A stretch of 64,000 nt of DNA from Octopus sinensis (Eukaryota), in the NCBI RefSeq assembly GCF_006345805.1, contig NC_043010.1, positions 62,186,001 through 62,250,000 on the forward strand. Direction: 5' to 3'. Numbering within the stretch: position 1 is the stretch's first letter; each line of letters begins with the position of its first letter. This document shows, in pieces, positions 1-64,000 of the stretch. The notes beneath the pieces were generated by a model. The model saw nothing but the letters and a program-made list of their open reading frames with translations. It was not told the DNA's origin and ran no database searches. The position numbers were made by a program, and so were the translations under genes.

Positions 1-81
1 TATATGTGTTTGTATGTATATTTGTATATGCATATATAAATATGTAAGTATATAGATGTATATATAGTTACATATCTACCT

Positions 82-117
<36 letters not shown>

Positions 118-140
118 CCTATCTATCTATCTATCTATAT

Positions 141-575
141 CATCGTCATCATCATCATCGTTTAACGCCCATTTTCCATGCTAGCATGGGTTGGATGATT
201 TTGACTGGGGACTAGCGAACCAGATGGCTGCACCAGGCTCCAATCTTGATCTGGCAGAGTTTCGACGGCTGGATGCACTTCCTAACGCCAACCACTCCAA
301 GAGTGTAGTGGGTGCTTTTACTTTTATGTGCCACCAGCACGAGGCCCAGTGGGTGCTTTTTACGTGCCACAAGCACGGTGGCCAGGTCAGGTGGTACTGG
401 CAACGACCTTGCTTGAATCTTTTTACACATGCCACCGGCACAGGTGGCAGTAAAGCGATGTTGGTAATAAGTCACACTCGAATGGTGCCCTTTTACATTC
501 CACTGGCATGGAAGCCAGTTGGCTGCTCTGGAAACGATCATGCTTGGATGGTGCTCTTGGCACCCTACTACCACG
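141..575 (-). mobile_element. Family B: RTE-type 3' tail element ending in (GAT)n
   Basis: Shares GGTTGGCGTTAGGAAG.GCATCCAGC and CCAACCCATGC...TTAAACGATGATG with more than 12 other copies in the window. Confidence 0.8.
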
Positions 576-1014
576 GGCACACACACATATACACACTCAC
601 GCACATATGTATATGTATATATATATATATATATGTATGTATATAAACATCAAAATGTTTTGAATGCACTATAATACAGACAATGGGTTATATACCTTTT
701 GTAATTTAGTCATCCATAGTCTCATATGATATTTCGGAATATCATATATATATATAAACATACATGAATACATGCCTACCTACCAACTTATCTGCCTACG
801 TGCATACATGCATACATACACACACACACACACACACATGTATATATATATATATTGTGTGTGTGTAGTTTTAAGGGGTAGGCTGGATGACTGCAGTGTA
901 AGACACACAGGAATCAGGGTCCATTAGGTGTGGCTGACAGTATTTCTACCAGGGTAACTCTGTAGGGTACCATTACATTTTGTAGTGGAGCTAGAGGGTG
1001 GGGTGCAAATTGAC

Positions 1015-1109
1015 CCCAGAGGCTATAGTAGAAGACACTTGCCCAAGGTGCCACGCAGTGGAAATGAACCTAGAACCATGTGGTTGGTAAGCAAGCTACT
1101 TATCACACA
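1015..1109 (-). mobile_element. Family A SINE head fragment
   Basis: Matches the tRNA-like head and CCTTGGGCAAGTGTCTTCTACTATAGCC of the full-length copies. Confidence 0.75.
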
Positions 1110-1179
1110 TAATTCTATGTTCTGTACGTGCACCTTTGATGAGTTGTAGTGCACCTGAGTACCATACCCAATAATTTCA

Positions 1180-1558
1180 TTATTGCCTCTGCCTTAGCGA
1201 AGGGGCGGAGGTGTTGTTTTTCAGTTATGTTTGTTTGTTTGTTTGTCCATGGATAAGATATCTCAAGAACTGCTGGATAGATTCGGATGAAACTTTCAGA
1301 GATGTTTGGTCTTATGACTGGCACAAACTGATTAGCTTTTGGGATCAATCTGGTACTGGACAAGGATTCTGGATTATTTTACCTGTTCTTTTACTTCATT
1401 TTTGAGAGTGGTCGTATTCATTATTAGCATTCTCATTTGTGAGAGCAATCGAGTTTATTTCAGATATTCTCATTTTAAAAATCATCTCCGGCTAATTGTT
1501 GAGAGGACGTTATTGTTGCCTTGGTGGAGGTTTGCGCTCTCTGAGTGCTCTTGTAATT
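1180..1558 (+). mobile_element. Non-autonomous Helentron-associated (HINE/DINE-like) element
   Basis: Degenerate subterminal inverted repeats (gcctctgccttag / ccttggtggaggt), an internal (GTTT)n tract, a 3' hairpin gcgctctctgagtgc, and T-rich ends. This matches the known HINE architecture. Confidence 0.6.
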
Positions 1559-1959
1559 ATTATTATTATTATTATTATTATTAATAATAGTTTATGCAAC
1601 TCCTATTAAATGTTTTGAGTCTTTCTTTCATTTCTCTACTCACCCCCCCCCCCACCCACTCACATACACATGGATATATGTATAGGTAGGTACATGCTTA
1701 TAATGTGTGTGTGTGTGTGTGTTGCATGTGAGTTTCAGTCATTGGACTGTGGCCATACTGGAGCAGCAGCAGCCTTAAGTGTTTCTGTCAATGATGCTGA
1801 AGTGTGCACTTCGTCTTGTGTGGTTGTTTCCAGCTGCCTCATGGCATGAAAGATGGAGGTCGATGTAAAGGGAGATAACTCTGTCAGCCGTTAATACCTG
1901 CAGGGCGTTTCTGTTTGAATGTACTGGTTCTCAGTTAACACACACACACACACACACAC

Positions 1960-2149
1960 TCATACATAGATATATAGATAGAGAGAGAGAGAGATAGATA
2001 GATATATAGATATGTAGATCGATATATATAGATAGATAGACAGACAGACAGGCAGAAATAGCTGTAGATATACAGACAGACAGACAGATAGATATAGATA
2101 ACTAGATATATAGAAAGAAAGAAACAAAGAAAAAGATAGATAGATAGAC

Positions 2150-2215
<66 letters not shown>

Positions 2216-2236
2216 TTGGACAAACAGATAGATAGG

Positions 2237-2271
<35 letters not shown>

Positions 2272-2385
2272 ATAGAAAGATAGACAGACAGACATGGTTA
2301 GATAGATATGGATAACTAGATATATAGAAAGAAAGATACAGAGAAAGAAACAAAGAAAGATAGATAGATAGATAGACGGATGGAT
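1960..2385. repeat. Compound (GATA)n/(GACA)n microsatellite
   Basis: Directly visible; it produces the SIYL-repeat artefact ORFs. Confidence 0.95.
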
Positions 2386-3070
2386 GGGTGGATTGTGTCC
2401 TCTCTGTCTAGCATAAGAACCCAATACTGAAACAGTTTAGGATACAAGGGCCCACAGCTTTTCAATACCTTGCCAATGGACCTCATAGATCTTTGAAGCA
2501 TGGATATAAATAGAACAAGATTTTGTCAGGAGGTGTGTTTGAAATAAACTAACAATCACACTGATGGCAGTGCTCTAGCATGGCCTCAACCCCTGGCTGA
2601 AACCAGTAAAAGATAGCATATATAAAAGACACACACACACACACATTTACATATTTATGTAAAAACCAAAACAGAGAAAGTGTCCTTTTGTAAATATAAA
2701 ACCAAAAACATGAGAAGCCTTGACCCCTTTCTTCTCAGTTTTACTCACCATACCATTGCCCTTGATCAAGACACAAGGGAGAGGAAAAGACTGCTTGCCC
2801 TTCCCAGCTGAAAGAATACAACATGATGATTCTTATGTACGCTGGATCAAGGATTGTTTGATGCAGCAAAGCTTCGACTCTGAATAATAATAATTCCTTT
2901 TCATTTTGGCTTAATGCTTGCAGTTTTGAGGGGAAGGGCAAGTTAATTATATCAACCCCAGTATTAATAACTCTTACTAACCTAAAAGCAATGACAGGCC
3001 AAGCCGACCTTGGCAGGATTTGAACTCGGAACATAAAATGCCAGAAGAAATGTCACTAAGTATCTTAGCA

Positions 3071-3660
3071 ATAATAATAAATGCCCTGATGCAGTACCAG
3101 GCAGTGGCTCTCATGGCTTCTGATGGTAACTGATTGGAAGTGTTATCATGTACATTGTTTTGTCTTGGTAGAAAAGATGGGCTACAGCAAATATTCTGCT
3201 CAATATCACAGATTTGCTTGTCAGTTGTTTGACCATAACCAGTTGAGCATGTCCCTTGGTGGCTGACGATATGTGCATCTCTGATCAGGAGCAGAAGTAG
3301 TGGGGGAGCATCATAGCCATGTGTTGAGAGGGATTCTTTGGGGTTTGAATAATTCACCTCTGGAGACATGGGTGTTTCATTCAACATCCTTAAACAACCC
3401 TTATTCAGGGACCTTTTGAGTGGGATGGACTACTCGACCTGAAGAAAATTCTAACTGGGCCCCACCTGCAAGGTCATGCGCTGTTTATCTTGATATGAGA
3501 TCACCATGTCGTGCACATGTGGTTGTGATGCATGTGCCTGATGTACCCTTATCAGACGGGTAGTCATGATGGGTATACTGGGCTTTGTATATTTTACCCC
3601 AGTGTCCCTTTGATGGCATGCACTGCTCTCTCACTTGATAATAACAACAACAGCAATAAT
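3071..3660 (+). mobile_element. Family D, ~570-bp unclassified interspersed element, copy 1
   Basis: Collinear with 27044-27593 and 35559-36174; (AAT)n-like tracts at both ends. Confidence 0.85.
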
Positions 3661-3964
3661 ATGGAAGAAATTGTAAAAAGTCTTTTGGTGCCTCAGATTC
3701 TAGACTCAATTCTACGTTTATTCACACCATTGAATAAGAATGTGACCTTCATTTGTTTCCAAGACGCACGGTCTTCTTTCACTCTGGTTGTAAGAAATCT
3801 TCTTGGCAGCCATAAAACAGATCACTACTCTGAACCAGTACAGAACATCTTTTCTTCTTTCTGCCATCTTGGCAGTAGTGTGAACCTCAAAGGGCATTAT
3901 CTCCACAGCTACTTGGATCATTTCCAAGACAACCTTGGTTGCCTAAATGATGAACATAATGAAC

Positions 3965-4157
3965 ACGGTGGCATGTAAAAAGCACCCACTACACTCTCAG
4001 AGTGGTTGGCGTTAGGAAGGGCATCCAGCAGTAGAAACACTGACAGATCAAGATTGGGGCCTGGTGCAGCCATCTGGTTCACCAGTCCTCAGTCAAATCG
4101 TCCAACCCATGCTAGCATGGAAAGCGGACGTTAAACGATGATGATGATGATGATGAT
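3965..4157 (+). mobile_element. Family B 3' tail copy
   Basis: Ends GGAAAGCGGACGTTAAACGATGATGATG. Confidence 0.85.
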
Positions 4158-4712
4158 CTAAGAACTATGGAACCAGGACCCCAGGGACACATATTATGGT
4201 GGATTACTGCTGGATCATTCAGTGTGATTGTCGTTGGACATATCACTACAACAAATCTCTGAAACACCACTTTCACGAGATGTTTGAGGAAATAAATATT
4301 GTACCATAAACTTCTTATGCTTCTTTCACTTATTATCCAATTCTATGGATGTTATTTAATCATTGATAAACATATTCTTCTTGTACGAAACCATTTTCTT
4401 AATCCAAAAGCAGCATTAAAGATTTGTGGTTATCATTCTTCGTGTGCAATCGGTCGTATGCTTTGCAATTAGGTGGAGAACATATTTTGATAACCAGAGC
4501 TGATGGACTAGAGACAGGTCTTAATACCTCAGGCACCAAATTCTGTGTGATAATAATAATTTGCATTTAATGAAGTGTCATCAGACAGCAAATAGCTTCC
4601 TCATACATCAAACATTAAATATCTTGTTCAGACATAAGACATTTTCATGAGACACATCAAACATCAGATCTAAGTACATACATATATATATATATACACA
4701 CACATATATATG

Positions 4713-5011
4713 TGGGTACAGGACATCACCAACAGTAATCAACATGAAATATGAAAACAAATGAGTTCAATATGCAAATGAGAGAAAGAAATGGAAAACA
4801 GGACAAGTAACATAAAGAACGACCCTTCATCAGTTGTCGGCTGTCCACCTACACCTCCTTGTTGTTCAATGCTCGAAACGAGGAGTAGATAGGCAGCCAA
4901 CAACTGATGAAGGGTCGTTCTTTATGCTACTTGTCCTGTTTTCCATTTGTTTCTCTCATTTGCATATTGAACTCATTTGTATTGGTATTTCATGTTGATG
5001 TCCTGTACCCA
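4713..5011. repeat. Inverted repeat (arms ~130-140 bp), each arm carrying CTGATGA; possible Penelope-like remnant
   Basis: 4713-4852 is the reverse complement of 4884-5011 apart from indels; the spacer is about 30 bp. Confidence 0.8.
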
Positions 5012-5079
5012 TATATGTGTGTGTATATGTATATATATATATATATTTATATACACACACACACATATATATATATATG

Positions 5080-5120
<41 letters not shown>

Positions 5121-5183
5121 TATATTATTATTTGATTGAATGCCATGCATCCATTTCTAAGTAAGTTTATATATATATATGTA

Positions 5184-5822
5184 CTAGCAGTATCGCCCGG
5201 CGTTGCTCGGGTTTGTAAGGGAAATAACTATATAAGCATTTTTAGAGAGTTATAGCCAAAAAATAGCAAAAAATGCATTAAAAATGGAAAAAATATGATG
5301 GTAAATTTTTTGAAAAATCGTTGACTCATCGTAGACATTTTTAGAGAGTTACTTCCCTTATATAATAGCGAAAAAATGCATTAAAAATGGAAAAAAAACG
5401 ATGGTAAATTTTTTTTTAAATCGTAGACTCATGTAGACGCTTTCTTAGCCATTTCTGTTTTGGTGTCTTCAAGCCATGAAGTCGTTGTTCTAAAAGAACG
5501 CTGGTCTCCTTGACAACGCATTACGACATTGATTTCCTTACACTCCCTTCCCCACAGGTGCAGGTGTGAGCGTGGACGCCAACTCCGCCGCCATCGACAC
5601 ACGAAAAATTATGCATTAAAAATGGAATAAAAAATGATGTTAAATTATTTTTAAAATCGTAGACTCATCGTAGACGCGCGCTAATACTCAGACGGGCTCG
5701 ATATGAATCACGACTATAAGCTACCCGAATTTGGTTAAACTGCATCGCAAAATGTGGGAGTAGTTAGGAATCTAAATCGAAGGGGACAGACACTCTCACA
5801 ACTACAGTTTTATATATATAGA
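5184..5822 (-). mobile_element. Non-autonomous Helitron, 639 bp, apparently complete
   Basis: The minus strand starts TC and ends with a GC hairpin (CCCGAGCAACGCCGGG) followed by CTAG. It is inserted between A and T and carries three internal ~110-bp repeats. Confidence 0.85.
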
Positions 5823-6649
5823 TATACATAGCGCAGTAGTGGTGAGATGTGACAGCAAAGAAAAGTATACATTCACTCTCTGCATGCAATTAGACTCGGA
5901 AAGTTCGTGAGGAACCCATTGGCCCAATTTGCTGACTTTTCCGATAGCACACAGGTCTCAATGAATGGTTGAATGATCAAATCCAAGCTTCTCTGCTAGT
6001 TCCTCAACAGTTACGATGAGATTTTGTTCCACCAGGGTTTTCAGGATGTCCTTGTCGAGTTCTACAGATCTTTCAGGATGAGGCTCGTCTTCTAGGCTGT
6101 TCCAATATAGCTTTGAAAAAAATAGCTGTTAAAATCGAAATGCACTCTTCAAAACTTGCACTATGAATAAGGACAAGATAAAATTACTACCTGCTTTTAT
6201 AGCAAGTTAATATAAGTAGTTTATCCCATTCCCCTCTGACTTTTAGTTCAAGCTGTTGAAAAAACCGCATTATTATATATATATACATACATACATACAT
6301 ACATATACACACACACTCTCTCTCTCTCACACACATGCACACATTTATATTCTGTTATTCTTTTATATGTTTCAGCCTTGAGGTTGTGGCCATGCTGGAT
6401 CATGTGTGTGTGTGTGTGTGTGTCTATCTGTCTGTATGTATATATGTATATGTATGTGTGTGAACAATAATATTTTCAACAGATGTGTTGCAAATGTATC
6501 TGATTGTTCTCAAGCTTCAATACTGTGTGTGTGTGTATGTGTGTGTGTATGTATGTATGTATATGTATGTATGTATATGTATGTATGTATGTATGTGTGT
6601 ATGTATGTATGTGTGTGTGTATGTATGTGTGTGTGTATGTATGTATGTA

Positions 6650-6686
<37 letters not shown>

Positions 6687-7221
6687 ATGTATGAGTGTAT
6701 GTTTACTTTATTACTAACACAAGCCATTTAATGTAAAGTCTTCCTCAAATCACTATCTCTGGCTATTTACTCTCTTCCAAGAACATTTTCACTCACACTT
6801 ATGTGTTAGCTTCCCATACATTTTACTCATGTATCTATCAGCGTGATAGAGAGAAACAAATATTACATCTAGTTTCACTTTATTCGTTGCCCACTGTGTG
6901 TGTGCGTTTGCGTGTGGTGTAAACCAGACTAAGAAAAGCATTTGACACACACACCAGAATGTGAGTTTTCTGTAAATTTTGCTTAATTGGAGTTTAAATT
7001 TTAAAAACTGGACCTGGCATGACGCGATGCATTGTACTCTTAAAAATGCGAGGTAAATTGTAATTGAAGAAATCCTATATTGTAGATTTGTATAACTCCC
7101 AAAGGGAGGCAGATAAAATCTGCCTTTTATAATAAGAGATGTATTGATAGAAATGGTAAGACAACAAAAGAATGAAAGCGACCTCGATATTATGTAAATA
7201 GAGGAATTTATCTGTAAAAAA

Positions 7222-7397
7222 ATATATGATAATTATTCGGTTGCCATGATACAACTCTGAGTTTCAGATGTCGGGGTGGAAACCTGCTCTGGCATCTCGT
7301 CAGTTGTTAAGACAATAATAACTGATGAGATGCTGGAGCAGATTTCCGACCTGACATCAGAAACTCGGAGTTTTATTATGGCAACCAAATAATTGTC

Positions 7398-7405
<8 letters not shown>
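7222..7405. ncRNA. Palindromic element with two outward-facing hammerhead-ribozyme-like motifs
   Basis: Plus arm: CTGATGA 7322-7328, GATG/CATC stem, GAAA 7360-7363, ACTC-G-GAGT, 7-bp stem I. The minus arm has the equivalent motif with CTGACGA. Confidence 0.55.
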
Positions 7406-7428
<23 letters not shown>

Positions 7429-8034
7429 TTATTAAGCATCAAACGTTAAATATGAAATAATCAAGGCGAAAAACACAGTTCTCAGTCAAATACATGATAT
7501 TATTTATTAGCTAGTTTGAGTAGGAGGGACAGGCCCATAGTCCTTTCAAGTCATTCAACGATAATATGGTGAGAAATAGGGGGATAAGTGATGGTGTGGA
7601 GAAGATAAAAGTACAGCTTGTGGTCGTTTAGGGTGGTGTAAGGAAAGACACAGAGAGAAAAGGGCCGGGAGTAATAGAATTTGGAGTGGAAGCATTGAAT
7701 AAAAGTCTGCAGGGAAAAGTGGAAGGTTGTTGTTGGTGGAGGTGGTGGATTGTAATGAGACAGTATTGAGGCAGAGATACAGAGCCAGGAAAGGAGAGCA
7801 TCTCAGAGACAATGAAGTTTTGTACAGGTGGGTGGTGGGGGTGGGGAATCCTTTTAATGGTGTATCTTAAAGTGAGTATCACTCTAAATAACAGTTTGTA
7901 ATATACTGGATTTGAAAATCCCCTTGAATGTAAAAAAAAAAAAAATGCCCACCAAAGGCAACCTGCAGAACTGAACCACCCATCTTTATAAATCCTGCAA
8001 GTAGCCATTCAGTCTTTTTCCATCCAAGGCAATT

Positions 8035-8262
8035 TTAACCCTTTAGTGTTTAAACCGGCCAAATCTGGCCCAGATATTCCACATGTTTTATGTTCAAACT
8101 GGCCATATCCAGCCTCTCACACCTAACCTACACTGACATTCTAAAAATAAACAATCACATCATTGAAACCTCAAAGCTATGAGATAATGCTTGATTAATT
8201 CAAAACAATTTGAATGAAAAATTATTACATTTAACAGAGTAATCTGGACACCAAAGGGTTAA
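8035..8262. mobile_element. Family H piggyBac-like MITE
   Basis: TTAACCCTTT...AAAGGGTTAA termini with TTAA; homologous to 62490-62710 and 63188-63416. Confidence 0.8.
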
Positions 8263-9679
8263 CCAAATGATTAGCTTATTTCTCATTCAAAGAGATTCTT
8301 TCTTTGTATTTTAACTCTGCAATGAGTGTTTCCTTCCAAGGTGGGACAGTTTTTGATTTGGTTGTTTAGTCCAGGTAAGCTTTGATCAGGCAGATCTGTC
8401 ATCCAAGGCCTCTCAACCCTGATCATGTTTTTTGGGGGGGGGAGGGGAACTGAATATATCCTAGGAAAGGACCACTAAGATAAATTGGGTTAAACAGAAT
8501 AAAAGTGCTTTTGGGTCTTCGAAGAAGGGATCCTGTCAATATTCAAGGGGGCTGTGAGGGTTTTAAAAAAATTTTTGAGGGAATGAGCCCTGTAGAAAGT
8601 CCCAGACCCGTCTTTGGTTCTGCAGGCCCCAAGGGGATTTACTGGCCGACACCTCACACACTTCCCTAGCTTTTACAAGCCCTGCCCAATGAGCCACATT
8701 ATCCAAATGCATTATTCATTTTGAATGTAGTAGGGTGAGATTTGTGACAGATTTGGTTGCTATTTCTGGCAGGTTGAGTGACAACATAGAGGCCATCCCA
8801 CACGGTATTTTGAAGGCAGTGGTGTGTTGTGGGATTGTGGTGGGGTAGTGAGACAGTAGGAGGATAAAGATTGAGAGTGAGAGAGAGGAGAAGAAGGACC
8901 ATTAAGTTGTAGTTTAACACCAGGTCAGCCCAAATCTAGCCAGTTACAAGGATATAATCAAAGGATGTCCAACCATGACAGTCCCATTTTTCTAAAGGTG
9001 AGAAGGACTACCTTATACAATACATCACCTTTCCTATTTTAAGACAGTGTGGTGTGATTTGAGGGACATTATGCTGCTATGTCTAACGACCAAGTCATGG
9101 CTGTAGAAACACCCAACAGGATGGGTAGAGACAGGGGTGGGGAGGAAAGAGACATAAAGAGAAGGAAACATTGGTGTGTATAAAGACATTTATACAGGTT
9201 CAAGCCCAGTTGGGAGCAGCTGTTGTAATTGTGATATATATTTACTTAGGGATTGTTTTAGCAATCCCCCCAACCATCCCCAATCACATAGTTGTGGTTA
9301 CAACATCACATGATGATGATGATCATCATCATCATCGGCAGTTTGCTTTCTAATCAGCATCATCAGATTCCCCAATTTAACCTGGTTGTGAAGCAAGTGA
9401 GAGGAGTTAAGCTGGAAGCTGGGAGGAGAAGAGGAACAGTGATTTGGTCACACTTGCTGACCCACAAACAGAAGGATGTTGGGGTCCAGAGTCAAAACAC
9501 CCTATGATCGTTGGATGCTGTCTGTTGACATCAATTCCTCGGGGCCAAAGCTCCTTTCACTTGGGTGAGTGGAAAAATTCATTACTATGTTCTCTCACTC
9601 TCTCTCTTTCCTTTCCCCTCCAAATCTCATATTCTGGATACACCACTGGGTCAAAGGTGAGGGAAAGAATCAACCCCAA

Positions 9680-9998
9680 GACTTGGTCTTTTGTTTTTAA
9701 GCCTGGTACTTATTCTATTAGTCACTAATGCAGAACTGCTAGGTTATGGGGGTGTAAACACACCAACACTGGTTGTCAAGTAGGGGTGCGTGGGGTTCAC
9801 TCATACACACACTTGCACACACACACACACACACGATAGACTTCTTTCAGTTTCTAATTGCCAAACCTCCACACCCAAGGCTTTGCAGGGATCAACACTA
9901 AAGTGGAAGACAATTGCTCAGGATGCAATGCAACGGGACTGAACCCAGATCCATGTGGTTGAGAAGCAAGCTTCTTACCACACAGCCACACCTGCGCC
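9680..9998 (-). mobile_element. Family A SINE, diverged
   Basis: Collinear with 34487-34888. Confidence 0.75.
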
Positions 9999-10725
9999 TA
10001 TGTTGTTTCTTCCCATCCCAAAGCATCAAGATTGATGTTTGGGAGGGTGAAGTCAACTTTATGAGGAGTTGAACTCAGACAGGGTAGAACTGACACTAAA
10101 TAACTCTAAAACACCTAGTCTGGTGCTTTATCGCTTCAAACGAGCCTTCCTGACTGTGTTTAACGATTTATCTCGTTTATACAGCATTTAGTGCACAATA
10201 ATGTTGTGGGAAAGAGGTGTCTCTAATGGGTCAATCAAGGGCTCACTGCATTTATAAATGATGATGGTGCCAAGGGAGTGTCTGTATAACTGGGGAAGAG
10301 CAAATAATACAAGGTACTTCAGTTCAAAAGCATCAGTTGATCATTTTCCTCAATACTTTTACATTTTTCACAAATATACATCAAAGAAAGATACACATAG
10401 CCATATAAAAGATAACACATACAATGTGTGTGTGTGTGTGTGTGTACATATATATATATATTTATATATATGTACATGTGTGTGTGTGTATACATATACA
10501 TATATATATATATAACTATATATATATATATACAATTTTATTAAAGCTGAAAAGAATCTTCACAAACTGTTACTCAAAGATTCCTGTGATTCCATCTTTG
10601 GTCTTTCGAGTACTATTTTTTCCACCTCGTTTCACATCTCCTATGCACTTACATGTGTGTGTATAGACACACACACACACATATATACATATACATGTAT
10701 ATGTATATATCTCTATCTATCTATC

Positions 10726-10757
<32 letters not shown>

Positions 10758-11087
10758 TATATATATATATACACATACACACACACATATATATGTACAT
10801 ACATATATATATATCCACACACATATATTTAATTAAGTATGTATATATTGATTGTTCTTTAGTTAGAATCGCATTGACAGTGTCTTTGAGGTTTGGGCCT
10901 GCTAAACCATCATCGGACTGGCTTAGCAGGACAAAGTCACTGTCATCCTTCTTCTTTTTAATGAATAATAAATGTCTTTTTACTCTACAAAATGTATTAA
11001 GTAAACTTCAGTCTAATGCAAAACTGCTTTTATTATAATTTAACATAAAACACACATCAATAATATATGTTCTTATATACATATACA

Positions 11088-11123
<36 letters not shown>

Positions 11124-11881
11124 TATATATCATCATCATCATATATATATATATGTATGTATACAGATATATATATATACATGTATATATACATATTCAT
11201 ATATATATATATACATACATACATATATATATGTATATATATATACATCTATATGTGTGTGCATGAGCATGTGTGTGTGTATATGCATGTATATATGTAT
11301 GTATATGTGCATATATATATATATATATATGTATACACACATATATATATGGGATCTTTGAAAATACCTCATCTTCTCCGACCACTCGTGGAAATCCACC
11401 ACCACCACCACCATCTCCACCACCACCAGGTAACAACTCTGGGCAGGACCTTTTGCATTCCTCTGTCCACTTTAGGGAGAAGAAAAAGAAAACAAACAAA
11501 CAAACAAAAAAAAAAACAGACCGTCTACACAAACACTCATACCATCCCTCCTCCACCTTCACCTCCTTCTCCTCCTCCTCCTCCTCAAATGTACATCATT
11601 TCATCGTGTAATAATAATGTTCCGGGTTCAACTCGCGTTGAGGACAACCTAGATCATCGGGGGGGGTGTGTGTGCCCTAAAAATATAATGGTTGACATCA
11701 CAGTGTGGGGAAGATAACAAGTGGGAAGCCTGTGTGTGCCCTAATAACATGGCCACTCACAGAAGGTGGGCAACTAAAGCTGGGTTAGGGGCTTCCATGA
11801 CAAAGACATCTTAATGATGTTAGGGGACAAATATAAAGTGAAGAAGGTTTATACTAAAACGGTTGAGAAAACGAAGCTTGT

Positions 11882-12087
11882 GTTTCTATGGGAACTGGTG
11901 TGTTACCATAGTAACTTTGGTACAGTAATTGGTATGTTACCATAGTAACTTTGGTGCAGTAAATAGTGTTACCATAGGAACTTTGGTGCAGTAACTGGTG
12001 TGTTACCATAGTAACTGGTCTTAACATGATAACTGGTCTGTTACCATGGTAACTTTGATACAGTAACCAGTGGGTTACCATTGCAAC
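11882..12087. promoter_or_regulatory. Tandem cluster of seven X-box (RFX-type) palindromes
   Basis: GTTWCY-AT-NGNAAC 14-mers start at 11882, 11902, 11936, 11968, 12002, 12040 and 12074. Confidence 0.55.
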
Positions 12088-12224
12088 TTTGGTGTGTTAA
12101 CTGATGCGATATGTGTGTGTGTGTGTGTATGTTACAGTCATAACATTTTCTGACCCCAAGGGTCAAAGGTGACATTGTCAATTGATTCAGGATTCAATAT
12201 TAGAAATCTAGAGAAAGGGGTCTC

Positions 12225-14693
12225 TTATGTTTTTCGATTGGAATGGAGTGAGGAGGAAATAGAGTGCGGGTGATTAGAGATAGGGTGGTGCTGTTGCTTG
12301 TGTCCGTTCGACACGGTGTTGGGTATGTTGGGGATACTGGACATGTTGGGCCAGCCAGTGCCCAAAATAGGGGGGATGGGGAAGCTGCGCGACCACAAGT
12401 AATTGTTCTCCCAGTTGGGGGGTATCTCGTGGAGGTAGGCCGGTGCCATCCAGCTGGGTGTGACCGACGGGGCCTGGAGTCGGACACTGTGATTCTTGGA
12501 GTCTCTAGGGTTCATGTGATGAAGGTTTTGTGGCTGGGAGGTCGGGTGGCTGGGGAGGATGCTGGCCATGTTGCTGTGGCTGTGGCTCCTCATGTGGGTC
12601 TGACTGGGAGCATCCGGGTGGCTTGTGCTGCTACCCTCAGTGTGTGATGGATCTCTGGATTTCAAAGAAGGGTTGTTAGTCTTAGGCGGTGGGCTCCTGC
12701 GTGTGTTGCAAGGGAACGATGGAGGAGACAGGTTCGAAGAGGACATCTCTGACCCCGACCTGTCAGCGATTTGCGGGGACGTATAGTCTTTCCCTATGTT
12801 AGATTCCTTAGAGGTGGTCAGGGCCGACGATCCAGCAGTGGCCGATGGCTTTGAATAGAGTTCACAACCAGTGCGAGTGCGTTTGTGATTGTTTAGATTG
12901 GCCCTCTGTGAGAAGCTTTTCCCACACACGTCACATTGAAAAGGTTTCTCCCCCGTGTGTATGCGAAAGTGAGTTTTCAGATTTCCACGCTGTGCAAATG
13001 TTTTGTTACACACAGTGCAATAATAAGGTTTCTCCCCAGTATGAATGCGTTCGTGATTCTGCAAACTGATTTGAAGAGTAAATGCCTTTGAACACATCGA
13101 ACACTTAAACATGTTCCCGTTATGAATACGCCTATGGTTATCCAGGTTCGTCTTCTGACTGAACGTCTTCGGACAGAGTTCACATTGATAGGGTTTCTCG
13201 CCTGTGTGTGTTCGCATGTGCAACTTCAGGTTGCCCTGCTGACTGAAGGACTTCCCACAAGTTAAACACCTAAACGGCTTCTCTCCAGTATGCGTTCTCA
13301 TGTGATTCTTCATGTTTATCTGCAAACTGAACGCTTTGGGACAAAACGAACACTTGAATGGCTTCTCACCGGTGTGAATACGTTCGTGGTTGCGGAGGAA
13401 GAAAGCATTGGCAAAGGCCTTCTTACAGAATTGACAGTAGAACATGTCTCCGGTGTGCAGGCGTTTATGGTCCTCCAAGTTGACCCGTTGACTGAACGCT
13501 TTGCCACATGTCTGACACACAAACGGTCGCTCTCCAGTATGATTCCTCATGTGGAGTTTCAAGTTTCCTTGCTGACTAAAAGCTTTGCCACATGTTAAGC
13601 ATGTGTAAGGCTTTTCCCCGGTGTGTGTCCGGTGGTGATTCTTCAGTGCCGTTTGCTGACTGAACGCTTTGGGGCAAAACCCACACAAGTACGGTTTCTC
13701 ACCTGTATGGATGCGTTCATGATTGCGTAAGTTAATTTGCAACGTGAAAGTCTTCGAACACGTCATGCAACTAAAGAGGTCACCTGTATGTATACGACAA
13801 TGGTTCTCCAAGTTGGTTCGTTGGCTGAATGCCTTCGGGCATAATTCGCATTGATAAGGCTTTTCGCCAGTGTGTGTTCTCATGTGTATCTTCAGATTCC
13901 CTTGCTGGCTGAAGGCTTTCCCACACTCGACACAGGTGAAGGGTTTCTCCCCTGAATGTATTCTCTGGTGATTCTTCAAATTAATTTGCAGGTTGAAGCT
14001 CTTGTTACAGATCTCACACGTGTAAGGTTTCTGTTGATACTCGCCCCCTGCTGTGTGGGTAAGTTCGTGGTTTTTCAAGTGGATTTGCTGAGCAAAGGCC
14101 TTCTTGCAGAAAGTGCAGAAGAAGCATTTTGCAGAGTTGCTCGAAGAAGTGGGGACATTGGGGATTAGGAGGGGCGGGATAACGCTGTTGGAAGAAGAGA
14201 CGGGAGGAGTTCGGGTCGGGTTTGAATGTGGGGTTGATTTCAAACTCGACACATTGCCAGCATCGTCTCCATTATCACTTCCGTTCATAATTGCGCTGTC
14301 AGAGTGAGGTGGAGACTGCAAAGAATGAGTTGAGCTGGAATTGAGAAGCGGATTCATGCCATGAGGTTGCTGCTGCTGCTGTTGTTGTTGTTGTATAGAA
14401 TCCAACATGTTGCTGTTGTTGTCATTGCTGTTGTTGCTGCTGCTGGCTCCGCTGTTGCCATCAGACGACATCCTCGGATTGGCCGACATCGTATGGGGAT
14501 AGCCCTTTTGGCAGAAATTACACCTACAAGACTTCCCGCCAGTGTGGCGCTGGCCCTGTTCCGCATTTGATCCATTCTCATGCTGGTTCAGCTTCAAAGA
14601 GTCTTCACCTCCGTAGAATAATCCAGGAGGATTATGTAAATCTAATCCGTATTGGTTATTGAATGGATACATTTGGTTAGATAGATTAGACAT
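12225..14693 (-). CDS. Multi-C2H2 zinc-finger transcription factor, 822 aa, single coding exon (ZNF-1 here)
   Basis: Uninterrupted ORF with 14 CxxC-x12-HxxxH fingers, mostly TGEKP-linked, and a 15th whose last His is Arg (HKRTRTGC). The N-terminus is Q/N/S-rich and the C-terminus is P/S/H-rich. Confidence 0.95.
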   Translation of the reverse strand: MSNLSNQMYPFNNQYGLDLHNPPGLFYGGEDSLKLNQHENGSNAEQGQRHTGGKSCRCNFCQKGYPHTMSANPRMSSDGNSGASSSNNSNDNNSNMLDSIQQQQQQQQQPHGMNPLLNSSSTHSLQSPPHSDSAIMNGSDNGDDAGNVSSLKSTPHSNPTRTPPVSSSNSVIPPLLIPNVPTSSSNSAKCFFCTFCKKAFAQQIHLKNHELTHTAGGEYQQKPYTCEICNKSFNLQINLKNHQRIHSGEKPFTCVECGKAFSQQGNLKIHMRTHTGEKPYQCELCPKAFSQRTNLENHCRIHTGDLFSCMTCSKTFTLQINLRNHERIHTGEKPYLCGFCPKAFSQQTALKNHHRTHTGEKPYTCLTCGKAFSQQGNLKLHMRNHTGERPFVCQTCGKAFSQRVNLEDHKRLHTGDMFYCQFCKKAFANAFFLRNHERIHTGEKPFKCSFCPKAFSLQINMKNHMRTHTGEKPFRCLTCGKSFSQQGNLKLHMRTHTGEKPYQCELCPKTFSQKTNLDNHRRIHNGNMFKCSMCSKAFTLQISLQNHERIHTGEKPYYCTVCNKTFAQRGNLKTHFRIHTGEKPFQCDVCGKSFSQRANLNNHKRTRTGCELYSKPSATAGSSALTTSKESNIGKDYTSPQIADRSGSEMSSSNLSPPSFPCNTRRSPPPKTNNPSLKSRDPSHTEGSSTSHPDAPSQTHMRSHSHSNMASILPSHPTSQPQNLHHMNPRDSKNHSVRLQAPSVTPSWMAPAYLHEIPPNWENNYLWSRSFPIPPILGTGWPNMSSIPNIPNTVSNGHKQQHHPISNHPHSISSSLHSNRKT

Positions 14694-15183
14694 AATTAAT
14701 TACACATTGTTAATTAGATTGTTATTAGAAACTGATGTAGTAATTATCACAGAAACAGTTATGACTTTTGGTTAATTATCAGATGGCTTCCTTCTGCTGA
14801 CAGCATTTTTGTTGGTTGAGATACTTGTTTAAGACGATAGATATATTGAGCAATCAGAGTGAAACTGTTGTTGTGGATTTGACAATGTGTGTGTGTGTGT
14901 GTGTGTGTGATACTTTGTGACTGTGTCTGTGTGACTATACCGTGTGTGTTTCTATTTGTATATATTTAGTGAATGGACTCTGTATATGTGTGTGTGTATG
15001 TGTGTGTTCCTTAAGTGTATGTGTCGTCTGGCTATGAGTGTGTTTGTGTCTGTGCACGCTATATGGAAAGTGGTTCAAGCGTGTGCAATATTTATATGTG
15101 CTGATATATAACCAGATGTATATATATGTATGTATGTATGTATATATGTATGTATATATGTATGTATGTATGTATGTATATAA

Positions 15184-15205
15184 CTGCAGGGACATATAAA
15201 TTATA
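15184..15205 (-). promoter_or_regulatory. Candidate splice acceptor for the ZNF-1 coding exon
   Basis: Minus strand reads tttatatgtccctgCAG, about 490 nt upstream of the ATG. The pyrimidine tract is weak. Confidence 0.3.
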
Positions 15206-17010
15206 TGTTCAGATTTGTGTACATGTATGTATACATTTGCACTGACGTACTAATGTAACTTTAATACAACCAGTAGACTGTGTGTGTTTATGTGTATAAA
15301 TCTATGTATATCTATATGCATGTATGTATATGTGTGTGTATGTGTATGTATGTATGAGCCTCTTTGTGTGTGTGTGTGTGTTGTTTTTAATTAGTGTGAG
15401 GAGAGCCAGTGACCATAGCAATGGTTTTAACAGTCCTCTTCTAGACTGGGGTGGGGGTGAGGTTTAATCTTCCATTTAAACTGTTGTAGTTTGGTAGGGA
15501 CAATACATGGGCCAAGAGTGAGTTCCAGAGGGAGACACAGCTCCAGGGAAGAAGGACTGGTAAAATCGTTTACATATTGTATGAATGCAGGTGTAAGCCT
15601 GTGTGTATGTGTATGTGTGTGTGTGTGGCAGCAGGTTGTCTATTCCTCAACACAAATTTTGTTACATGATACAAACTTGACGGACATAGTCTTTAGTTTT
15701 TAGTCTTTCGTCTTGGTATGATGGAAGAATTGTTGAATTTTAAAATAAACAAGAAATAAATTTCTAGGAAAATGATTCCAAATTATGAAGAAATTATAAT
15801 TAATTTTCTATAAATTGAAATCACATTTGGTGATTGATGTAGTCCTTGTGTGACATTTGTGTAAATGGTGAGCAAAAAAAAGTTCTGGTGAAGAGAAGAA
15901 GATGTATTGGAGAGGGGGACTGTTCGATCTGGGACAGTTGGCCCCTTCCTATCACAAAGCAGGTGATGTTATTATGTCTGTGTTGCTTTTTTTACATGAA
16001 GACCAGCAACGAGGCATTTGTGGAGAATTTCCACTGCAAATGTTGTTGTTCCTGTTGTGGTTGTCGTGTCTTCCTTCACCAGCAGGAAGATAAGCAACAA
16101 GATATTTTCTGAGGAAATACCACTGAAAATGTCGTTGTTGTTGATGTGTCCCACTTCAACTAAATGACGGTTAACTACTTGATATTTCTCGGGAAATTCC
16201 ACATAGCAATATTATTACGTCCAGGGGGAGATTTATCTCTCATCTACTTGATACCACAGAAACCAGAGTTAAGCACCAGAGCAAAGGAATCTTATGTTTC
16301 ATGAGAAGGTGGCTTAGTTTGTTTCAAACGCCACCCAGTTTGGCGGAAGTCTTCCAATGATTTAGACTTTGTCAGCAGAAAATATTTCTTGGTTAAGGAC
16401 CACTTGAGGAGATCCAGTTTTTTTTTTTGGGTAGAATGATTAAATATATTAGAATTTCGGTGAATGTTCTTAAGCATCAAGATTAAAGAATATTAGAGAA
16501 AATTGTAGAAGATAAAGTTATAAATATTACAGAAAGGTCCTCTTTCTTGCGGGGTCACTGGAATTTTAAAGAATGCTCTTCAAAATTAGGGCAGTGAAAT
16601 TTCTGGAAATATAACTTCGGAGATAGAAGAAGAAAGTAAATCTTCTGGAAAAGGTCTCTGATGTCAAAATGGCTCTAAAATAATTTTAGGGAAGAAAGTT
16701 CAAAATTAGGCTGTTAGACATCAGTGCAGATTCTTCAGAATAAGTGCTGGAGTTTCAGGTAAAGTTTGTCAAAATATGTGACTCTAGGAATACAGATACG
16801 GTTCATTGGAGACAGGTGCGAAAATATTCTGAAGAAGGGACTCACTTGATGTGAAGAAACTATGGTGTCAAGGTGAAGTTTGGATGTCGGTCTGAAAAAA
16901 AAAAGAAACAAATTAAAGAATTAGAATTAACATTATACATGCCTACATATATACTTATATTATATGTGCATGTATACATATATATACATATATATCCCCA
17001 AACAAAATAT

Positions 17011-17064
<54 letters not shown>

Positions 17065-17068
<4 letters not shown>

Positions 17069-17975
17069 TCATCATCATTGTTTAACATCTGCTTTCCATA
17101 CTGGCATGGGTTGGACGGTTTGACTGAGGACTGGTGAACCAGAAGGCTCCAATCTGATCTGGCAAGGTTTCTACAGCTAGATGCCCTTCCTAACACCAAC
17201 CACTCCGAGAGTGTAATGGGTGCTTTTACATGCCACTAGCATGGGTGCCAGTCAGGCAGTACTGGCATCGGCCACACCAATGACTTCACTTGACTCAATA
17301 GATCTTCTCAAGCTCAGTATATTGCCCAATGATTGAAGGGTACTCTTAACTGGGCCAGTTATGTGACACTGGCATAGGCCAGAGCTATGGTCTCACTTGG
17401 TTTGCCAGGTCTTCTCAAGTACAGCATATCTCCAAAGGTCTCGGTCGGTTGTCATTGTCTCTGTGAGGCCCAACATTCGAAGGTCATTCTTCACCACTTC
17501 ATCCCAGGTCTTCTTGAGACTACCTCTTCCACAGGTTCCCTCCACTGTTAGGGTGTGACACTTCCTCACACAGCTGTCCTCCTCCATACACAACACATGA
17601 CCATACCAACACATTCGTCTCTCTTGCACATCACAACTGATGCTTCTTCTGTCCAACTTTTCTCTCAGGACGCTTACACTCTGTCATGTTTGCATACTGA
17701 CATTACATGTCCAGCAAGGCACACTAGCTTCATTTCTTGCACGCCTACGCATGTCCTCAGCTGTCACAGACCATGTTTCACTGCCATGCAACATGGCTGT
17801 TCGCACACATGTATCATACATTCTACCTTTCAGTCTGAGCGAGAGGCCCTTTGTTACCAGCAGAGGTAGGAGCTCTCTGAACTTTGCCCAGGCTATTCTT
17901 ATTCTATCTAGCAGCTATGCTCTCAGAGCATCTCCCTCCCCACTACTGACTTGGTCACTTAGGTAATGGAAGCTA
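17065..17975 (-). mobile_element. RTE-clade LINE 3' fragment with its complete 3' UTR (the family B tail)
   Basis: Translates as IRIAWAKFRELLPLL...LHGSETW...RRMCWYGHV...KTWDEVVKNDLR, typical of an RTE ORF C-terminus, and continues into the family B sequence and (GAT)n. Confidence 0.9.
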
Positions 17976-18129
17976 TCAGTTATTTCTAGTTTTTCCCCTT
18001 GGCATGTGATGGAAGCTGTTTTCTGCACATATTTATATGCAATGGGTAAATTGTCACCATGTTATATTTTTGATTGCGTGCATGCACATTGTTTTTGATT
18101 TTGTTGACTACACAGTATTGGTTAGTTGG

Positions 18130-19329
18130 GCACCATCTGTGAGAAAAACTATGATGCAATTCACTCTGCCAGAAATTTACAAACAACATACTATGCTGCT
18201 TGGCATTCACACCAGAGCCTCTAATACAAACATTTCAGAGTGTTTGGGTGTCAATCTGAGGGTAGTGCAATCTGAGAACAACTATCAAGGGTGATAAAAA
18301 TCCAACATCTAGTCAACATCATGGTGTTTAGAGTGATCACTAGAGATGACAACATTATGCCTCCGTTCATCTCACACAGCCTCATACACAACATGGAGGC
18401 CTACATCAAGAGCCAGGAGGAGGTAGTGCAGCCCTGGGTCAAGAGGGTGGTTGCTGGAAGACTCTCTGTCTGGCAACAGGACTCTGCACCATGCCCCACA
18501 ACCAGAAGAACCCAGTCATGGCTGTCAGACAATTTCTGTGACCACATCACCCCTAACATCTGGCCACCTAACTCCCCAGACTGCAACCCCCTTGATTATT
18601 ATGTGTGTAGGGTGCAGTTGAGCGAGAGACCAACAAAACTCCTTGTAACAAGAAAGATGAACTGAAGGCAAGGATTATGGCAGCATTCACCAACTTAAAC
18701 ATGGAGACCGTCCAGAAGAGTTGCAGGAGATTTTGAAGTCATCTTGAGGCCGTAATTGAAGCTAATGGCGATTTTATTGAATAAATTTACTCTTTAGTAC
18801 TTCAAGACATTTTAATGTAATGCTAGTAAATATATCTGTTAAAAATCTGATGTCAGTGTTATTTTCATTTTTGCGTAATTTAGATGACAATATATTCGAG
18901 TAAAGATTGTTTGCCAACATAAGATGGCAGTCCTAGTTTAGGATGAATGTTGCTGTAATTTAGCCCCAGGAGACATCATCTCCAGTGGGGTATACGACAT
19001 GATCTGTGTCCTTATATTTTCGAACAAGGGAATCTAGCATCCCCACTCAGCTCAAAACAATATCTGTGTATTGCGATTTCCTTTCATAGTTTTGAGCTGA
19101 GTGTTGGTGCGAGATTCCCTTGTTCGAAAATATAAGGACACAGATCATGTCATATAGCCAGCTGGGGACGATGCCTCCTGGGACTAAATTACAGCAACAT
19201 TCGTCCTAAACCAGGACTGCCACGTTATGTTGGCAAACAATCTTTACTCCAAAGTACTGTTGCTGAATATCTCTCGTAGTGAGATTTAAAAGTAGTAATT
19301 TCCTAACAATATATTCATTGCACCCTGTA
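18130..19329 (+). mobile_element. Decayed Tc1/mariner DD37D (maT-type) transposon, 3' part, interrupted by a fold-back element
   Basis: WQQDSAP...WPPNSPDCNPLDY has 37 residues between the second and third Asp. A frameshifted tail ...EANGDFIE* ends at about 18783, and the terminus CACCCTG-TA at 19329. Confidence 0.85.
18898..19305. mobile_element. Family I fold-back element, copy 1, with an 11-bp target duplication
   Basis: Arms 18898-19058 and 19089-19249. ACAATATATTC occurs at 18887-18897 and 19306-19316. Confidence 0.85.
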
Positions 19330-19429
19330 AACACACACACACGTATGTGTGTTGTATTATTTTAACCCTTTTCATACAAAGCTACTCAAGACTGCCCTTA
19401 GTTCTATGATGCGATGCTTGTTTTAAAGT

Positions 19430-19770
19430 GATTTGAATTACAACCTGTCCATTTTCCGTGTTGGAGGGTTTGACTGAGGTCTGGAGGGCCAGCAGCTGTA
19501 CCAAGCTCCAATCTGATCTGACAATGTTTCTACAGCTGGATGCCCTTCCTAATGCCAACCACTTCAAGAGTGTAGTGGGTGCTTTTTATGTGCCACTGGC
19601 ACAGGAGCCAGTCAAGTGGTCCTAGCATCGATCATGTTCTGATAGTGCTTTTTACGTGTTACTGGCACAGGAGCCAGTCAGGGGGTACTGGCATCGGCCA
19701 CATTCAGATGGTGCTTTTTACGTGCCACTAGCATGGGAGCCAGTCAGGCGGACCTGGCATCGACCATATA
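19430..19770 (-). mobile_element. Family B copy with several GTGCC..GGCAC-type internal units
   Basis: Sequence similarity to the other copies. Confidence 0.75.
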
Positions 19771-20249
19771 TATATATATATTTTTATTATTAGTGATGGT
19801 TTAGAATAGCACTCTCAGGTTCCTAACAGGCAATGAACATAAAAATAAACTGTTTTGGGAAGACAATAGTGATTGGGTGGGTGACGTGGGCATACTTTTA
19901 ACTAAAAAATGGGTGGACAAGGTGACCGAGGTAGTCAGAGTGTGTGATGGGATACTTATGCTGAGACTAGTTTTACAAAGTAGAACAGTAACTATTTTTT
20001 CTGCCTATCCTCCTCAACTAGAATACAAAAAGAAACCAATAGAATAAGGCTTATACCTAACCTAGTGCAGGTTAGGTTTAAGAGGTTAGAAATGGCCAGT
20101 TTGAATGTAGAACATGTGAAATATTTGAGCTGGATTGGTTAAATGTCTAAAAACTCTTTCGAAATTTCCTTTCATTTTTCCCCACATTCACTTGTCTAGG
20201 TTCTCTGAGAGAACATATTTCAGTGACCAGAGACACGTTCATCTATTTT

Positions 20250-20602
20250 CTTTTATTTCTTTTATTGTGGCCATGGTAGGGCATCGCCTTGGAGTATGTT
20301 AGCCAAACAAATCAACCCTAAGACTTATTTTTTTCTAAGCCTCCATCAGTCTCTTTTGCCAAACCACTAAGTTATGGAGATGTAAACAAACCAACACTTG
20401 TTGTCAAGTGGGTGGGGGGGGGGGACAAACACAGACACAAAGACACACATAGATATATATACATATATAAATACTACAGACCGCTTTCAGTTTCTGTCAA
20501 CCAAATCCACTCACAAGGCTATGGGCAGAAGACACTTGCTCAAGGTGCCATGCACCATGTGATTGGGAAGCAAGCTTCTTACCACACAGCCACACCTGTG
20601 CC
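20250..20602 (-). mobile_element. Family A SINE
   Basis: Collinear with the full-length copies. Confidence 0.75.
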
Positions 20603-20616
20603 TATATAAAACATTA

Positions 20617-20876
20617 AAATAAAATAAATGCACCCTTTTAAAGCCTAGCCAGGCTCATGGGCCCGGTTTCCTGGTTTCAATGGCGTATGTGTTCCCCAGC
20701 TGGACGAGACACCAGTCCATCACAGCATTACTCATTTTTGCCAGCTGAGTGGACTGGAACAACGTGAAATGAAGTGTTTTGCTCAAGAACACAACACGTC
20801 ACCCGGTCCAGGAATCGAAACCACAATCTTACGATCATGATGCTGACACCCTAACCACTAAGCCATGCGCCTCCAC
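20617..20876 (-). mobile_element. Family J tRNA-derived SINE with a 13-bp TSD
   Basis: A-box/B-box-like head (TGGCTTAGTGG, GGTTTCGATTCC). ATATAAAACATTA occurs at 20604-20616 and 20877-20889. Confidence 0.85.
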
Positions 20877-21184
20877 ATATAAAACATTACCGAAAGAAAT
20901 TCAGCTGTGTCTTGCAATAAATACATTTAAGACAAAATGTTTTTCACAGACCCTTAAAATATTACTGTGACTCCCCACTTTATTATTTTGCTTCCATGGA
21001 CCCTGGAAAATTTAATATGGACTCTGTTGGATACACTATTGAAAGCCACAAAACTGTGGGATTCGCCTTGAGAAATCTTCTCACATAGACGTACAGTGCT
21101 AACAGGGAAAGAAGCAAATCAGTAGGAAATGAAAAGCGTCTTCTAGCAGCTGTGGTGGAATTTCTAAATATTCCAAACATGTAG

Positions 21185-21900
21185 TTTGGAGTTCAGTCCC
21201 ATCGCGTGACACCTTGGACAAAAGTTTTCCACTCTCAGAGAGTACCATTGCAAAACTATGTGGCACCTTGCGCTGACCAAAGCCTTGTGAGTGGATTGGG
21301 TAGACAGAAACTGAAAGAAGCCTGTTGTATGCATGCATGCATGTATGTATGTATTATGTATGTGTGTGTGTGTGTGTCTTTGTATCTGTGCTTCTTTCCC
21401 CACCACTGCATGGCAACCGGTGTTGGTGTGTTTATGTCCCCGTGACTTAGCAGTTCGGCAAAAAGAAACCAATAGAATAAGGCTTTAAAAAACTAAGCAC
21501 TGGGGTCGATTTGTTTGACTAAAGACCCTTCAAGGTGGTGCCCCAGCATGGCCACAGTCAAATTACTGAAACACGTGAAAGATAAAGGATAAAATAGCCA
21601 AACGAAAGCGTTTTGAGTCAATTTGACCGGCAGAAACTGAAAGAAGCCCATCGTGAATGTATGTGTGTGTGACATTGTGTGATTGCTGTAAATGAGTGTC
21701 ACTGTCGTACAAGCAGTGTCGTCTGTTAACAATTTTCTGTGAAAACATGTCTGCTGGTGAGGGAAATGACCTTCCATGGAAACAGGTGAGGATTGGTGAC
21801 AGGAAGGGCATCCAGCCGTAGAAAAATTCTGCTTCAAGAAATTATGCCTGACCAGTGAGAGCATGGAAAAGTGGACATTAAAACGATGATGATGAGGAGG
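21185..21900 (+). mobile_element. Family A SINE followed by an A-head/RTE-tail variant
   Basis: A-type body at 21185-21595, then GAAACTGAAAGAAGCCC...GGAAGGGCATCCAGCC...AAACGATGATG. Confidence 0.7.
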
Positions 21901-22315
21901 AGGAGGAGGGGAGAAGGAGGAGGATGTGTGTGTGTGTGTGTTTAAGAGAGCATTAACTCTAAATAAGGTCTGGCTTGGACCGTGATGACCTGTCCAGTCC
22001 AGCAAGGAACGATGTAAAACAAATAATGATTAATGCTGATGATGATGACGATGATGATGTGTGTGTGTATGTATGTGTCTATATAAATACATGCATACGT
22101 ATGCACACGTCTATTCCCGTATGTATATATATATAAATTCATTTATAAGTGTGTGTGTGTGTGTGTGTGTGCAGGTTGTAGACACCATTCAGTAAAGTGC
22201 TGCCAATGTAATCAATGGGAAAGCGGGAGTAAAGTACTTAAAGAGTCTGTGAGGAGTTGCCTTCCTGCTATAAAGTGGTTTTACTTCCCTACATTACCAA
22301 GGATTTCTGGACTGA

Positions 22316-22358
<43 letters not shown>

Positions 22359-22625
22359 CACTTCCCGACACCGTACAACTCAACTACTACTGGCGAAATA
22401 GCTCCGAACGATGATGGCTGGAGTCGTGGAGGTGAAGGTGGGAGGTGAGGATTGATGGGATAATAAAAGAGGGGGGAGTGGTTGAACCGAGTAGTTAAAC
22501 GTTGTGACAACGGGAGGGGAAGGGCGAGAGGGGGGAGAGAGGGAGAACAGCGTAGAAATGGGGGGGAGGTCAAGAAAGGGGAGAGCGGGCACCTGCCTAT
22601 GTTCGGCTTGCGTGAATATGTACGT

Positions 22626-22676
<51 letters not shown>

Positions 22677-22895
22677 CGTACATAGACACACCGATACACA
22701 TATTGATGTGTGTACATATCGACACACAAGCGTACAAACAGAACGTAAAATAAATATACACGAAAATGAAATACATGTAAATAATTGAACATTTAACATA
22801 TACACACGTACACATGTATGTATGTATTTATATATGTACAAGATGATATGAACACACTTACATACACACTTGCATACACACTTACACATATATAT

Positions 22896-22926
<31 letters not shown>

Positions 22927-23083
22927 GAGAGAGATGCAAATATGTATATGTAACATACATGTAGATATAATAACGCACGCACATACACATGCATATATAC
23001 ACGGGTGCATCTACCATATGTACATGTATATATATAAACATAATTATATGTGTTTGTGTGTGTATACACACGTGTGTATGTAG

Positions 23084-23142
<59 letters not shown>

Positions 23143-23607
23143 GGTAGATAGACACACACACATATACATATATATGTATGTATGTATATAATTATTTAGA
23201 TATATGCATGTGAGAAAATGTAAGAGGAGGGACAGAGAAAGTGAGAGAGGAGGAGAGAGACACAGAGAATGAAATGTAGATATTGAATAATCTTTTCAAT
23301 ATTAAAGACAGAGAAAGGCAGATTAATAGTGAGATAGAGAGAGAGAGACAAAGAGCATGTGTGTGTGTGTGTGTGTGTGCAAATAAGTATGTGTCCATAC
23401 AGATGTAACATTATTATGTGTGCGTCGATATTGTAATAAGAGCTGCGTACATGTATAAGTAATTTAATGTGTGTCAATATGAACTGCACACACACACATA
23501 TACTCATATATATATATATATATATATATAACATATAATATATAAATATATACATACATACACACACACATAAATATTCAAATATATATATACATATATA
23601 TATATAC

Positions 23608-23665
<58 letters not shown>

Positions 23666-23758
23666 TTATGTATATGTATATGTATGTATATATATATGCA
23701 TAAACAGATATATGAATGAGAAGCGGTCATTGATTGATGGGGGACGGGGGGCGAAGGA

Positions 23759-23767
23759 ACTTACCTC
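23759..23767 (-). promoter_or_regulatory. Consensus 5' splice donor; candidate end of a non-coding first exon (possibly of ZNF-1)
   Basis: Minus strand reads GAG|GTAAGT, with the exon ending at 23765. It sits in CpG-containing sequence without interspersed repeats. Confidence 0.5.
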
Positions 23768-24899
23768 GACTGTCTTAACATATCATCTCGACCGACCGAA
23801 AAAACACCAACACAAATTTTCTCCACCCTTTCCCGGCCATTGGATCTGTCGACCGTAAAACAATAAAGCACAGAATATTTCGGAATAAATATATATATAT
23901 ATATATTTTCTTTTTTTTTGAGAAAACAGAATTTGTTGAATGTTTCACCTTTCTTTGTACATATATATATATATATATGTATATAATTATAGATATATAT
24001 ACATATATATTTTTTTTACATATATATATATATATAGATGTTAAATTGATGATGATTGTGGTAGTAATTACTATTGTTTGTTGTGGTTGTTGTGCTGGTT
24101 TTTTCTCTTTTTTTGGTGATTTTGTTTGAAGTTTTGTGTATGGAGGGGGGGAAATTCGTGTAGTTTTCTGTGAATTTCCTCCCCGGGGTGGGTGACAGGT
24201 GCTATATGCTATCTAAACACATCGGGGACCGCTTTTATTTTATCTGTTTTTTTGTGAAATCCCACTTTCCAAGTGGATACCAACACAGGGGGAGACAATA
24301 TGACACACAGACAGACCGACCAGAATGTTTTATTTACTGAAAAAATTTTTTATCGTAAAACTTGTCGAGTGACTCAGAAAGAGATGGATGGAAACGAAGG
24401 GAGATAACTCGACGGCCAACCTCTGCCACCACCATACAACATTGCCTCTTCCTTACACTTCCTCTCGCGCTGCTGATTACAGGACATGTTTTTTACCGTA
24501 CTGACGTACTCTCTCTCCCTCTCAGCCTCCCCTTCCTCTCTATCCACATCTTACTCTATCACACAAACTCTCTCTCCTCCTCACTCTAGCCGATCACCCA
24601 TTCACTCGCTTATTTTTTCTCCCTCCCTTTAAATCTATCTCTCCTTCTCTCGTCCTCGCCTCATCCTCTCATTCACTCTCTTCTACCTTACTCTCTATCA
24701 GTTCTACTCCGCCTCTGCTATTCACATTAATATATGCAAGGTAGAAAGGGAAAGAAAGAGAGCGAATACTGCGTCTATTATCGATTAAGATAGATCGATC
24801 TAATAATGAGCAGATGTATCATGAATTGCTATATATCTGAATCGTTTCTTGATCGGTGTATATTTTTAGAATTATATATTATACGATCTAAGGGTGTGT

Positions 24900-25275
24900 G
24901 TATGTTTGCGTTTATCTATACATTTATATAATATATTATACATTTTTACATATAATATTATATATATTATATAATATATATATATTATATAATATATATA
25001 TATAGAATATATATATATTATATATAATAATATATATATTATATAATATATATATTATATAATATATATATAGAATATAATATATATATTATATAATATA
25101 TTATATATATATATATATTATATAATATATATATATAGAATATAATATATATTATATATATATTATATATATAATAATATATATATATTATATATATTAT
25201 ATAATATATATATATATATTATATATTATATATATATTATATATATAACAAAATTTTTATATATATATATTATAT

Positions 25276-25310
<35 letters not shown>

Positions 25311-25536
25311 ATATATATAATATAATATATATATTATATATATAATAAAATTTATATATATATCATGATGATGATGTGTAAGATATATATTCTATATAAT
25401 ATATATTACAAAATATGTGTATATAATATATATATATATACATACATATATAGACATATATATATCTACACACACATGTATGTAATATATGTATGAATGT
25501 ATATAAATATATATATATTATATATATATATATAAT

Positions 25537-25579
<43 letters not shown>

Positions 25580-25580
25580 G
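24900..25580. repeat. ~700-bp nearly pure A/T degenerate (TA)n minisatellite
   Basis: Directly visible; almost no G or C between 24940 and 25360. Confidence 0.95.
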
Positions 25581-25877
25581 TATTTTTTAAATAGTTCACA
25601 CATACAAACATTTGTATACCTCTGTATGTATATATTTATATTTCATAACTATACATAATTATGTTTATAGAATTCCATTACATATAACCAAACATCCACA
25701 CCTGAATAGATGCAGAATTAGAAATAATTTAATTGGCTTTGTACCAAATATAGTTTATTTGAAAAGAAGTCTCATTAAATGGCAGTTCAAAGACAATTAT
25801 ATAAATATCAAGTAATGTTGTGAAGACCTAAGAAAATCAAAATCGTAATCTATCAACATCAATGGAATATGTAGCGG

Positions 25878-26250
25878 TGATACCAGTGCCGGAGGCACGT
25901 AAGAGAACCATCCGAACGTGGATGTAGCCAGCACCGCCCGACTGGCCCCTGTGCCGGTGGCACGTAAAAAGCACCATCCGACCGTGGCCATTGCCAGCTT
26001 CGTCTGGTCCTCGTGCCGGTGGCACGTAAAAAGCACCATCCAATCGTGGCCGTTTGCCAGCCTCGTCTGGCACCTGTGCCGGTGGCACGTAAAAAGCACC
26101 CACTACACTCACGGAGTGGTTGGCGTTAGGAAGGGCATCCAGCTATAGAAACACTGCCAGATCAGACTGGGCCTGGTGCAGCCTTCTGGCTTCCCAGACC
26201 CCAGTTGAACCGTCCAACCCATGCCAGCATGGAAAGCGGACTTTAAATGA
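25878..26250 (+). mobile_element. Family B copy with four ~63-bp internal tandem units
   Basis: GTGCCGGTGGCACGTAAAAAGCACC-type units start at 25886, 25951, 26013 and 26076. Confidence 0.85.
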
Positions 26251-26817
26251 TGATGATGATGATGAATAGTGGATAGAATCAGCACTAGGGATTGAACTCC
26301 CTTTCTGCAGCGCTTGCCCTATGACTGTTTTTGATGAGTGCTGTGCACAAAACAGCCCTTCAGTCAATTTTGAGTTATTCAGGTGTTTAATATATTTAAC
26401 ATAGGCATTTTGGCTGATGCCAGTGTCACATAACTGGCACATACAAAGCACCATTCCAGCGTTGGGCCTCACAAAAGCAACGTAGCTGTTGCCAGTGGCA
26501 TGTAAAAAGCACCCATTACACTCTCGGATCGGTTGGCTTTAAGAAGGGCCCCCAGCCATAGAAGCCATGTCAGATCAGACTGGAGTTTAGTGCAGCCCCT
26601 CACCTTGACAGCCCTGGTCAAACTGTCCAACCCATGCCAGCATGGATAACGGATATTAAATGATGATGATGATGATGGTGATGGTGATGATGATGAGGAG
26701 GAGGAGGATAATCCTTTCCACTGTAGGCACAAGGCCTGCAATTTTGGGAGAGTGGTCAACTCCAGTGCTCGACTTCACTGATCCTGATAGGATGAAAGGC
26801 AAATAATAATAATTATA

Positions 26818-27040
26818 ATGCAAGCTCAAAAAACTGCTCCGTCGGGAACATCAAGGATCTTGAGATTGGTTCTCGGGTGTTAAATATCTTCCACAATAGT
26901 TAACACCAAAGTACCAAGTCTTATAATTCACAGAAAGAGACCCTGGGAGACATTGTGAGACCTTTGACAACTGGTTGCTGTCTGTTCTCACAGAATTAAC
27001 CAGAGAAAGTAAGATTTAGAGATCTGAGAAATAAAATACA
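26818..27040 (+). mobile_element. R4/Dong-like (restriction-like endonuclease) LINE 3' remnant
   Basis: MQAQKTAPSGTSRILRLVLGC* resembles the C-terminal QK..LLGTARILR.VL motif of R4-clade elements, and lies beside (AAT)n. Confidence 0.5.
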
Positions 27041-27043
27041 ATG

Positions 27044-27593
27044 ATAATAATAAATGCCCTGATGCAGTACCAGGCAGTGGCTCTCGTGGCTTCTGATCTT
27101 AACTGATTGGAAGTGTTATCATGTACATTTTTTTGTCTTGGTATAAAAGATGGACTACAGCAAATATTCTGCTCAATACCACAGATTTGCTTGTCAGTTG
27201 TTTGACCTTAACCAGTTGAGCATGTCCCTTAGTGGCTGACGATATGTGCATCTCTGATCATGAGCAGAAGTAGTGGGGGAGCATCATAGCCATGTGTTGA
27301 GAGGGATTCTTTGGGGTTTGAATAATTCACCTCTGGAAACATGGGTTGTTCTTTCAACATCCTTTTGATTCAGGGACCTTTTGAGCGGGATGGGTTACTT
27401 GACAGGAAGAAAATTCTAACTGGGCCCCACCTGCAAGGTCATGCACTGTTTATTTTGATATGAGATCACCATGTTGCATACATATGGTTGTGATGCATGT
27501 GCCTAGTGTACCCTTATCAGACGGGTAGTCATGATGAGTATACTGGGCTTCATATATTTTGCTGCTCTCTCAATCAATAATAATAATAATAAT
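27044..27593 (+). mobile_element. Family D, copy 2 (small internal deletions)
   Basis: Collinear with copy 1. Confidence 0.85.
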
Positions 27594-27711
27594 GCTTTCT
27601 GCTAAAGGCACAAAGCCTGAAATGTTGTGCAGAAGGGACTGGTTGATTACATTGACCCCAGTGTTTCCCCGATGCTAAATTTATCAACCCCAAAAGAATG
27701 AAAAGCAGAAT

Positions 27712-28400
27712 TATCATCATCATTTAATGTCTGCTTTCCATGTTGGCATGGGTTGGACAGTTTGACTGAAAACTTGTAGGCTGGGGAGCTGTATTAAGTT
27801 CCAGTCTGATTTGGCAAGGTTTCTACGGCTGGATGACCTTCTTAACACCAACTTCTCCAAGAGTGTAAAAGGTGCTTCTTACGTGCCACTGACACAGGTG
27901 CCATTTATGTGGCACTGGCAACAGCCATGACAATGATTTCTCTTGGCTTGACAAGTCTTCACAATCACAGTTCAACACCAAAGGTCTCGGTCACTTGTCA
28001 TCACCTCTGTGAGGCCCAACATTCAAAGATCATGATTCACCACCTTGTCCCATGTCTTCCTGGGTCTTCCTTTACCACATTTTCCCTCCACAGTTAGAGA
28101 TTGGTGCTTCTTTACCCACATGTTCTTCTCCATACATATCACATGACCATACCAGCAGATCCGTCTCTCTTGCACACCACATCTGATGCCTCTTATGCCC
28201 AGTTTTTCTCTCAAGACACTTACGCTCTATCGCACATGCACACTGATGTTGCACATCCAACAAACAATAATGGCTTCATTTCTTTCAAGCCTTCACTTGT
28301 CCTCTGTGGTCACAGCCCACATTTCCCTGCCATGGAGCACAGCTGTTCACACACAGGCATCATACAGTCTGCCTCTCATTCTCATGGAGAGGCCCAATAA
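27712..28400 (-). mobile_element. RTE LINE 3' fragment plus family B tail
   Basis: LREKLGIRGIRCGVQERRICWYGHV...GRPRKTWDKVV translation, followed by the tail. Confidence 0.88.
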
Positions 28401-28749
28401 GAGAGGACACCAAAACAAAAAAAAGGTTATGTAATAAACTTCATTAGCTTACAGCTGTTTCTGCTATAAAATGTGGTGGACTCTCAGTTGAGTACCCAGA
28501 TAACATTCTACAGCTTCATCAGAGCCTTGAATATAAGTACACTTTATCTGGGAAAATTATGTCTTCATAACATCCAGGTGTTACAAGTGAGAAAGTCTAT
28601 GTTGATGCTTATGGGAAAGTCTGTCCAAAAGTTAAAAAAAGTATGCAAATATATGCATGTGCTTACACCGTATATCTCTGCTCTCTCTCCTTGACTGAAT
28701 GTCTGCATGAATTTTCTTTTCTTTTCATTCTGGTATGTATGTATGTGCA

Positions 28750-29596
28750 TAACTTAGTTATCATTCAGCTAGTGTTAGGAACATAAATTGTGACTAAGAT
28801 TTGGCGGAAGATTGTAATTCAAAACTTATGAAAACAAGACATTTGTACTCAGAGCCAGAACCGGTTTTAGCCAGGTTGGTATCAAAAGGGTTAAGAATTA
28901 TTTCTCTGTTATATATTTTAACCCTTTTGTTACCATATTTCTGTTGAGATGCTCTGTGTTTCTTTCAATTAATTTTAAATATAACAAAGAATTTAGTAAA
29001 ATAACTTAGTTATCATTCAGCTAGTGTTAGGAACATAAATTGTGACTAAGGTTTGGTGGAAGATTTTAATTCAAAACTTAGGAAAACAAGACATTTGTAC
29101 TACAGAGCCAGAGCCGGTTTCAGCCAGGTTGGTATCAAAAGGGTTAAGAATTATTTCTCTGTTATATATTTTAACCCTTTTGTTACCATATTTCTGTTGA
29201 GATGCTCTGTGTTTCTTTCAATTAATTTTAAATACAACAAAGAATTTAGTAAAATAACTTAGTTATCATTCAGCTAGTGTTAGGAACATAAATTGTGACT
29301 AAGATTTGGCGGAAGATTTTAATTCAAAACTTTTGAAAACCTGACATTTGTACTACAGAGCCAGAAGCAGTTTCAGGTGGGTTGGTATCAAAAGGGTTAA
29401 GAATTGTCTCTTTATTATATATTTTAACCCTTTTGTCGCCATATTTCTTTTGAATCCTCTGTGTTTCTTTCAATTAATTTTAAATAGAACAAAGAATTTA
29501 GCAAAATAAATTAGTTATCATTAAGCTATTGAAAACAAGACATTTGTACTACAGAGCCAGAGCCGGTTTCAGCCAGGTTGGTAATGAAATGGTTAA
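28750..29596. mobile_element. Tandem array of family G piggyBac-like MITEs (one partial, two full, one deleted)
   Basis: TTAACCCTTT starts at 28918, 29171 and 29424 (253-bp period), with TTAA-bounded inverted termini and a conserved 23-bp spacer. Confidence 0.9.
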
Positions 29597-29599
29597 AGG

Positions 29600-29880
29600 A
29601 ACAAGTCTACTGTACCAAATCAAAGACTTTGGAAGAAGTTGAAGGGAGAATATGAGAAGTTATGTCTTCTTGCATCCCACAAGAGTTTCTAGTGGAATCA
29701 GTTGCCACAATTCCTGGGCGACTCAAGAAGCTGGTGGCGACACCTGGAGCCCAAAGCAAAGTTTAAATAAAACTCCATACTAGGAGCTTTCCTCTCATAT
29801 CCATTTTTTTGTAAAAATTACAATTAATAAATAATTTATAAATATTTAAAAATAGGGAGTTACTTTTCATTCACTCTGTG
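29600..29880 (+). mobile_element. Tc1-like transposase C-terminal remnant
   Basis: IPQEFLVESVATIPGRLKKLVATPG resembles the Tc1 C-terminal helix region. Confidence 0.45.
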
Positions 29881-29889
29881 TATATCTTT

Positions 29890-30305
29890 TATCTTTTACT
29901 TACGTCAGTCATTTGACTGTGGCCATGCTGGGGCATCGCCTTGAAGAATTTTTAATCAAATGAATTGACCCCATTACTTCCATTTTTTTTGCCTGGTACT
30001 TATTCTATTGGTCTGTTTTGCTGAACTGCTAAGATATGAGGATGTAAACAAACCAACACCGGTTGTGAAGTGATGGTGGGGGACACACACAGGCACAAAG
30101 ACACTCACGCACACACTCATACACACACACACACAGGTAGGCAAACACATACAAGAGGCTTCTTTCAGTTTCCACCTACCAAATCCACTGACAATGATTT
30201 GATTGGCCCGAGGTTATAGCAGAAGACACTTACACAAGGTGCCGTGCAATGGGACTGAACTTGGGACCATGTGATTGGAAAGCATGCTTTTACCACAGGA
30301 GCCAC
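29890..30305 (-). mobile_element. Family A SINE
   Basis: Collinear with the other copies. Confidence 0.8.
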
Positions 30306-30660
30306 ATACATTTTGCTGAACTTGTGAAACATGTAATATGGAATGGCTGATAAAAACAACGTCCAAATTTGGTGTTAAATTATGAAGCGACTTTTATAAT
30401 CCAAGCCTAGAGAAGATAAATGCTTTGAGCAATTATAATTTTTATTTAATCAATAAATCACTGTTTATATCCCCTATTGATGAATGCTGGTTAAAAATCA
30501 ATAACAAACCAAGTGCTAATAGGCTGTACCAAAGCAAGATGGAAGAAAGAGGTATGTTATTACTAAACTTGAGTCTGCAGTAAATTCCTTTTCAAGAGAG
30601 ACACTACAACCAGACCAACAAAAAAAGACGAGAAAATAAACTATAATGAAGCTTTTGTTG

Positions 30661-30890
30661 CGAGCTGGCTGAAACGTCAGCATGTTGAGCGAAATGCGTA
30701 GCCGTATTTCGTCTGCCGTTACATTCTGAGTTCAAATTCCGCCGAAGTCGACTTTGCCTTTCATCCTTTTGGGGTCGATAAATTAAGTACCAGTTGCGTA
30801 CTGGGGTCGATATAATCGACTTAATCCGTTTGTCTGTCCTTGTTTGTTCTCTCTGTGTTTAGCCCCTTGTGGGTAGTAAAGAAGTAGGTT
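30661..30890 (+). mobile_element. Family C tRNA-derived SINE
   Basis: Head GAGCTGGCTGAAACG...GAGTTCAAATTCC and central GCCTTTCATCCTTTTGGGGTCGATAAATTAAGTACCAG. From memory this resembles the Meta/MESC-type SINE domain; not verified. Fragments also occur near 3000, 10030, 32970 and 57350. Confidence 0.75.
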
Positions 30891-31129
30891 TCATTTGGAG
30901 AGAAGATAAGATGGAACCCTGGTGGACTTTGTACATTGAACGAAGGAGAAAAGGTTTTAAGTTTTAGCAACTTAAATCGAAATGAATTTCAAAGCACCAA
31001 TTCCAAAGGAAGAATATTTTGGAAGAAATGTTTGGAACTAAATCAAAGAACAACTTTTACGTAACTGGATGCATGTCACCTGCATTCGCTCATCAGTACC
31101 TAATGCAGGTAACACATTGTGGCTTTTTA

Positions 31130-31362
31130 ACACTTTTACTCTTTTACTTCTTTCAGTCATTTAACTGTGGCCATGCTGGAGCACTGCCTTTAGTCGAGCA
31201 AATCGACCCCAGGACTTATTCTTTGTAAGCCTAGTACTTATTCTATCGGTCTCTTTCGCCGAACCACTAAGTTACAGGGGCGTAAACACACCAGCAACGG
31301 TTGTCAAGCGATGTTGTGGGGGGACAAACACAGACACACACACATACATATGTGTGTGTATG

Positions 31363-31393
<31 letters not shown>

Positions 31394-31520
31394 ATGTGTG
31401 TATATGTATATATATATATACACATATACATATATACAACAGGCTTCTTTCAGTTTCCGTCTACCCATAACTATATGTTTGGCAAACAAACCTCTTAACC
31501 ACACACCCACACTTGTGCCT
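31130..31520 (-). mobile_element. Family A SINE
   Basis: Collinear with 34487-34888. Confidence 0.8.
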
Positions 31521-31589
31521 TTATTTTTGTCATTTATGTCAGAAAGCCAGAATGTGTTGTTACCTGCATCAGTTATTGACTAACGAGTG

Positions 31590-32770
31590 CAGGTGACATG
31601 CATCCCGTTACGTAAACGTGAACAAAGCACCAGACAAAGGATTTGGCAAAATGGTTGGTTGATAATAAAATTATATTCGAGAAATATTGATAACACACCA
31701 CTATTTAATGACACAGTTTCATGGTTTATTCATGAAATGTCAAATTTTTGTGAAAGTCGGCTAATAAGCTGGATTAAAATGAGCTGCAGACTCACTTTCC
31801 AAATGGATGAGTCAACCGACTTTGCTGATGCAGCAGCCACAGCAGCGTCTGAACCCTGTGTTTATGAAAGTGGCATTGAAGAAGACTTGTTAATTAGCCA
31901 GACTTTTAAGAGTTATGCTGGGGTGGAATTAAATATTAATCTAATTCATTTACGGGAAGAAGAAATGAAATTTTCTTTGAAAATTTGTTTTAGAATTTGT
32001 ACCGATGGAGCAGAAGCTGTGGAAGGGGAACATTTCTGATTCTGTTACCAGAATAAAAAAGGAGAAAAAAATCAGAGCCGAATATACCGTAAATCCTCAA
32101 ATGTAATCCGCATTTTTTTCCCCAAATTTAAAGGTCAAAATCCCTTGTGCGTATTATACATGAGGTTAAAAAATGAAAAATATTTCCTAAGCAATGTCCG
32201 AGTCTCTATTCGCTGTCCGACAATGTTTATTCAGACACATTTTGTGATGTCGGGCACGAAAATACTTTAAGCTAAGCCTGAAAGCAATGAAGTCATAAAA
32301 GAATCATCCATAACTTGCAGTAAGCAACATTTATTAAACATTATTACTGTTATTTCTTTATTTTCTGCAAACAAAATGCACAAAAAAGCTACACATTTGC
32401 ATTATGTTATATATACAATAATTATAAAGGACGTTACTGTATACATTTTTACAAACCAAGGACATTATATAGACCTCCTTGACTCAAGTTAGAGAAGGGG
32501 TGCGTATTATACTCAAGGTTTAGGTTTTTCAGAGGTACAGCCCCCTAAAAATCCCCTGCATATTATACTCAAGGGTGGGCTATACTCAAGGATTTATGGT
32601 AACCACTATTGTCTTCATCATAATCTTTTGCTATTGTGGAGAAATATATGCTTCATGAGCTGAAATTAGTTGTTAAACTATGTTATAAAATATTTCAGTT
32701 TTGTATTTGGTTGGTGAGATTTTCAATGTGAACTCATGTGGTGAAAACAAATCTTGTATCTCGGGAGGGT
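31590..32770 (+). mobile_element. hAT (Buster/Charlie-like) transposase remnant, split by a MITE
   Basis: FQMDESTD...IEEDLL...ICTDGA motifs of the hAT catalytic region; transposase-like sequence appears to resume after 32601. Confidence 0.7.
32085..32601. mobile_element. pogo/Tc2-type MITE
   Basis: Termini TACCGTAAATCCTC / GGATTTATGGTA, with subterminal TTATACTCAAGG repeats. Confidence 0.75.
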
Positions 32771-33445
32771 CATTGTGCCAATAATAACCACAAGCACTGG
32801 TTCTGTTTCACTTGCTAAGTACCAGTGAAATACTGGTGTCAATGTGATCGACTAGTCCCCTCTTCCAATTCCAGGCCTTGTACCTATAGCACAAAGGATT
32901 ATTATTATTATTATTATTATTATTATCATTATTATTATTGTTGTTGTTGTTGCTATTATTATTATTATCAGGTTGACTTTTCCATTCATCCTTTTGGGTT
33001 CAATAGATTGAGTACCAGTAAAATACTGGGGTTGAGGTAATCAACTAGTCCCCTCCCCCAAAATTCAGGCTTTATGCCTTTAGTAGAAAGCCCAGTTCGG
33101 GATTTGAACTTGCAACCTCACAATCATAAGCTCGACACTCTAACCACTGAGCCCTGTGCCTTCATGACTTGCCATACACTTCCGTTAATTAGTAATGTTG
33201 CCAATAGCCGTACACACAGTTTCCCTGCATCCCCAGCGCTTTGGAGACCTTACTTTTGGGATTACCCTCGTATATATATATATATCAATACACACATGCA
33301 CACACACACACCTATACATGCATATAGGAAGGTGAGTCTATAGTAATACAAATTGCATTAATTTCTGACTCACACTTGTGTGTGTGCACATGCATGTGTT
33401 GCATGCATGCATGCATGTATGTGTGTGTGTGCATGCGTGCAGGCA

Positions 33446-33477
<32 letters not shown>

Positions 33478-34486
33478 CACACATGCTTGTGTTTGTCCCC
33501 CATCACCGTTTGACAACCAGTGTTGGTTTGTTTCTGTTCACATGACTTATTGTTTCCACAAAAGAAAAAAACCAACAGAATAAGTACAAAACAAAACCCC
33601 CCCAAAAAACAAGTATTGGGGCTGATTCGTTCAACTAAAAATTCTTCAAAGCAGTGCCCCAGCATGGCCACAGTCTAATGATTGAAACCAGCAAAAGATA
33701 AAAGATGTCACCTCCATAATTGTGCTTCCCTGTTTGTTATTCTCAACCAACCAACACAACACGAGAAATAAACCTCTTTATTCCTCACATTTCCAGAACC
33801 TTCTGTTGCATATAAAAACACCATTTTCTTTCTATTAAAATCAATGTAATTTCATAGATTTATTTCAAACACGGAATACACCAACAGAGATTTATATTTC
33901 ATTATATTATACTTAGAATATATATTTAATATCTTTTTTTTTTAATGAGAACAGACAGCTGATGTGGTTTAATTAATTTTAAAAATTATTAAGAATGCAA
34001 AAGTATATTAAATTAATTGTAATATATCTTATTGAATTGATCATTAATCTGTTATTGGTATTGATTTTCTGTCTATGCACAGCATTGAAAGTATCGTGAG
34101 TGGAGGTAGTTTGTTGATTAAGATTTTAACCCTAGAAAATTACAGGTATTTCGTTCTCTTGACTTACCCACTTCTGTCACCACCGGAAGGATGAAAGGTA
34201 AGGTTCAGCCCGGCATTACTCTGTTTAGTTGTGCTTTGTTGAAGGTATGACATTTTAGTGGTGGGGGTCACAATACTAAAATCCACCCAATACATCTTGT
34301 AGAGTGGTTGGTGTGAGGAAGGGCTTCCAGTTATCGAAATAATGGCAAAACATAATCACTCATCTAGATAGACATTAACTCCAGTGAGTTAAGGCCCACC
34401 TAGATCAGTGAGTCTTAACTGGGGTCCGTATGGCCCTTTTGGGTCCTTGTAAGATTTTGTTGTTAAAGGTTATGTGCAATAAATCA

Positions 34487-34888
34487 GTACTCTTTTACTC
34501 TTTTACTTGTTTCAGTCATTTGACTGCGGCCATGCTGGAGCACCGCCTTTAGTCGAGCAAATCGACCCCGGGACTTATTCTTTGTAAGCCCAGTACTTAT
34601 TCTATCAGTCTCTTTTGCCGAACCACTAAGTGAAGGGGACGTAAACACACCAGCATCGGTTGTCAAGCAATGCTAGGGGGACAAACACAGACACACAAAC
34701 ACACACCCATACATATAAATATATACATATATACGACAGGTTTCCGTCTACCAAATCCACTCACAAGGTATTGGTTGGCCCAAGGCTATAGTAGAAGACA
34801 CTTGCCCAAGGTGCCACGCAGTGGGACTGAACCCGGAACCATGTGGTTGTTTAGCAAGCTACTTACCACACAGCCACTCCTGCACCTG
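34487..34888 (-). mobile_element. Family A tRNA-derived SINE, near full length
   Basis: A box TGGCTGTGTGG, B box GGTTCAGTCCC, CORE-like CCTTGGGCAAGT, an internal (TA/TG)n tract, and a (GAGTAAAA)n tail. Confidence 0.9.
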
Positions 34889-35463
34889 TGAGAATTTTTT
34901 CTACAATTCCTTGTCATATTTAACTCTACTGTAGGGTTTTTCTAAGCATTGAATGGCGACAGGAGTCCAGTAGGGTAAAAATAGGGATCAAAGTGGTTTG
35001 AAGGCATTAAAAGGGTTGAACAACACTAACCTAGATGTCCACCACATTGTTCCGTTGTATGGAACAATATGACTAGCAGAGGGGATAGGAAAGGGGGTTA
35101 TTGCAGAAGATGACTTAGAGAGAAAGAAGAAAAAGTATGGAAGGGCAGACGGGATGACTGGGGGTGAGTGTGTGGAAGAGAGGGGAGAAATAGGGAAGGC
35201 ACTGGGCAAGAAGAGATGGAAAAAGTAATTAATGGTAAAGTATAATGAGAGAGTAATGGTAGCTGCATAAATGCTGGTAAATTTGGGAGAGGTGGTGTGA
35301 GAAATAGAGAGGATAGTTGTTAACCCACCCCCCATGGATGTGCTAGTGTTTTATTGTCACAGATGCATGTTACAGCACAACAAAAGAATATTCCAGTTCT
35401 ATAATTAAGAGATGAGGAATTATTTACATTTGATGGATATTTGCCCTCATATTGTTTGTTGTT

Positions 35464-35510
35464 AACACAACATTTCGGCTGATATACCCTTCAGCCTTCA
35501 TCAGGTGTCT
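35464..35510 (-). ncRNA. Minimal type I hammerhead ribozyme motif
   Basis: GACAC-CTGATGA-A-GGCTGA(agggtata)TCAGCC-GAAA-TG-TT-GTGTT: complete core, perfect 6-bp stem II and 5-bp stem I. Confidence 0.72.
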
Positions 35511-35558
35511 TTGGGAAATTTCGAACCTGGGTTCTCATTGCTATGGTATTTTTCAATG

Positions 35559-36137
35559 TTATTATTATTATTATTGAGTGAGAGAGCAGTGCCTGCCATC
35601 AAAGTGACACTGGGGTAAAATATACGAAGTCCAGTGTACCCATAATGACTACCCGTCTGATAAGGGTACACTAGGCACATGCATCACAACCGTATGTGCA
35701 TGACATGGTGATCTCATATCAAGATAAACAGTGCATGACCTTGCAGGTGGAACCCAGATAGAATTTTCTTCAAGTCAAATAGCCCATCCCACTCAAAAGA
35801 TCCTTAGATAATGTTTGTTTAAGGATGTTGAATGAAATACCCATGTTTCCAGAGGGGAATTATCCAAACCCCAAAGAATTCCTCTCAACACATGGCTATG
35901 ATGTTCTCCCACTACTTCTGCTCGTGATCAGAGATGCACAATATCGTCAGCCACCAAGGGACTTGCTCAACTGGTTAAGGTCAAACAACTGACAAGCAAA
36001 ACTGTGGTATTGAGCAGAATATCTGCTGTTGCCCAACTTTTATACCAAGACAAAACAATGTACATGATAACACTTCCAATCAATTAAAATCAGAAGCCAT
36101 GAGAGCACTGCATTAGGGCATTTACTACTACTACTAC

Positions 36138-36174
<37 letters not shown>
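35559..36174 (-). mobile_element. Family D, copy 3, nested in the (AAT)n tract of SINE E
   Basis: Reverse complement of copies 1 and 2. Confidence 0.85.
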
Positions 36175-36821
36175 GCCCAGGTCACTGCTTGGAATCGAAC
36201 TTGGAATCTTGGGGTTTGTAGCCCACACCATATACCAGTGGGCACTAGCACATCCATGGGTAGGTATCACAGTTTAAGTCCTGGTATCTGATGTACCTAA
36301 CAACTATCCTCTCTATTTCTCACACCACCTCTCCCAAATTCACCAGCATTTATGCAGCTATCATTAATCTCTCTCATTAAGAGTACATTTTCATGAAGAG
36401 AATATCAGCTGAAATGGTAAATCAAGCGTAATGGTTCCTGGTATATTCCTTCCTTCAATCAAACCTTTTTTCCTTCCTTACAATGTCGATGTTATAAAAA
36501 TATCTAATTGGTAATCCATCGGTTACGATGAAGCAGGTTCCAGGTGATCTGATCAATGGAACAGTCTGCTCATGAAATTAATGTGCAAGTGGCTGAGTGC
36601 TCCACAGTTATCGGTCAGAGGGTCAAATGCAATTTTGGCCATTATTGATAATATTGCTTCCTCTCTGGAGGCACCGACAAAAAACTTGCTGGGAATGGGA
36701 CCAAAACATAACAAAACAAGACAGACTCGAGACGAGACCATTGGTGGACGGGCAGGGGACAAAACAATAAACAGAATAAAGGCTTAGGACCAGGCGAAGA
36801 CAACAATTAATAATAATAATA

Positions 36822-37153
36822 GATGGAGTGGCTGTGTGGTAAGTAGCTTGCTTGCTAACCACATGGTTCCGGGTTCAGTTTCACTGCATGGCACCTTAGG
36901 CAAGTGTCTTCTACTATAGCCTCACGCTGACCAAAGCTTTGTGAGTGGATTTGGTAGAAAGAAGCCCGTCGTATATATATAAATGTATATATGTGTGTAT
37001 ATGTTTGTGTGTGTGTTTACATGCCCATCACTTAGCGGTTTGGCAAAAAAGACCGCTAGAATAAGTACCAAGCTTACAATTTATTCGACTAAAGGCGGTG
37101 CTCCAGCATGGCCACAGTCAAATGACTGAAACAAATAAAAGAATAAAAGAATA
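36822..37153 (+). mobile_element. Family A SINE, full length
   Basis: Head through (GAATAAAA)n tail. Confidence 0.88.
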
Positions 37154-37555
37154 CAACAAAAAATGCTGTGGGGCTGCAAGACAGACAAAAGTGGGTAATG
37201 CAAAGGGGAACTGAAAACTGTCCTAAAGGACTATAGACATGGGAAGGGTGGGGTGAGGATCACGGAGGATCGTGACTGGTCCGGGAGACTTGAGAAGTCT
37301 CCTGATGACGATGGGATCCCAAGGGAGATTTACAAGTATGGTGAGCCTCACATTCCATCTTCACTCTTTGCTTCTCTTCTGTTGGCAGGAGAACACCTGA
37401 CAGGTGAAAACACTCCAAAAGTGTCACAGTCTACAAGCACAAGGAAGATCATGCAGAGTGCACCGGCAGCAGGGAAAATCTCTCTTCTGGATAATGCTGG
37501 CAAGATTCTCTCATGTATTCTCTTCTGAGGTCTTCTATCTGATGTTGTCAACTTG

Positions 37556-37851
37556 TTCCTTCTTGAGCCATGCCTGGCTCGTAAGGGCCGGTTTCCCGGT
37601 TCCTTGGCGTATACATTCCCTACCTGGACGGGACACCGGTCCGTTGCAGATGAGCTGCAAGATGCAGGAGGAAAGAGTGAGAGAAAGTTGAGGCGAAAGA
37701 GTCAGCAGAAGTTCGCCATTACCTTCTGCCGAAGCCGCGTAGAGCTTAAGTGTTTCGCTCATAAACACACACATCGCCTGGTCTGAGATTCGAACCCGCG
37801 ATCCCTCGACTACGTGTCTGCTGCTCTAACCACTAGGCTATGTGCCTCCAC
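37556..37851 (-). mobile_element. Family J-related SINE with a 14-bp TSD, inside the LINE
   Basis: ATGTTGTCAACTTG occurs at 37542-37555 and 37852-37865; A box TAGCCTAGTGG, B box GGTTCGAATC. Confidence 0.88.
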
Positions 37852-38435
37852 ATGTTGTCAACTTGGTTATGGCTGAGTCCCAGGATGGATTTCAACCAGA
37901 GAGAAGCACTTCTGACATATTTGGGACCCGTCTTCTTGAAATGTGTCACGAACAGCAGAGAGACATGTTACGTCTTCATTTAATGTAAGAAAGGGTGTTT
38001 GACATGGTCAACCATCCTATGTTGTGGGACCTGCTTCAGAAGTTTGGGTATCCATTAATTTTTCTCCTGATTGTCCAGAAGTCGCATGATGGCATGCAAA
38101 AGAAAATGACACTCAGCGGTGAAGCCTCCGAGAATCCTTTGATGTCCAAGTGGGAGCAAAACAAGGATGTGTCCTTGCTCCTGTACTGTTTAATACTTAC
38201 CTGGTGGCTGTAACCCTTATTTCCAGGAGAAAGTCCACCAAAGATGAAATTCATATCAGGTATTGTTATGATCGCAGCATCTTTAACAGTCGTTGCCTGG
38301 AAGCCAAATCAAAATCCTCTCAACCACTGCCTATAAGGTGATAATTTAGCTGCAACATCTCATACCTCTGCCTCTCTTCAACACATGATGAACTCAATAA
38401 ATGGTGCCTACTCTTTGCTCGGTCTTCAAGTGAAT

Positions 38436-38645
38436 CATCATCATCATCATTTAACGTCTGCTTTCCATGCTAGCATGGGTTGGACGATTTGACTGAGGTC
38501 TGGTGAACCAGACTCCAATCTGATCTGGCAGAGTTTCTACAGCTGGATGCCCTTCCTAATGCCAACCACTCCGAGAGTGTAGTGGGTGCCAGTCAAGCGG
38601 TACTGGCAACGGCCACACTCAAATGGTGCTTTTTATGTGCCACAT
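38436..38645 (-). mobile_element. Family B tail copy
   Basis: Sequence similarity to the other copies. Confidence 0.8.
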
Positions 38646-39419
38646 CAATAAACTGAAGACTCCAGCCAGCCATCCGGTACCCATCCTACCCCACTCAGCC
38701 TGTTCTTATTGATGATGCTTCTCTGCTGCAGGCAGACTCATTCTGCTATCATGGACGCAGAATCTCTAACACTGGACGCCTTGATGAGGAAATACTCCGT
38801 CGAAACAACTCAGCCTCTGCATCTTTTGGGAGACTCAGCAAATGAGAGTCTTTCAGAACAAGAACCTTTGGAGCAAGTTCAAAAATCTCAATTTATCGAG
38901 CTGCCTGTGTATCCACCCACCTGCATGGGTCTAAGTGCTGGACCCCTTATCGGCCAACTGGAAAAGTTCCATATCAGATCATTCTAAAGTATCCATGATT
39001 TCAAGTGGAAGGACAAGGTGCCTCATACTGAAGGGCTCCTGAGGGCTGTGATCTACAGCATTGAGGCCTGCATCCTTCATTGTCTTCTCCACAGAGTTGG
39101 TCATGTTGATTCAGATGTCAGGTAACAAACTCTCAAAGATGGTCCTCTTCAGTGAGATCAAGACTGGAAGAAGGCCCTCATGGATGTCCAAAACTTTTTT
39201 TCGAATCTCAAGTCATCTTCTCATTTTGTGGTATCCCTCCAAATCAGTTGGAGGCCATGGCTGTTAGTTGGGGGGCATGGAGGTCCATGCGTGATGCTGG
39301 AATAGACTACTTTGAAACTGAACTCAGGAGACAGCATGAAGAAAGGAGGAGACATCATCATCAACCCCCTGCGGCTGTTGTTTGGGGTCACAGTCAATGC
39401 TCTCAGTACCTCAGGATTT

Positions 39420-39752
39420 TCCTTTCTCTTTGGACACTAAACTTTGCTTGCGAAGACCTGTTGGGGCAAGTGAAATCGAAATCAAAATTGACCCAAATTC
39501 GATGACTGGCACCCGTGCCAGTGGAGTGCTAACAGCTCCATCTGAGCGGGATCATTGCCAGAGCAGCTGTCTGGCTCCTGTGCCAGTGGCACATAAAAAG
39601 CACCATTGGCATTAGGAAGGGTATCCAGCTGTAGAAACTCTGCCAGATCAGATTGGAGCCTGGTGCAGCCATCTGGTTCGCTAGTCCTCAGTCAAATCGT
39701 CCAACCCATGCTGGCATAGAAAGCGGACGTTAAACGATGATGATGATGATGT
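39420..39752 (+). mobile_element. Family B copy, longer variant
   Basis: Starts with GAAGACCTGTTGGGGCAAGTGA, similar to the LINE stop region, and ends in (GAT)n. Confidence 0.8.
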
Positions 39753-40729
39753 TTCTGTCTTGTCAGCCATGAGTAAGAATGTGTCGGAGGCAGAGGAAGA
39801 TGATTGTCATCATCGTAGATGGACTGTCATAAGCAAGAGTAAGCATTTATGTCTGTTCCCCACCACCGTTTGACAGCCAGTGTTGGTTTGTTTACGTCCC
39901 CGTAACTTAGCAGTTCGGCAAGAAAAACCGGTAGAATAAGTACTGGGGATCAATTCATTCGACTAAAACTTCAAGGCCCTGCGGAGTATGGGCCGCAATT
40001 TAATGACTGAAACAAGTAGAAAATAAAAGGTGTGTGTGTGCGTGCGAGTGTGTGTGTGTCTGTGTGTGCGTGTTTGTGCGTGCGGTGTCTTATTGAATAA
40101 GTATAAACGTGTGTGTGTGTGTGTGTTTAAGGAAATTCCTTTCTCTGCCAGAAGCAACATCGCAAAATAAAGAGAGGCAGGACGAAGAAAGAGGGAGGGG
40201 GTGATAAAGGAAAGAGAGAGAAAGGAAGACTCAAGCTAGACAATACGGTGTGTATGGCTGTGTGTGTGTGTGTGTGTGTAGACAATTAAAGAGTCGTCTG
40301 AAGGAAGCCTTAAGAAGGTCAGCCAGGCTTCCGTCTACTTCTCCTCTTTGCCAAACACGTTCAGTCAGTCGTCTTCCCGACGTGTGTCTGACGTGCAGCC
40401 TGCTCATACCTATGTGTGTGTGTGTGTGTGTGAGTAGATTTTTACTTCTGTGCGTGTGTGTGGATCGGTGTATTTCTGTGTGTCTGTGTAAGTGTATCTA
40501 TAACTGTGTATTTCTTTAGGTATGCGAGTGTATGTTTCTGTGTGTGTGTGTGTTTCTCTATGTGTGTGTGTGTGAGTATATTTTTACTTCTGTGTGTGTG
40601 TATATGTATTTCTGTGTGTGTCTGTGTAAGTGTATCTATAACTGTGTGTGTCTGTGTATTTCTTTAGGTATATGAGTGTATGTTTCTGTGTGTGTAAGTA
40701 TTTCTCTATGTGTGTATGTTCATGGCGAA

Positions 40730-41640
40730 CAAGCGCGCGAGAGAGAAAGCTAAATGATTAGAGATAGAGAGATGTACAGAGAGATAGAGAGATGTACAGA
40801 GAGAGAGAGAGACAGAGTGTGGGAAGAAAGTAGATAGGTATAGATGTAGGAGAGAGTGACCGAGAAATGGAGGGAAGAGATAAGAGGGAAAGAACAGAGA
40901 GAGAGAGTGTGTGTGTGTGTGTGTGACAAATACACAAGAGATGAAGAGAGGGGGTAGGGAATACGTGAGTAAAGTGAAATTAAGAGAAAGAGATACAGGT
41001 AAGAGATTAAGAGAGGAGGAGGGACAAACAAAAGAAGCCACAAAATAAGGAGTAGGAGGAAAGTATACAATGAGAGGAAAAGTGTGAGTGTAGAGGTAAG
41101 AGGAGGATAAGGAAGAGGAAACAGAATGACAGTGTGTGTGAGTAACAAGTAGAGAGGATCGGAGGAGGAAGGGAGAGGAGATAAGTAGTGAGGGGAAGGT
41201 ATGAAATATAAGGGAATAGAGAGAGAGATAGACTGAAACTGAGAGAAAGAGAGTAAGTTGTCGATGGGGAAAGGATAGATATCTGAGAGACGGAGAGAAA
41301 TAGATAGAGAAATGTGAGGAGAAGAGAGAGAGAGAGAGAGAGAGAAATAATATGGCAAAGAGATAAAGAGATGGAAAGCGAGAAGAGAGAAAAAGTGGTA
41401 AAAAAAAGAAATGGAAGAAGAGGAGAGTGAAGGGGAAATAGACAGGAAAAGGTGTGGGAAGACGGAAAGAGAGAGGAGCAGGAAGAGGATGAGGCGAGTG
41501 AGAGAGCGAATACAAAAATGAGTGAGAAACAATAAGGAGAGAAAATAAATGATAGAGCGAAAGAGGCAGGGAGAGAGAGAGAGAGGTGAGAGGATAAGTA
41601 TGGAAGAAAGGAGGGAACATAATGGTGGAGGATAGAGCTA
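40730..41640. repeat. ~900-bp purine-rich (GA) strand-asymmetric low-complexity tract
   Basis: Directly visible; it produces the long L/S/F artefact ORFs. Confidence 0.9.
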
Positions 41641-43140
41641 TAAAATAAGATTGTACACATACACCACATTCAACACACAGATGTGTGTGTGTAGATGGAG
41701 GTGTATATATCTGTCTTTCCTCAAAGACCTAGAGATAAGAAGTTTTTTCCCCCCCATTTCCTTCTCCCCGTTTCTCGCTCATTAAATTCTTAAGTTTTCA
41801 TTTAGCCACAGCTCAGCGAAACTTCGAAGTCACTATCAAGAAAGAGAGAGAGGGAGGGAGGGAGGGAAAGAATGAACAGAGAGAAAAGGGGTTTGAGGTG
41901 GAGTAAAAAGGAGGGGGGAAAGGTTTGTGTGAAAGATGGAGAGGGGAAGGAAACGGGAAGAGGGAAGAGAGATTCTTTTACTCAATTTCAGTAATTCAAC
42001 TGTGGCCATGATGGAGCACCGCATCCTGGGTCGAGAGAGAGAGAGAGAGGTGTGAGCGGTAATGGTGTTGGTGATAATGATGATGATGGTGGTGGTGGTG
42101 GTGGTGGTGGTAGTGGTGGCGGCGGTAGTGATGGATGCCTGAAGTGGAAGGTGAAACAATATATTTTCAAATAAAAGGGAAGTAAAATGTATATGGATCT
42201 CGGTGGCTTTCCCAACCTCAGCATCTGGCGGAAAGGGAAGCTGGCGACCCCAATCACGCCGATATAGCAATAGCATAAGACACACATTGTCGACACCGCC
42301 ATTACACATACGAACACACACGCATAAACACACATATACACACACACACACACATCGTCAATACCAACATCACGTATAGACCCACACATATACATATTTT
42401 CAAACATCCCAGACGACACACACACATATACAGAGAGACACACACACATATACACATCCTCATACAATCATAAGCATAAAATACACATCGCAAATACTCA
42501 TTGCTATACACACGTATAAACATAGACTTCTCCACTAAAAATACACACATACACACATAAATACATACATACATACATACACACACATACATACACACAT
42601 TCATACACACATACATACATACACACACACGGCCAACCTCGTCGCCATCACGAGGACCCAGGCTGCTAGAAGTGCAACTAACGTGATATATAAATGCAGG
42701 CGTACATCACTCGATGTGCAGCAGTGTGCATCATGTGCTATTAATGCTGTCACTAGGTAGGAATTTAAATAATTAACCACAGAGCTGCAGCAATCCACTA
42801 AGTATATTGCATAAATGCATGTACGTACGTGTGCGAGTGTCTGTGTGTATATATGTGTATATATATATATATATATATACACATACATATATATATATAT
42901 ATATATGTATGTATACATACATCCACATACATATATATACACAGATGCACATATGTATATATATTTATACATACATGTATATGTGTGTGTGTATGTATGT
43001 GTATATATATTATATATATATATATACATACACATATATATAAACATACATACATACAACACACACATTTATATATATACATACATACATATATATATAT
43101 ATATATGTGTGTAAGTATGTCTGTATGTATATATAAGTGC

Positions 43141-43840
43141 AGGCGTGGCTGTGTGGTAAGTAGCTTGCTTACCAACCACATGGTTTTGGGTTCAATCCCA
43201 CTGTTTGATACCTTGTGCAAGTGTCTTCTACTATAGACTTGGGCCAACCAAAGCCTCATGAGTGGATTTGGTAGACGGAAACTGAAAGAAGCCCGTCGTA
43301 TATATGTATATGTGCGTATGTTTGTCCCCCCCCCCAACTTTGCTTGACATCTGATGCTGGTGTGTTTATGTCCCCATAACTTAGCGGTTCAGCAAAAGAG
43401 ACTGATAGAATAAGTACTAGGCTTACAGAGAATAAGTCCTGGAGTCAATTTGCTCGACTAAAGGTAGTGCCCCAGCATGGCTGCTGTCAAATGACTGAAA
43501 CCAGCAAAAGAGTGCTTACGTGAAAACTGTAAACTTACTTTTGAGCCATCCTGTACAACCAGTGGCAGACAAGCACCACCATGCCCCGCTACCAGGCCAT
43601 AGGATTTTGGTCCTCTTTGGCTTTCTATCACAAAACTAATACGAGAGATTCTCTCATGGTCAATATTGCAGTATTGTGTGTTTACATCCCCGTCACTTAG
43701 CGGTTCAGCAAAAGAGGCCGATAGAATAAGTACTGGGCTTACAAAGAATAAGTCCCGGGGTCGATTTGCTGGACTAAAGGTGGTGCTCCAGCATGGCCGC
43801 AGTCAAATGACTGAAACAAGTAAAAGAGTAAAGAGAGTAT
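43141..43840 (+). mobile_element. Family A SINE, full length (43141-43512), plus a 3' fragment (43675-43840)
   Basis: Sequence similarity to the other copies. Confidence 0.85.
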
Positions 43841-44444
43841 CTACTTTTAAATTTACCTTTTGGCCTTAATACCGCTTCTGTTGCTTTAATTATACGTCAT
43901 ACAATCTGCCCTTCAACAAGAGAGCATCTTATCCTTTGTCGGCAGCAGACAAATTGACTTCCTGGATATCTTCCACTCTGTTCTGACACTGGCTGCCATG
44001 TTCCATGTTTTCACAACACTGATCTCCATTGTTAATAAAGTCATCTAACAGAAGCTGTCTTGTACTTCTCGGTCCCTTCACAGGCATTAGAAGATATTCT
44101 ATGGGTTATCTTACTGCTTATTTACTCCCATCAACATACTTGCACATGGAAACCCCCTTTTCTCTCTGTGCCCCTATTTTATTTGAAACACAGTACAGAA
44201 AACTGTAGCTACATCGTTTCTGCATATTGAACCTGACCACTTCTCAAAAAGTAGAAGAATGTATATTCTTTGCATCTAAGGCTTTGGTCTCTGCTAAGGT
44301 GGCATTGACATTCACTGGCAAAGTCACATTCAAGTTGACTACAATGTGACAAGGCCATATGTCAAAGTTAACTCCTACTTGACAAGGCTATGTCAAAGTT
44401 AACTGTCTAATGTCAAGACCACAATCACAACTACTTCGAGTCAT

Positions 44445-44895
44445 CATCATCATCGTTTAACGTCCACTTTCCATGCTGGTTGGATGGTTTGACTGAGGGC
44501 TAGCAAACCAGAAGGCTGTACCAGGCTCCAGTCTGACCTGGCAAAATTTCTACAGCATGATGCCCTTCCTAATGCCAACCACTCCAAGTGTAGTGGGTGC
44601 TTTTTACATGCCACCAGCAAGCTGGCCAGTTAGGTAGTACAGGCATTGACTACGCTTGAATGGTGCTTTATACATGCCACCAGCATGGGACAAGTCAGGT
44701 GGCACTGACATCGACCATGCTCAAATGGTGCTTTTTAAGCGCCAATCAGGTAATACTGTCATCGGCTACAACGGTGACTTCACAAGCACGGTTTATTGCC
44801 CAATGATTGAAGGGTACTCTTAAAAGGGCCGGTTGTGCTGCACTAGTACAGGCCACAGTTAGTCTCATTTGGCTTGCCAGGTCTTCTCAAAGCAG
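44445..44895 (-). mobile_element. Complete RTE 3' UTR / family B copy
   Basis: Runs from the LINE stop region (GAGAAGACCTGGCAAGCCAA) to (GAT)n. Confidence 0.8.
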
Positions 44896-46994
44896 GTCCT
44901 ATTTGCTAGCAATTACAGCATCACAACCACCATATGTATTTACCAGCACCTACCAATCAACAATTAGAGCTACCTCAGGTGTCTTGCCATTATATGACCC
45001 TCACCACTTAACAATCACATCTACCTTAAGTTGTATCTTCCTGGCTCTATCCTAAAATCTCTAATGACATCTATTCCATCATTAGCACAATTTCAATTTT
45101 GTTCTTCCATCTTAAAATGGGTTGCACACATCTCCAAGAGTTTCGGCCCACACCAGTCCTTCCTCTTCTGCAAACTCCTTTCAACTGGATCATCTTTAAC
45201 GAACGCTCTTAATCCCTTTTCTTCCAGATTTCTGTTGAGAAACGCTGCCTTTGTTTTGATTCATTTTAAGAACAATGATTAATTTACAAAAGTAACCGTC
45301 ATTAAGAAACTGTTGTTTGAAACACAAATTAATATGAAATTCTGATGAAAGTGTTTTGCTCAGATCGTTTTAAAACAGGAAGCCTGTCTCATAGCACCAA
45401 GAGTGGTTTCAGGTGGGTTGGTATCAAAACAATTGAAACTCTTAGACATTATCATAAGGTTTTGGCCACATATTTTGGAATAGAATTTCAAAGAATCTTC
45501 TAGATCCAGCTGACATAACTGCCCCATGTGATCTCCGTATTGTCATGACATTACTCATCTTCTTGTACCTTGAAAGTGTACACCAACCCCTCAGCATCAC
45601 CATTTCTTTTCTCTCTTCCCAGCCAGGGTAACCATGAGCTCCTTCCTCTTCAGCAAGACACTGGTTCCGGTCCCTCTGGCATAGACTAACTTCTGAATAC
45701 TTACTATAAAGCCACCTCCTAGAGGTGTCATGTCTTGCAGGTTGCCCATGTGTCACATAAAAAGCAACCAGTATACTCTACAAGTGGCTTGTGTTAGGAA
45801 TGGCATCCAGTTGTAGAAATCCTGCCAAAGCAGACAGTGGAGCTTGACACAGCCCCCTTGGTCTTAAGATCCTTTCAAACTGTACAACCCATGCCAGCAT
45901 GAAAGACAGGCATTAATGATGATGTGGGTTTGACCTCTGTAACAACTGACCTCACACTCATAGACAGACGTTTAGTGTGGCCTCTGTGGTAGTTAGAGTG
46001 GTAGCACCTCTCTATGGTTAACAGCCAAACATTTATAGAGAGAGAGGTTAACCAGGTGTAATTCACCTACCTCAGTCTTTAACTCAGATTAGTATTCCTG
46101 GTCAGTTGAACAAAATATGGAACCATCACTGACAGAGAGGAAGTTACCAGTGATACACGACACACAAAATGTCAGTGAAAGGTTCAGGTGTATATGTAAA
46201 ATAGGGGCCACTGCCCAAAGCCAGGGGCTGGGTATTCGACTCATATGCTGCTGACTTAATCACTGAGTTGTAACAAGAAACAAACCATCTATGGATTTGA
46301 GACCTATGAGGTGGGGTGGCTGCTGTAGTGAGAGACACTGGCCAGTCTCTGCAGCAGTGCCAAGGCAGTTATGTCTGCAGGGGTCACTTGAATACACCAT
46401 TTGTACTGGGGTGTACTGTCTTCCCCCATCTTCTGCTGCTCAACACCACCAACCGTTTCTTTCTGATTAAATTGTGATTCAAACTTGATGCAAATAATGA
46501 CAGAAATGGAAATTTTAAACATACCAAATGGCCTCCTAGTCCTGTCAAAAAAGGGGTACAGAGAAGGTCCCAGCTTTTGAAAGGCAAATACCAAAATATA
46601 TAGTTTAGTATTATAGGTGCTGATGGGGCCGTGTCATTGAAAAGCTTGCTTCCTGACCATGGCGTTGGGAAGGCTGTGAGAAAATTGAAAAACTGTTCAT
46701 TTACAAAGTCCTTTGAAATATTTGCTCTGCAATGATTTACTGATACTCCCTTATCAGTCTTACCATAAAACAAAAGCAGTGACTCTGTGATTGGCTCAGT
46801 GGAAATGTGGACCAACAATGTTATTGTTCTCAAATTGTGACAAAAAACAACAAATAAATAAATTGATGATCAAAATCAGATTAAAATATATTGATGGATT
46901 TTCAATAGATCAGCAGCTGAAGGGGAGTGGAAATCTACAAAAATTAGAAAGCAGAATGGGGGAGAGACAAATTGCCATGATAAAAATTTCAGAT

Positions 46995-47530
46995 AGCTGT
47001 GTGATAAGAAGTCTGCTTACCATCCACATGGTGCTGAGTTCAGTCCCACTGTGTGGCACCTTCCGCAAGTGTCTATAGCCAGAGGCCAATGAGGGCCTTG
47101 TGAGTGGATTTGGTAGACAAAAACGTGAAGAAGTCCATCATATACATATGTGTGCACGTGTATCTATATACATATATATGTGTGTAGTCACAGCTGTGTG
47201 GTAAGTGGCTTGCTTACCAACCACATGGTTCAGGGTTCAGTGTCTTCTACTATAGCCTTGGGCTGACCAAAGCCTTGTGAGTAGATTTCATAAACAGAAA
47301 CTGAAATAAGCCCATCGTATATATATGTATTTGTGGGTCTCTGTTTCTCCCCCATCATTGCTTGACAACCAATGTTGGTGTGTTTACGTCTCCATAACTT
47401 AGTGGTTCAGCAAAAGAGACCGATAACATAAGTACTAGGCTCACAAAGAATAAGTCCTGGAGTCAATTTGTTCAACTAAAGGTGGTGCTCCAGCATAGCC
47501 ACAGTCAAATGACTGAAACAAATAAAAGAA
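46995..47530 (+). mobile_element. Family A SINE head fragment plus a second near-complete copy
   Basis: Sequence similarity to the other copies. Confidence 0.8.
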
Positions 47531-47701
47531 TATATATATATGCATAGAGGTGAGTTAAGTTAGGTTATAACAACCATCTACGGGATACTTGTATCTAATG
47601 AATTACTGGTACCTTACCTATATGTTATAATCAGTATTAGTATTAATGCTCATAAACGACAGGTAAGGAAAGGAATAAACTGAAGTTTATCTAAATTTAA
47701 G

Positions 47702-48022
47702 GAAAAAAAGAAAATGGAGATAAAATTGATAATTAATAAACATCAATTATCAAGAGTCGGTCGACCGGTTTCCAGCGGGACAGCATGTAACATCAATTGG
47801 TAGATCCTTACTGTCTCCCTTGCTCTATATTTTCCCGCTCTGATGAAGTTCCACTATTCAAGTTGGTATAATTAATTATTTACAATGATAATTATCATTA
47901 TTATTGTTATTGTAGCAATTAAGATTAAGCGTGACATTACGTTGAATAGCACCAACAGAAACAGCTGTCAGATGAGATATCGTCTTTTTTATAATCAATT
48001 TTATCTCCATTTTCTTTTTTAC
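47702..48022. mobile_element. ~320-bp element with ~28-bp inverted ends and hammerhead-like motifs
   Basis: AAAAAAGAAAATGGAGATAAAATTGAT is inverted at the two ends. CTGATGA 47840-47846, GAAACAGCTGTC 47958-47969, and minus-strand GAAACCGGTC 47763-47772. Confidence 0.5.
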
Positions 48023-48866
48023 TTTATATATGTATACATATATATGTGTGTGTGTGTGTGCATGGATGTGCATGCATGTGTGTACATATATATGGATGTG
48101 CATGAATGTGTGTGTGTGTATAGATACATATGGATATGCATGTGTGTGTGTGTATATATATATATGGATGTGCATGTATGTGTGTGTATATATATACGGC
48201 TGTGCATGTATGTGTGTGTATATATATATGGATGAGCAAGTATGTGTGTATATGATATGGATGTGCATGTATGTGTGTGTATATATATGGATGTGCATGT
48301 ATGTGTACCTGCATATGGCTGTGGGAATATTAGTGTTTCTTGGCTTTGACGCCACATGACACCTGTAAAGAAGCAACACCATCATGCAAGCATCTTCCTT
48401 CATTTCCAGTCTCTCGTGGAAAGCATGTATGGCCGGGGAGGGGCGGGGGAATATGTCCTTGCTTGGAAACAAGTGAGGGTTGGTGACAAGAATGGCATCC
48501 AGCTGTAGAAAAAATCAGCCTCAACAAATCCCATCCGAGCAGAGGGGAAAATGGACATCAAACAATACAGATGATGGTCCACCACTGTGAGAAACAAAAA
48601 AGCAATACAAAGATAACCTCTATTCCGTGAAGGCACACGGTTTAGCAGTTAGGGTTTTCAGCTCTTGATCTTAAGGTCACAAGTTCAATTCCTATCAGTG
48701 TGTTTTACTCCTTGAGCAAGACACTTGATTTCATGTTGCTCCAGTCCACTCAGCTGGCAAAAGTGAGTAATTCCAGGGTGGGGAATATAAATGCCAAAGA
48801 ATTTGGGAAAAAGGCCTTGGAAAGTCCTTCTATGCTTTTTTGTTGAAACTCTATTCTGTCTTCTCT

Positions 48867-49091
48867 TTAACCCTTTTCTTACCATATTTCTGTTGAGATG
48901 CTCTGTATTTTTTTCAATTAATTTTAAATATAACAAAGAATTTAGTAAAATAATTTATCATTCAGCTAGTGTTAGGAACATAAATTGTGACTAAGGTTTG
49001 GTGGAAGATTTTAATTCAAAACTTATGAAAATAAGACATTTCTACTCAGAGCCAGAGCTGGTTTCAGCTAGGTTGGTATCAAAAGGGTTAG
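48867..49091. mobile_element. Family G MITE, single copy
   Basis: Same sequence as the array units. Confidence 0.85.
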
Positions 49092-49824
49092 TACTTAATA
49101 AGGTGGAAGGTGTGTATGGGGGAGGGGGTCTGATTAATGAGTTCTTGGTATTGAGGAAGGGGTGGGGGACGTCTGATAATCTACTAGATTAGAAGGTCCT
49201 TGGTCGAGAGAAATGTTGATGGAGTGGACAAGAGGGTGATTTCATTCAGTGTGGCAGAAAAGAAAGAACAAAAAGACATTAAAAAGACAGACGATAATTA
49301 CGATGAGGATGATGGTGATGATGATGATGAAGCCGATGAAAATGATGAAGCTGATGAAGACAATGATGCTGATGATGATAGTGATAAATTACCTAACCTA
49401 AATGAGACACACATATTGAATAAAAAAAAAAATCCCATTATATTTATTTGATATTTTTTCCTCTTTTCTTTTGTTTTTATTGTCTAATATTTTATAGAAC
49501 TTTAGAAGAGGAAGAAGAGACAATTATAGAAACTTCTGTGTGAGAGATTTAGCTATGATGATGATGATGATGATGATGGTGAGTGAAGTTGAGTGAAGTC
49601 GAGTGGAGCGCCAAGCTAAATCTGAAAGGTTAGTTTTTATTTTTGCTGTTTTATATATGAATACTACATAAATGGTAACATCAATCCTGCCATTGGGATA
49701 AAACTTGGAAAATTTTTGAAAAAAACAAACAAAATTTCCAAACTTTCAGAAACAATCTTAATTGCATGGAAATGAAGTGAGATTTCATTTTAGAAAGAGT
49801 TACACACATATGCATACATACACC

Positions 49825-49878
<54 letters not shown>

Positions 49879-50438
49879 ATATATATATAATATATATATT
49901 TATATATATATTCATTCTCACACAGAGACATATATACATTTACATAAATCTACATACACACACACACACACACACCAATGCACATATATATAATATATAT
50001 ATATTTGTATAATATCATCATCATCATCATTTAACGTCCGCTTTCCATGCTGCCATGGGTTGGACGGTTTGACAGGAGCTGGCTATATACATATATATAT
50101 ATATCCATATACATAGAGATATATAATATGTATACATGTGCATATGTATATATATATATATCCACACACACACACATACGCATATATAGACAGTATATAT
50201 ACACATGCATGTTTACACACACACACACCTATAGACAGTATATACACACAGACATACACATACCCATATGCATATATATATATATATACATATGTATGCA
50301 TGTTCACACACACATACATACAATGAGTTTACCATTAAATAGTGAACATGTGGCTATGTTACATACTAAACAGCCCCCATGTGGCCATGTGCAACATACT
50401 ATACAGCCTACATGTGGCTATGTTACATGAAATACATC

Positions 50439-53400
50439 CTATAGCTGCCACAGATAATCACTCATCGGTGGAAACTCTTCGATTGTCTTGTTACCAGAAT
50501 TGGCTGCTGACTTTTGTTCTCCAAAATGCATCTTTTTCCCTCCAATATGATGCCCATTGTGCAGTTTCTTGTGCCGTTTCAAGGTGTCCCTTCGAGCGAA
50601 TTGTTTTGTACACAACTCACATGTATAAGGTTTCTCCCCCGTGTGAGTTCTTCGATGCAACTGTAAGTAATGTCGTTGTGCAAACGGCTTGAAACAAATG
50701 TCACACTCGAACGGTTTCTCCCCCGTGTGGGTCCGGTGGTGCAGCCTCAACGAGTTTCTCTGAGCGAACTGCTTCAGACAAATGTCACACTGAAAGGGCT
50801 TCTCCCCCGTGTGGGTCCTGCGATGCACTTGAAGATAGTGGTTCTGAGCAAACGGCTTCAGGCAAACATCGCAGTGGTAGCGTTTTTTAGGCATGTGTGT
50901 GCGTTTGTGGATTTGGAGCTTGTATCTCTGAGCGAATTTCTTCAGACAAATTTCACAGTGGTATGGCTTTTCACCCGTGTGAGTCCTGCGGTGGATCTGC
51001 AGCGTGGTCTTGCGGGCAAATTTTTGGATACAGAAATCACACTGGAACGGTTTCTCTCCCGTGTGGGTTCGTTTATGAATCTGTAAATATTGTCTCTGAG
51101 CAAACTGTTTGAAGCACGTGTCGCACTGATAGGGTTTCTCCCCCGTGTGGGTCCGTCGATGAACCTGCAGCGAATTGCGTTGGGAGAATCGTTTGCCGCA
51201 AGCTTCACACTCAAATGGTTTCTCTCCAGTATGAGTCCTTCGGTGAATGTGCAAATAGTGACTCTGAGCAAACTGTTTGAGACAGATCTCGCAATGGTGC
51301 CGTTTCTTTGGGCTGTGCGTCCTCATATGAATCTGAAGCTTGTACTTTTGAGCAAAATCTTTCGAACAGACTTCACATTGGTACGGACGTTCTCCAGTAT
51401 GTGTTCGTCGATGGATTTGTAGTGTGGTTTTCCGTGCAAACTTTTGAATACAGAAATCGCATTGAAATGGTTTCTCCCCCGTGTGAGTTCGCTTGTGAAT
51501 TTCCAGGTAATGTTTCTGAGCAAAAGGTTTAAAACAAACATCGCACTGCAGTAGCTTCTCCCCTGTGTGAATTCTCCGATGGATCTGCAGGTAATAGCGC
51601 TGAGCAAACTGCTTAAGACAGAATTCACATTGGTATTTTTTTTTCAAGACGTGTGACTTCTTGTGGGCTCGTAGTTTATCACTTTGAGCAAACAGTCGAA
51701 GACAGATCTCACACTGGTAGGGTTTCTCCCCAGTATGAGTTCTTCGGTGGATCTGTAACGTGTCCCTGCGAGAAAACTTCTGAATACAAAAGTCACACTG
51801 GTATGGTTTTTCCCCAGTGTGGGTCCTCCGATGGATCTGTAGGTAATAACGTTGGGCAAACTGTTTCAAACAAATATCACATTGGTAGGTCTTGTCGTCA
51901 GGTCTTGAACTCCTCGGAGCTCTCGGTTTTGGCGTTTTCGGTATAGATGGTAGATAGTTCAAGGTTCCAGCGGGAGGGACTGGTGGAGAGCTAACATAAG
52001 GGACGGTACCTGCCATAGAGGACTGGTTGGGGGAGAGGGAGCTAGACATTGTTGACATGCTGTGTGACATCATCGTCGGTCCGTGATCAGAGTTGTTCAG
52101 TGAGATGTTATCGCTGGTTCCAGTGGAGTCGACGCTCGGATTCGACTCCATGTGGTTCTTCCGGTGTCGCTGCATGGTATCTCTGCGCGAAAATTGCTTG
52201 AAACAAATGTCACAGTGGAAAGCTTTACCTCCGACATGAGTCAGACGATGCGCTTGCATCATGTCCTCATCGGGAAATTTCTTACCACAGTAATCACAAA
52301 ACAGCTGCTTCTCCTTCATTTTCTCCTTTCGATGATAGTGTGGTTGTTGTTGTTGTTGTTGCTGTGGCTGCTGCTGCTGCTGTTGTTGTTGTTGTTGTGG
52401 CTGTTGTTGCTGCTGACTGGTTGATGTGGGTAACGACTTGCCGATACTGTACTGTTTGTGGCCGATGTCATTTTGATATGAAAGAGACTTCTCATGATTG
52501 TTGTTGCTGCTGTACGATTTCTCAGCAGATACTTGTTGTTGTTGCTGCTGCTGCTGTTGTTGCTGTTGTTGTTGTTGCTGCTGCTGCTGTTGTTGCTGTT
52601 GTTGTTGCTTGGAAGTTATACCTGAGCTTATAACAGGTGCGGTTGGGGACAATATCCGATCAGGTGTGGAAGCCGAAGTGGGCGTGGTGGCAGTAGGTGG
52701 TGTGGAGACAGGCAGGTAACACGGCTGGGAGTACTGACTCGTGTAGATGTTGTTGGGGAACATGGTCTCGGAGAGGTGAGACATCTGTTGGTGGGGTGGG
52801 GACACCATGGAACTGTGCATGTGGGTCGGGTTGAACTGCGATTTGCCCGTCGGACTGCTACTGCTGCCACCACTGACCCCAGTTTTGTCCGAAGACAACA
52901 GCGACATCCGGTCGGATTGGATGCCCGTGTGAGACTGGGAGTACTTACTGGTCAAGTCCTCACGGTGTCCTGAGCTGGACTTTTCACTGACGTGTGGCAG
53001 CCGGTGGCCAGCTGATATGTCTGGCGAATGGACGTACGGTTTACTGCTGATCTCACTGCCAGGGTTCAATTTCTCAAGGATGTCGGACATTCTTTGAGAA
53101 TGCATGCTCTGGGAGTGCGAATATTGTTTGCCAGACATCTCACTGTGGCTCGACTTCTCCGCTATACGGGACATCCGCTGCTGCTGTTGCTGCTGCTGAT
53201 GATGATGTAGGCTGTGCGAATGAGAATATTGTTTACCAGATAATTGGGAATGGCTGGACTTTTCAGGCAAATGGGACAGAGAGTGTTGTTGTTGTTGCTG
53301 TTGTTGTTGTTGCAATTGTAGGCTGTGGGAATACTGCTTGCCGGAGATCTCCGCGTGGTGCATTGATTTCTCCACAAGGTGTGACATCCTGATCTGGGTT

Positions 53401-53834
53401 GGCGTCAGAGAGGGAGGAGGTGGAGGAGGAGGAAGGGGAGGCTGCTGTTGTTGTTGCAAGCTATTATGGCTGTGAGGGGAGAAGTGCTTGTTAACAATGT
53501 CGCTGTGTGTGGGGGATTTGTCAACGATCGATGCCATGGACACTTGCTGCTGTTGCTGTTGTTGATGATGATGCTGGAGGTGAGAGAAGTGTTTACCCGA
53601 CAGGGCCTCCGAATGGGCTGGAATGAGAGTCATGTGGGGCATAGGCATGGTAACAGGGAACAAAGCCGTTTGGTAAGCGGCGTGTCGGTGAGGAGCGAAC
53701 TGCTTCACGGCTATTTCGCTGTTGCCGTGCTTTTTGTTCATATGAGACATTCTAGCCTGCTGTAGGTGTCGGTGAGAGAATTGTTTGCCAGACATATCGG
53801 AATGGCTGCTTTTGTCACTGCTGTATCTCTCCAT
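50439..53834 (-). CDS. Multi-C2H2 zinc-finger transcription factor, ~1131 aa (ZNF-2 here)
   Basis: The ORF has 2+16 C2H2 fingers and polyQ tracts. The track's start at 53855 is a GTG overlapping a splice acceptor; the first ATG (53834) lies in the context TTCCACCATGG. Confidence 0.95.
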   Translation of the reverse strand: MERYSSDKSSHSDMSGKQFSHRHLQQARMSHMNKKHGNSEIAVKQFAPHRHAAYQTALFPVTMPMPHMTLIPAHSEALSGKHFSHLQHHHQQQQQQQVSMASIVDKSPTHSDIVNKHFSPHSHNSLQQQQQPPLPPPPPPPSLTPTQIRMSHLVEKSMHHAEISGKQYSHSLQLQQQQQQQQQHSLSHLPEKSSHSQLSGKQYSHSHSLHHHQQQQQQQRMSRIAEKSSHSEMSGKQYSHSQSMHSQRMSDILEKLNPGSEISSKPYVHSPDISAGHRLPHVSEKSSSGHREDLTSKYSQSHTGIQSDRMSLLSSDKTGVSGGSSSSPTGKSQFNPTHMHSSMVSPPHQQMSHLSETMFPNNIYTSQYSQPCYLPVSTPPTATTPTSASTPDRILSPTAPVISSGITSKQQQQQQQQQQQQQQQQQQQQQQQQQVSAEKSYSSNNNHEKSLSYQNDIGHKQYSIGKSLPTSTSQQQQQPQQQQQQQQQQPQQQQQQQPHYHRKEKMKEKQLFCDYCGKKFPDEDMMQAHRLTHVGGKAFHCDICFKQFSRRDTMQRHRKNHMESNPSVDSTGTSDNISLNNSDHGPTMMSHSMSTMSSSLSPNQSSMAGTVPYVSSPPVPPAGTLNYLPSIPKTPKPRAPRSSRPDDKTYQCDICLKQFAQRYYLQIHRRTHTGEKPYQCDFCIQKFSRRDTLQIHRRTHTGEKPYQCEICLRLFAQSDKLRAHKKSHVLKKKYQCEFCLKQFAQRYYLQIHRRIHTGEKLLQCDVCFKPFAQKHYLEIHKRTHTGEKPFQCDFCIQKFARKTTLQIHRRTHTGERPYQCEVCSKDFAQKYKLQIHMRTHSPKKRHHCEICLKQFAQSHYLHIHRRTHTGEKPFECEACGKRFSQRNSLQVHRRTHTGEKPYQCDTCFKQFAQRQYLQIHKRTHTGEKPFQCDFCIQKFARKTTLQIHRRTHTGEKPYHCEICLKKFAQRYKLQIHKRTHMPKKRYHCDVCLKPFAQNHYLQVHRRTHTGEKPFQCDICLKQFAQRNSLRLHHRTHTGEKPFECDICFKPFAQRHYLQLHRRTHTGEKPYTCELCTKQFARRDTLKRHKKLHNGHHIGGKKMHFGEQKSAANSGNKTIEEFPPMSDYLWQL
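52533..52607 (-). repeat. Coding polyglutamine tract (25 Q, mixed CAA/CAG) in ZNF-2
   Basis: 75 nt of CAA/CAG codons between K and V. Confidence 0.95.
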
Positions 53835-53854
53835 GGTGGAACGACAGCTGTACA

Positions 53855-53890
53855 CTGCTGTGAATAGAGAAAAGAGGAAGAAGAGTTTCA
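53855..53890 (-). promoter_or_regulatory. 3' splice acceptor (tandem NAGNAG) upstream of the ZNF-2 ATG
   Basis: Minus strand reads ctcttcttcctcttttctctattcaCAGCAG: a polypyrimidine tract followed by two AGs, about 20 nt before the ATG. Confidence 0.75.
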
Positions 53891-53979
53891 GAAAAGATTC
53901 TTAACCAAATATGAAACATTCATCGGGAGAAAAGAACAATAATTAATAACAATAATAAAGAGAAGAAATTAAAAGAAAA

Positions 53980-54130
53980 TTAACCCCCATTCGTTATCAT
54001 TAAGCTAGTGTTAGGAACATAAATTGTGACTAAGGTTTGGTGGAAGATTTTAATTCAAAACTTAAGAAAACAGGACATTTGTACTCAGAGCCAGAGCTGG
54101 TTTCAGCCAGGTTGTTAACGAAAGGGTTAA
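53980..54130. mobile_element. Internally deleted family G MITE, ~120 bp upstream of the ZNF-2 acceptor
   Basis: TTAACCC...AAAGGGTTAA termini with the family G body. Confidence 0.8.
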
Positions 54131-54299
54131 TATGACTGCAGGACATATGTGCACTAAAACTAATACATGATACCTTGGGTAAATGTCTCCTACAACCATG
54201 AGTGGATCTGGCATATGGAAACTGAAAGAAGCCTGTCATCATTATCATCATCCATCATTTTGAACCTGGGTTTTGTCCCCGTTAATGGAGGTGGCTGGA

Positions 54300-54570
54300 T
54301 CTGCCTCAGTGCCATAGCAACTGTCCTCACACCATCTCACCCGGTTTTGGGCATCCTCCCTTCTCAAGCGAACCCTCCACATTTTCCTCGGTCTACCTTG
54401 CTTCGCTGTCCATTTACCTCAAACTCTAGCACCCTCTTCAACACATGCTCCTCATCCCTCCTCAACACATGCCTAGACCACTGCACTCCATTTGCCCTTG
54501 CCAGCCGTTCCACTGATTCCCCAAACCTCAGCATCCCCATCAAGTCCTCAGTCCTCTTGCCAGGGCCACT
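54300..54570 (-). mobile_element. Second RTE-type LINE subfamily, C-terminal fragment
   Basis: ESVERLARANGVQWSRHVLRRDEEHVLKRVLEFEVNG. Confidence 0.65.
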
Positions 54571-54784
54571 GACTGGCTCCCATGCCAGTTGCACGTCAAA
54601 AGCACCATTCGAGCGTGATCGTTACCAGCATCGCCTTACCGGTGGCATGTGAGAAACATTTGAGCGAGGTCATTGCCAGTGCCACAAGGCTGGCTCCTCT
54701 GCAGGTGGCATGTAAAAAAACACCATTCGAGCGTGGCCGTTACCAGTACCGCCTGACTGGCCCTCATGCTGGTGGCATGTAAAA

Positions 54785-55050
54785 ACACCGGTTGTCAAGC
54801 GATGGTGGAGAGACGAATACAGGAACACACACACATTATTTTTATATATATATATATATATAAAGAATAAAAGAGAGTAAAGGGTATGCGATGGGCTTCT
54901 TTCAGTTTCCGTCTACCAAATCCACTCACAGGGCTTTGGTCGGCCCGAGGCTATAGTAGAAGACACTTGCCCAAGGTGCCATGCAATGGGACTGAACCTG
55001 GAGCCATGTGGTTGGTAAGCAAGCTACTTACCACACACCCACTCCTGCAC
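54785..55050 (-). mobile_element. Family A SINE, 5' portion
   Basis: Sequence similarity to the other copies. Confidence 0.8.
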
Positions 55051-55180
55051 CTATGTTTATATTTATATATATATATAGATGTTTTCGATCTAATTTGGAT
55101 TCTTTGCCATCAGATTTGATTGCAAAGAATTCAAATTTGATGGCAAAGAATCCAAACTAGATTGGAAACATCTACATATA

Positions 55181-55385
55181 CAGGGTTAGCCAAAAGTTGC
55201 CTGACACTAAATCAAAACCAATTCCAAGATTAAAACAAAAAAAAATTATTTTATATGAGACTTCAATAATAAATAGACAAATGTTGAAAAAAAAAATGGT
55301 GATTTTAACTCACAGCATTCATAAATGGAATGAGTAAATAAAATTGAATTTTGATTTACTGTTGGGTGACTTTTGGCCAACGCTG
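55181..55385. mobile_element. Tc1/mariner-type MITE with TA TSD
   Basis: Imperfect inverted termini CAGGGTTAGCCAAAAGTTGCCTGAC / GTTGGGTGACTTTTGGCCAACGCTG, flanked by TA. Confidence 0.7.
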
Positions 55386-56159
55386 TATATATAATTTATG
55401 GAAGAGGGAAACCCAGAAACATATGGAACAAAGTATTAAGAGCTGATCTGAAGATGCTGAAGAGGAAGAACCAAGACACCTGGCATTTTGCTGTGCTTGA
55501 GAAGACCCAACAACTACAACAGAATTGATATCCTGCAACCACCTTGGTAAATACTGGTACTTGCTGGGTTCTACCCCCACACCTCATTCCCCAACACTCA
55601 TCACTCCTTTATCTCTAATATCATTCAGCCACTACAATCACCTGAGAGCAGAACAGGCATGCACTATACCCCCAGACCCCTTTCGTTACCTTCCTCCAGC
55701 CAACCTCTCTCTGCCCTCTACTATACATCCTTAATACCTCTTTAATCTCCTACCAACCCCCTCGCTCTCCACCCGAGTCACTCCTGTCTCTCACCTTCAG
55801 TTACTACAATCGGTTTTATCCCATCTCACCAACTCTCTTCACATTCTTATGAAATTCCCCACGCCCACCCCTACTCACCCAGTGCAATACCCTGTATCAC
55901 TTCATCTATATTTACCCCAACTGTACCTTTGAGGGTGTCTTCACATATACCCACCACCATCGCTGTCTTCCTCCCTCTCTCTTTTTTTCTTCCCAATTGG
56001 GGTATCCTCACATCTCGTCTACACCAAGACACTCATCTCCATTCCACTGTTATTCTTTTAACCTATTCATCAACTGGCACAAAGTCACCCCACCCCCCAA
56101 TCCATGCCAGCATAGAAAACAAATGTTAAATGATGATGGTGATGTGATCATCATCATCA

Positions 56160-56640
56160 CTTTAATGTCTATTTTACCAAGCTCACATGGGTCTTACTGG
56201 GGCAGGTTCCCTACGGCTGGATGCCCTTCCTGTCACCAAGCAAGGTAATATTTCTCCGTGGCCAGACATGCTCTCACAAAGCATTGGCAACAGATGTTGC
56301 TGCTTGAATGGTGATATTTGTTTACACAATATCAAGACAAGTAGAGAGAGAGAGAGAGAGAGAGGCACACACACACACACACACACACACACTGTTGTAA
56401 GTTAATATCTGCTCATGTAGATGAGAAAGATTAATTAAAAGGTGAAAACAGAGGGAGAAATTATCAAATATCGTAGGTGCAGGTGTGGGTGGGTGGTCAA
56501 CCACATGCAAACCTCATGGTTTGGGGTACAGTTCCAGTGTGTGGCACACTGCCCTGGGCAAGTGTCTTCTACTATAGCCCTGGGCCAAACAATGCCATGT
56601 GAGAGTGTTTGGTAAACGGAAATTGTAGGAACCGAATGTG
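56160..56640 (-). mobile_element. A-head/RTE-tail SINE variant
   Basis: Family A-like head, (TG)n, then a GGAAGGGCATCCAGCCGTAG module. Similar sequence at 48330-48580 and 60120-60410. Confidence 0.65.
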
Positions 56641-57549
56641 TGTGTGTGTGTGTGTGTGTGCATGCATGTGCATGTGTGTGACCCCAGTAGCTGTTTGGGC
56701 CCAGATCGAATCTGATCCAGTAACACCTATGATAAAAAACTGTGACCACCCCTTCATTTTAAAGGCATGCTTAGGGTTCCACTAATGTACTCTTTTGTCA
56801 TTGAAGATAGTAGGAATTGTTTTGAGGAATATTCGACTGCTACTTCTAGCAGGAGGAGTTACTTTGCAAAGGCCTCCTTCATTGGCTCAATGAAGTTCCA
56901 GTCTCCAGTTATCCAATATATGCCTTCACCATTACTACACACAGGATACAAACACACATCTAGGACTTAGGACTTAGCCAGAGATCAAAGGGCATGCATT
57001 GTCCAAGTTCTCCAAAAGTTCTCAAAATCCAAGGTGTGTTTGAGGCAACAGGGCAAGACTACAACCTAAAGTCCAGAATGCCACCCCAACCCACAAGGAG
57101 TTAACCATAGGGAGAGGAGTCAGGTATCACCTTCACCACCTTTGTCAGTCTGTTTGTCCATGCTGGAATGGGTTGAAGGGGTCTTGTCGCTCCTCAAAGT
57201 TTGTAACATCTGACACACACAGCAAAAGACAAACTGGTTAACTTTGTGATTGTGGCTGCCTCACAGCCATACACTGCACGTATTTTATTGCTCCTCAACC
57301 AATAATAGAGAGGTTGTCCTATACATGAAGAACGATCCTTTCTACTCTAGGCACAAGGCCTGAAATTTGGGATTGGGGGATAGTCCATTATGTCAGCCCC
57401 AATTTATCAACTCCAAATGGAAGAAAGGCAAAGTCAACCTCAGCAGAATTTGAACTCAGAACATAGCAGCAGACGAAAAACTGCTAAGCATTTTGCCTGG
57501 CCTTCTAACGATTCTGCTAGATAGCTGCCTTACATACAAAAAGGATAAT

Positions 57550-57819
57550 TAGAAAATTACTATTTTTAAATCTCACAATGTGAGATATTCAGCAACAGTA
57601 CTTTGGAGTAAAGATTGTTTGCCAACATAATATGGCAGCCCTTGTTTAAGATAAATAATTTAGCCCTGGGAGACATTGTCTCCAGATGGCTATTAGACAC
57701 GAAAATATGACACAGATCGTGTCGTATAGGCAGTTAGAGACGATGTCTCCTGGGTCTAAATTACAGCAACATTAGTCCTAAACCAGGACTGCCATATTAT
57801 GTTGGCAAACAATTTTTAC
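57550..57819. mobile_element. Family I fold-back element, copy 2, with a 15-bp target duplication (1 mismatch)
   Basis: TACAAAAAGGATAAT at 57535-57549 versus TACAAAAAGAATAAT at 57820-57834. Confidence 0.8.
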
Positions 57820-58682
57820 TACAAAAAGAATAATCTCTAACTGTGGAATTATTGTTTTCTTACATGGTGAGTTGACAATGCAACGTGTGGCGTTCATGCC
57901 TCACCTGGCCATTCCATTTTTTGACAAGGTTCTTTCAGTTGAATGCCCTTCCTATCATAAACCCCATTACAGAAAGAACTGTGTACATTTTATCAAGGCG
58001 CCGGCACTTAGCATACTCATATATTGTTAAATCCCATTGCACAGCATTCTGGTGACTTTAGGCTGACCAGTGCCTTGTGTGAGAAAATTGGTCAACGGAA
58101 ATTGTGTGCAAGTCCATTCGTTCAGATTCTGTTCTTGAGAAGTGGTTTCTATCCACTGCCCAGTTTAACACCTGGATCACCAGGCTCCTGGCAAATATGA
58201 AAGCCAAGATTCCTGTCTGTGAATAAATTCTTTTCCATCAGTTACAGGGACAACTCCTTGTCCCCATGGAATTTCACTGAAAGTAAATTAAAAGAATCAC
58301 AGTTGGTGTTGACGATATTTGTTTTAATACGTACCTTGTAAATTGAGTTGTTAGGCAGTACACAATAATTGTGAGAGCAATTGGACCATCGAGGGATGTG
58401 AGTAGGGGGGCAGAGGGACTTTAGGGAACTGCCCTAAAAATAGAAAGAAACAGAAAACAAACATTAAATGAGCAGTAAACTTTTCCCAACGAAATAGTTT
58501 AAAAAACAAATGGTGGACAACAAAGACTTGGTAAAACGCTGGGAAAAATGAGATTCTCTCTTTAGTTATGTCCCTTTACATGTTGAACTTAACTCTGGCT
58601 TTCATTCCTACTGAAATCGATGAAAGTAGCACCTGTCATATACTGGGGAGATTTATTTCATGAGGGTCATGGCTGGCAGAAA

Positions 58683-59170
58683 CATCATCATTTAGCATCT
58701 GCTTCCCATGCTGGCATGGGTTGGACAGTTTGACGGGAACTGGTAAGGCAGAGAGCTGCATCAAGTTCCTGTCTAATCTGGCATCGACTCTATGGCCAGA
58801 TGCCTTTCCTAACACCAACCACGTCAAGAAGTGTAACGGGTGCTTTTTACGTGCCACGAGCACGGGTGCTTTACGTGCCACTAGCACGGGTGCCTTTATG
58901 TGCCACTGACAGAGGTGCGTTTTATGTGTCACCTGCACAGGAGCTTTTACGTGTCACTGGCATAGGTACTTTCATGTGTCAGCGGCACGTGTGCCACTGA
59001 CACGACACTGGCATAGTTCACAACTATGATTTCACATGGCTTGATGAGTCTTCTCGAACACAGCATACCACCAAAGATCTTGGTCATTTTGTCATCGCCT
59101 CCGTGAGGTCCAACATTCGAAGATCATGCTTCACCACCTTGTCCCATGTCTTCCTCTACCACAGGGTCCC
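58683..59170 (-). mobile_element. RTE 3' fragment plus family B tail, containing a ~25-bp tandem array
   Basis: The KTWDKVVKHDLR-type ORF end lies at 59100-59170; the array spans 58838-59005. Confidence 0.8.
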
Positions 59171-60904
59171 TCCACAGAGATTGAACCTAGAATATCAGGG
59201 GAAAAAAATGCCTATCGATTATTTAGTTATGATACTTTATGGTCTGAGTTCACACTTTGGCAAGATCAACTTTGCTTTTCACCTTCCTTGGGGGTCATTA
59301 ACAGGAAGCAAATCCCAGTATAAATGCTTGTTACCACAACATCCGGTTGAGCAATATTTAGGAACTGGAATTCGAGCAAAAATTTATGGAAGCCCATTGT
59401 CTACCATAAACATTCTTATCATTTATACCTGTTTTTTCCATACAGGCCCGAGTTGGATGAGGCATTACTGCCTGTAACATCTTGCATACCAAGGAAACCA
59501 GGTAACTCTTTTGTCAAGAATGCCTTATAATAATGCAGACTGGCTGGGTTTTTCCATGTTACTTGCGCAAGAGAAGTTATGAGAAGAGAAAATGTCTCCC
59601 TTTATATTTGAAATAACATCTCTCTTAGATGGGTAACTTGCGATGCAGCTTGCAAAGTGCACATCTCATTTGTTAAGTTCTGCCAATGTAGTTGAAGGAA
59701 AGCAAATCACTAACAGGACGAGCATCTCCCCACCTGCATCAGTTCTTATTCAGACCCACCGACCTCCAACGAGGTTTGACCCATGAAGCGAGTTGTGGAG
59801 TTCATCTTCTTCGAATACTCCAGATATTAGAGAGGTTGACTACTCCATCAAATTTTAAACAGAGTTACTGCCCCTCCTAGAAGGGGGGGGACGGCCGCGA
59901 ACTCAATCCGCAATTTCATTTTGAGAAGTATCTTCAGCTGAACGCCCTTGCCTTGAGTTTATTACCAAACTAGAAAGGAGTGGGGGGCCATATTCACAGT
60001 GTCTTTGGGCCAATTCATCTCTATCATAATTATGCATACATATCGGCGTGCATAATTATGCATACATATCGGCGTATTAATGTCCAGTTTCCACGCTTGC
60101 TTGTGTTGGACGGATTTTGTTGAGGCAGATTTTCTGTTGCCAAGGATCCACGCTTATTTCCAGGCAAGGAAATATTTTCCGATGGCCAGACGTAGTTTTG
60201 CAGAATATTGAAAATGAACGGCACTTGCTGTATGACAACGACAAATCATTCTATAATTATCATGTGATATCAAGACAAGGATACAGAAAGTCATACATAC
60301 ATAGAAACACACACACAAACATACATTTATGATGGGCTTCTTTCAGTTTCCATCTACAACGTCCACTCACAAGGACTTGGTCAGTCTAAAGCCATAGTTG
60401 AAGACACCTGGATCTGTAATGTGTGTTTGTGTGTGTAACAACAACATCGTCAACATTCAACGTCTGTTTCCCATACTGACGGTTTCACAGCAACTGGCGA
60501 GGCTGGGGATCGCACCAGGTCTCAACGTTGGTTTTCGCTTGGTTTCTACACCCCGATGCCCTTCCTAACGCCAACCACATTTATAGAGTGTACTGGATGC
60601 GTTTTATTTGATACCAGCACCCACACCAATGCACTTTACGTGGGACCTTGGTTTTAGGATATCGATTCTGTTGTGGTGAGCACTTGGCACTAGCAAGGGC
60701 ATCCAGTCATAGAAACCGTGCCAAATCAGACTGGAACTTGCTGCAGCTTTCCGGCTTACCGGTTTCATTCAAACCGTTTGACCCATGCCAGCATAGAAAG
60801 CTGACACTAAACGATGATGATGATAAAGTGATAGTACGTTGTCAACTTAATGTGTCAGTCCCGTAAAAGGGAAGAATGCTACTGTTATTTAGCCCTAGGA
60901 AACA

Positions 60905-61110
60905 CTGTTTCCTCTGGCCCCTGTGCCGGTGGCACGTAAAAAGCACCCACTACACTCATGGAGTGGTTGGCGTTAGGAAGAAGGGCATCCAGCTGTAGAA
61001 ACTCTGCCAGATCAGATTGGAGCCTGGTGCAGCCTCCTGGCTTCCCAGACCCCAGTTGAACCATCCAATCCATGCTAGCATGGAAAACGGACGTTAAACG
61101 ATGATGATAT
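60905..61110 (+). mobile_element. Family B tail copy
   Basis: Sequence similarity to the other copies. Confidence 0.85.
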
Positions 61111-62489
61111 ATAATATATATGTATATGTATATATATAAATCTTTCTCTGAAGTTAATCAGTGAAGGATGTATGAAAACATTGTAAAACTAGTGTTTTTT
61201 AACAAAGTCCTCTATGATATTAACTCTGCACTAAGTTACAGACACTCCCTTATTACTCTTAATACAGTATACCAGTAACCAGCAATATTATTGTTCACCA
61301 ATTGTGAAAATAAAAAAAAATAAATATATATATATATATACGATGAAATTGATTTAGTAGATGAGACACCTACAATATGTTGCCCTGAACCAATGTTAGA
61401 AATCAATATTAGATCTTTCAATTATCTCAGTGAGTTGGCAGAAATGGTAGAGTGTCAAACAGTAAATAGTTGTCTCCCCAGTCAAGGCTCTGGGTTCAAA
61501 TCTTACCACTGCTCAATTTTCTGAGCAGTTAAGGACTCAATGCTTAGCTCTAGTTTTTATGGGGCAAAGTGGATACAAGATAAAAACCTTCACCTGGATA
61601 GCACACCGAGCTATACCAGACAATCTGTTACCTATCAGGGCCACCTTAACAGAATACACAACCACAACATACATAGATTAGCATCAGGCCCCTAATCCTA
61701 CGAAACCCACAAACATATACCCCGTATGTCCATGCCTTAAGATAGCACTGGTATTACCCATTCCCCCAGATAGTTACAGAAACTGTGGTGACATAGAATA
61801 TAATGTTCTGTCCAGAAACAGCAAAACACTAGCTGTAGGATTGAACTCACGTCCTAAGTATTACAATACCTGATCTAACTTGGACACTTTGTCTTAATAA
61901 CAAAACTAACCGTAGTGATACACAGTGGCTGACTTACTGACCCCTATAAAACTGACCTCTCTAGCCCCGAGAAAAGGTTTAGCATTAGATCAAATTGTCA
62001 TGAATGTTTTACAGAGAAACTGCCAAAACACATATCGTCCCACACACACACATGTAAAAGGATGGGGCCTCAACGTCCTGGTTCAAATTGCTAGAAATAG
62101 TAACCAAATCTCCCTCAAATCATCACACACTACTGTGTTAAAGAAAGGAAGAACACATTAGAATAATATGCTTCAAGATACATAGTATCTGAAATAAAAA
62201 TAAGATTGGATGGTCATGACAGGGATGTCCTTTACCATAGATCTATTTAATTGTGGCAGATCTGGAGCAAAACAACACATGCAATACACACACACAGTCT
62301 CTCTCTCATACACACGCACGATTTTAGACATGTACAGTTATAGTCTGGTAGATTTGTAACTATTGTTGTATTGGTTCCAGTCACAGTGGGCATCAACCCT
62401 GCCACCACCAAAAACAAGGAAAATACGTTTGCCCCAAAGTTGGCCTCATTTCAATACTAAACAGACCCAATACAGCTTAACTTTGGTCA

Positions 62490-62710
62490 TTGACCCTTTA
62501 GTATCTAAAGAGGCCGTATCTGGCCTAAATATTCTATTGTTTTATGTCCACGATGGGCAGATTCAGCCTCTCACACCTGCCCTGCAATGTGATTCTAAAA
62601 ATAAACAACCACATCATCAAAATCTCATGATTAACGCATGATTAATTCAATACAATGTAAATAAAAGAACATTAAATTTGAGGGAGTAACCTGAATGCTG
62701 AAGGCTTTAA
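62490..62710. mobile_element. Family H MITE, diverged
   Basis: Homologous to 8035-8262. Confidence 0.7.
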
Positions 62711-63187
62711 CAAGGGCTGACGTTTTGTGGTGATGGACAAGATGTGAATGGATGTAACACCGGGTTTAACCTCCTGACACATGTACATAGATCACATGAC
62801 TTACACTATGTCCACACATGTAGTAAATTGCTCAAGCTATTTCTCTCTCATACCTACATGTAGTACATGGATCAAGTCATATATCTATCACAATCTCTCT
62901 CTCTCTCTCTATGTCTGTCTCTCATATATACACATGTTTAGTATGTGGATAAGTCTAACTCCCTTATATACACACATGTAGCATATAAACCATTTCAACT
63001 CTTTCTCTTCCATATCCAAATGTAGTGGAATGCATGAATACATGGGGCAGTTTAACCCTTTTTCTCATTCACACATGTGCAGAACATGTTGCTGTCGAGT
63101 TACTAATTCATGACTCAATCTCTCATAAACATGCTTACCACATGGACCAGTCTGTTTTGGTTACAAACACTGACCGCATGGATCACC

Positions 63188-63877
63188 TTAACCCTTTGGC
63201 ATTTAATCCAGCCATATAAGGCCCCAAATATTCAATCTGTTTTATGGTCAAAGCGGCCAGATCTGGCCTCTCACACCTACTCAACAATTTCATTCTGAAA
63301 ATAAACAATCACATCAATTTCTCAAAGCTACAAGATAATGAACGATTAATTCAAAACAATATAAACAAATAAGCATAGCAGCATTTGACATAATATCCTA
63401 AATGCTAAAGGTTTAACCCTATCGTTACTGTATTTCTGTTGAGATGCTCTGTGTTTCTTTCAATTACTTTAAATATAACAAAAAATTTAGTAAAATAATT
63501 TGGTTATCATTAAGCTAGTGTTAGGAACATAAATTGTGACTAAAGTTTGGTGGAAGCTTTTAATTCAAAACTTTCAGAGCCAGAACCTGTTTCAGCCAGG
63601 TTGGTATCAAAAGGGTTAAGAATTGTTTCTCTACTATATATTTTAACCCTTTTGTTACCATATTTCTGTTGAGATGCTCTGTGTTTCTTTCAATTAATTT
63701 TAAATATAACAAAGAATTTAGTATAATAACTTTGTAATCATTCAGCTAGTGTTAGGAAAATAAATTGTGACTAAGGTTTGGTGGAAGATTTTAATTCAAA
63801 ACTTATGAAAACAAGACATTTGTACTCAGAGCCAGAAGTATCAGAGGAATCAGCCAAGTTGGTATCAAAAAGGTTAA
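63188..63877. mobile_element. Family H MITE sharing a TTAA with a two-unit family G tandem array
   Basis: H spans 63188-63416; G units span 63413-63619 and 63643-63877, separated by a 23-bp spacer. Confidence 0.85.
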
Positions 63878-64000
63878 ACCACATGTAAATATATATTACA
63901 TGTATCAACTAACATTGTGTATATACATTGGTACTGCACAGACTGTTGCACATGCTTCCAGTTCCATCCCAGTTATTCCTATCCATTCTTCTATAATGGG

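What the first reader, a model, noticed from the sequence alone, without database searches (positions are those of the whole stretch)
11882..12087. Seven RFX X-box-like palindromes arrayed just 3' of the ZNF-1 stop codon
Seen: GTTTCTATGGGAAC, GTTACCATAGTAAC (three times), GTTACCATAGGAAC, GTTACCATGGTAAC and GTTACCATTGCAAC, mostly 32-38 bp apart, with spacers more diverged than the palindromes. An eighth degenerate copy lies at 12020. Established: RFX factors bind the 14-bp X-box GTHNYY-AT-RRNAAC and control ciliary and sensory-neuron genes. Inference: a homotypic RFX enhancer built from a minisatellite, or a set of small 3' UTR hairpins.
Basis: partly seen in the sequence, partly recalled or inferred. 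Interest (0 to 1): 0.7.

Follow-up and report, generated by a model that had tools for sequence, protein, structure and literature searches.

The report
X-box palindrome minisatellite behind octopus ZNF
A short tandem repeat just downstream of an octopus zinc-finger gene carries six to seven textbook-quality RFX (X-box) binding sites, but it evolves like an ordinary decaying minisatellite, so an enhancer role remains unproven.

Summary
Window 11882-12107 is an imperfect minisatellite (34-bp period, 5.9 copies). Its core is a 14-bp palindrome. Six copies fit the strict X-box consensus, against 0.84 strand matches expected by chance in the whole window. Four copies are letter-identical to validated C. 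elegans X-boxes (osm-6, three times; dyf-3, once).

The window is Octopus sinensis chromosome DNA. The array lies 138-343 nt downstream of the stop codon of an 822-aa C2H2 zinc-finger ORF on the minus strand, probably inside its 3' UTR.

RFX competence at the sequence level is well supported. Selection for it is not:
- The array is two ~138-bp higher-order blocks. Between them boxes differ as much as spacers (23% vs 26%).
- One box has been replaced by (TG)n and two more are degenerate.
- Paralogous ZNF loci in three octopus species lack the array.
- All validated worm X-boxes are promoter-proximal; this array is 3' of a gene.

The unit was not found elsewhere in about 157 kb of cephalopod DNA. 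The orthologous locus could not be retrieved, so the decisive cross-species test is open.

Side finding: non-coding tandem arrays of this X-box recur in dozens of eukaryote-like metagenome contigs, also without box-specific conservation.

Verdict: palindromic-core minisatellite, RFX-bindable, function unproven.

The parts
11882..12107 (.). Imperfect minisatellite. Units are built from A (14-bp X-box palindrome), B (14-bp degenerate copy of A, TTTGGTRCAGTAAC, keeping only the right half-site) and L (TGGTGT linker). Order: AL | ABL | ABL | ABL | AL | A'L | ABL | ABL.
   Evidence: TRF period 34, 5.9 copies, score 226. The decomposition reproduces the sequence exactly. Repeat families D2 and D3.
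11882..12019 (.). Higher-order block 1 (about 138 bp, five boxes). All five fit the X-box consensus.
   Evidence: The best ungapped self-shift of the region is 138 bp (58% identity), better than 34 bp (49%).
12020..12144 (.). Higher-order block 2, a decayed copy of block 1. One box is degenerate, one is a perfect palindrome, one is one base off consensus, one is replaced by (TG)n, and one is degenerate.
   Evidence: Alignment of the two blocks. Boxes differ 13/56, spacers 10/39.
11882..11895 (.). X-box GTTTCTATGGGAAC. Identical to the validated C. elegans dyf-3 X-box.
11902..11915 (.). X-box GTTACCATAGTAAC. Identical to the validated C. elegans osm-6 X-box.
11936..11949 (.). X-box GTTACCATAGTAAC (same as osm-6).
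11968..11981 (.). X-box GTTACCATAGGAAC. One mismatch from osm-6, dyf-5 and xbx-7.
12002..12015 (.). X-box GTTACCATAGTAAC (same as osm-6).
12020..12033 (.). Degenerate box CTTAACATGATAAC. Four mismatches from the array consensus; fails the X-box consensus.
12040..12053 (.). Perfect 14-bp palindrome GTTACCATGGTAAC. Best PWM score in the window (20.6 bits).
12074..12087 (.). Box GTTACCATTGCAAC. One position off the strict consensus; PWM 15.2 bits.
12112..12132 (.). (TG)n microsatellite occupying the place where block 2 should carry the counterpart of the box at 11968.
12131..12144 (.). Last, degenerate box GTTACAGTCATAAC. It is the counterpart of the box at 12002 and has 4 mismatches.
12225..14693 (-). 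822-aa C2H2 zinc-finger ORF ('ZNF-1') with stop codon TAA at 12225-12227. The array lies 138-343 nt downstream on this strand.
   Evidence: Pfam zf-C2H2 / zf-H2C2_2, 11 stretches. The exact product is on record in Octopus sinensis GCA_006345805.1, chromosome CM016872.1.

Best explanation
The feature is a locally generated minisatellite with a palindromic core, in the 3' flank (probably the 3' UTR) of a lineage-specific Octopus sinensis C2H2 zinc-finger gene.

How it most likely arose (inferred):
- A primordial unit of about 20 bp (14-bp palindrome GTTACCATRGTAAC plus TGGTGT) multiplied by slippage or unequal exchange.
- This produced a 34-bp unit made of a box, a degenerate box and a linker.
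- A block of about 138 bp then duplicated.
- Since then the copies have drifted. One block stays homogeneous through recent intra-block duplication. The other is decaying, and its TG-rich linker has grown into a (TG)n microsatellite.

Shown: the palindrome happens to be a high-quality RFX X-box, so RFX proteins could probably occupy it where the chromatin is open.

Inferred: I see no sign that the boxes are maintained by selection. The most likely status is a neutral, or at most opportunistic, binding-site array rather than a dedicated enhancer.
For: Tandem structure:
- Spacers are related by descent.
- The array has a higher-order 138-bp duplication.
- Between the two blocks, boxes differ 13/56 (23%) and spacers 10/39 (26%), p=0.81.
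- One box is replaced by (TG)n, and the boxes at 12020 and 12131 carry four mismatches each.
- Within-array box-versus-spacer conservation is not significant (p=0.08 and 0.55). The invariant block runs four bases past the box into the spacer (TTTG).

Context:
- No array lies 3' of the paralogous ZNFs in O. bimaculoides, O. sinensis, O. vulgaris or two Logan transcripts.
- There is no TIR and no second copy.
- Thirteen independent X-box-core arrays from metagenomes also show no box-specific conservation: 5.7% vs 7.2% mismatch, p=0.19.

Literature:
- All validated C. elegans X-boxes lie within 500 bp upstream of an ATG (PMC3245922).
- In flies, motif presence alone does not predict RFX control (PMC2375033).
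Against: - Six sites of validated quality in 206 bp is far above chance for the window.
- Four sites are letter-identical to functional worm X-boxes.
- 9 of the 12 differences from the box consensus across the eight listed boxes keep the X-box consensus. By my own calculation from the sequences, roughly 29-34% would do so by chance. This is post hoc, the events are not independent, and adding the degenerate box at 12131 gives 10 of 16.
- Three tandem X-boxes suffice for weak reporter expression in worms (bioRxiv 10.1101/2021.02.03.429678).
- Concerted evolution within arrays can hide selection.
- The orthologous locus was never seen.
Confidence: 0.6

Rival explanations
1. The array is a functional homotypic RFX-dependent cis-regulatory module, either a 3' enhancer or silencer of the zinc-finger gene or the promoter of an unannotated transcript downstream on the minus strand. 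RFX dimers would occupy six or seven high-affinity X-boxes and couple expression to RFX-positive (ciliated sensory, neuronal or germline) cells.
For: - X-box quality equals validated sites.
- Block 1 keeps five of five boxes within consensus.
- The box at 11882 differs from the array consensus at four positions, all permitted by the consensus.
- Multimerised X-boxes drive expression in worms.
- Natural multi-X-box regulation is known: yeast RNR genes, human MAP1A and worm F25B4.2 (PMC3245922).
- On the minus strand an ATG at 11798 followed by GTGAGT lies 84 nt beyond the last box. This is speculative.
Against: - Boxes are not conserved better than spacers between the blocks.
- Three of ten boxes are destroyed or degenerate.
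- Paralogues lack the array.
- The position is atypical, and the neighbour is a zinc-finger gene rather than a ciliary gene.
- No gene-like ORF or Pfam hit lies downstream within about 11 kb.
- No expression or chromatin data are available.
Confidence: 0.22
2. The array is a fragment or internal tandem region of a dispersed repeat, either a transposable element or a satellite family common in octopus genomes. It would then have no locus-specific role.
For: - Octopus genomes are repeat-rich, and the window is crowded with SINE-like and satellite repeats.
- X-box-core tandem arrays occur in many unrelated eukaryote-like contigs.
- One of these (L034, 35-bp period) aligns at 74% over 125 bp, though box periodicity and CA-rich spacers can explain that.
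Against: - No second copy of the unit or its flanks was found in the 64-kb window plus 93 kb of other cephalopod loci.
- No terminal inverted repeats were found.
- No peptide relatives of the 75-aa ORF that runs through the array exist in a 5.8-billion-protein collection.
- Statistical power is low: only copy numbers above roughly 10^4 are excluded.
Confidence: 0.1
3. The array acts at the RNA level. As part of the ZNF 3' UTR, the palindromes pair with each other into 14-bp duplexes or small hairpins that affect stability, localisation or A-to-I editing.
For: - The first canonical poly(A) signal on the minus strand is 1191 nt past the stop, so the array is probably transcribed within the UTR.
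- The predicted fold pairs boxes of different units.
Against: - The fold energy is only marginally below shuffles: z = -2.05, with 4 of 200 shuffles at least as good.
- The duplexes are short.
- There is no Rfam match on the array.
- No covariation test was possible.
- No transcript contig containing the array or this ZNF was found.
Confidence: 0.05

Closest known systems
RFX / DAF-19 X-box promoter motif of ciliary genes (C. elegans, Drosophila, mammals)
   Same: It is a 14-bp imperfect inverted repeat fitting GTHNYY-AT-RRNAAC. Four copies fit the restricted fly consensus GYTRYY N1-3 RRHRAC. Four copies are identical to the validated osm-6 and dyf-3 boxes.
   Different: [quoted passage not shown] Here there are 6-7 copies in a tandem repeat 3' of a zinc-finger gene, with no evidence of conservation or of RFX dependence.
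Transcription-factor-site-bearing minisatellites (VNTR regulators), e.g. human MNS16A with GATA-1 sites (PMC5438627)
   Same: A tandem repeat in which each unit carries a TF motif, so that copy number sets the number of sites.
   Different: Function and polymorphism have been demonstrated for MNS16A. Neither has been tested here.
Synthetic multimerised X-box reporters (3x klp-6 X-box; bioRxiv 10.1101/2021.02.03.429678)
   Same: Head-to-tail X-boxes with short spacers. The reporters show that such arrays can be sufficient for (weak) RFX-dependent expression.
   Different: Those reporters are artificial constructs placed upstream of a minimal promoter. This is a natural array in a 3' position.
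Promoter-proximal double X-box seen here in termite-gut metagenome contigs (L014 and ten others)
   Same: The same 14-mer, GTTACCATGGTAAC, occurs in two copies.
   Different: The two boxes are invariant in six distinct haplotypes and sit about 135 bp upstream of an ATG-initiated exon. That is the classical arrangement, which the octopus array lacks.

Membership tests
RFX-regulated X-box element | 14-bp inverted-repeat motif fitting the X-box consensus or PWM | tested here: met
   Six copies fit GTHNYYATRRNAAC. PWM scores are 17.9-20.6 bits against a validated median of 18.7. Four copies are identical to the osm-6 or dyf-3 boxes.
RFX-regulated X-box element | Position in the proximal promoter (within about 500 bp upstream of the target's start codon) | tested here: not met
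   The array is 138-343 nt downstream of the ZNF stop codon. No gene-like ORF or Pfam hit was found in the 11 kb beyond it. An unannotated small first exon cannot be excluded.
RFX-regulated X-box element | Motif conserved at the orthologous position in related species | not testable with these tools
   No orthologous protein or locus could be retrieved. Only paralogous loci were obtained, and they lack the array.
RFX-regulated X-box element | Boxes under stronger constraint than neighbouring sequence | tested here: not met
   Between the higher-order blocks, boxes differ 23% and spacers 26% (p=0.81). Within the array, p=0.08 and 0.55.
RFX-regulated X-box element | RFX binding and RFX-dependent expression of the target | not testable with these tools
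   This needs EMSA, ChIP or CUT&RUN, and reporter assays.
Minisatellite / VNTR | Head-to-tail units of 10-100 bp related by descent, spacers included | tested here: met
   TRF period 34, 5.9 copies, 78% matches.
Minisatellite / VNTR | Higher-order structure and degenerate or decaying copies | tested here: met
   There is a 138-bp block duplication, decayed boxes at 12020 and 12131, and (TG)n in place of one box.
Minisatellite / VNTR | Copy-number polymorphism among individuals | not testable with these tools
   Only one haplotype is available. L001 is identical to the window over the part compared, 11600-12230.
Dispersed repeat / transposable element | Further copies elsewhere in the genome | tested here: inconclusive
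   No copy was found in 64 kb plus 93 kb of cephalopod DNA. That sample is far too small to exclude a family of up to about 10^4 copies.
Dispersed repeat / transposable element | Terminal inverted repeats or other element ends flanking the array | tested here: not met
   The only inverted repeats found are the boxes themselves.
Structured 3' UTR RNA element | Fold clearly more stable than shuffled sequence, or a match to a known RNA family | tested here: inconclusive
   z = -2.05. There is no Rfam match on the array. Covariation is untestable without orthologues.

The most novel reading that the evidence does not exclude
X-box-core minisatellites may be a recurrent way for animal genomes to create RFX-responsive elements. 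A palindromic X-box is easily amplified by slippage, the resulting homotypic array recruits RFX cooperatively, and some arrays, possibly this one, are co-opted. Here that would tie a cephalopod-expanded zinc-finger gene, or an unannotated downstream transcript, to ciliated sensory or neuronal cell types. The dozens of unrelated non-coding X-box arrays in eukaryote-like metagenome contigs, against two in 596 Gb of prokaryotic genomes, would be the footprint of this process.
Probability: 0.12. Interest if true: 0.6.

Novelty: new member of a known kind. Interest (0 to 1): 0.3.

Why it matters
If the array were a working RFX module, it would be a natural example of an enhancer born from a minisatellite. 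It would also give a handle on how the greatly expanded octopus C2H2 zinc-finger family is wired into sensory and neuronal programmes. As it stands, it mainly illustrates a caution for motif-based annotation. A tandem repeat can multiply one fortuitous, perfectly valid binding site into an impressive-looking 'homotypic cluster' without any sign of selection. The recurrence of X-box-core arrays in unrelated eukaryotic contigs deserves a controlled genome-wide test.

Tried and rejected
1. Finding the orthologue, so as to align the 3' flank across species.
- The full-length protein search was swamped by zinc-finger paralogues; the best octopus hits were 46-53% identical.
- The search with the unique C-terminal tail found nothing.
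- The exact protein is not in the protein collection.
- Hits from the representative-protein search cannot be passed to the contig look-up, so that route was not taken.

2. Exact look-ups of four small ORFs in and beside the array (75, 43, 46 and 95 aa), hoping for Logan or O. vulgaris contigs. None is on record.

3. Protein-level search with the 75-aa ORF that runs through the array, as a proxy for dispersed copies. It gave no hits.

4. Transposable-element signatures. There are no TIRs and no second copy.

5. Known RNA families. Rfam gave nothing on the array. The sub-threshold mir-297/466-like hits nearby fall on TA/TG microsatellites and are low-complexity artefacts.

6. The idea that the metagenome X-box arrays are coding Tyr-Gly-Asn repeats. 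This was rejected for most of them. Only 4 of 50 loci have an open frame of 150 aa or more through the array.

7. A control scan with scrambled palindromes in the metagenome collection.

8. A literature search for the exact 14-mer, for X-box minisatellites and for RFX in cephalopods. No directly relevant paper was found.

9. Recollection only: I recall that the symmetric GTTACCATGGTAAC core was used in the RFX1 DNA-binding-domain crystal structure. I could not verify this and do not rely on it.

Full report
**What is there**

- Tandem Repeats Finder reports a 34-bp period, 5.9 copies, 78% matches and score 226 at 11893-12093.
- The strict nematode X-box consensus GTHNYYATRRNAAC matches six sites: 11882, 11902, 11936, 11968, 12002 and 12040. 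That is 12 strand matches. All lie in the array and none elsewhere in the 64 kb. Shuffles give a mean of 0.84, and 0 of 100 reached 12.
- The copy at 12074 (GTTACCATTGCAAC) misses the consensus at one position. The copy at 12020 (CTTAACATGATAAC) is degenerate.

I built a log-odds matrix from the 30 validated 14-bp C. elegans X-boxes in Table 1 of PMC3245922.
- The six best-scoring sites of the entire window are the six array boxes, at 17.9-20.6 bits. The validated set has a median of 18.7.
- The 12074 copy scores 15.2.
- Only one unrelated site, at 5504, is comparable.
- GTTACCATAGTAAC (three copies) is letter-identical to the validated osm-6 X-box. GTTTCTATGGGAAC is identical to the dyf-3 X-box.

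At the level of sequence, these are bona fide X-boxes.

**Where it is**

- The only long ORF nearby is on the minus strand, at 12225-14693. It encodes 822 aa with 11 matched stretches each for Pfam zf-C2H2 and zf-H2C2_2.
- This exact product is on record on Octopus sinensis chromosome CM016872.1 (GCA_006345805.1) at about 62.2 Mb.
- The stop codon is TAA at 12225-12227. The array therefore lies 138-343 nt downstream on the coding strand, with a (TG)n run at 12112-12132 in between.
- The first canonical poly(A) signal on that strand is 1191 nt beyond the stop. The array is therefore probably inside the 3' UTR. This is inferred, since no transcript data were available.

**Anatomy**

The array decomposes exactly into three elements:
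- A: the 14-bp box.
- B: TTTGGTRCAGTAAC. It matches A at 9 of 14 positions, mostly in the right half-site, so it looks like a degenerate A.
- L: the linker TGGTGT.

The order is AL | ABL | ABL | ABL | AL | A'L | ABL | ABL. This suggests a primordial unit of about 20 bp (A+L) from which the 34-bp unit arose.

The strongest self-similarity is not at 34 bp (49% identity) but at 138 bp (58%). The array is thus two higher-order blocks, 11882-12019 and 12020 to about 12144. In block 2:
- the counterpart of the box at 11968 has been overwritten by GCGATATGTGTGTG, part of the (TG)n run;
- the counterpart of the box at 12002 is GTTACAGTCATAAC (12131-12144), with four mismatches;
- the first box (12020) is degenerate.

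**Is the X-box protected?**

1. Within the five full-length units, differences from the consensus are 4/70 in boxes and 15/98 in B+L (Fisher p=0.08). With all eight units the counts are 12/112 and 16/114 (p=0.55). The invariant block also runs four bases past the box into the spacer (TTTG).
2. Between the two higher-order blocks each position has a true counterpart. Boxes differ at 13/56 positions (23%) and spacers at 10/39 (26%), p=0.81. One further box is lost entirely.
3. I counted the differences from the box consensus across the eight listed boxes. 9 of 12 are compatible with the X-box consensus, against roughly 29-34% expected. This is my own calculation from the sequences. It is a post hoc count of non-independent events, and adding the degenerate box at 12131 gives 10 of 16. 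I treat it as a weak hint only.

Overall there is no convincing sign of purifying selection on the boxes.

**Context and relatives**

- The orthologous locus could not be obtained.
  - The full-length protein search returned only paralogues. The best octopus hits were P0022 (O. vulgaris/O. sinensis, 46% identity) and P0031 (O. bimaculoides, 52%).
  - The C-terminal-tail search found nothing.
  - The exact protein is absent from the protein collection.
- I fetched the paralogues' loci in O. bimaculoides (L002), O. sinensis (L003) and O. vulgaris (L004), plus two Logan transcript contigs (L005, L006). None has an X-box array 3' of its stop. There is a single isolated consensus match in about 71 kb.
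- BLASTN of 11600-12230 against the window and these loci found no second copy of the unit or its flanks. Only TG microsatellites matched.
- No terminal inverted repeats flank the array.
- The 75-aa ORF that happens to run through the array has no relatives among 5.8 billion proteins and no Pfam hit.
- ORFs in the 11 kb beyond the array have no Pfam hits.
- The RNA fold of the minus strand is only marginally better than shuffles (z = -2.05). Rfam has nothing on the array.

**How surprising is it?**

The copies descend from one unit, so the independent event is one 34-bp unit containing one X-box.
- From, about 6.6e-6 distinct sites per bp are expected. That gives about 2e-4 per unit.
- The window has 24 arrays of period 10 or more, of which only about half a dozen are not degenerate microsatellites.
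- The chance per window is therefore on the order of 0.1-0.5%.
- In a genome of about 2.7 Gb (size from my own knowledge), tens of such arrays are expected by chance.

**An unexpected side result**

I scanned the metagenome collection for two GTTACCATRGTAAC boxes 4-24 nt apart. It returned 50 loci. By my rough estimate, about 1e-3 random co-occurrences would be expected.
- After removing duplicates, these are about 30 unrelated contigs, mostly AT-rich and eukaryote-like.
- Each contains a tandem array of 2-13 X-boxes. Periods include 15, 16, 18, 20-24, 30-31, 35-37 and 47 bp, and the spacers are unrelated between loci.
- Most arrays are not inside long ORFs.
- The same scan found only two hits in 596 Gb of bacterial and archaeal genomes and none in viral contigs.
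- I excluded the pair of units that triggered each hit. In 13 independent arrays the box mismatch rate was then 5.7% and the spacer rate 7.2% (p=0.19). As in the octopus, boxes are not specially protected.

Whether the X-box is over-represented among minisatellite cores therefore remains open.

One group of hits provides a contrast. Eleven termite-gut contigs (six distinct sequences) share a double GTTACCATGGTAAC that is invariant and lies about 135 bp upstream of an ATG followed by a splice donor. That is the classical promoter arrangement.

**Comparison with what is known**

[quoted passage not shown] Eight worm genes carry two or more (PMC3245922).
- In flies the mere presence of an X-box is not predictive. 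Conservation between species is what identifies targets (PMC2375033).
- Three tandem X-boxes can drive weak expression in worms (bioRxiv 10.1101/2021.02.03.429678).
- TF-site-bearing minisatellites that regulate genes are known, for example MNS16A (PMC5438627).
- RFX proteins and their motif are conserved across animals (established knowledge, not tested here). Octopus RFX binding to these boxes is therefore plausible.

**Verdict**

The feature is a minisatellite made of genuine X-box sequences. The evidence available favours a neutrally evolving, partly decaying repeat that could be bound by RFX, rather than a selected homotypic enhancer.
- My confidences are 0.6 for the neutral-minisatellite reading, about 0.22 for a functional RFX module, 0.1 for a dispersed-repeat fragment and 0.05 for an RNA-level role.
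- The decisive test is the orthologous flank in O. vulgaris, O. bimaculoides and beyond, together with a genome-wide census with control palindromes. It could not be run here.

Noticed in passing
L007-L056 (metagenome contigs), e.g. L010:1162-1459, L017:1640-2195, L023:1-260, L024:883-1367: Non-coding tandem arrays whose only shared element is the X-box GTTACCATRGTAAC recur in about 30 unrelated eukaryote-like contigs. Periods range from 15 to 47 bp and arrays have 2-13 copies. The same pattern gave 2 hits in 596 Gb of prokaryotic genomes and 0 in viral contigs. Boxes are not better conserved than spacers (5.7% vs 7.2%). Enrichment over other palindromes could not be controlled.
   Followed up: partly
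L014:2814-2852 and L015, L018, L021, L022, L026, L028, L037, L038, L039, L045: Termite-gut metagenome contigs (probably host DNA) share an invariant double X-box: GTTACCATGGTAAC, 11 nt, GTTACCATGGTAAC. It lies about 135 bp upstream of ATGGCAGAAGTTTTGACTGAAGAAGAG|GTATT, a start codon plus a splice donor. It looks like a classical RFX-regulated promoter. The gene was not identified.
   Followed up: partly
L058:4395-4436 (Candidatus Hadarchaeota MAG); the same locus in L035:778-819 and L044:3302-3343: An archaeal locus carries two direct copies of GCGTTACTATGGTAAC 28 bp apart, at the start of a ~400-aa open frame. It is an operator-like repeat that happens to match the X-box. L057 (a Bacillota MAG) has an 18-bp repeat, AAAGTTACCATAGTAACA, in 2.5 copies.
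   Followed up: no
window 12225-14693 (-), residues ~745-785; P0031; P0082: The ZNF shares a conserved C-terminal motif outside the fingers (SWM..YL..P..WENNYLWSRSF.(I/M)PP....WPN) with an O. bimaculoides ZFP2-like protein and a Logan transcript protein. This points to an octopod ZNF subfamily with an uncharacterised C-terminal module.
   Followed up: partly
window 12225-14693 (-): This intact 822-aa ZNF ORF is on record as a called gene in the O. sinensis assembly. It is absent from the 15-billion-protein collection, and no annotated orthologue or assembled transcript was found. It may be unannotated or weakly expressed.
   Followed up: partly
window 50439-53855 (-): A second, larger C2H2 zinc-finger ORF (1138 aa from a GTG start as listed) has long poly-Q tracts and repeated 'SGKQYSHS'-type N-terminal units. 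No X-box array lies near it.
   Followed up: no
window 19579-19769, 25942-26100, 58839-58972: Tandem repeats of 66, 62 and 25 bp share the core GTGCCACTGGCAC / CGTAAAAAGCACC in both orientations. They look like pieces of one dispersed (SINE-like) octopus element.
   Followed up: no
window 28749-29528: A 253-bp satellite-like repeat with 3.1 copies and 93% matches.
   Followed up: no
window 5504-5517: An isolated high-scoring X-box-like site, GTCTCCTTGACAAC (17.4 bits on the worm-derived matrix). It is the only site outside the array in that score range.
   Followed up: no
window 11761-11798 (-): On the minus strand, 84 nt beyond the last box, an ATG opens a 12-codon frame that runs into a consensus splice donor (GTGAGT). 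It could be a first mini-exon that would make the array promoter-proximal, or it could be pure chance. No transcript evidence is available.
   Followed up: no
window 10640-11360 and 15100-15360: Sub-threshold Rfam hits to mir-297, mir-466 and mir-3149 fall on TA/TG microsatellites. They are low-complexity artefacts, not miRNA genes.
   Followed up: yes

What the first reader, a model, noticed from the sequence alone, without database searches (positions are those of the whole stretch)
18887..19316. Asymmetric fold-back element that appears to move like a retroposon (variable 11- and 15-bp TSDs)
Seen: copy 1 (18898-19305) has ~160-bp arms and a 30-nt loop plus a ~55-bp unique extension at one end. 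Copy 2 (57550-57819) is in the opposite orientation with shorter arms. Both end at the same terminus (GTAATTTYCTA), and their inverted arms stop within 2 nt of each other, but the TSDs are 11 and 15 bp. Established: cut-and-paste transposons make near-fixed-length TSDs and need both termini, whereas target-primed reverse transcription gives variable TSDs. Inference: a hairpin-RNA retroposon with no tRNA head and no poly(A) or simple-repeat tail.
Basis: partly seen in the sequence, partly recalled or inferred. Interest (0 to 1): 0.72.

Follow-up and report, generated by a model that had tools for sequence, protein, structure and literature searches.

The report
Lopsided hairpin mobile element in octopus
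Two copies of a short non-coding mobile DNA element from an octopus genome fold into a long hairpin with an extra 56-base tail at one end, and their insertion footprints look more like RNA-copied than cut-and-paste elements, though two copies cannot settle it.

Summary
The window is Octopus sinensis chromosome CM016872.1.

- **Copy 1** (18898-19305, +) has two 164-nt arms that are 90% alike, a 24-nt loop and a 56-nt non-inverted tail. It is flanked by an exact 11-bp duplication.
- **Empty site for copy 1.** Two other copies of the mariner-like element it landed in carry that 11-mer once, with both flanks contiguous. The insertion and its duplication are therefore real.
- **Copy 2** (57550-57819, -) is the same element with about 138 nt missing from the hairpin tip. 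It lies in a SINE's A/T-rich tail. Its flanking repeat is 14/15, or 12/13 if the ends are placed as in copy 1. It cannot be read as 11 bp.
- **Ends.** The two outer ends are not inverted repeats of each other.
- **Tail.** It forms its own stem-loop in both copies.
- **Absent features.** I found no tRNA-like head, ribozyme or Rfam match.
- **Arms.** The four arms differ in a star-like way, so each copy was a near-perfect hairpin when it inserted.
- **Spread.** The family also occurs in O. bimaculoides.

I could not obtain more copies: 107 kb of other octopus DNA held none. The retroposon reading is the best fit at about 0.45 but is unproven. A foldback DNA transposon without matching ends is the main rival.

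The parts
18887..18897 (+). Left target-site duplication of copy 1 (ACAATATATTC)
   Evidence: Exact 11-bp direct repeat with 19306-19316. It occurs once in the paralogous mariner ends of L005 and L006.
18898..19061 (+). Copy 1, distal arm. It starts GAGTAAAGATTGTTTGCC and forms the outer end without a tail.
   Evidence: Inverted repeat I1. It is 147/164 identical to the reverse complement of the proximal arm. It is paired in the fold.
19062..19085 (+). Copy 1, hairpin loop (24 nt)
19086..19249 (+). Copy 1, proximal arm (ends ...GGCAAACAATCTTTACTC)
19250..19305 (+). Copy 1, 56-nt non-inverted tail with its own stem-loop (core ATCTC / GAGAT). It ends ...TAGTAATTTCCTA.
   Evidence: It aligns with the tail of copy 2. 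The local stem-loop appears in the folds. It has no significant match elsewhere in the DNA held.
19306..19316 (+). Right target-site duplication of copy 1 (ACAATATATTC)
57535..57549 (-). Flanking direct repeat of copy 2 at the tail side (TACAAAAAGGATAAT). It lies in the A/T-rich tail of a SINE.
   Evidence: 14/15 match to 57820-57834. Paralogous SINE copies end ...CCTTA followed by (ATA)n at this point.
57550..57605 (-). Copy 2, 56-nt tail (reverse complement of ...CAAAGTACTG...TAGTAATTTTCTA)
57606..57702 (-). Copy 2, proximal arm, shortened at the tip
57703..57716 (-). Copy 2, present loop. It was created by an internal deletion of about 138 nt relative to copy 1.
57717..57819 (-). Copy 2, distal arm. 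The outer end is GTAAAAATTG, or TAGTAAAAATTG if 57820-57821 belong to the element.
57820..57834 (-). Flanking direct repeat of copy 2 at the distal-arm side (TACAAAAAGAATAAT)
60826..60917 (+). Old fragment of one arm, about 71% identical. It begins at the arm's outer end, abuts the (GAT)n tail of one SINE and is cut off by another SINE at 60918.
   Evidence: blastn; nhmmer E = 1e-21, with the fragment itself in the model; sequence.

Best explanation
This is a non-autonomous, non-coding mobile element of octopuses. Its transcript would be a long hairpin of about 350 nt followed by a 56-nt single-stranded tail that carries a small stem-loop.

The most likely route of copying is target-primed reverse transcription by the enzymes of a LINE or Penelope-like element that recognise the tail. 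On this model the enzyme nicks an A/T-rich target and the nick primes cDNA synthesis from the tail end. Synthesis runs through both arms. A second, staggered nick 11-15 bp away produces a target-site duplication of variable length.

Shown:
- The element is mobile.
- The exact ends of both copies.
- The 11-bp duplication of copy 1.
- The unequal duplication lengths.
- The lack of terminal inverted repeats.
- The conserved stem-loop in the tail.

Inferred:
- The RNA intermediate.
- The orientation, with the tail as the 3' end.
- The identity of the helper enzyme.
- How the element is transcribed.
For: 1. Copy 1 is an insertion. Paralogous mariner 3' ends in L005 and L006 run ...GAC(G/A)ACAATnnAT(T/C)C-ATTGCACC without interruption and carry the 11-mer once.
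2. The duplications differ in length. Copy 1 has 11 bp exact. Copy 2 has 12/13 with the copy-1 ends, or 14/15 if its distal end is 2 nt shorter. No placement gives 11 bp. Such lengths are usual for LINE-type staggered nicks. They are longer than those of the DDE superfamilies I know of (established knowledge).
3. The two outer ends show no inverted similarity above shuffles: 1996 and 1989 of 2000 shuffles scored as well. A transposase that bound the arms would be expected to cut inside the tail.
4. The tail is the best-kept part. It differs at 5 of 56 positions between the copies, while like arms are 87% identical between copies. It folds into a stem-loop followed by about 8 free nucleotides in both copies. 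This is the layout of the 3' ends recognised by 'stringent' LINEs.
5. Both targets are A/T-rich: a mariner end and a SINE tail.
6. Octopus genomes hold many recently active RTE, Dong-R4 and Penelope-like families (PMC13282606).
Against: - Only two complete copies could be studied.
- No LINE or Penelope-like element with this tail was found in the roughly 190 kb of DNA held.
- No 5'-truncated copy was seen.
- There is no poly(A) or microsatellite tail.
- There is no tRNA, 5S or 7SL head.
- TTTT runs on both strands, within about 190 nt of either end (read from the sequence), would stop polymerase III.
- A near-perfect 164-bp RNA duplex is a poor reverse-transcription template and a substrate for Dicer and ADAR.
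- The thymine-stretch signature of RTE-mobilised short retroposons (PMC6007223) is not seen at either site.
- The deletion at the hairpin tip of copy 2 is what DNA palindromes suffer and says nothing about RNA.
Confidence: 0.45

Rival explanations
1. A non-autonomous DNA transposon of the foldback or MITE type, perhaps of the Mutator/Phantom group, moved by cut-and-paste. The arms would be long inverted repeats that bind the transposase. The 56-nt tail would be an asymmetric terminal segment.
For: - Nearly the whole element is a long inverted repeat.
- The distal end starts with GAG, which from memory resembles maize Mu ends. This is a lead, not a test.
- An 11-bp duplication lies at the upper edge of what I recall for Mutator-like elements.
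- Tm1, a Mutator/Foldback family, has different 7-bp motifs outside its inverted repeats and 8-10 bp duplications (PMC3169594).
- Octopus vulgaris has Mutator families.
Against: - The outer ends share no inverted similarity.
- The asymmetric segment is 56 nt here against 7 nt in Tm1.
- The duplication of copy 2 is 13-15 bp and cannot be read as 11 bp.
- The arms hold no tandem subrepeats.
- No transposase-bearing relative was seen.
Confidence: 0.3
2. A retroposon whose RNA template holds only the loop, one arm and the tail. The second arm is made anew at each insertion, when the cDNA snaps back and copies itself.
For: The four arms differ in a star-like way. Among 104 aligned columns there are 0 arm-specific and 1 copy-specific shared differences. 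Each copy therefore started as a near-perfect hairpin, as this model predicts.
Against: Snap-back synthesis has no reason to stop at the arm-tail boundary, yet both copies stop within 2 nt of it. A burst from a young master explains the star-like pattern equally well.
Confidence: 0.07
3. Not transposition by any element-encoded or LINE enzyme. Instead, hairpin DNA was captured at staggered chromosome breaks, or the two loci are related by another rearrangement.
For: Unequal flanking repeats and the lack of recognisable end signals are compatible with repair-mediated capture.
Against: Two unrelated sites carry the same element with the same two ends to within 2 nt. A third fragment starts at the same arm end. 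The family is also present in O. bimaculoides.
Confidence: 0.08
4. The flanking repeats are chance matches and the hairpins are not insertions.
For: The window is rich in simple repeats. Exact abutting repeats of 11 bp or more occurred in 0.34% of random placements.
Against: Paralogous empty sites in L005 and L006 show the single 11-mer with both flanks contiguous. Two independent copies both have abutting repeats.
Confidence: 0.02

Closest known systems
Foldback / Mutator-Phantom elements such as Tm1 of root-knot nematodes (PMC3169594) and Drosophila FB
   Same: Non-coding members consist almost wholly of long inverted repeats. They are flanked by target-site duplications. Tm1 carries different short motifs at its two outer ends.
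   Different: Tm1 duplications are 8-10 bp, mostly 9, against 11 and 13-15 bp here. Tm1 arms are built of 13-15-bp tandem units, and there are none here. The asymmetric segment here is 56 nt, sits at one end only, and has its own stem-loop.
Short retroposons mobilised by 'stringent' LINEs, for example RTE-related Au-like SINEs (PMC6007223)
   Same: Short and non-coding. No poly(A) is needed. The 3' tail is recognised by structure and sequence. Duplications vary in length.
   Different: There is no polymerase III head. The body is a 164-bp-stem hairpin. No partner LINE is shown. The thymine-stretch target signature is not seen.
Inverted structures made by reverse transcriptases (L1 twin priming, inverted partial copies next to Penelope-like elements)
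   Same: Inverted sequence within one retro-insertion, with a variable duplication.
   Different: Those inversions arise anew at each insertion with variable junctions. Here the junctions are the same in both copies, so the hairpin is inherited. No hammerhead ribozyme is present.
MITEs (miniature inverted-repeat transposable elements)
   Same: A few hundred bases long, non-coding, hairpin-forming, dispersed.
   Different: MITE inverted repeats reach both outer ends, and the duplication length is fixed for a family. Neither holds here.

Membership tests
MITE / class II non-autonomous element | Terminal inverted repeats at both outermost ends, next to the duplication | tested here: not met
   One end is the arm terminus and the other is a 56-nt tail. 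Alignment of the two ends scores no better than shuffles.
MITE / class II non-autonomous element | Duplication of one fixed length | tested here: not met
   11 bp against 13-15 bp, from two copies only.
MITE / class II non-autonomous element | An autonomous element with a transposase gene and the same ends | not testable with these tools
   No whole octopus genome could be searched. None was seen in about 190 kb of DNA held.
Foldback / Mutator-Phantom (Tm1-like) | 8-10-bp duplication | tested here: not met
   11 and 13-15 bp here. The Tm1 values come from PMC3169594.
Foldback / Mutator-Phantom (Tm1-like) | Composite arms built of short tandem units | tested here: not met
   Tandem Repeats Finder reports no array inside 18898-19305 or 57550-57819.
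SINE | Head derived from tRNA, 7SL or 5S RNA with a polymerase III promoter | tested here: not met
   ARAGORN found no tRNA. Rfam gave nothing at gathering scores, and only weak generic miRNA-hairpin matches at E up to 10. TTTT runs occur on both strands.
SINE | 3' tail shared with a partner LINE | not testable with these tools
   The tail has no other significant match in the DNA held. The genome itself could not be searched.
SINE | Duplications of variable length | tested here: met
   11 against 13-15 bp, from two copies only.
SINE | A-rich or simple-repeat 3' end | tested here: not met
   Both copies end ...TAGTAATTT(C/T)CTA.
Helitron | No duplication; 5'-TC and CTRR-3' ends; insertion between A and T | tested here: not met
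   The 11-bp duplication is proven by empty sites. The 5' end is GAG.
Retrozyme / Penelope-like non-autonomous element | Hammerhead ribozyme motif | tested here: not met
   No hammerhead family matched, even at E up to 10.

The most novel reading that the evidence does not exclude
A retroposon that is essentially one long RNA hairpin plus a short recognition tail. It has no polymerase III head and no A-tail, and is spread by an octopus LINE or Penelope-like reverse transcriptase. It would scatter ready-made double-stranded RNA structures, which are substrates for editing and small-RNA pathways, through cephalopod genes.
Probability: 0.4. Interest if true: 0.6.

Novelty: new variant of a known kind. 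Interest (0 to 1): 0.42.

Why it matters
If the retroposon reading is right, reverse transcriptases can propagate a template that is almost entirely a perfect duplex. It would also add a class of short retroposon defined by a hairpin body rather than a polymerase III head.

Cephalopods edit double-stranded RNA on a very large scale. A mobile element that drops a 160-bp duplex into introns and untranslated regions could create editing or small-RNA substrates. One copy already contributes the last 34 residues of an O. bimaculoides gene model.

If the element is instead a DNA transposon, it would be a foldback family with non-matching ends and unusually long duplications. That would be of interest mainly for repeat annotation, because MITE finders that require inverted repeats at both ends should miss it.

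Tried and rejected
- **Proteins translated from the element.** I searched the protein collection with a six-frame translation of both copies, hoping that short reading frames called on octopus contigs would lead to other copies. There was one hit only, the C-terminus of O. bimaculoides A0A0L8FIX1. Its gene is not on record for retrieval.
- **Metagenome scans.** Two exact-pattern scans found nothing.
- **Sampling more octopus DNA.** I fetched loci through zinc-finger and mariner proteins: L002, L003, L004, L005 and L007, 107 kb in all. No further copy turned up by blastn or nhmmer.
- **Orthologous O. vulgaris locus.** The two zinc-finger proteins of the window are on record only for O. sinensis. 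Cluster look-ups failed.
- **The zinc-finger protein search** was swamped by vertebrate zinc fingers and wasted.
- **Rfam** gave nothing.
- **Literature.** A full-text sequence search and two supplement searches gave nothing relevant.
- **A-to-G editing signature.** There are too few substitutions among the arms to judge.
- **Shared TTAGA motif.** It lies just 5' of the left duplication in both copies. With two copies and a 1-nt shift it is too weak to use.
- **Helitron reading.** The tail does have a hairpin followed by a CTA-A end, but the proven duplication rules a Helitron out.
- **Survey of SINE duplications in the window.** I began this to compare target signatures and dropped it because the SINE 5' ends are ill-defined.

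Full report
**Where the window comes from.** The 822-residue zinc-finger reading frame at 12225-14693 (-) is encoded exactly by Octopus sinensis assembly GCA_006345805.1, chromosome CM016872.1. The 1131-residue one at 50439-53834 (-) is encoded there too. From the coordinates, the window corresponds to about 62,186,001-62,250,000 of that record. It is eukaryotic DNA full of microsatellites and SINEs.

**Anatomy of copy 1.** The element is 18898-19305, 408 bp.
- The distal arm 18898-19061 and the proximal arm 19086-19249 are 164 nt each. They are 147/164 identical when one is reverse-complemented.
- They enclose a 24-nt loop.
- A 56-nt tail follows (19250-19305). It is not part of the inverted repeat and ends ...TAGTAATTTCCTA.
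- As RNA the element folds at -262.8 kcal/mol, against -99.7 ± 5.2 for shuffles.
- The tail forms a separate small stem-loop.
- ACAATATATTC abuts both ends exactly.

**Anatomy of copy 2.** The element is 57550-57819 in the opposite orientation.
- Aligned with copy 1, it has the same tail. The tails differ at 5 of 56 positions.
- It has the same outer arm sequence.
- It lacks about 138 nt around the hairpin tip and has an 8-nt gap.
- It folds at -124.1 kcal/mol, z = -15.4.
- It is flanked by TACAAAAAGGATAAT and TACAAAAAGAATAAT, a 14/15 match.

**A third piece.** Positions 60826-60917 are an arm fragment about 71% identical to the arms. It starts at the arm's outer end, lies against a SINE tail, and is cut off by another SINE. 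It gives no duplication.

**Is it an insertion?** Copy 1 sits in the 3' end of a mariner-like remnant. The transposase-like frame runs to about 18790. A paralogous copy in O. vulgaris (L005) and a more distant one on an ENA contig (L006) read straight through the site...AATGTAGACGACAATTCATTC-ACCACATC... and ...AATTTAGACAACAATCCATCC-ATTGCACC... Each has one copy of the 11-mer, and both flanks are contiguous. This is a paralogous empty site, so the insertion and its 11-bp duplication are real. Copy 2 lies in the A/T-rich tail of a SINE. The other copies of that SINE end ...CCTTA followed by (ATA)n. In random placements within this window, exact abutting repeats of 11 bp or more occurred 68 times in 20000.

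**Are the duplication lengths really different?** Both proximal arms and the distal arm of copy 1 end in GAGTAAAG. The distal arm of copy 2 reads (TA)GTAAAA. There are two readings:
- If copy 2 has the same ends as copy 1, with G changed to T, its duplication is 13 bp (12/13).
- If its distal end is 2 nt shorter, the duplication is 15 bp (14/15).

An 11-bp reading would need 4 extra bases at one end of copy 2. The empty site shows that copy 1 has no such bases. The lengths therefore differ, though this rests on two copies.

**The ends.** The first 25 nt of one end and the reverse complement of the other align no better than shuffled sequence. 1996 and 1989 of 2000 shuffles did as well. The element therefore has no terminal inverted repeat in the strict sense. 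The inverted repeat reaches the very end on one side only.

**History of the arms.** Among 104 columns shared by all four arms there are:
- 71 invariant columns;
- 25 columns in which a single arm differs from the other three;
- 0 differences specific to an arm type and 1 specific to a copy.

All four arms thus descend independently from one sequence, and each copy was a near-perfect hairpin when it inserted. The arms of copy 1 are 10.4% apart. O. sinensis and O. vulgaris differ by 2.66% in aligned non-coding DNA, so the insertion is several times older than that split. In keeping with this, the last 34 residues of an O. bimaculoides gene model (A0A0L8FIX1) are 85% identical to a translation of the distal arm and loop.

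**What it is not.**
- No tRNA was found.
- No Rfam family matched at gathering scores. At E up to 10 there were only weak generic miRNA-hairpin matches, and no hammerhead ribozyme.
- There are no tandem subrepeats in the arms.
- There is no reading frame longer than 48 residues.
- It is not a Helitron, since the duplication is proven.

**Weighing the mechanisms.** Retroposition by target-primed reverse transcription fits four things:
- the unequal and long duplications;
- the absence of matching ends;
- the A/T-rich targets;
- a conserved tail with a stem-loop and a short free 3' end, which is the layout recognised by LINEs that need a specific 3' end.

Octopus genomes have many recently active RTE, Dong-R4 and Penelope-like families (PMC13282606).

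Several things count against it:
- no partner with this tail was seen in the DNA held;
- there are no truncated copies;
- there is no polymerase III head;
- T4 runs lie on both strands;
- the thymine-stretch signature of RTE-mobilised elements (PMC6007223) is absent;
- a 164-bp perfect RNA duplex is an awkward template.

The main rival is a foldback DNA transposon. Tm1 of root-knot nematodes shows that such elements can carry different short motifs outside their inverted repeats (PMC3169594). However, its duplications are 8-10 bp and its asymmetric motifs are 7 bp, against 11-15 bp and 56 nt here.

A variant in which the second arm is remade by snap-back at each insertion would explain the star-like arms. 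It would not explain why both copies stop at the arm-tail boundary.

I put retroposition at about 0.45, a DNA transposon at about 0.3, and the rest on the snap-back variant, repair-mediated capture and chance.

**Limits.** The decisive test is a census of duplication lengths and ends over all genomic copies. It could not be run, because no tool searches octopus genomes by nucleotide sequence. The 107 kb of additional octopus DNA reached through protein look-ups held no copy.

Noticed in passing
window 18286-18897 and 19317-about 19328: Remnant of a mariner-like transposon with a C-terminal transposase frame containing stops and a frameshift. It is split by copy 1 close to its 3' end. Paralogues are 85% identical in O. 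vulgaris (L005) and 78% identical on ENA contig ERZ21867824:ctg118202l (L006), whose organism is unknown.
   Followed up: partly
window 18875-18886 versus 19295-19305: The 7 bases GTAATTT lie just upstream of the left duplication of copy 1 (GTAATTTAGATG|) and also just before the right one, at the element's own 3' end (GTAATTTCCTA|). The paralogues show that the first is mariner sequence. Copy 2 shows no such match. This may be chance, or homology between the target and the element's end.
   Followed up: partly
window 12225-14693 (-) and 50439-53834 (-): Two intron-less C2H2 zinc-finger reading frames of 822 and 1131 residues, with long glutamine runs. Both fold-back copies lie within a few kb of them.
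   Followed up: partly
window 19579-19769, 25942-26100, 54657-54785, 58836-58988: Short tandem arrays of 25- to 67-bp units sharing the motif GTGCTTTTTACGTGCCACTGGCAC, the same sequence as the 5' part of an abundant SINE with a (GAT)n tail. The SINE head seems to vary in unit number.
   Followed up: no
window 28749-29528: A 253-bp unit repeated 3.1 times at 93% identity. Not identified.
   Followed up: no
window 40001-42000: A block with very strong G-over-C skew (0.546), made of GT- and GA-rich low-complexity repeats.
   Followed up: no
window 24913-25578: A (TA)n tract of about 666 bp. The surrounding 2 kb has the lowest G+C of the window (0.273).
   Followed up: no
window 37253-39505 (+) and 31587-32039 (+): Broken reading frames that look, by eye only, like a LINE reverse-transcriptase region and a hAT-type transposase fragment. 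Pfam gave no match to the separate frames.
   Followed up: partly
L002 versus L003: Orthologous 22-kb stretches of O. sinensis and O. vulgaris differ by 2.66% substitutions plus many indels, yet encode an identical 687-residue zinc-finger protein (P0022).
   Followed up: partly
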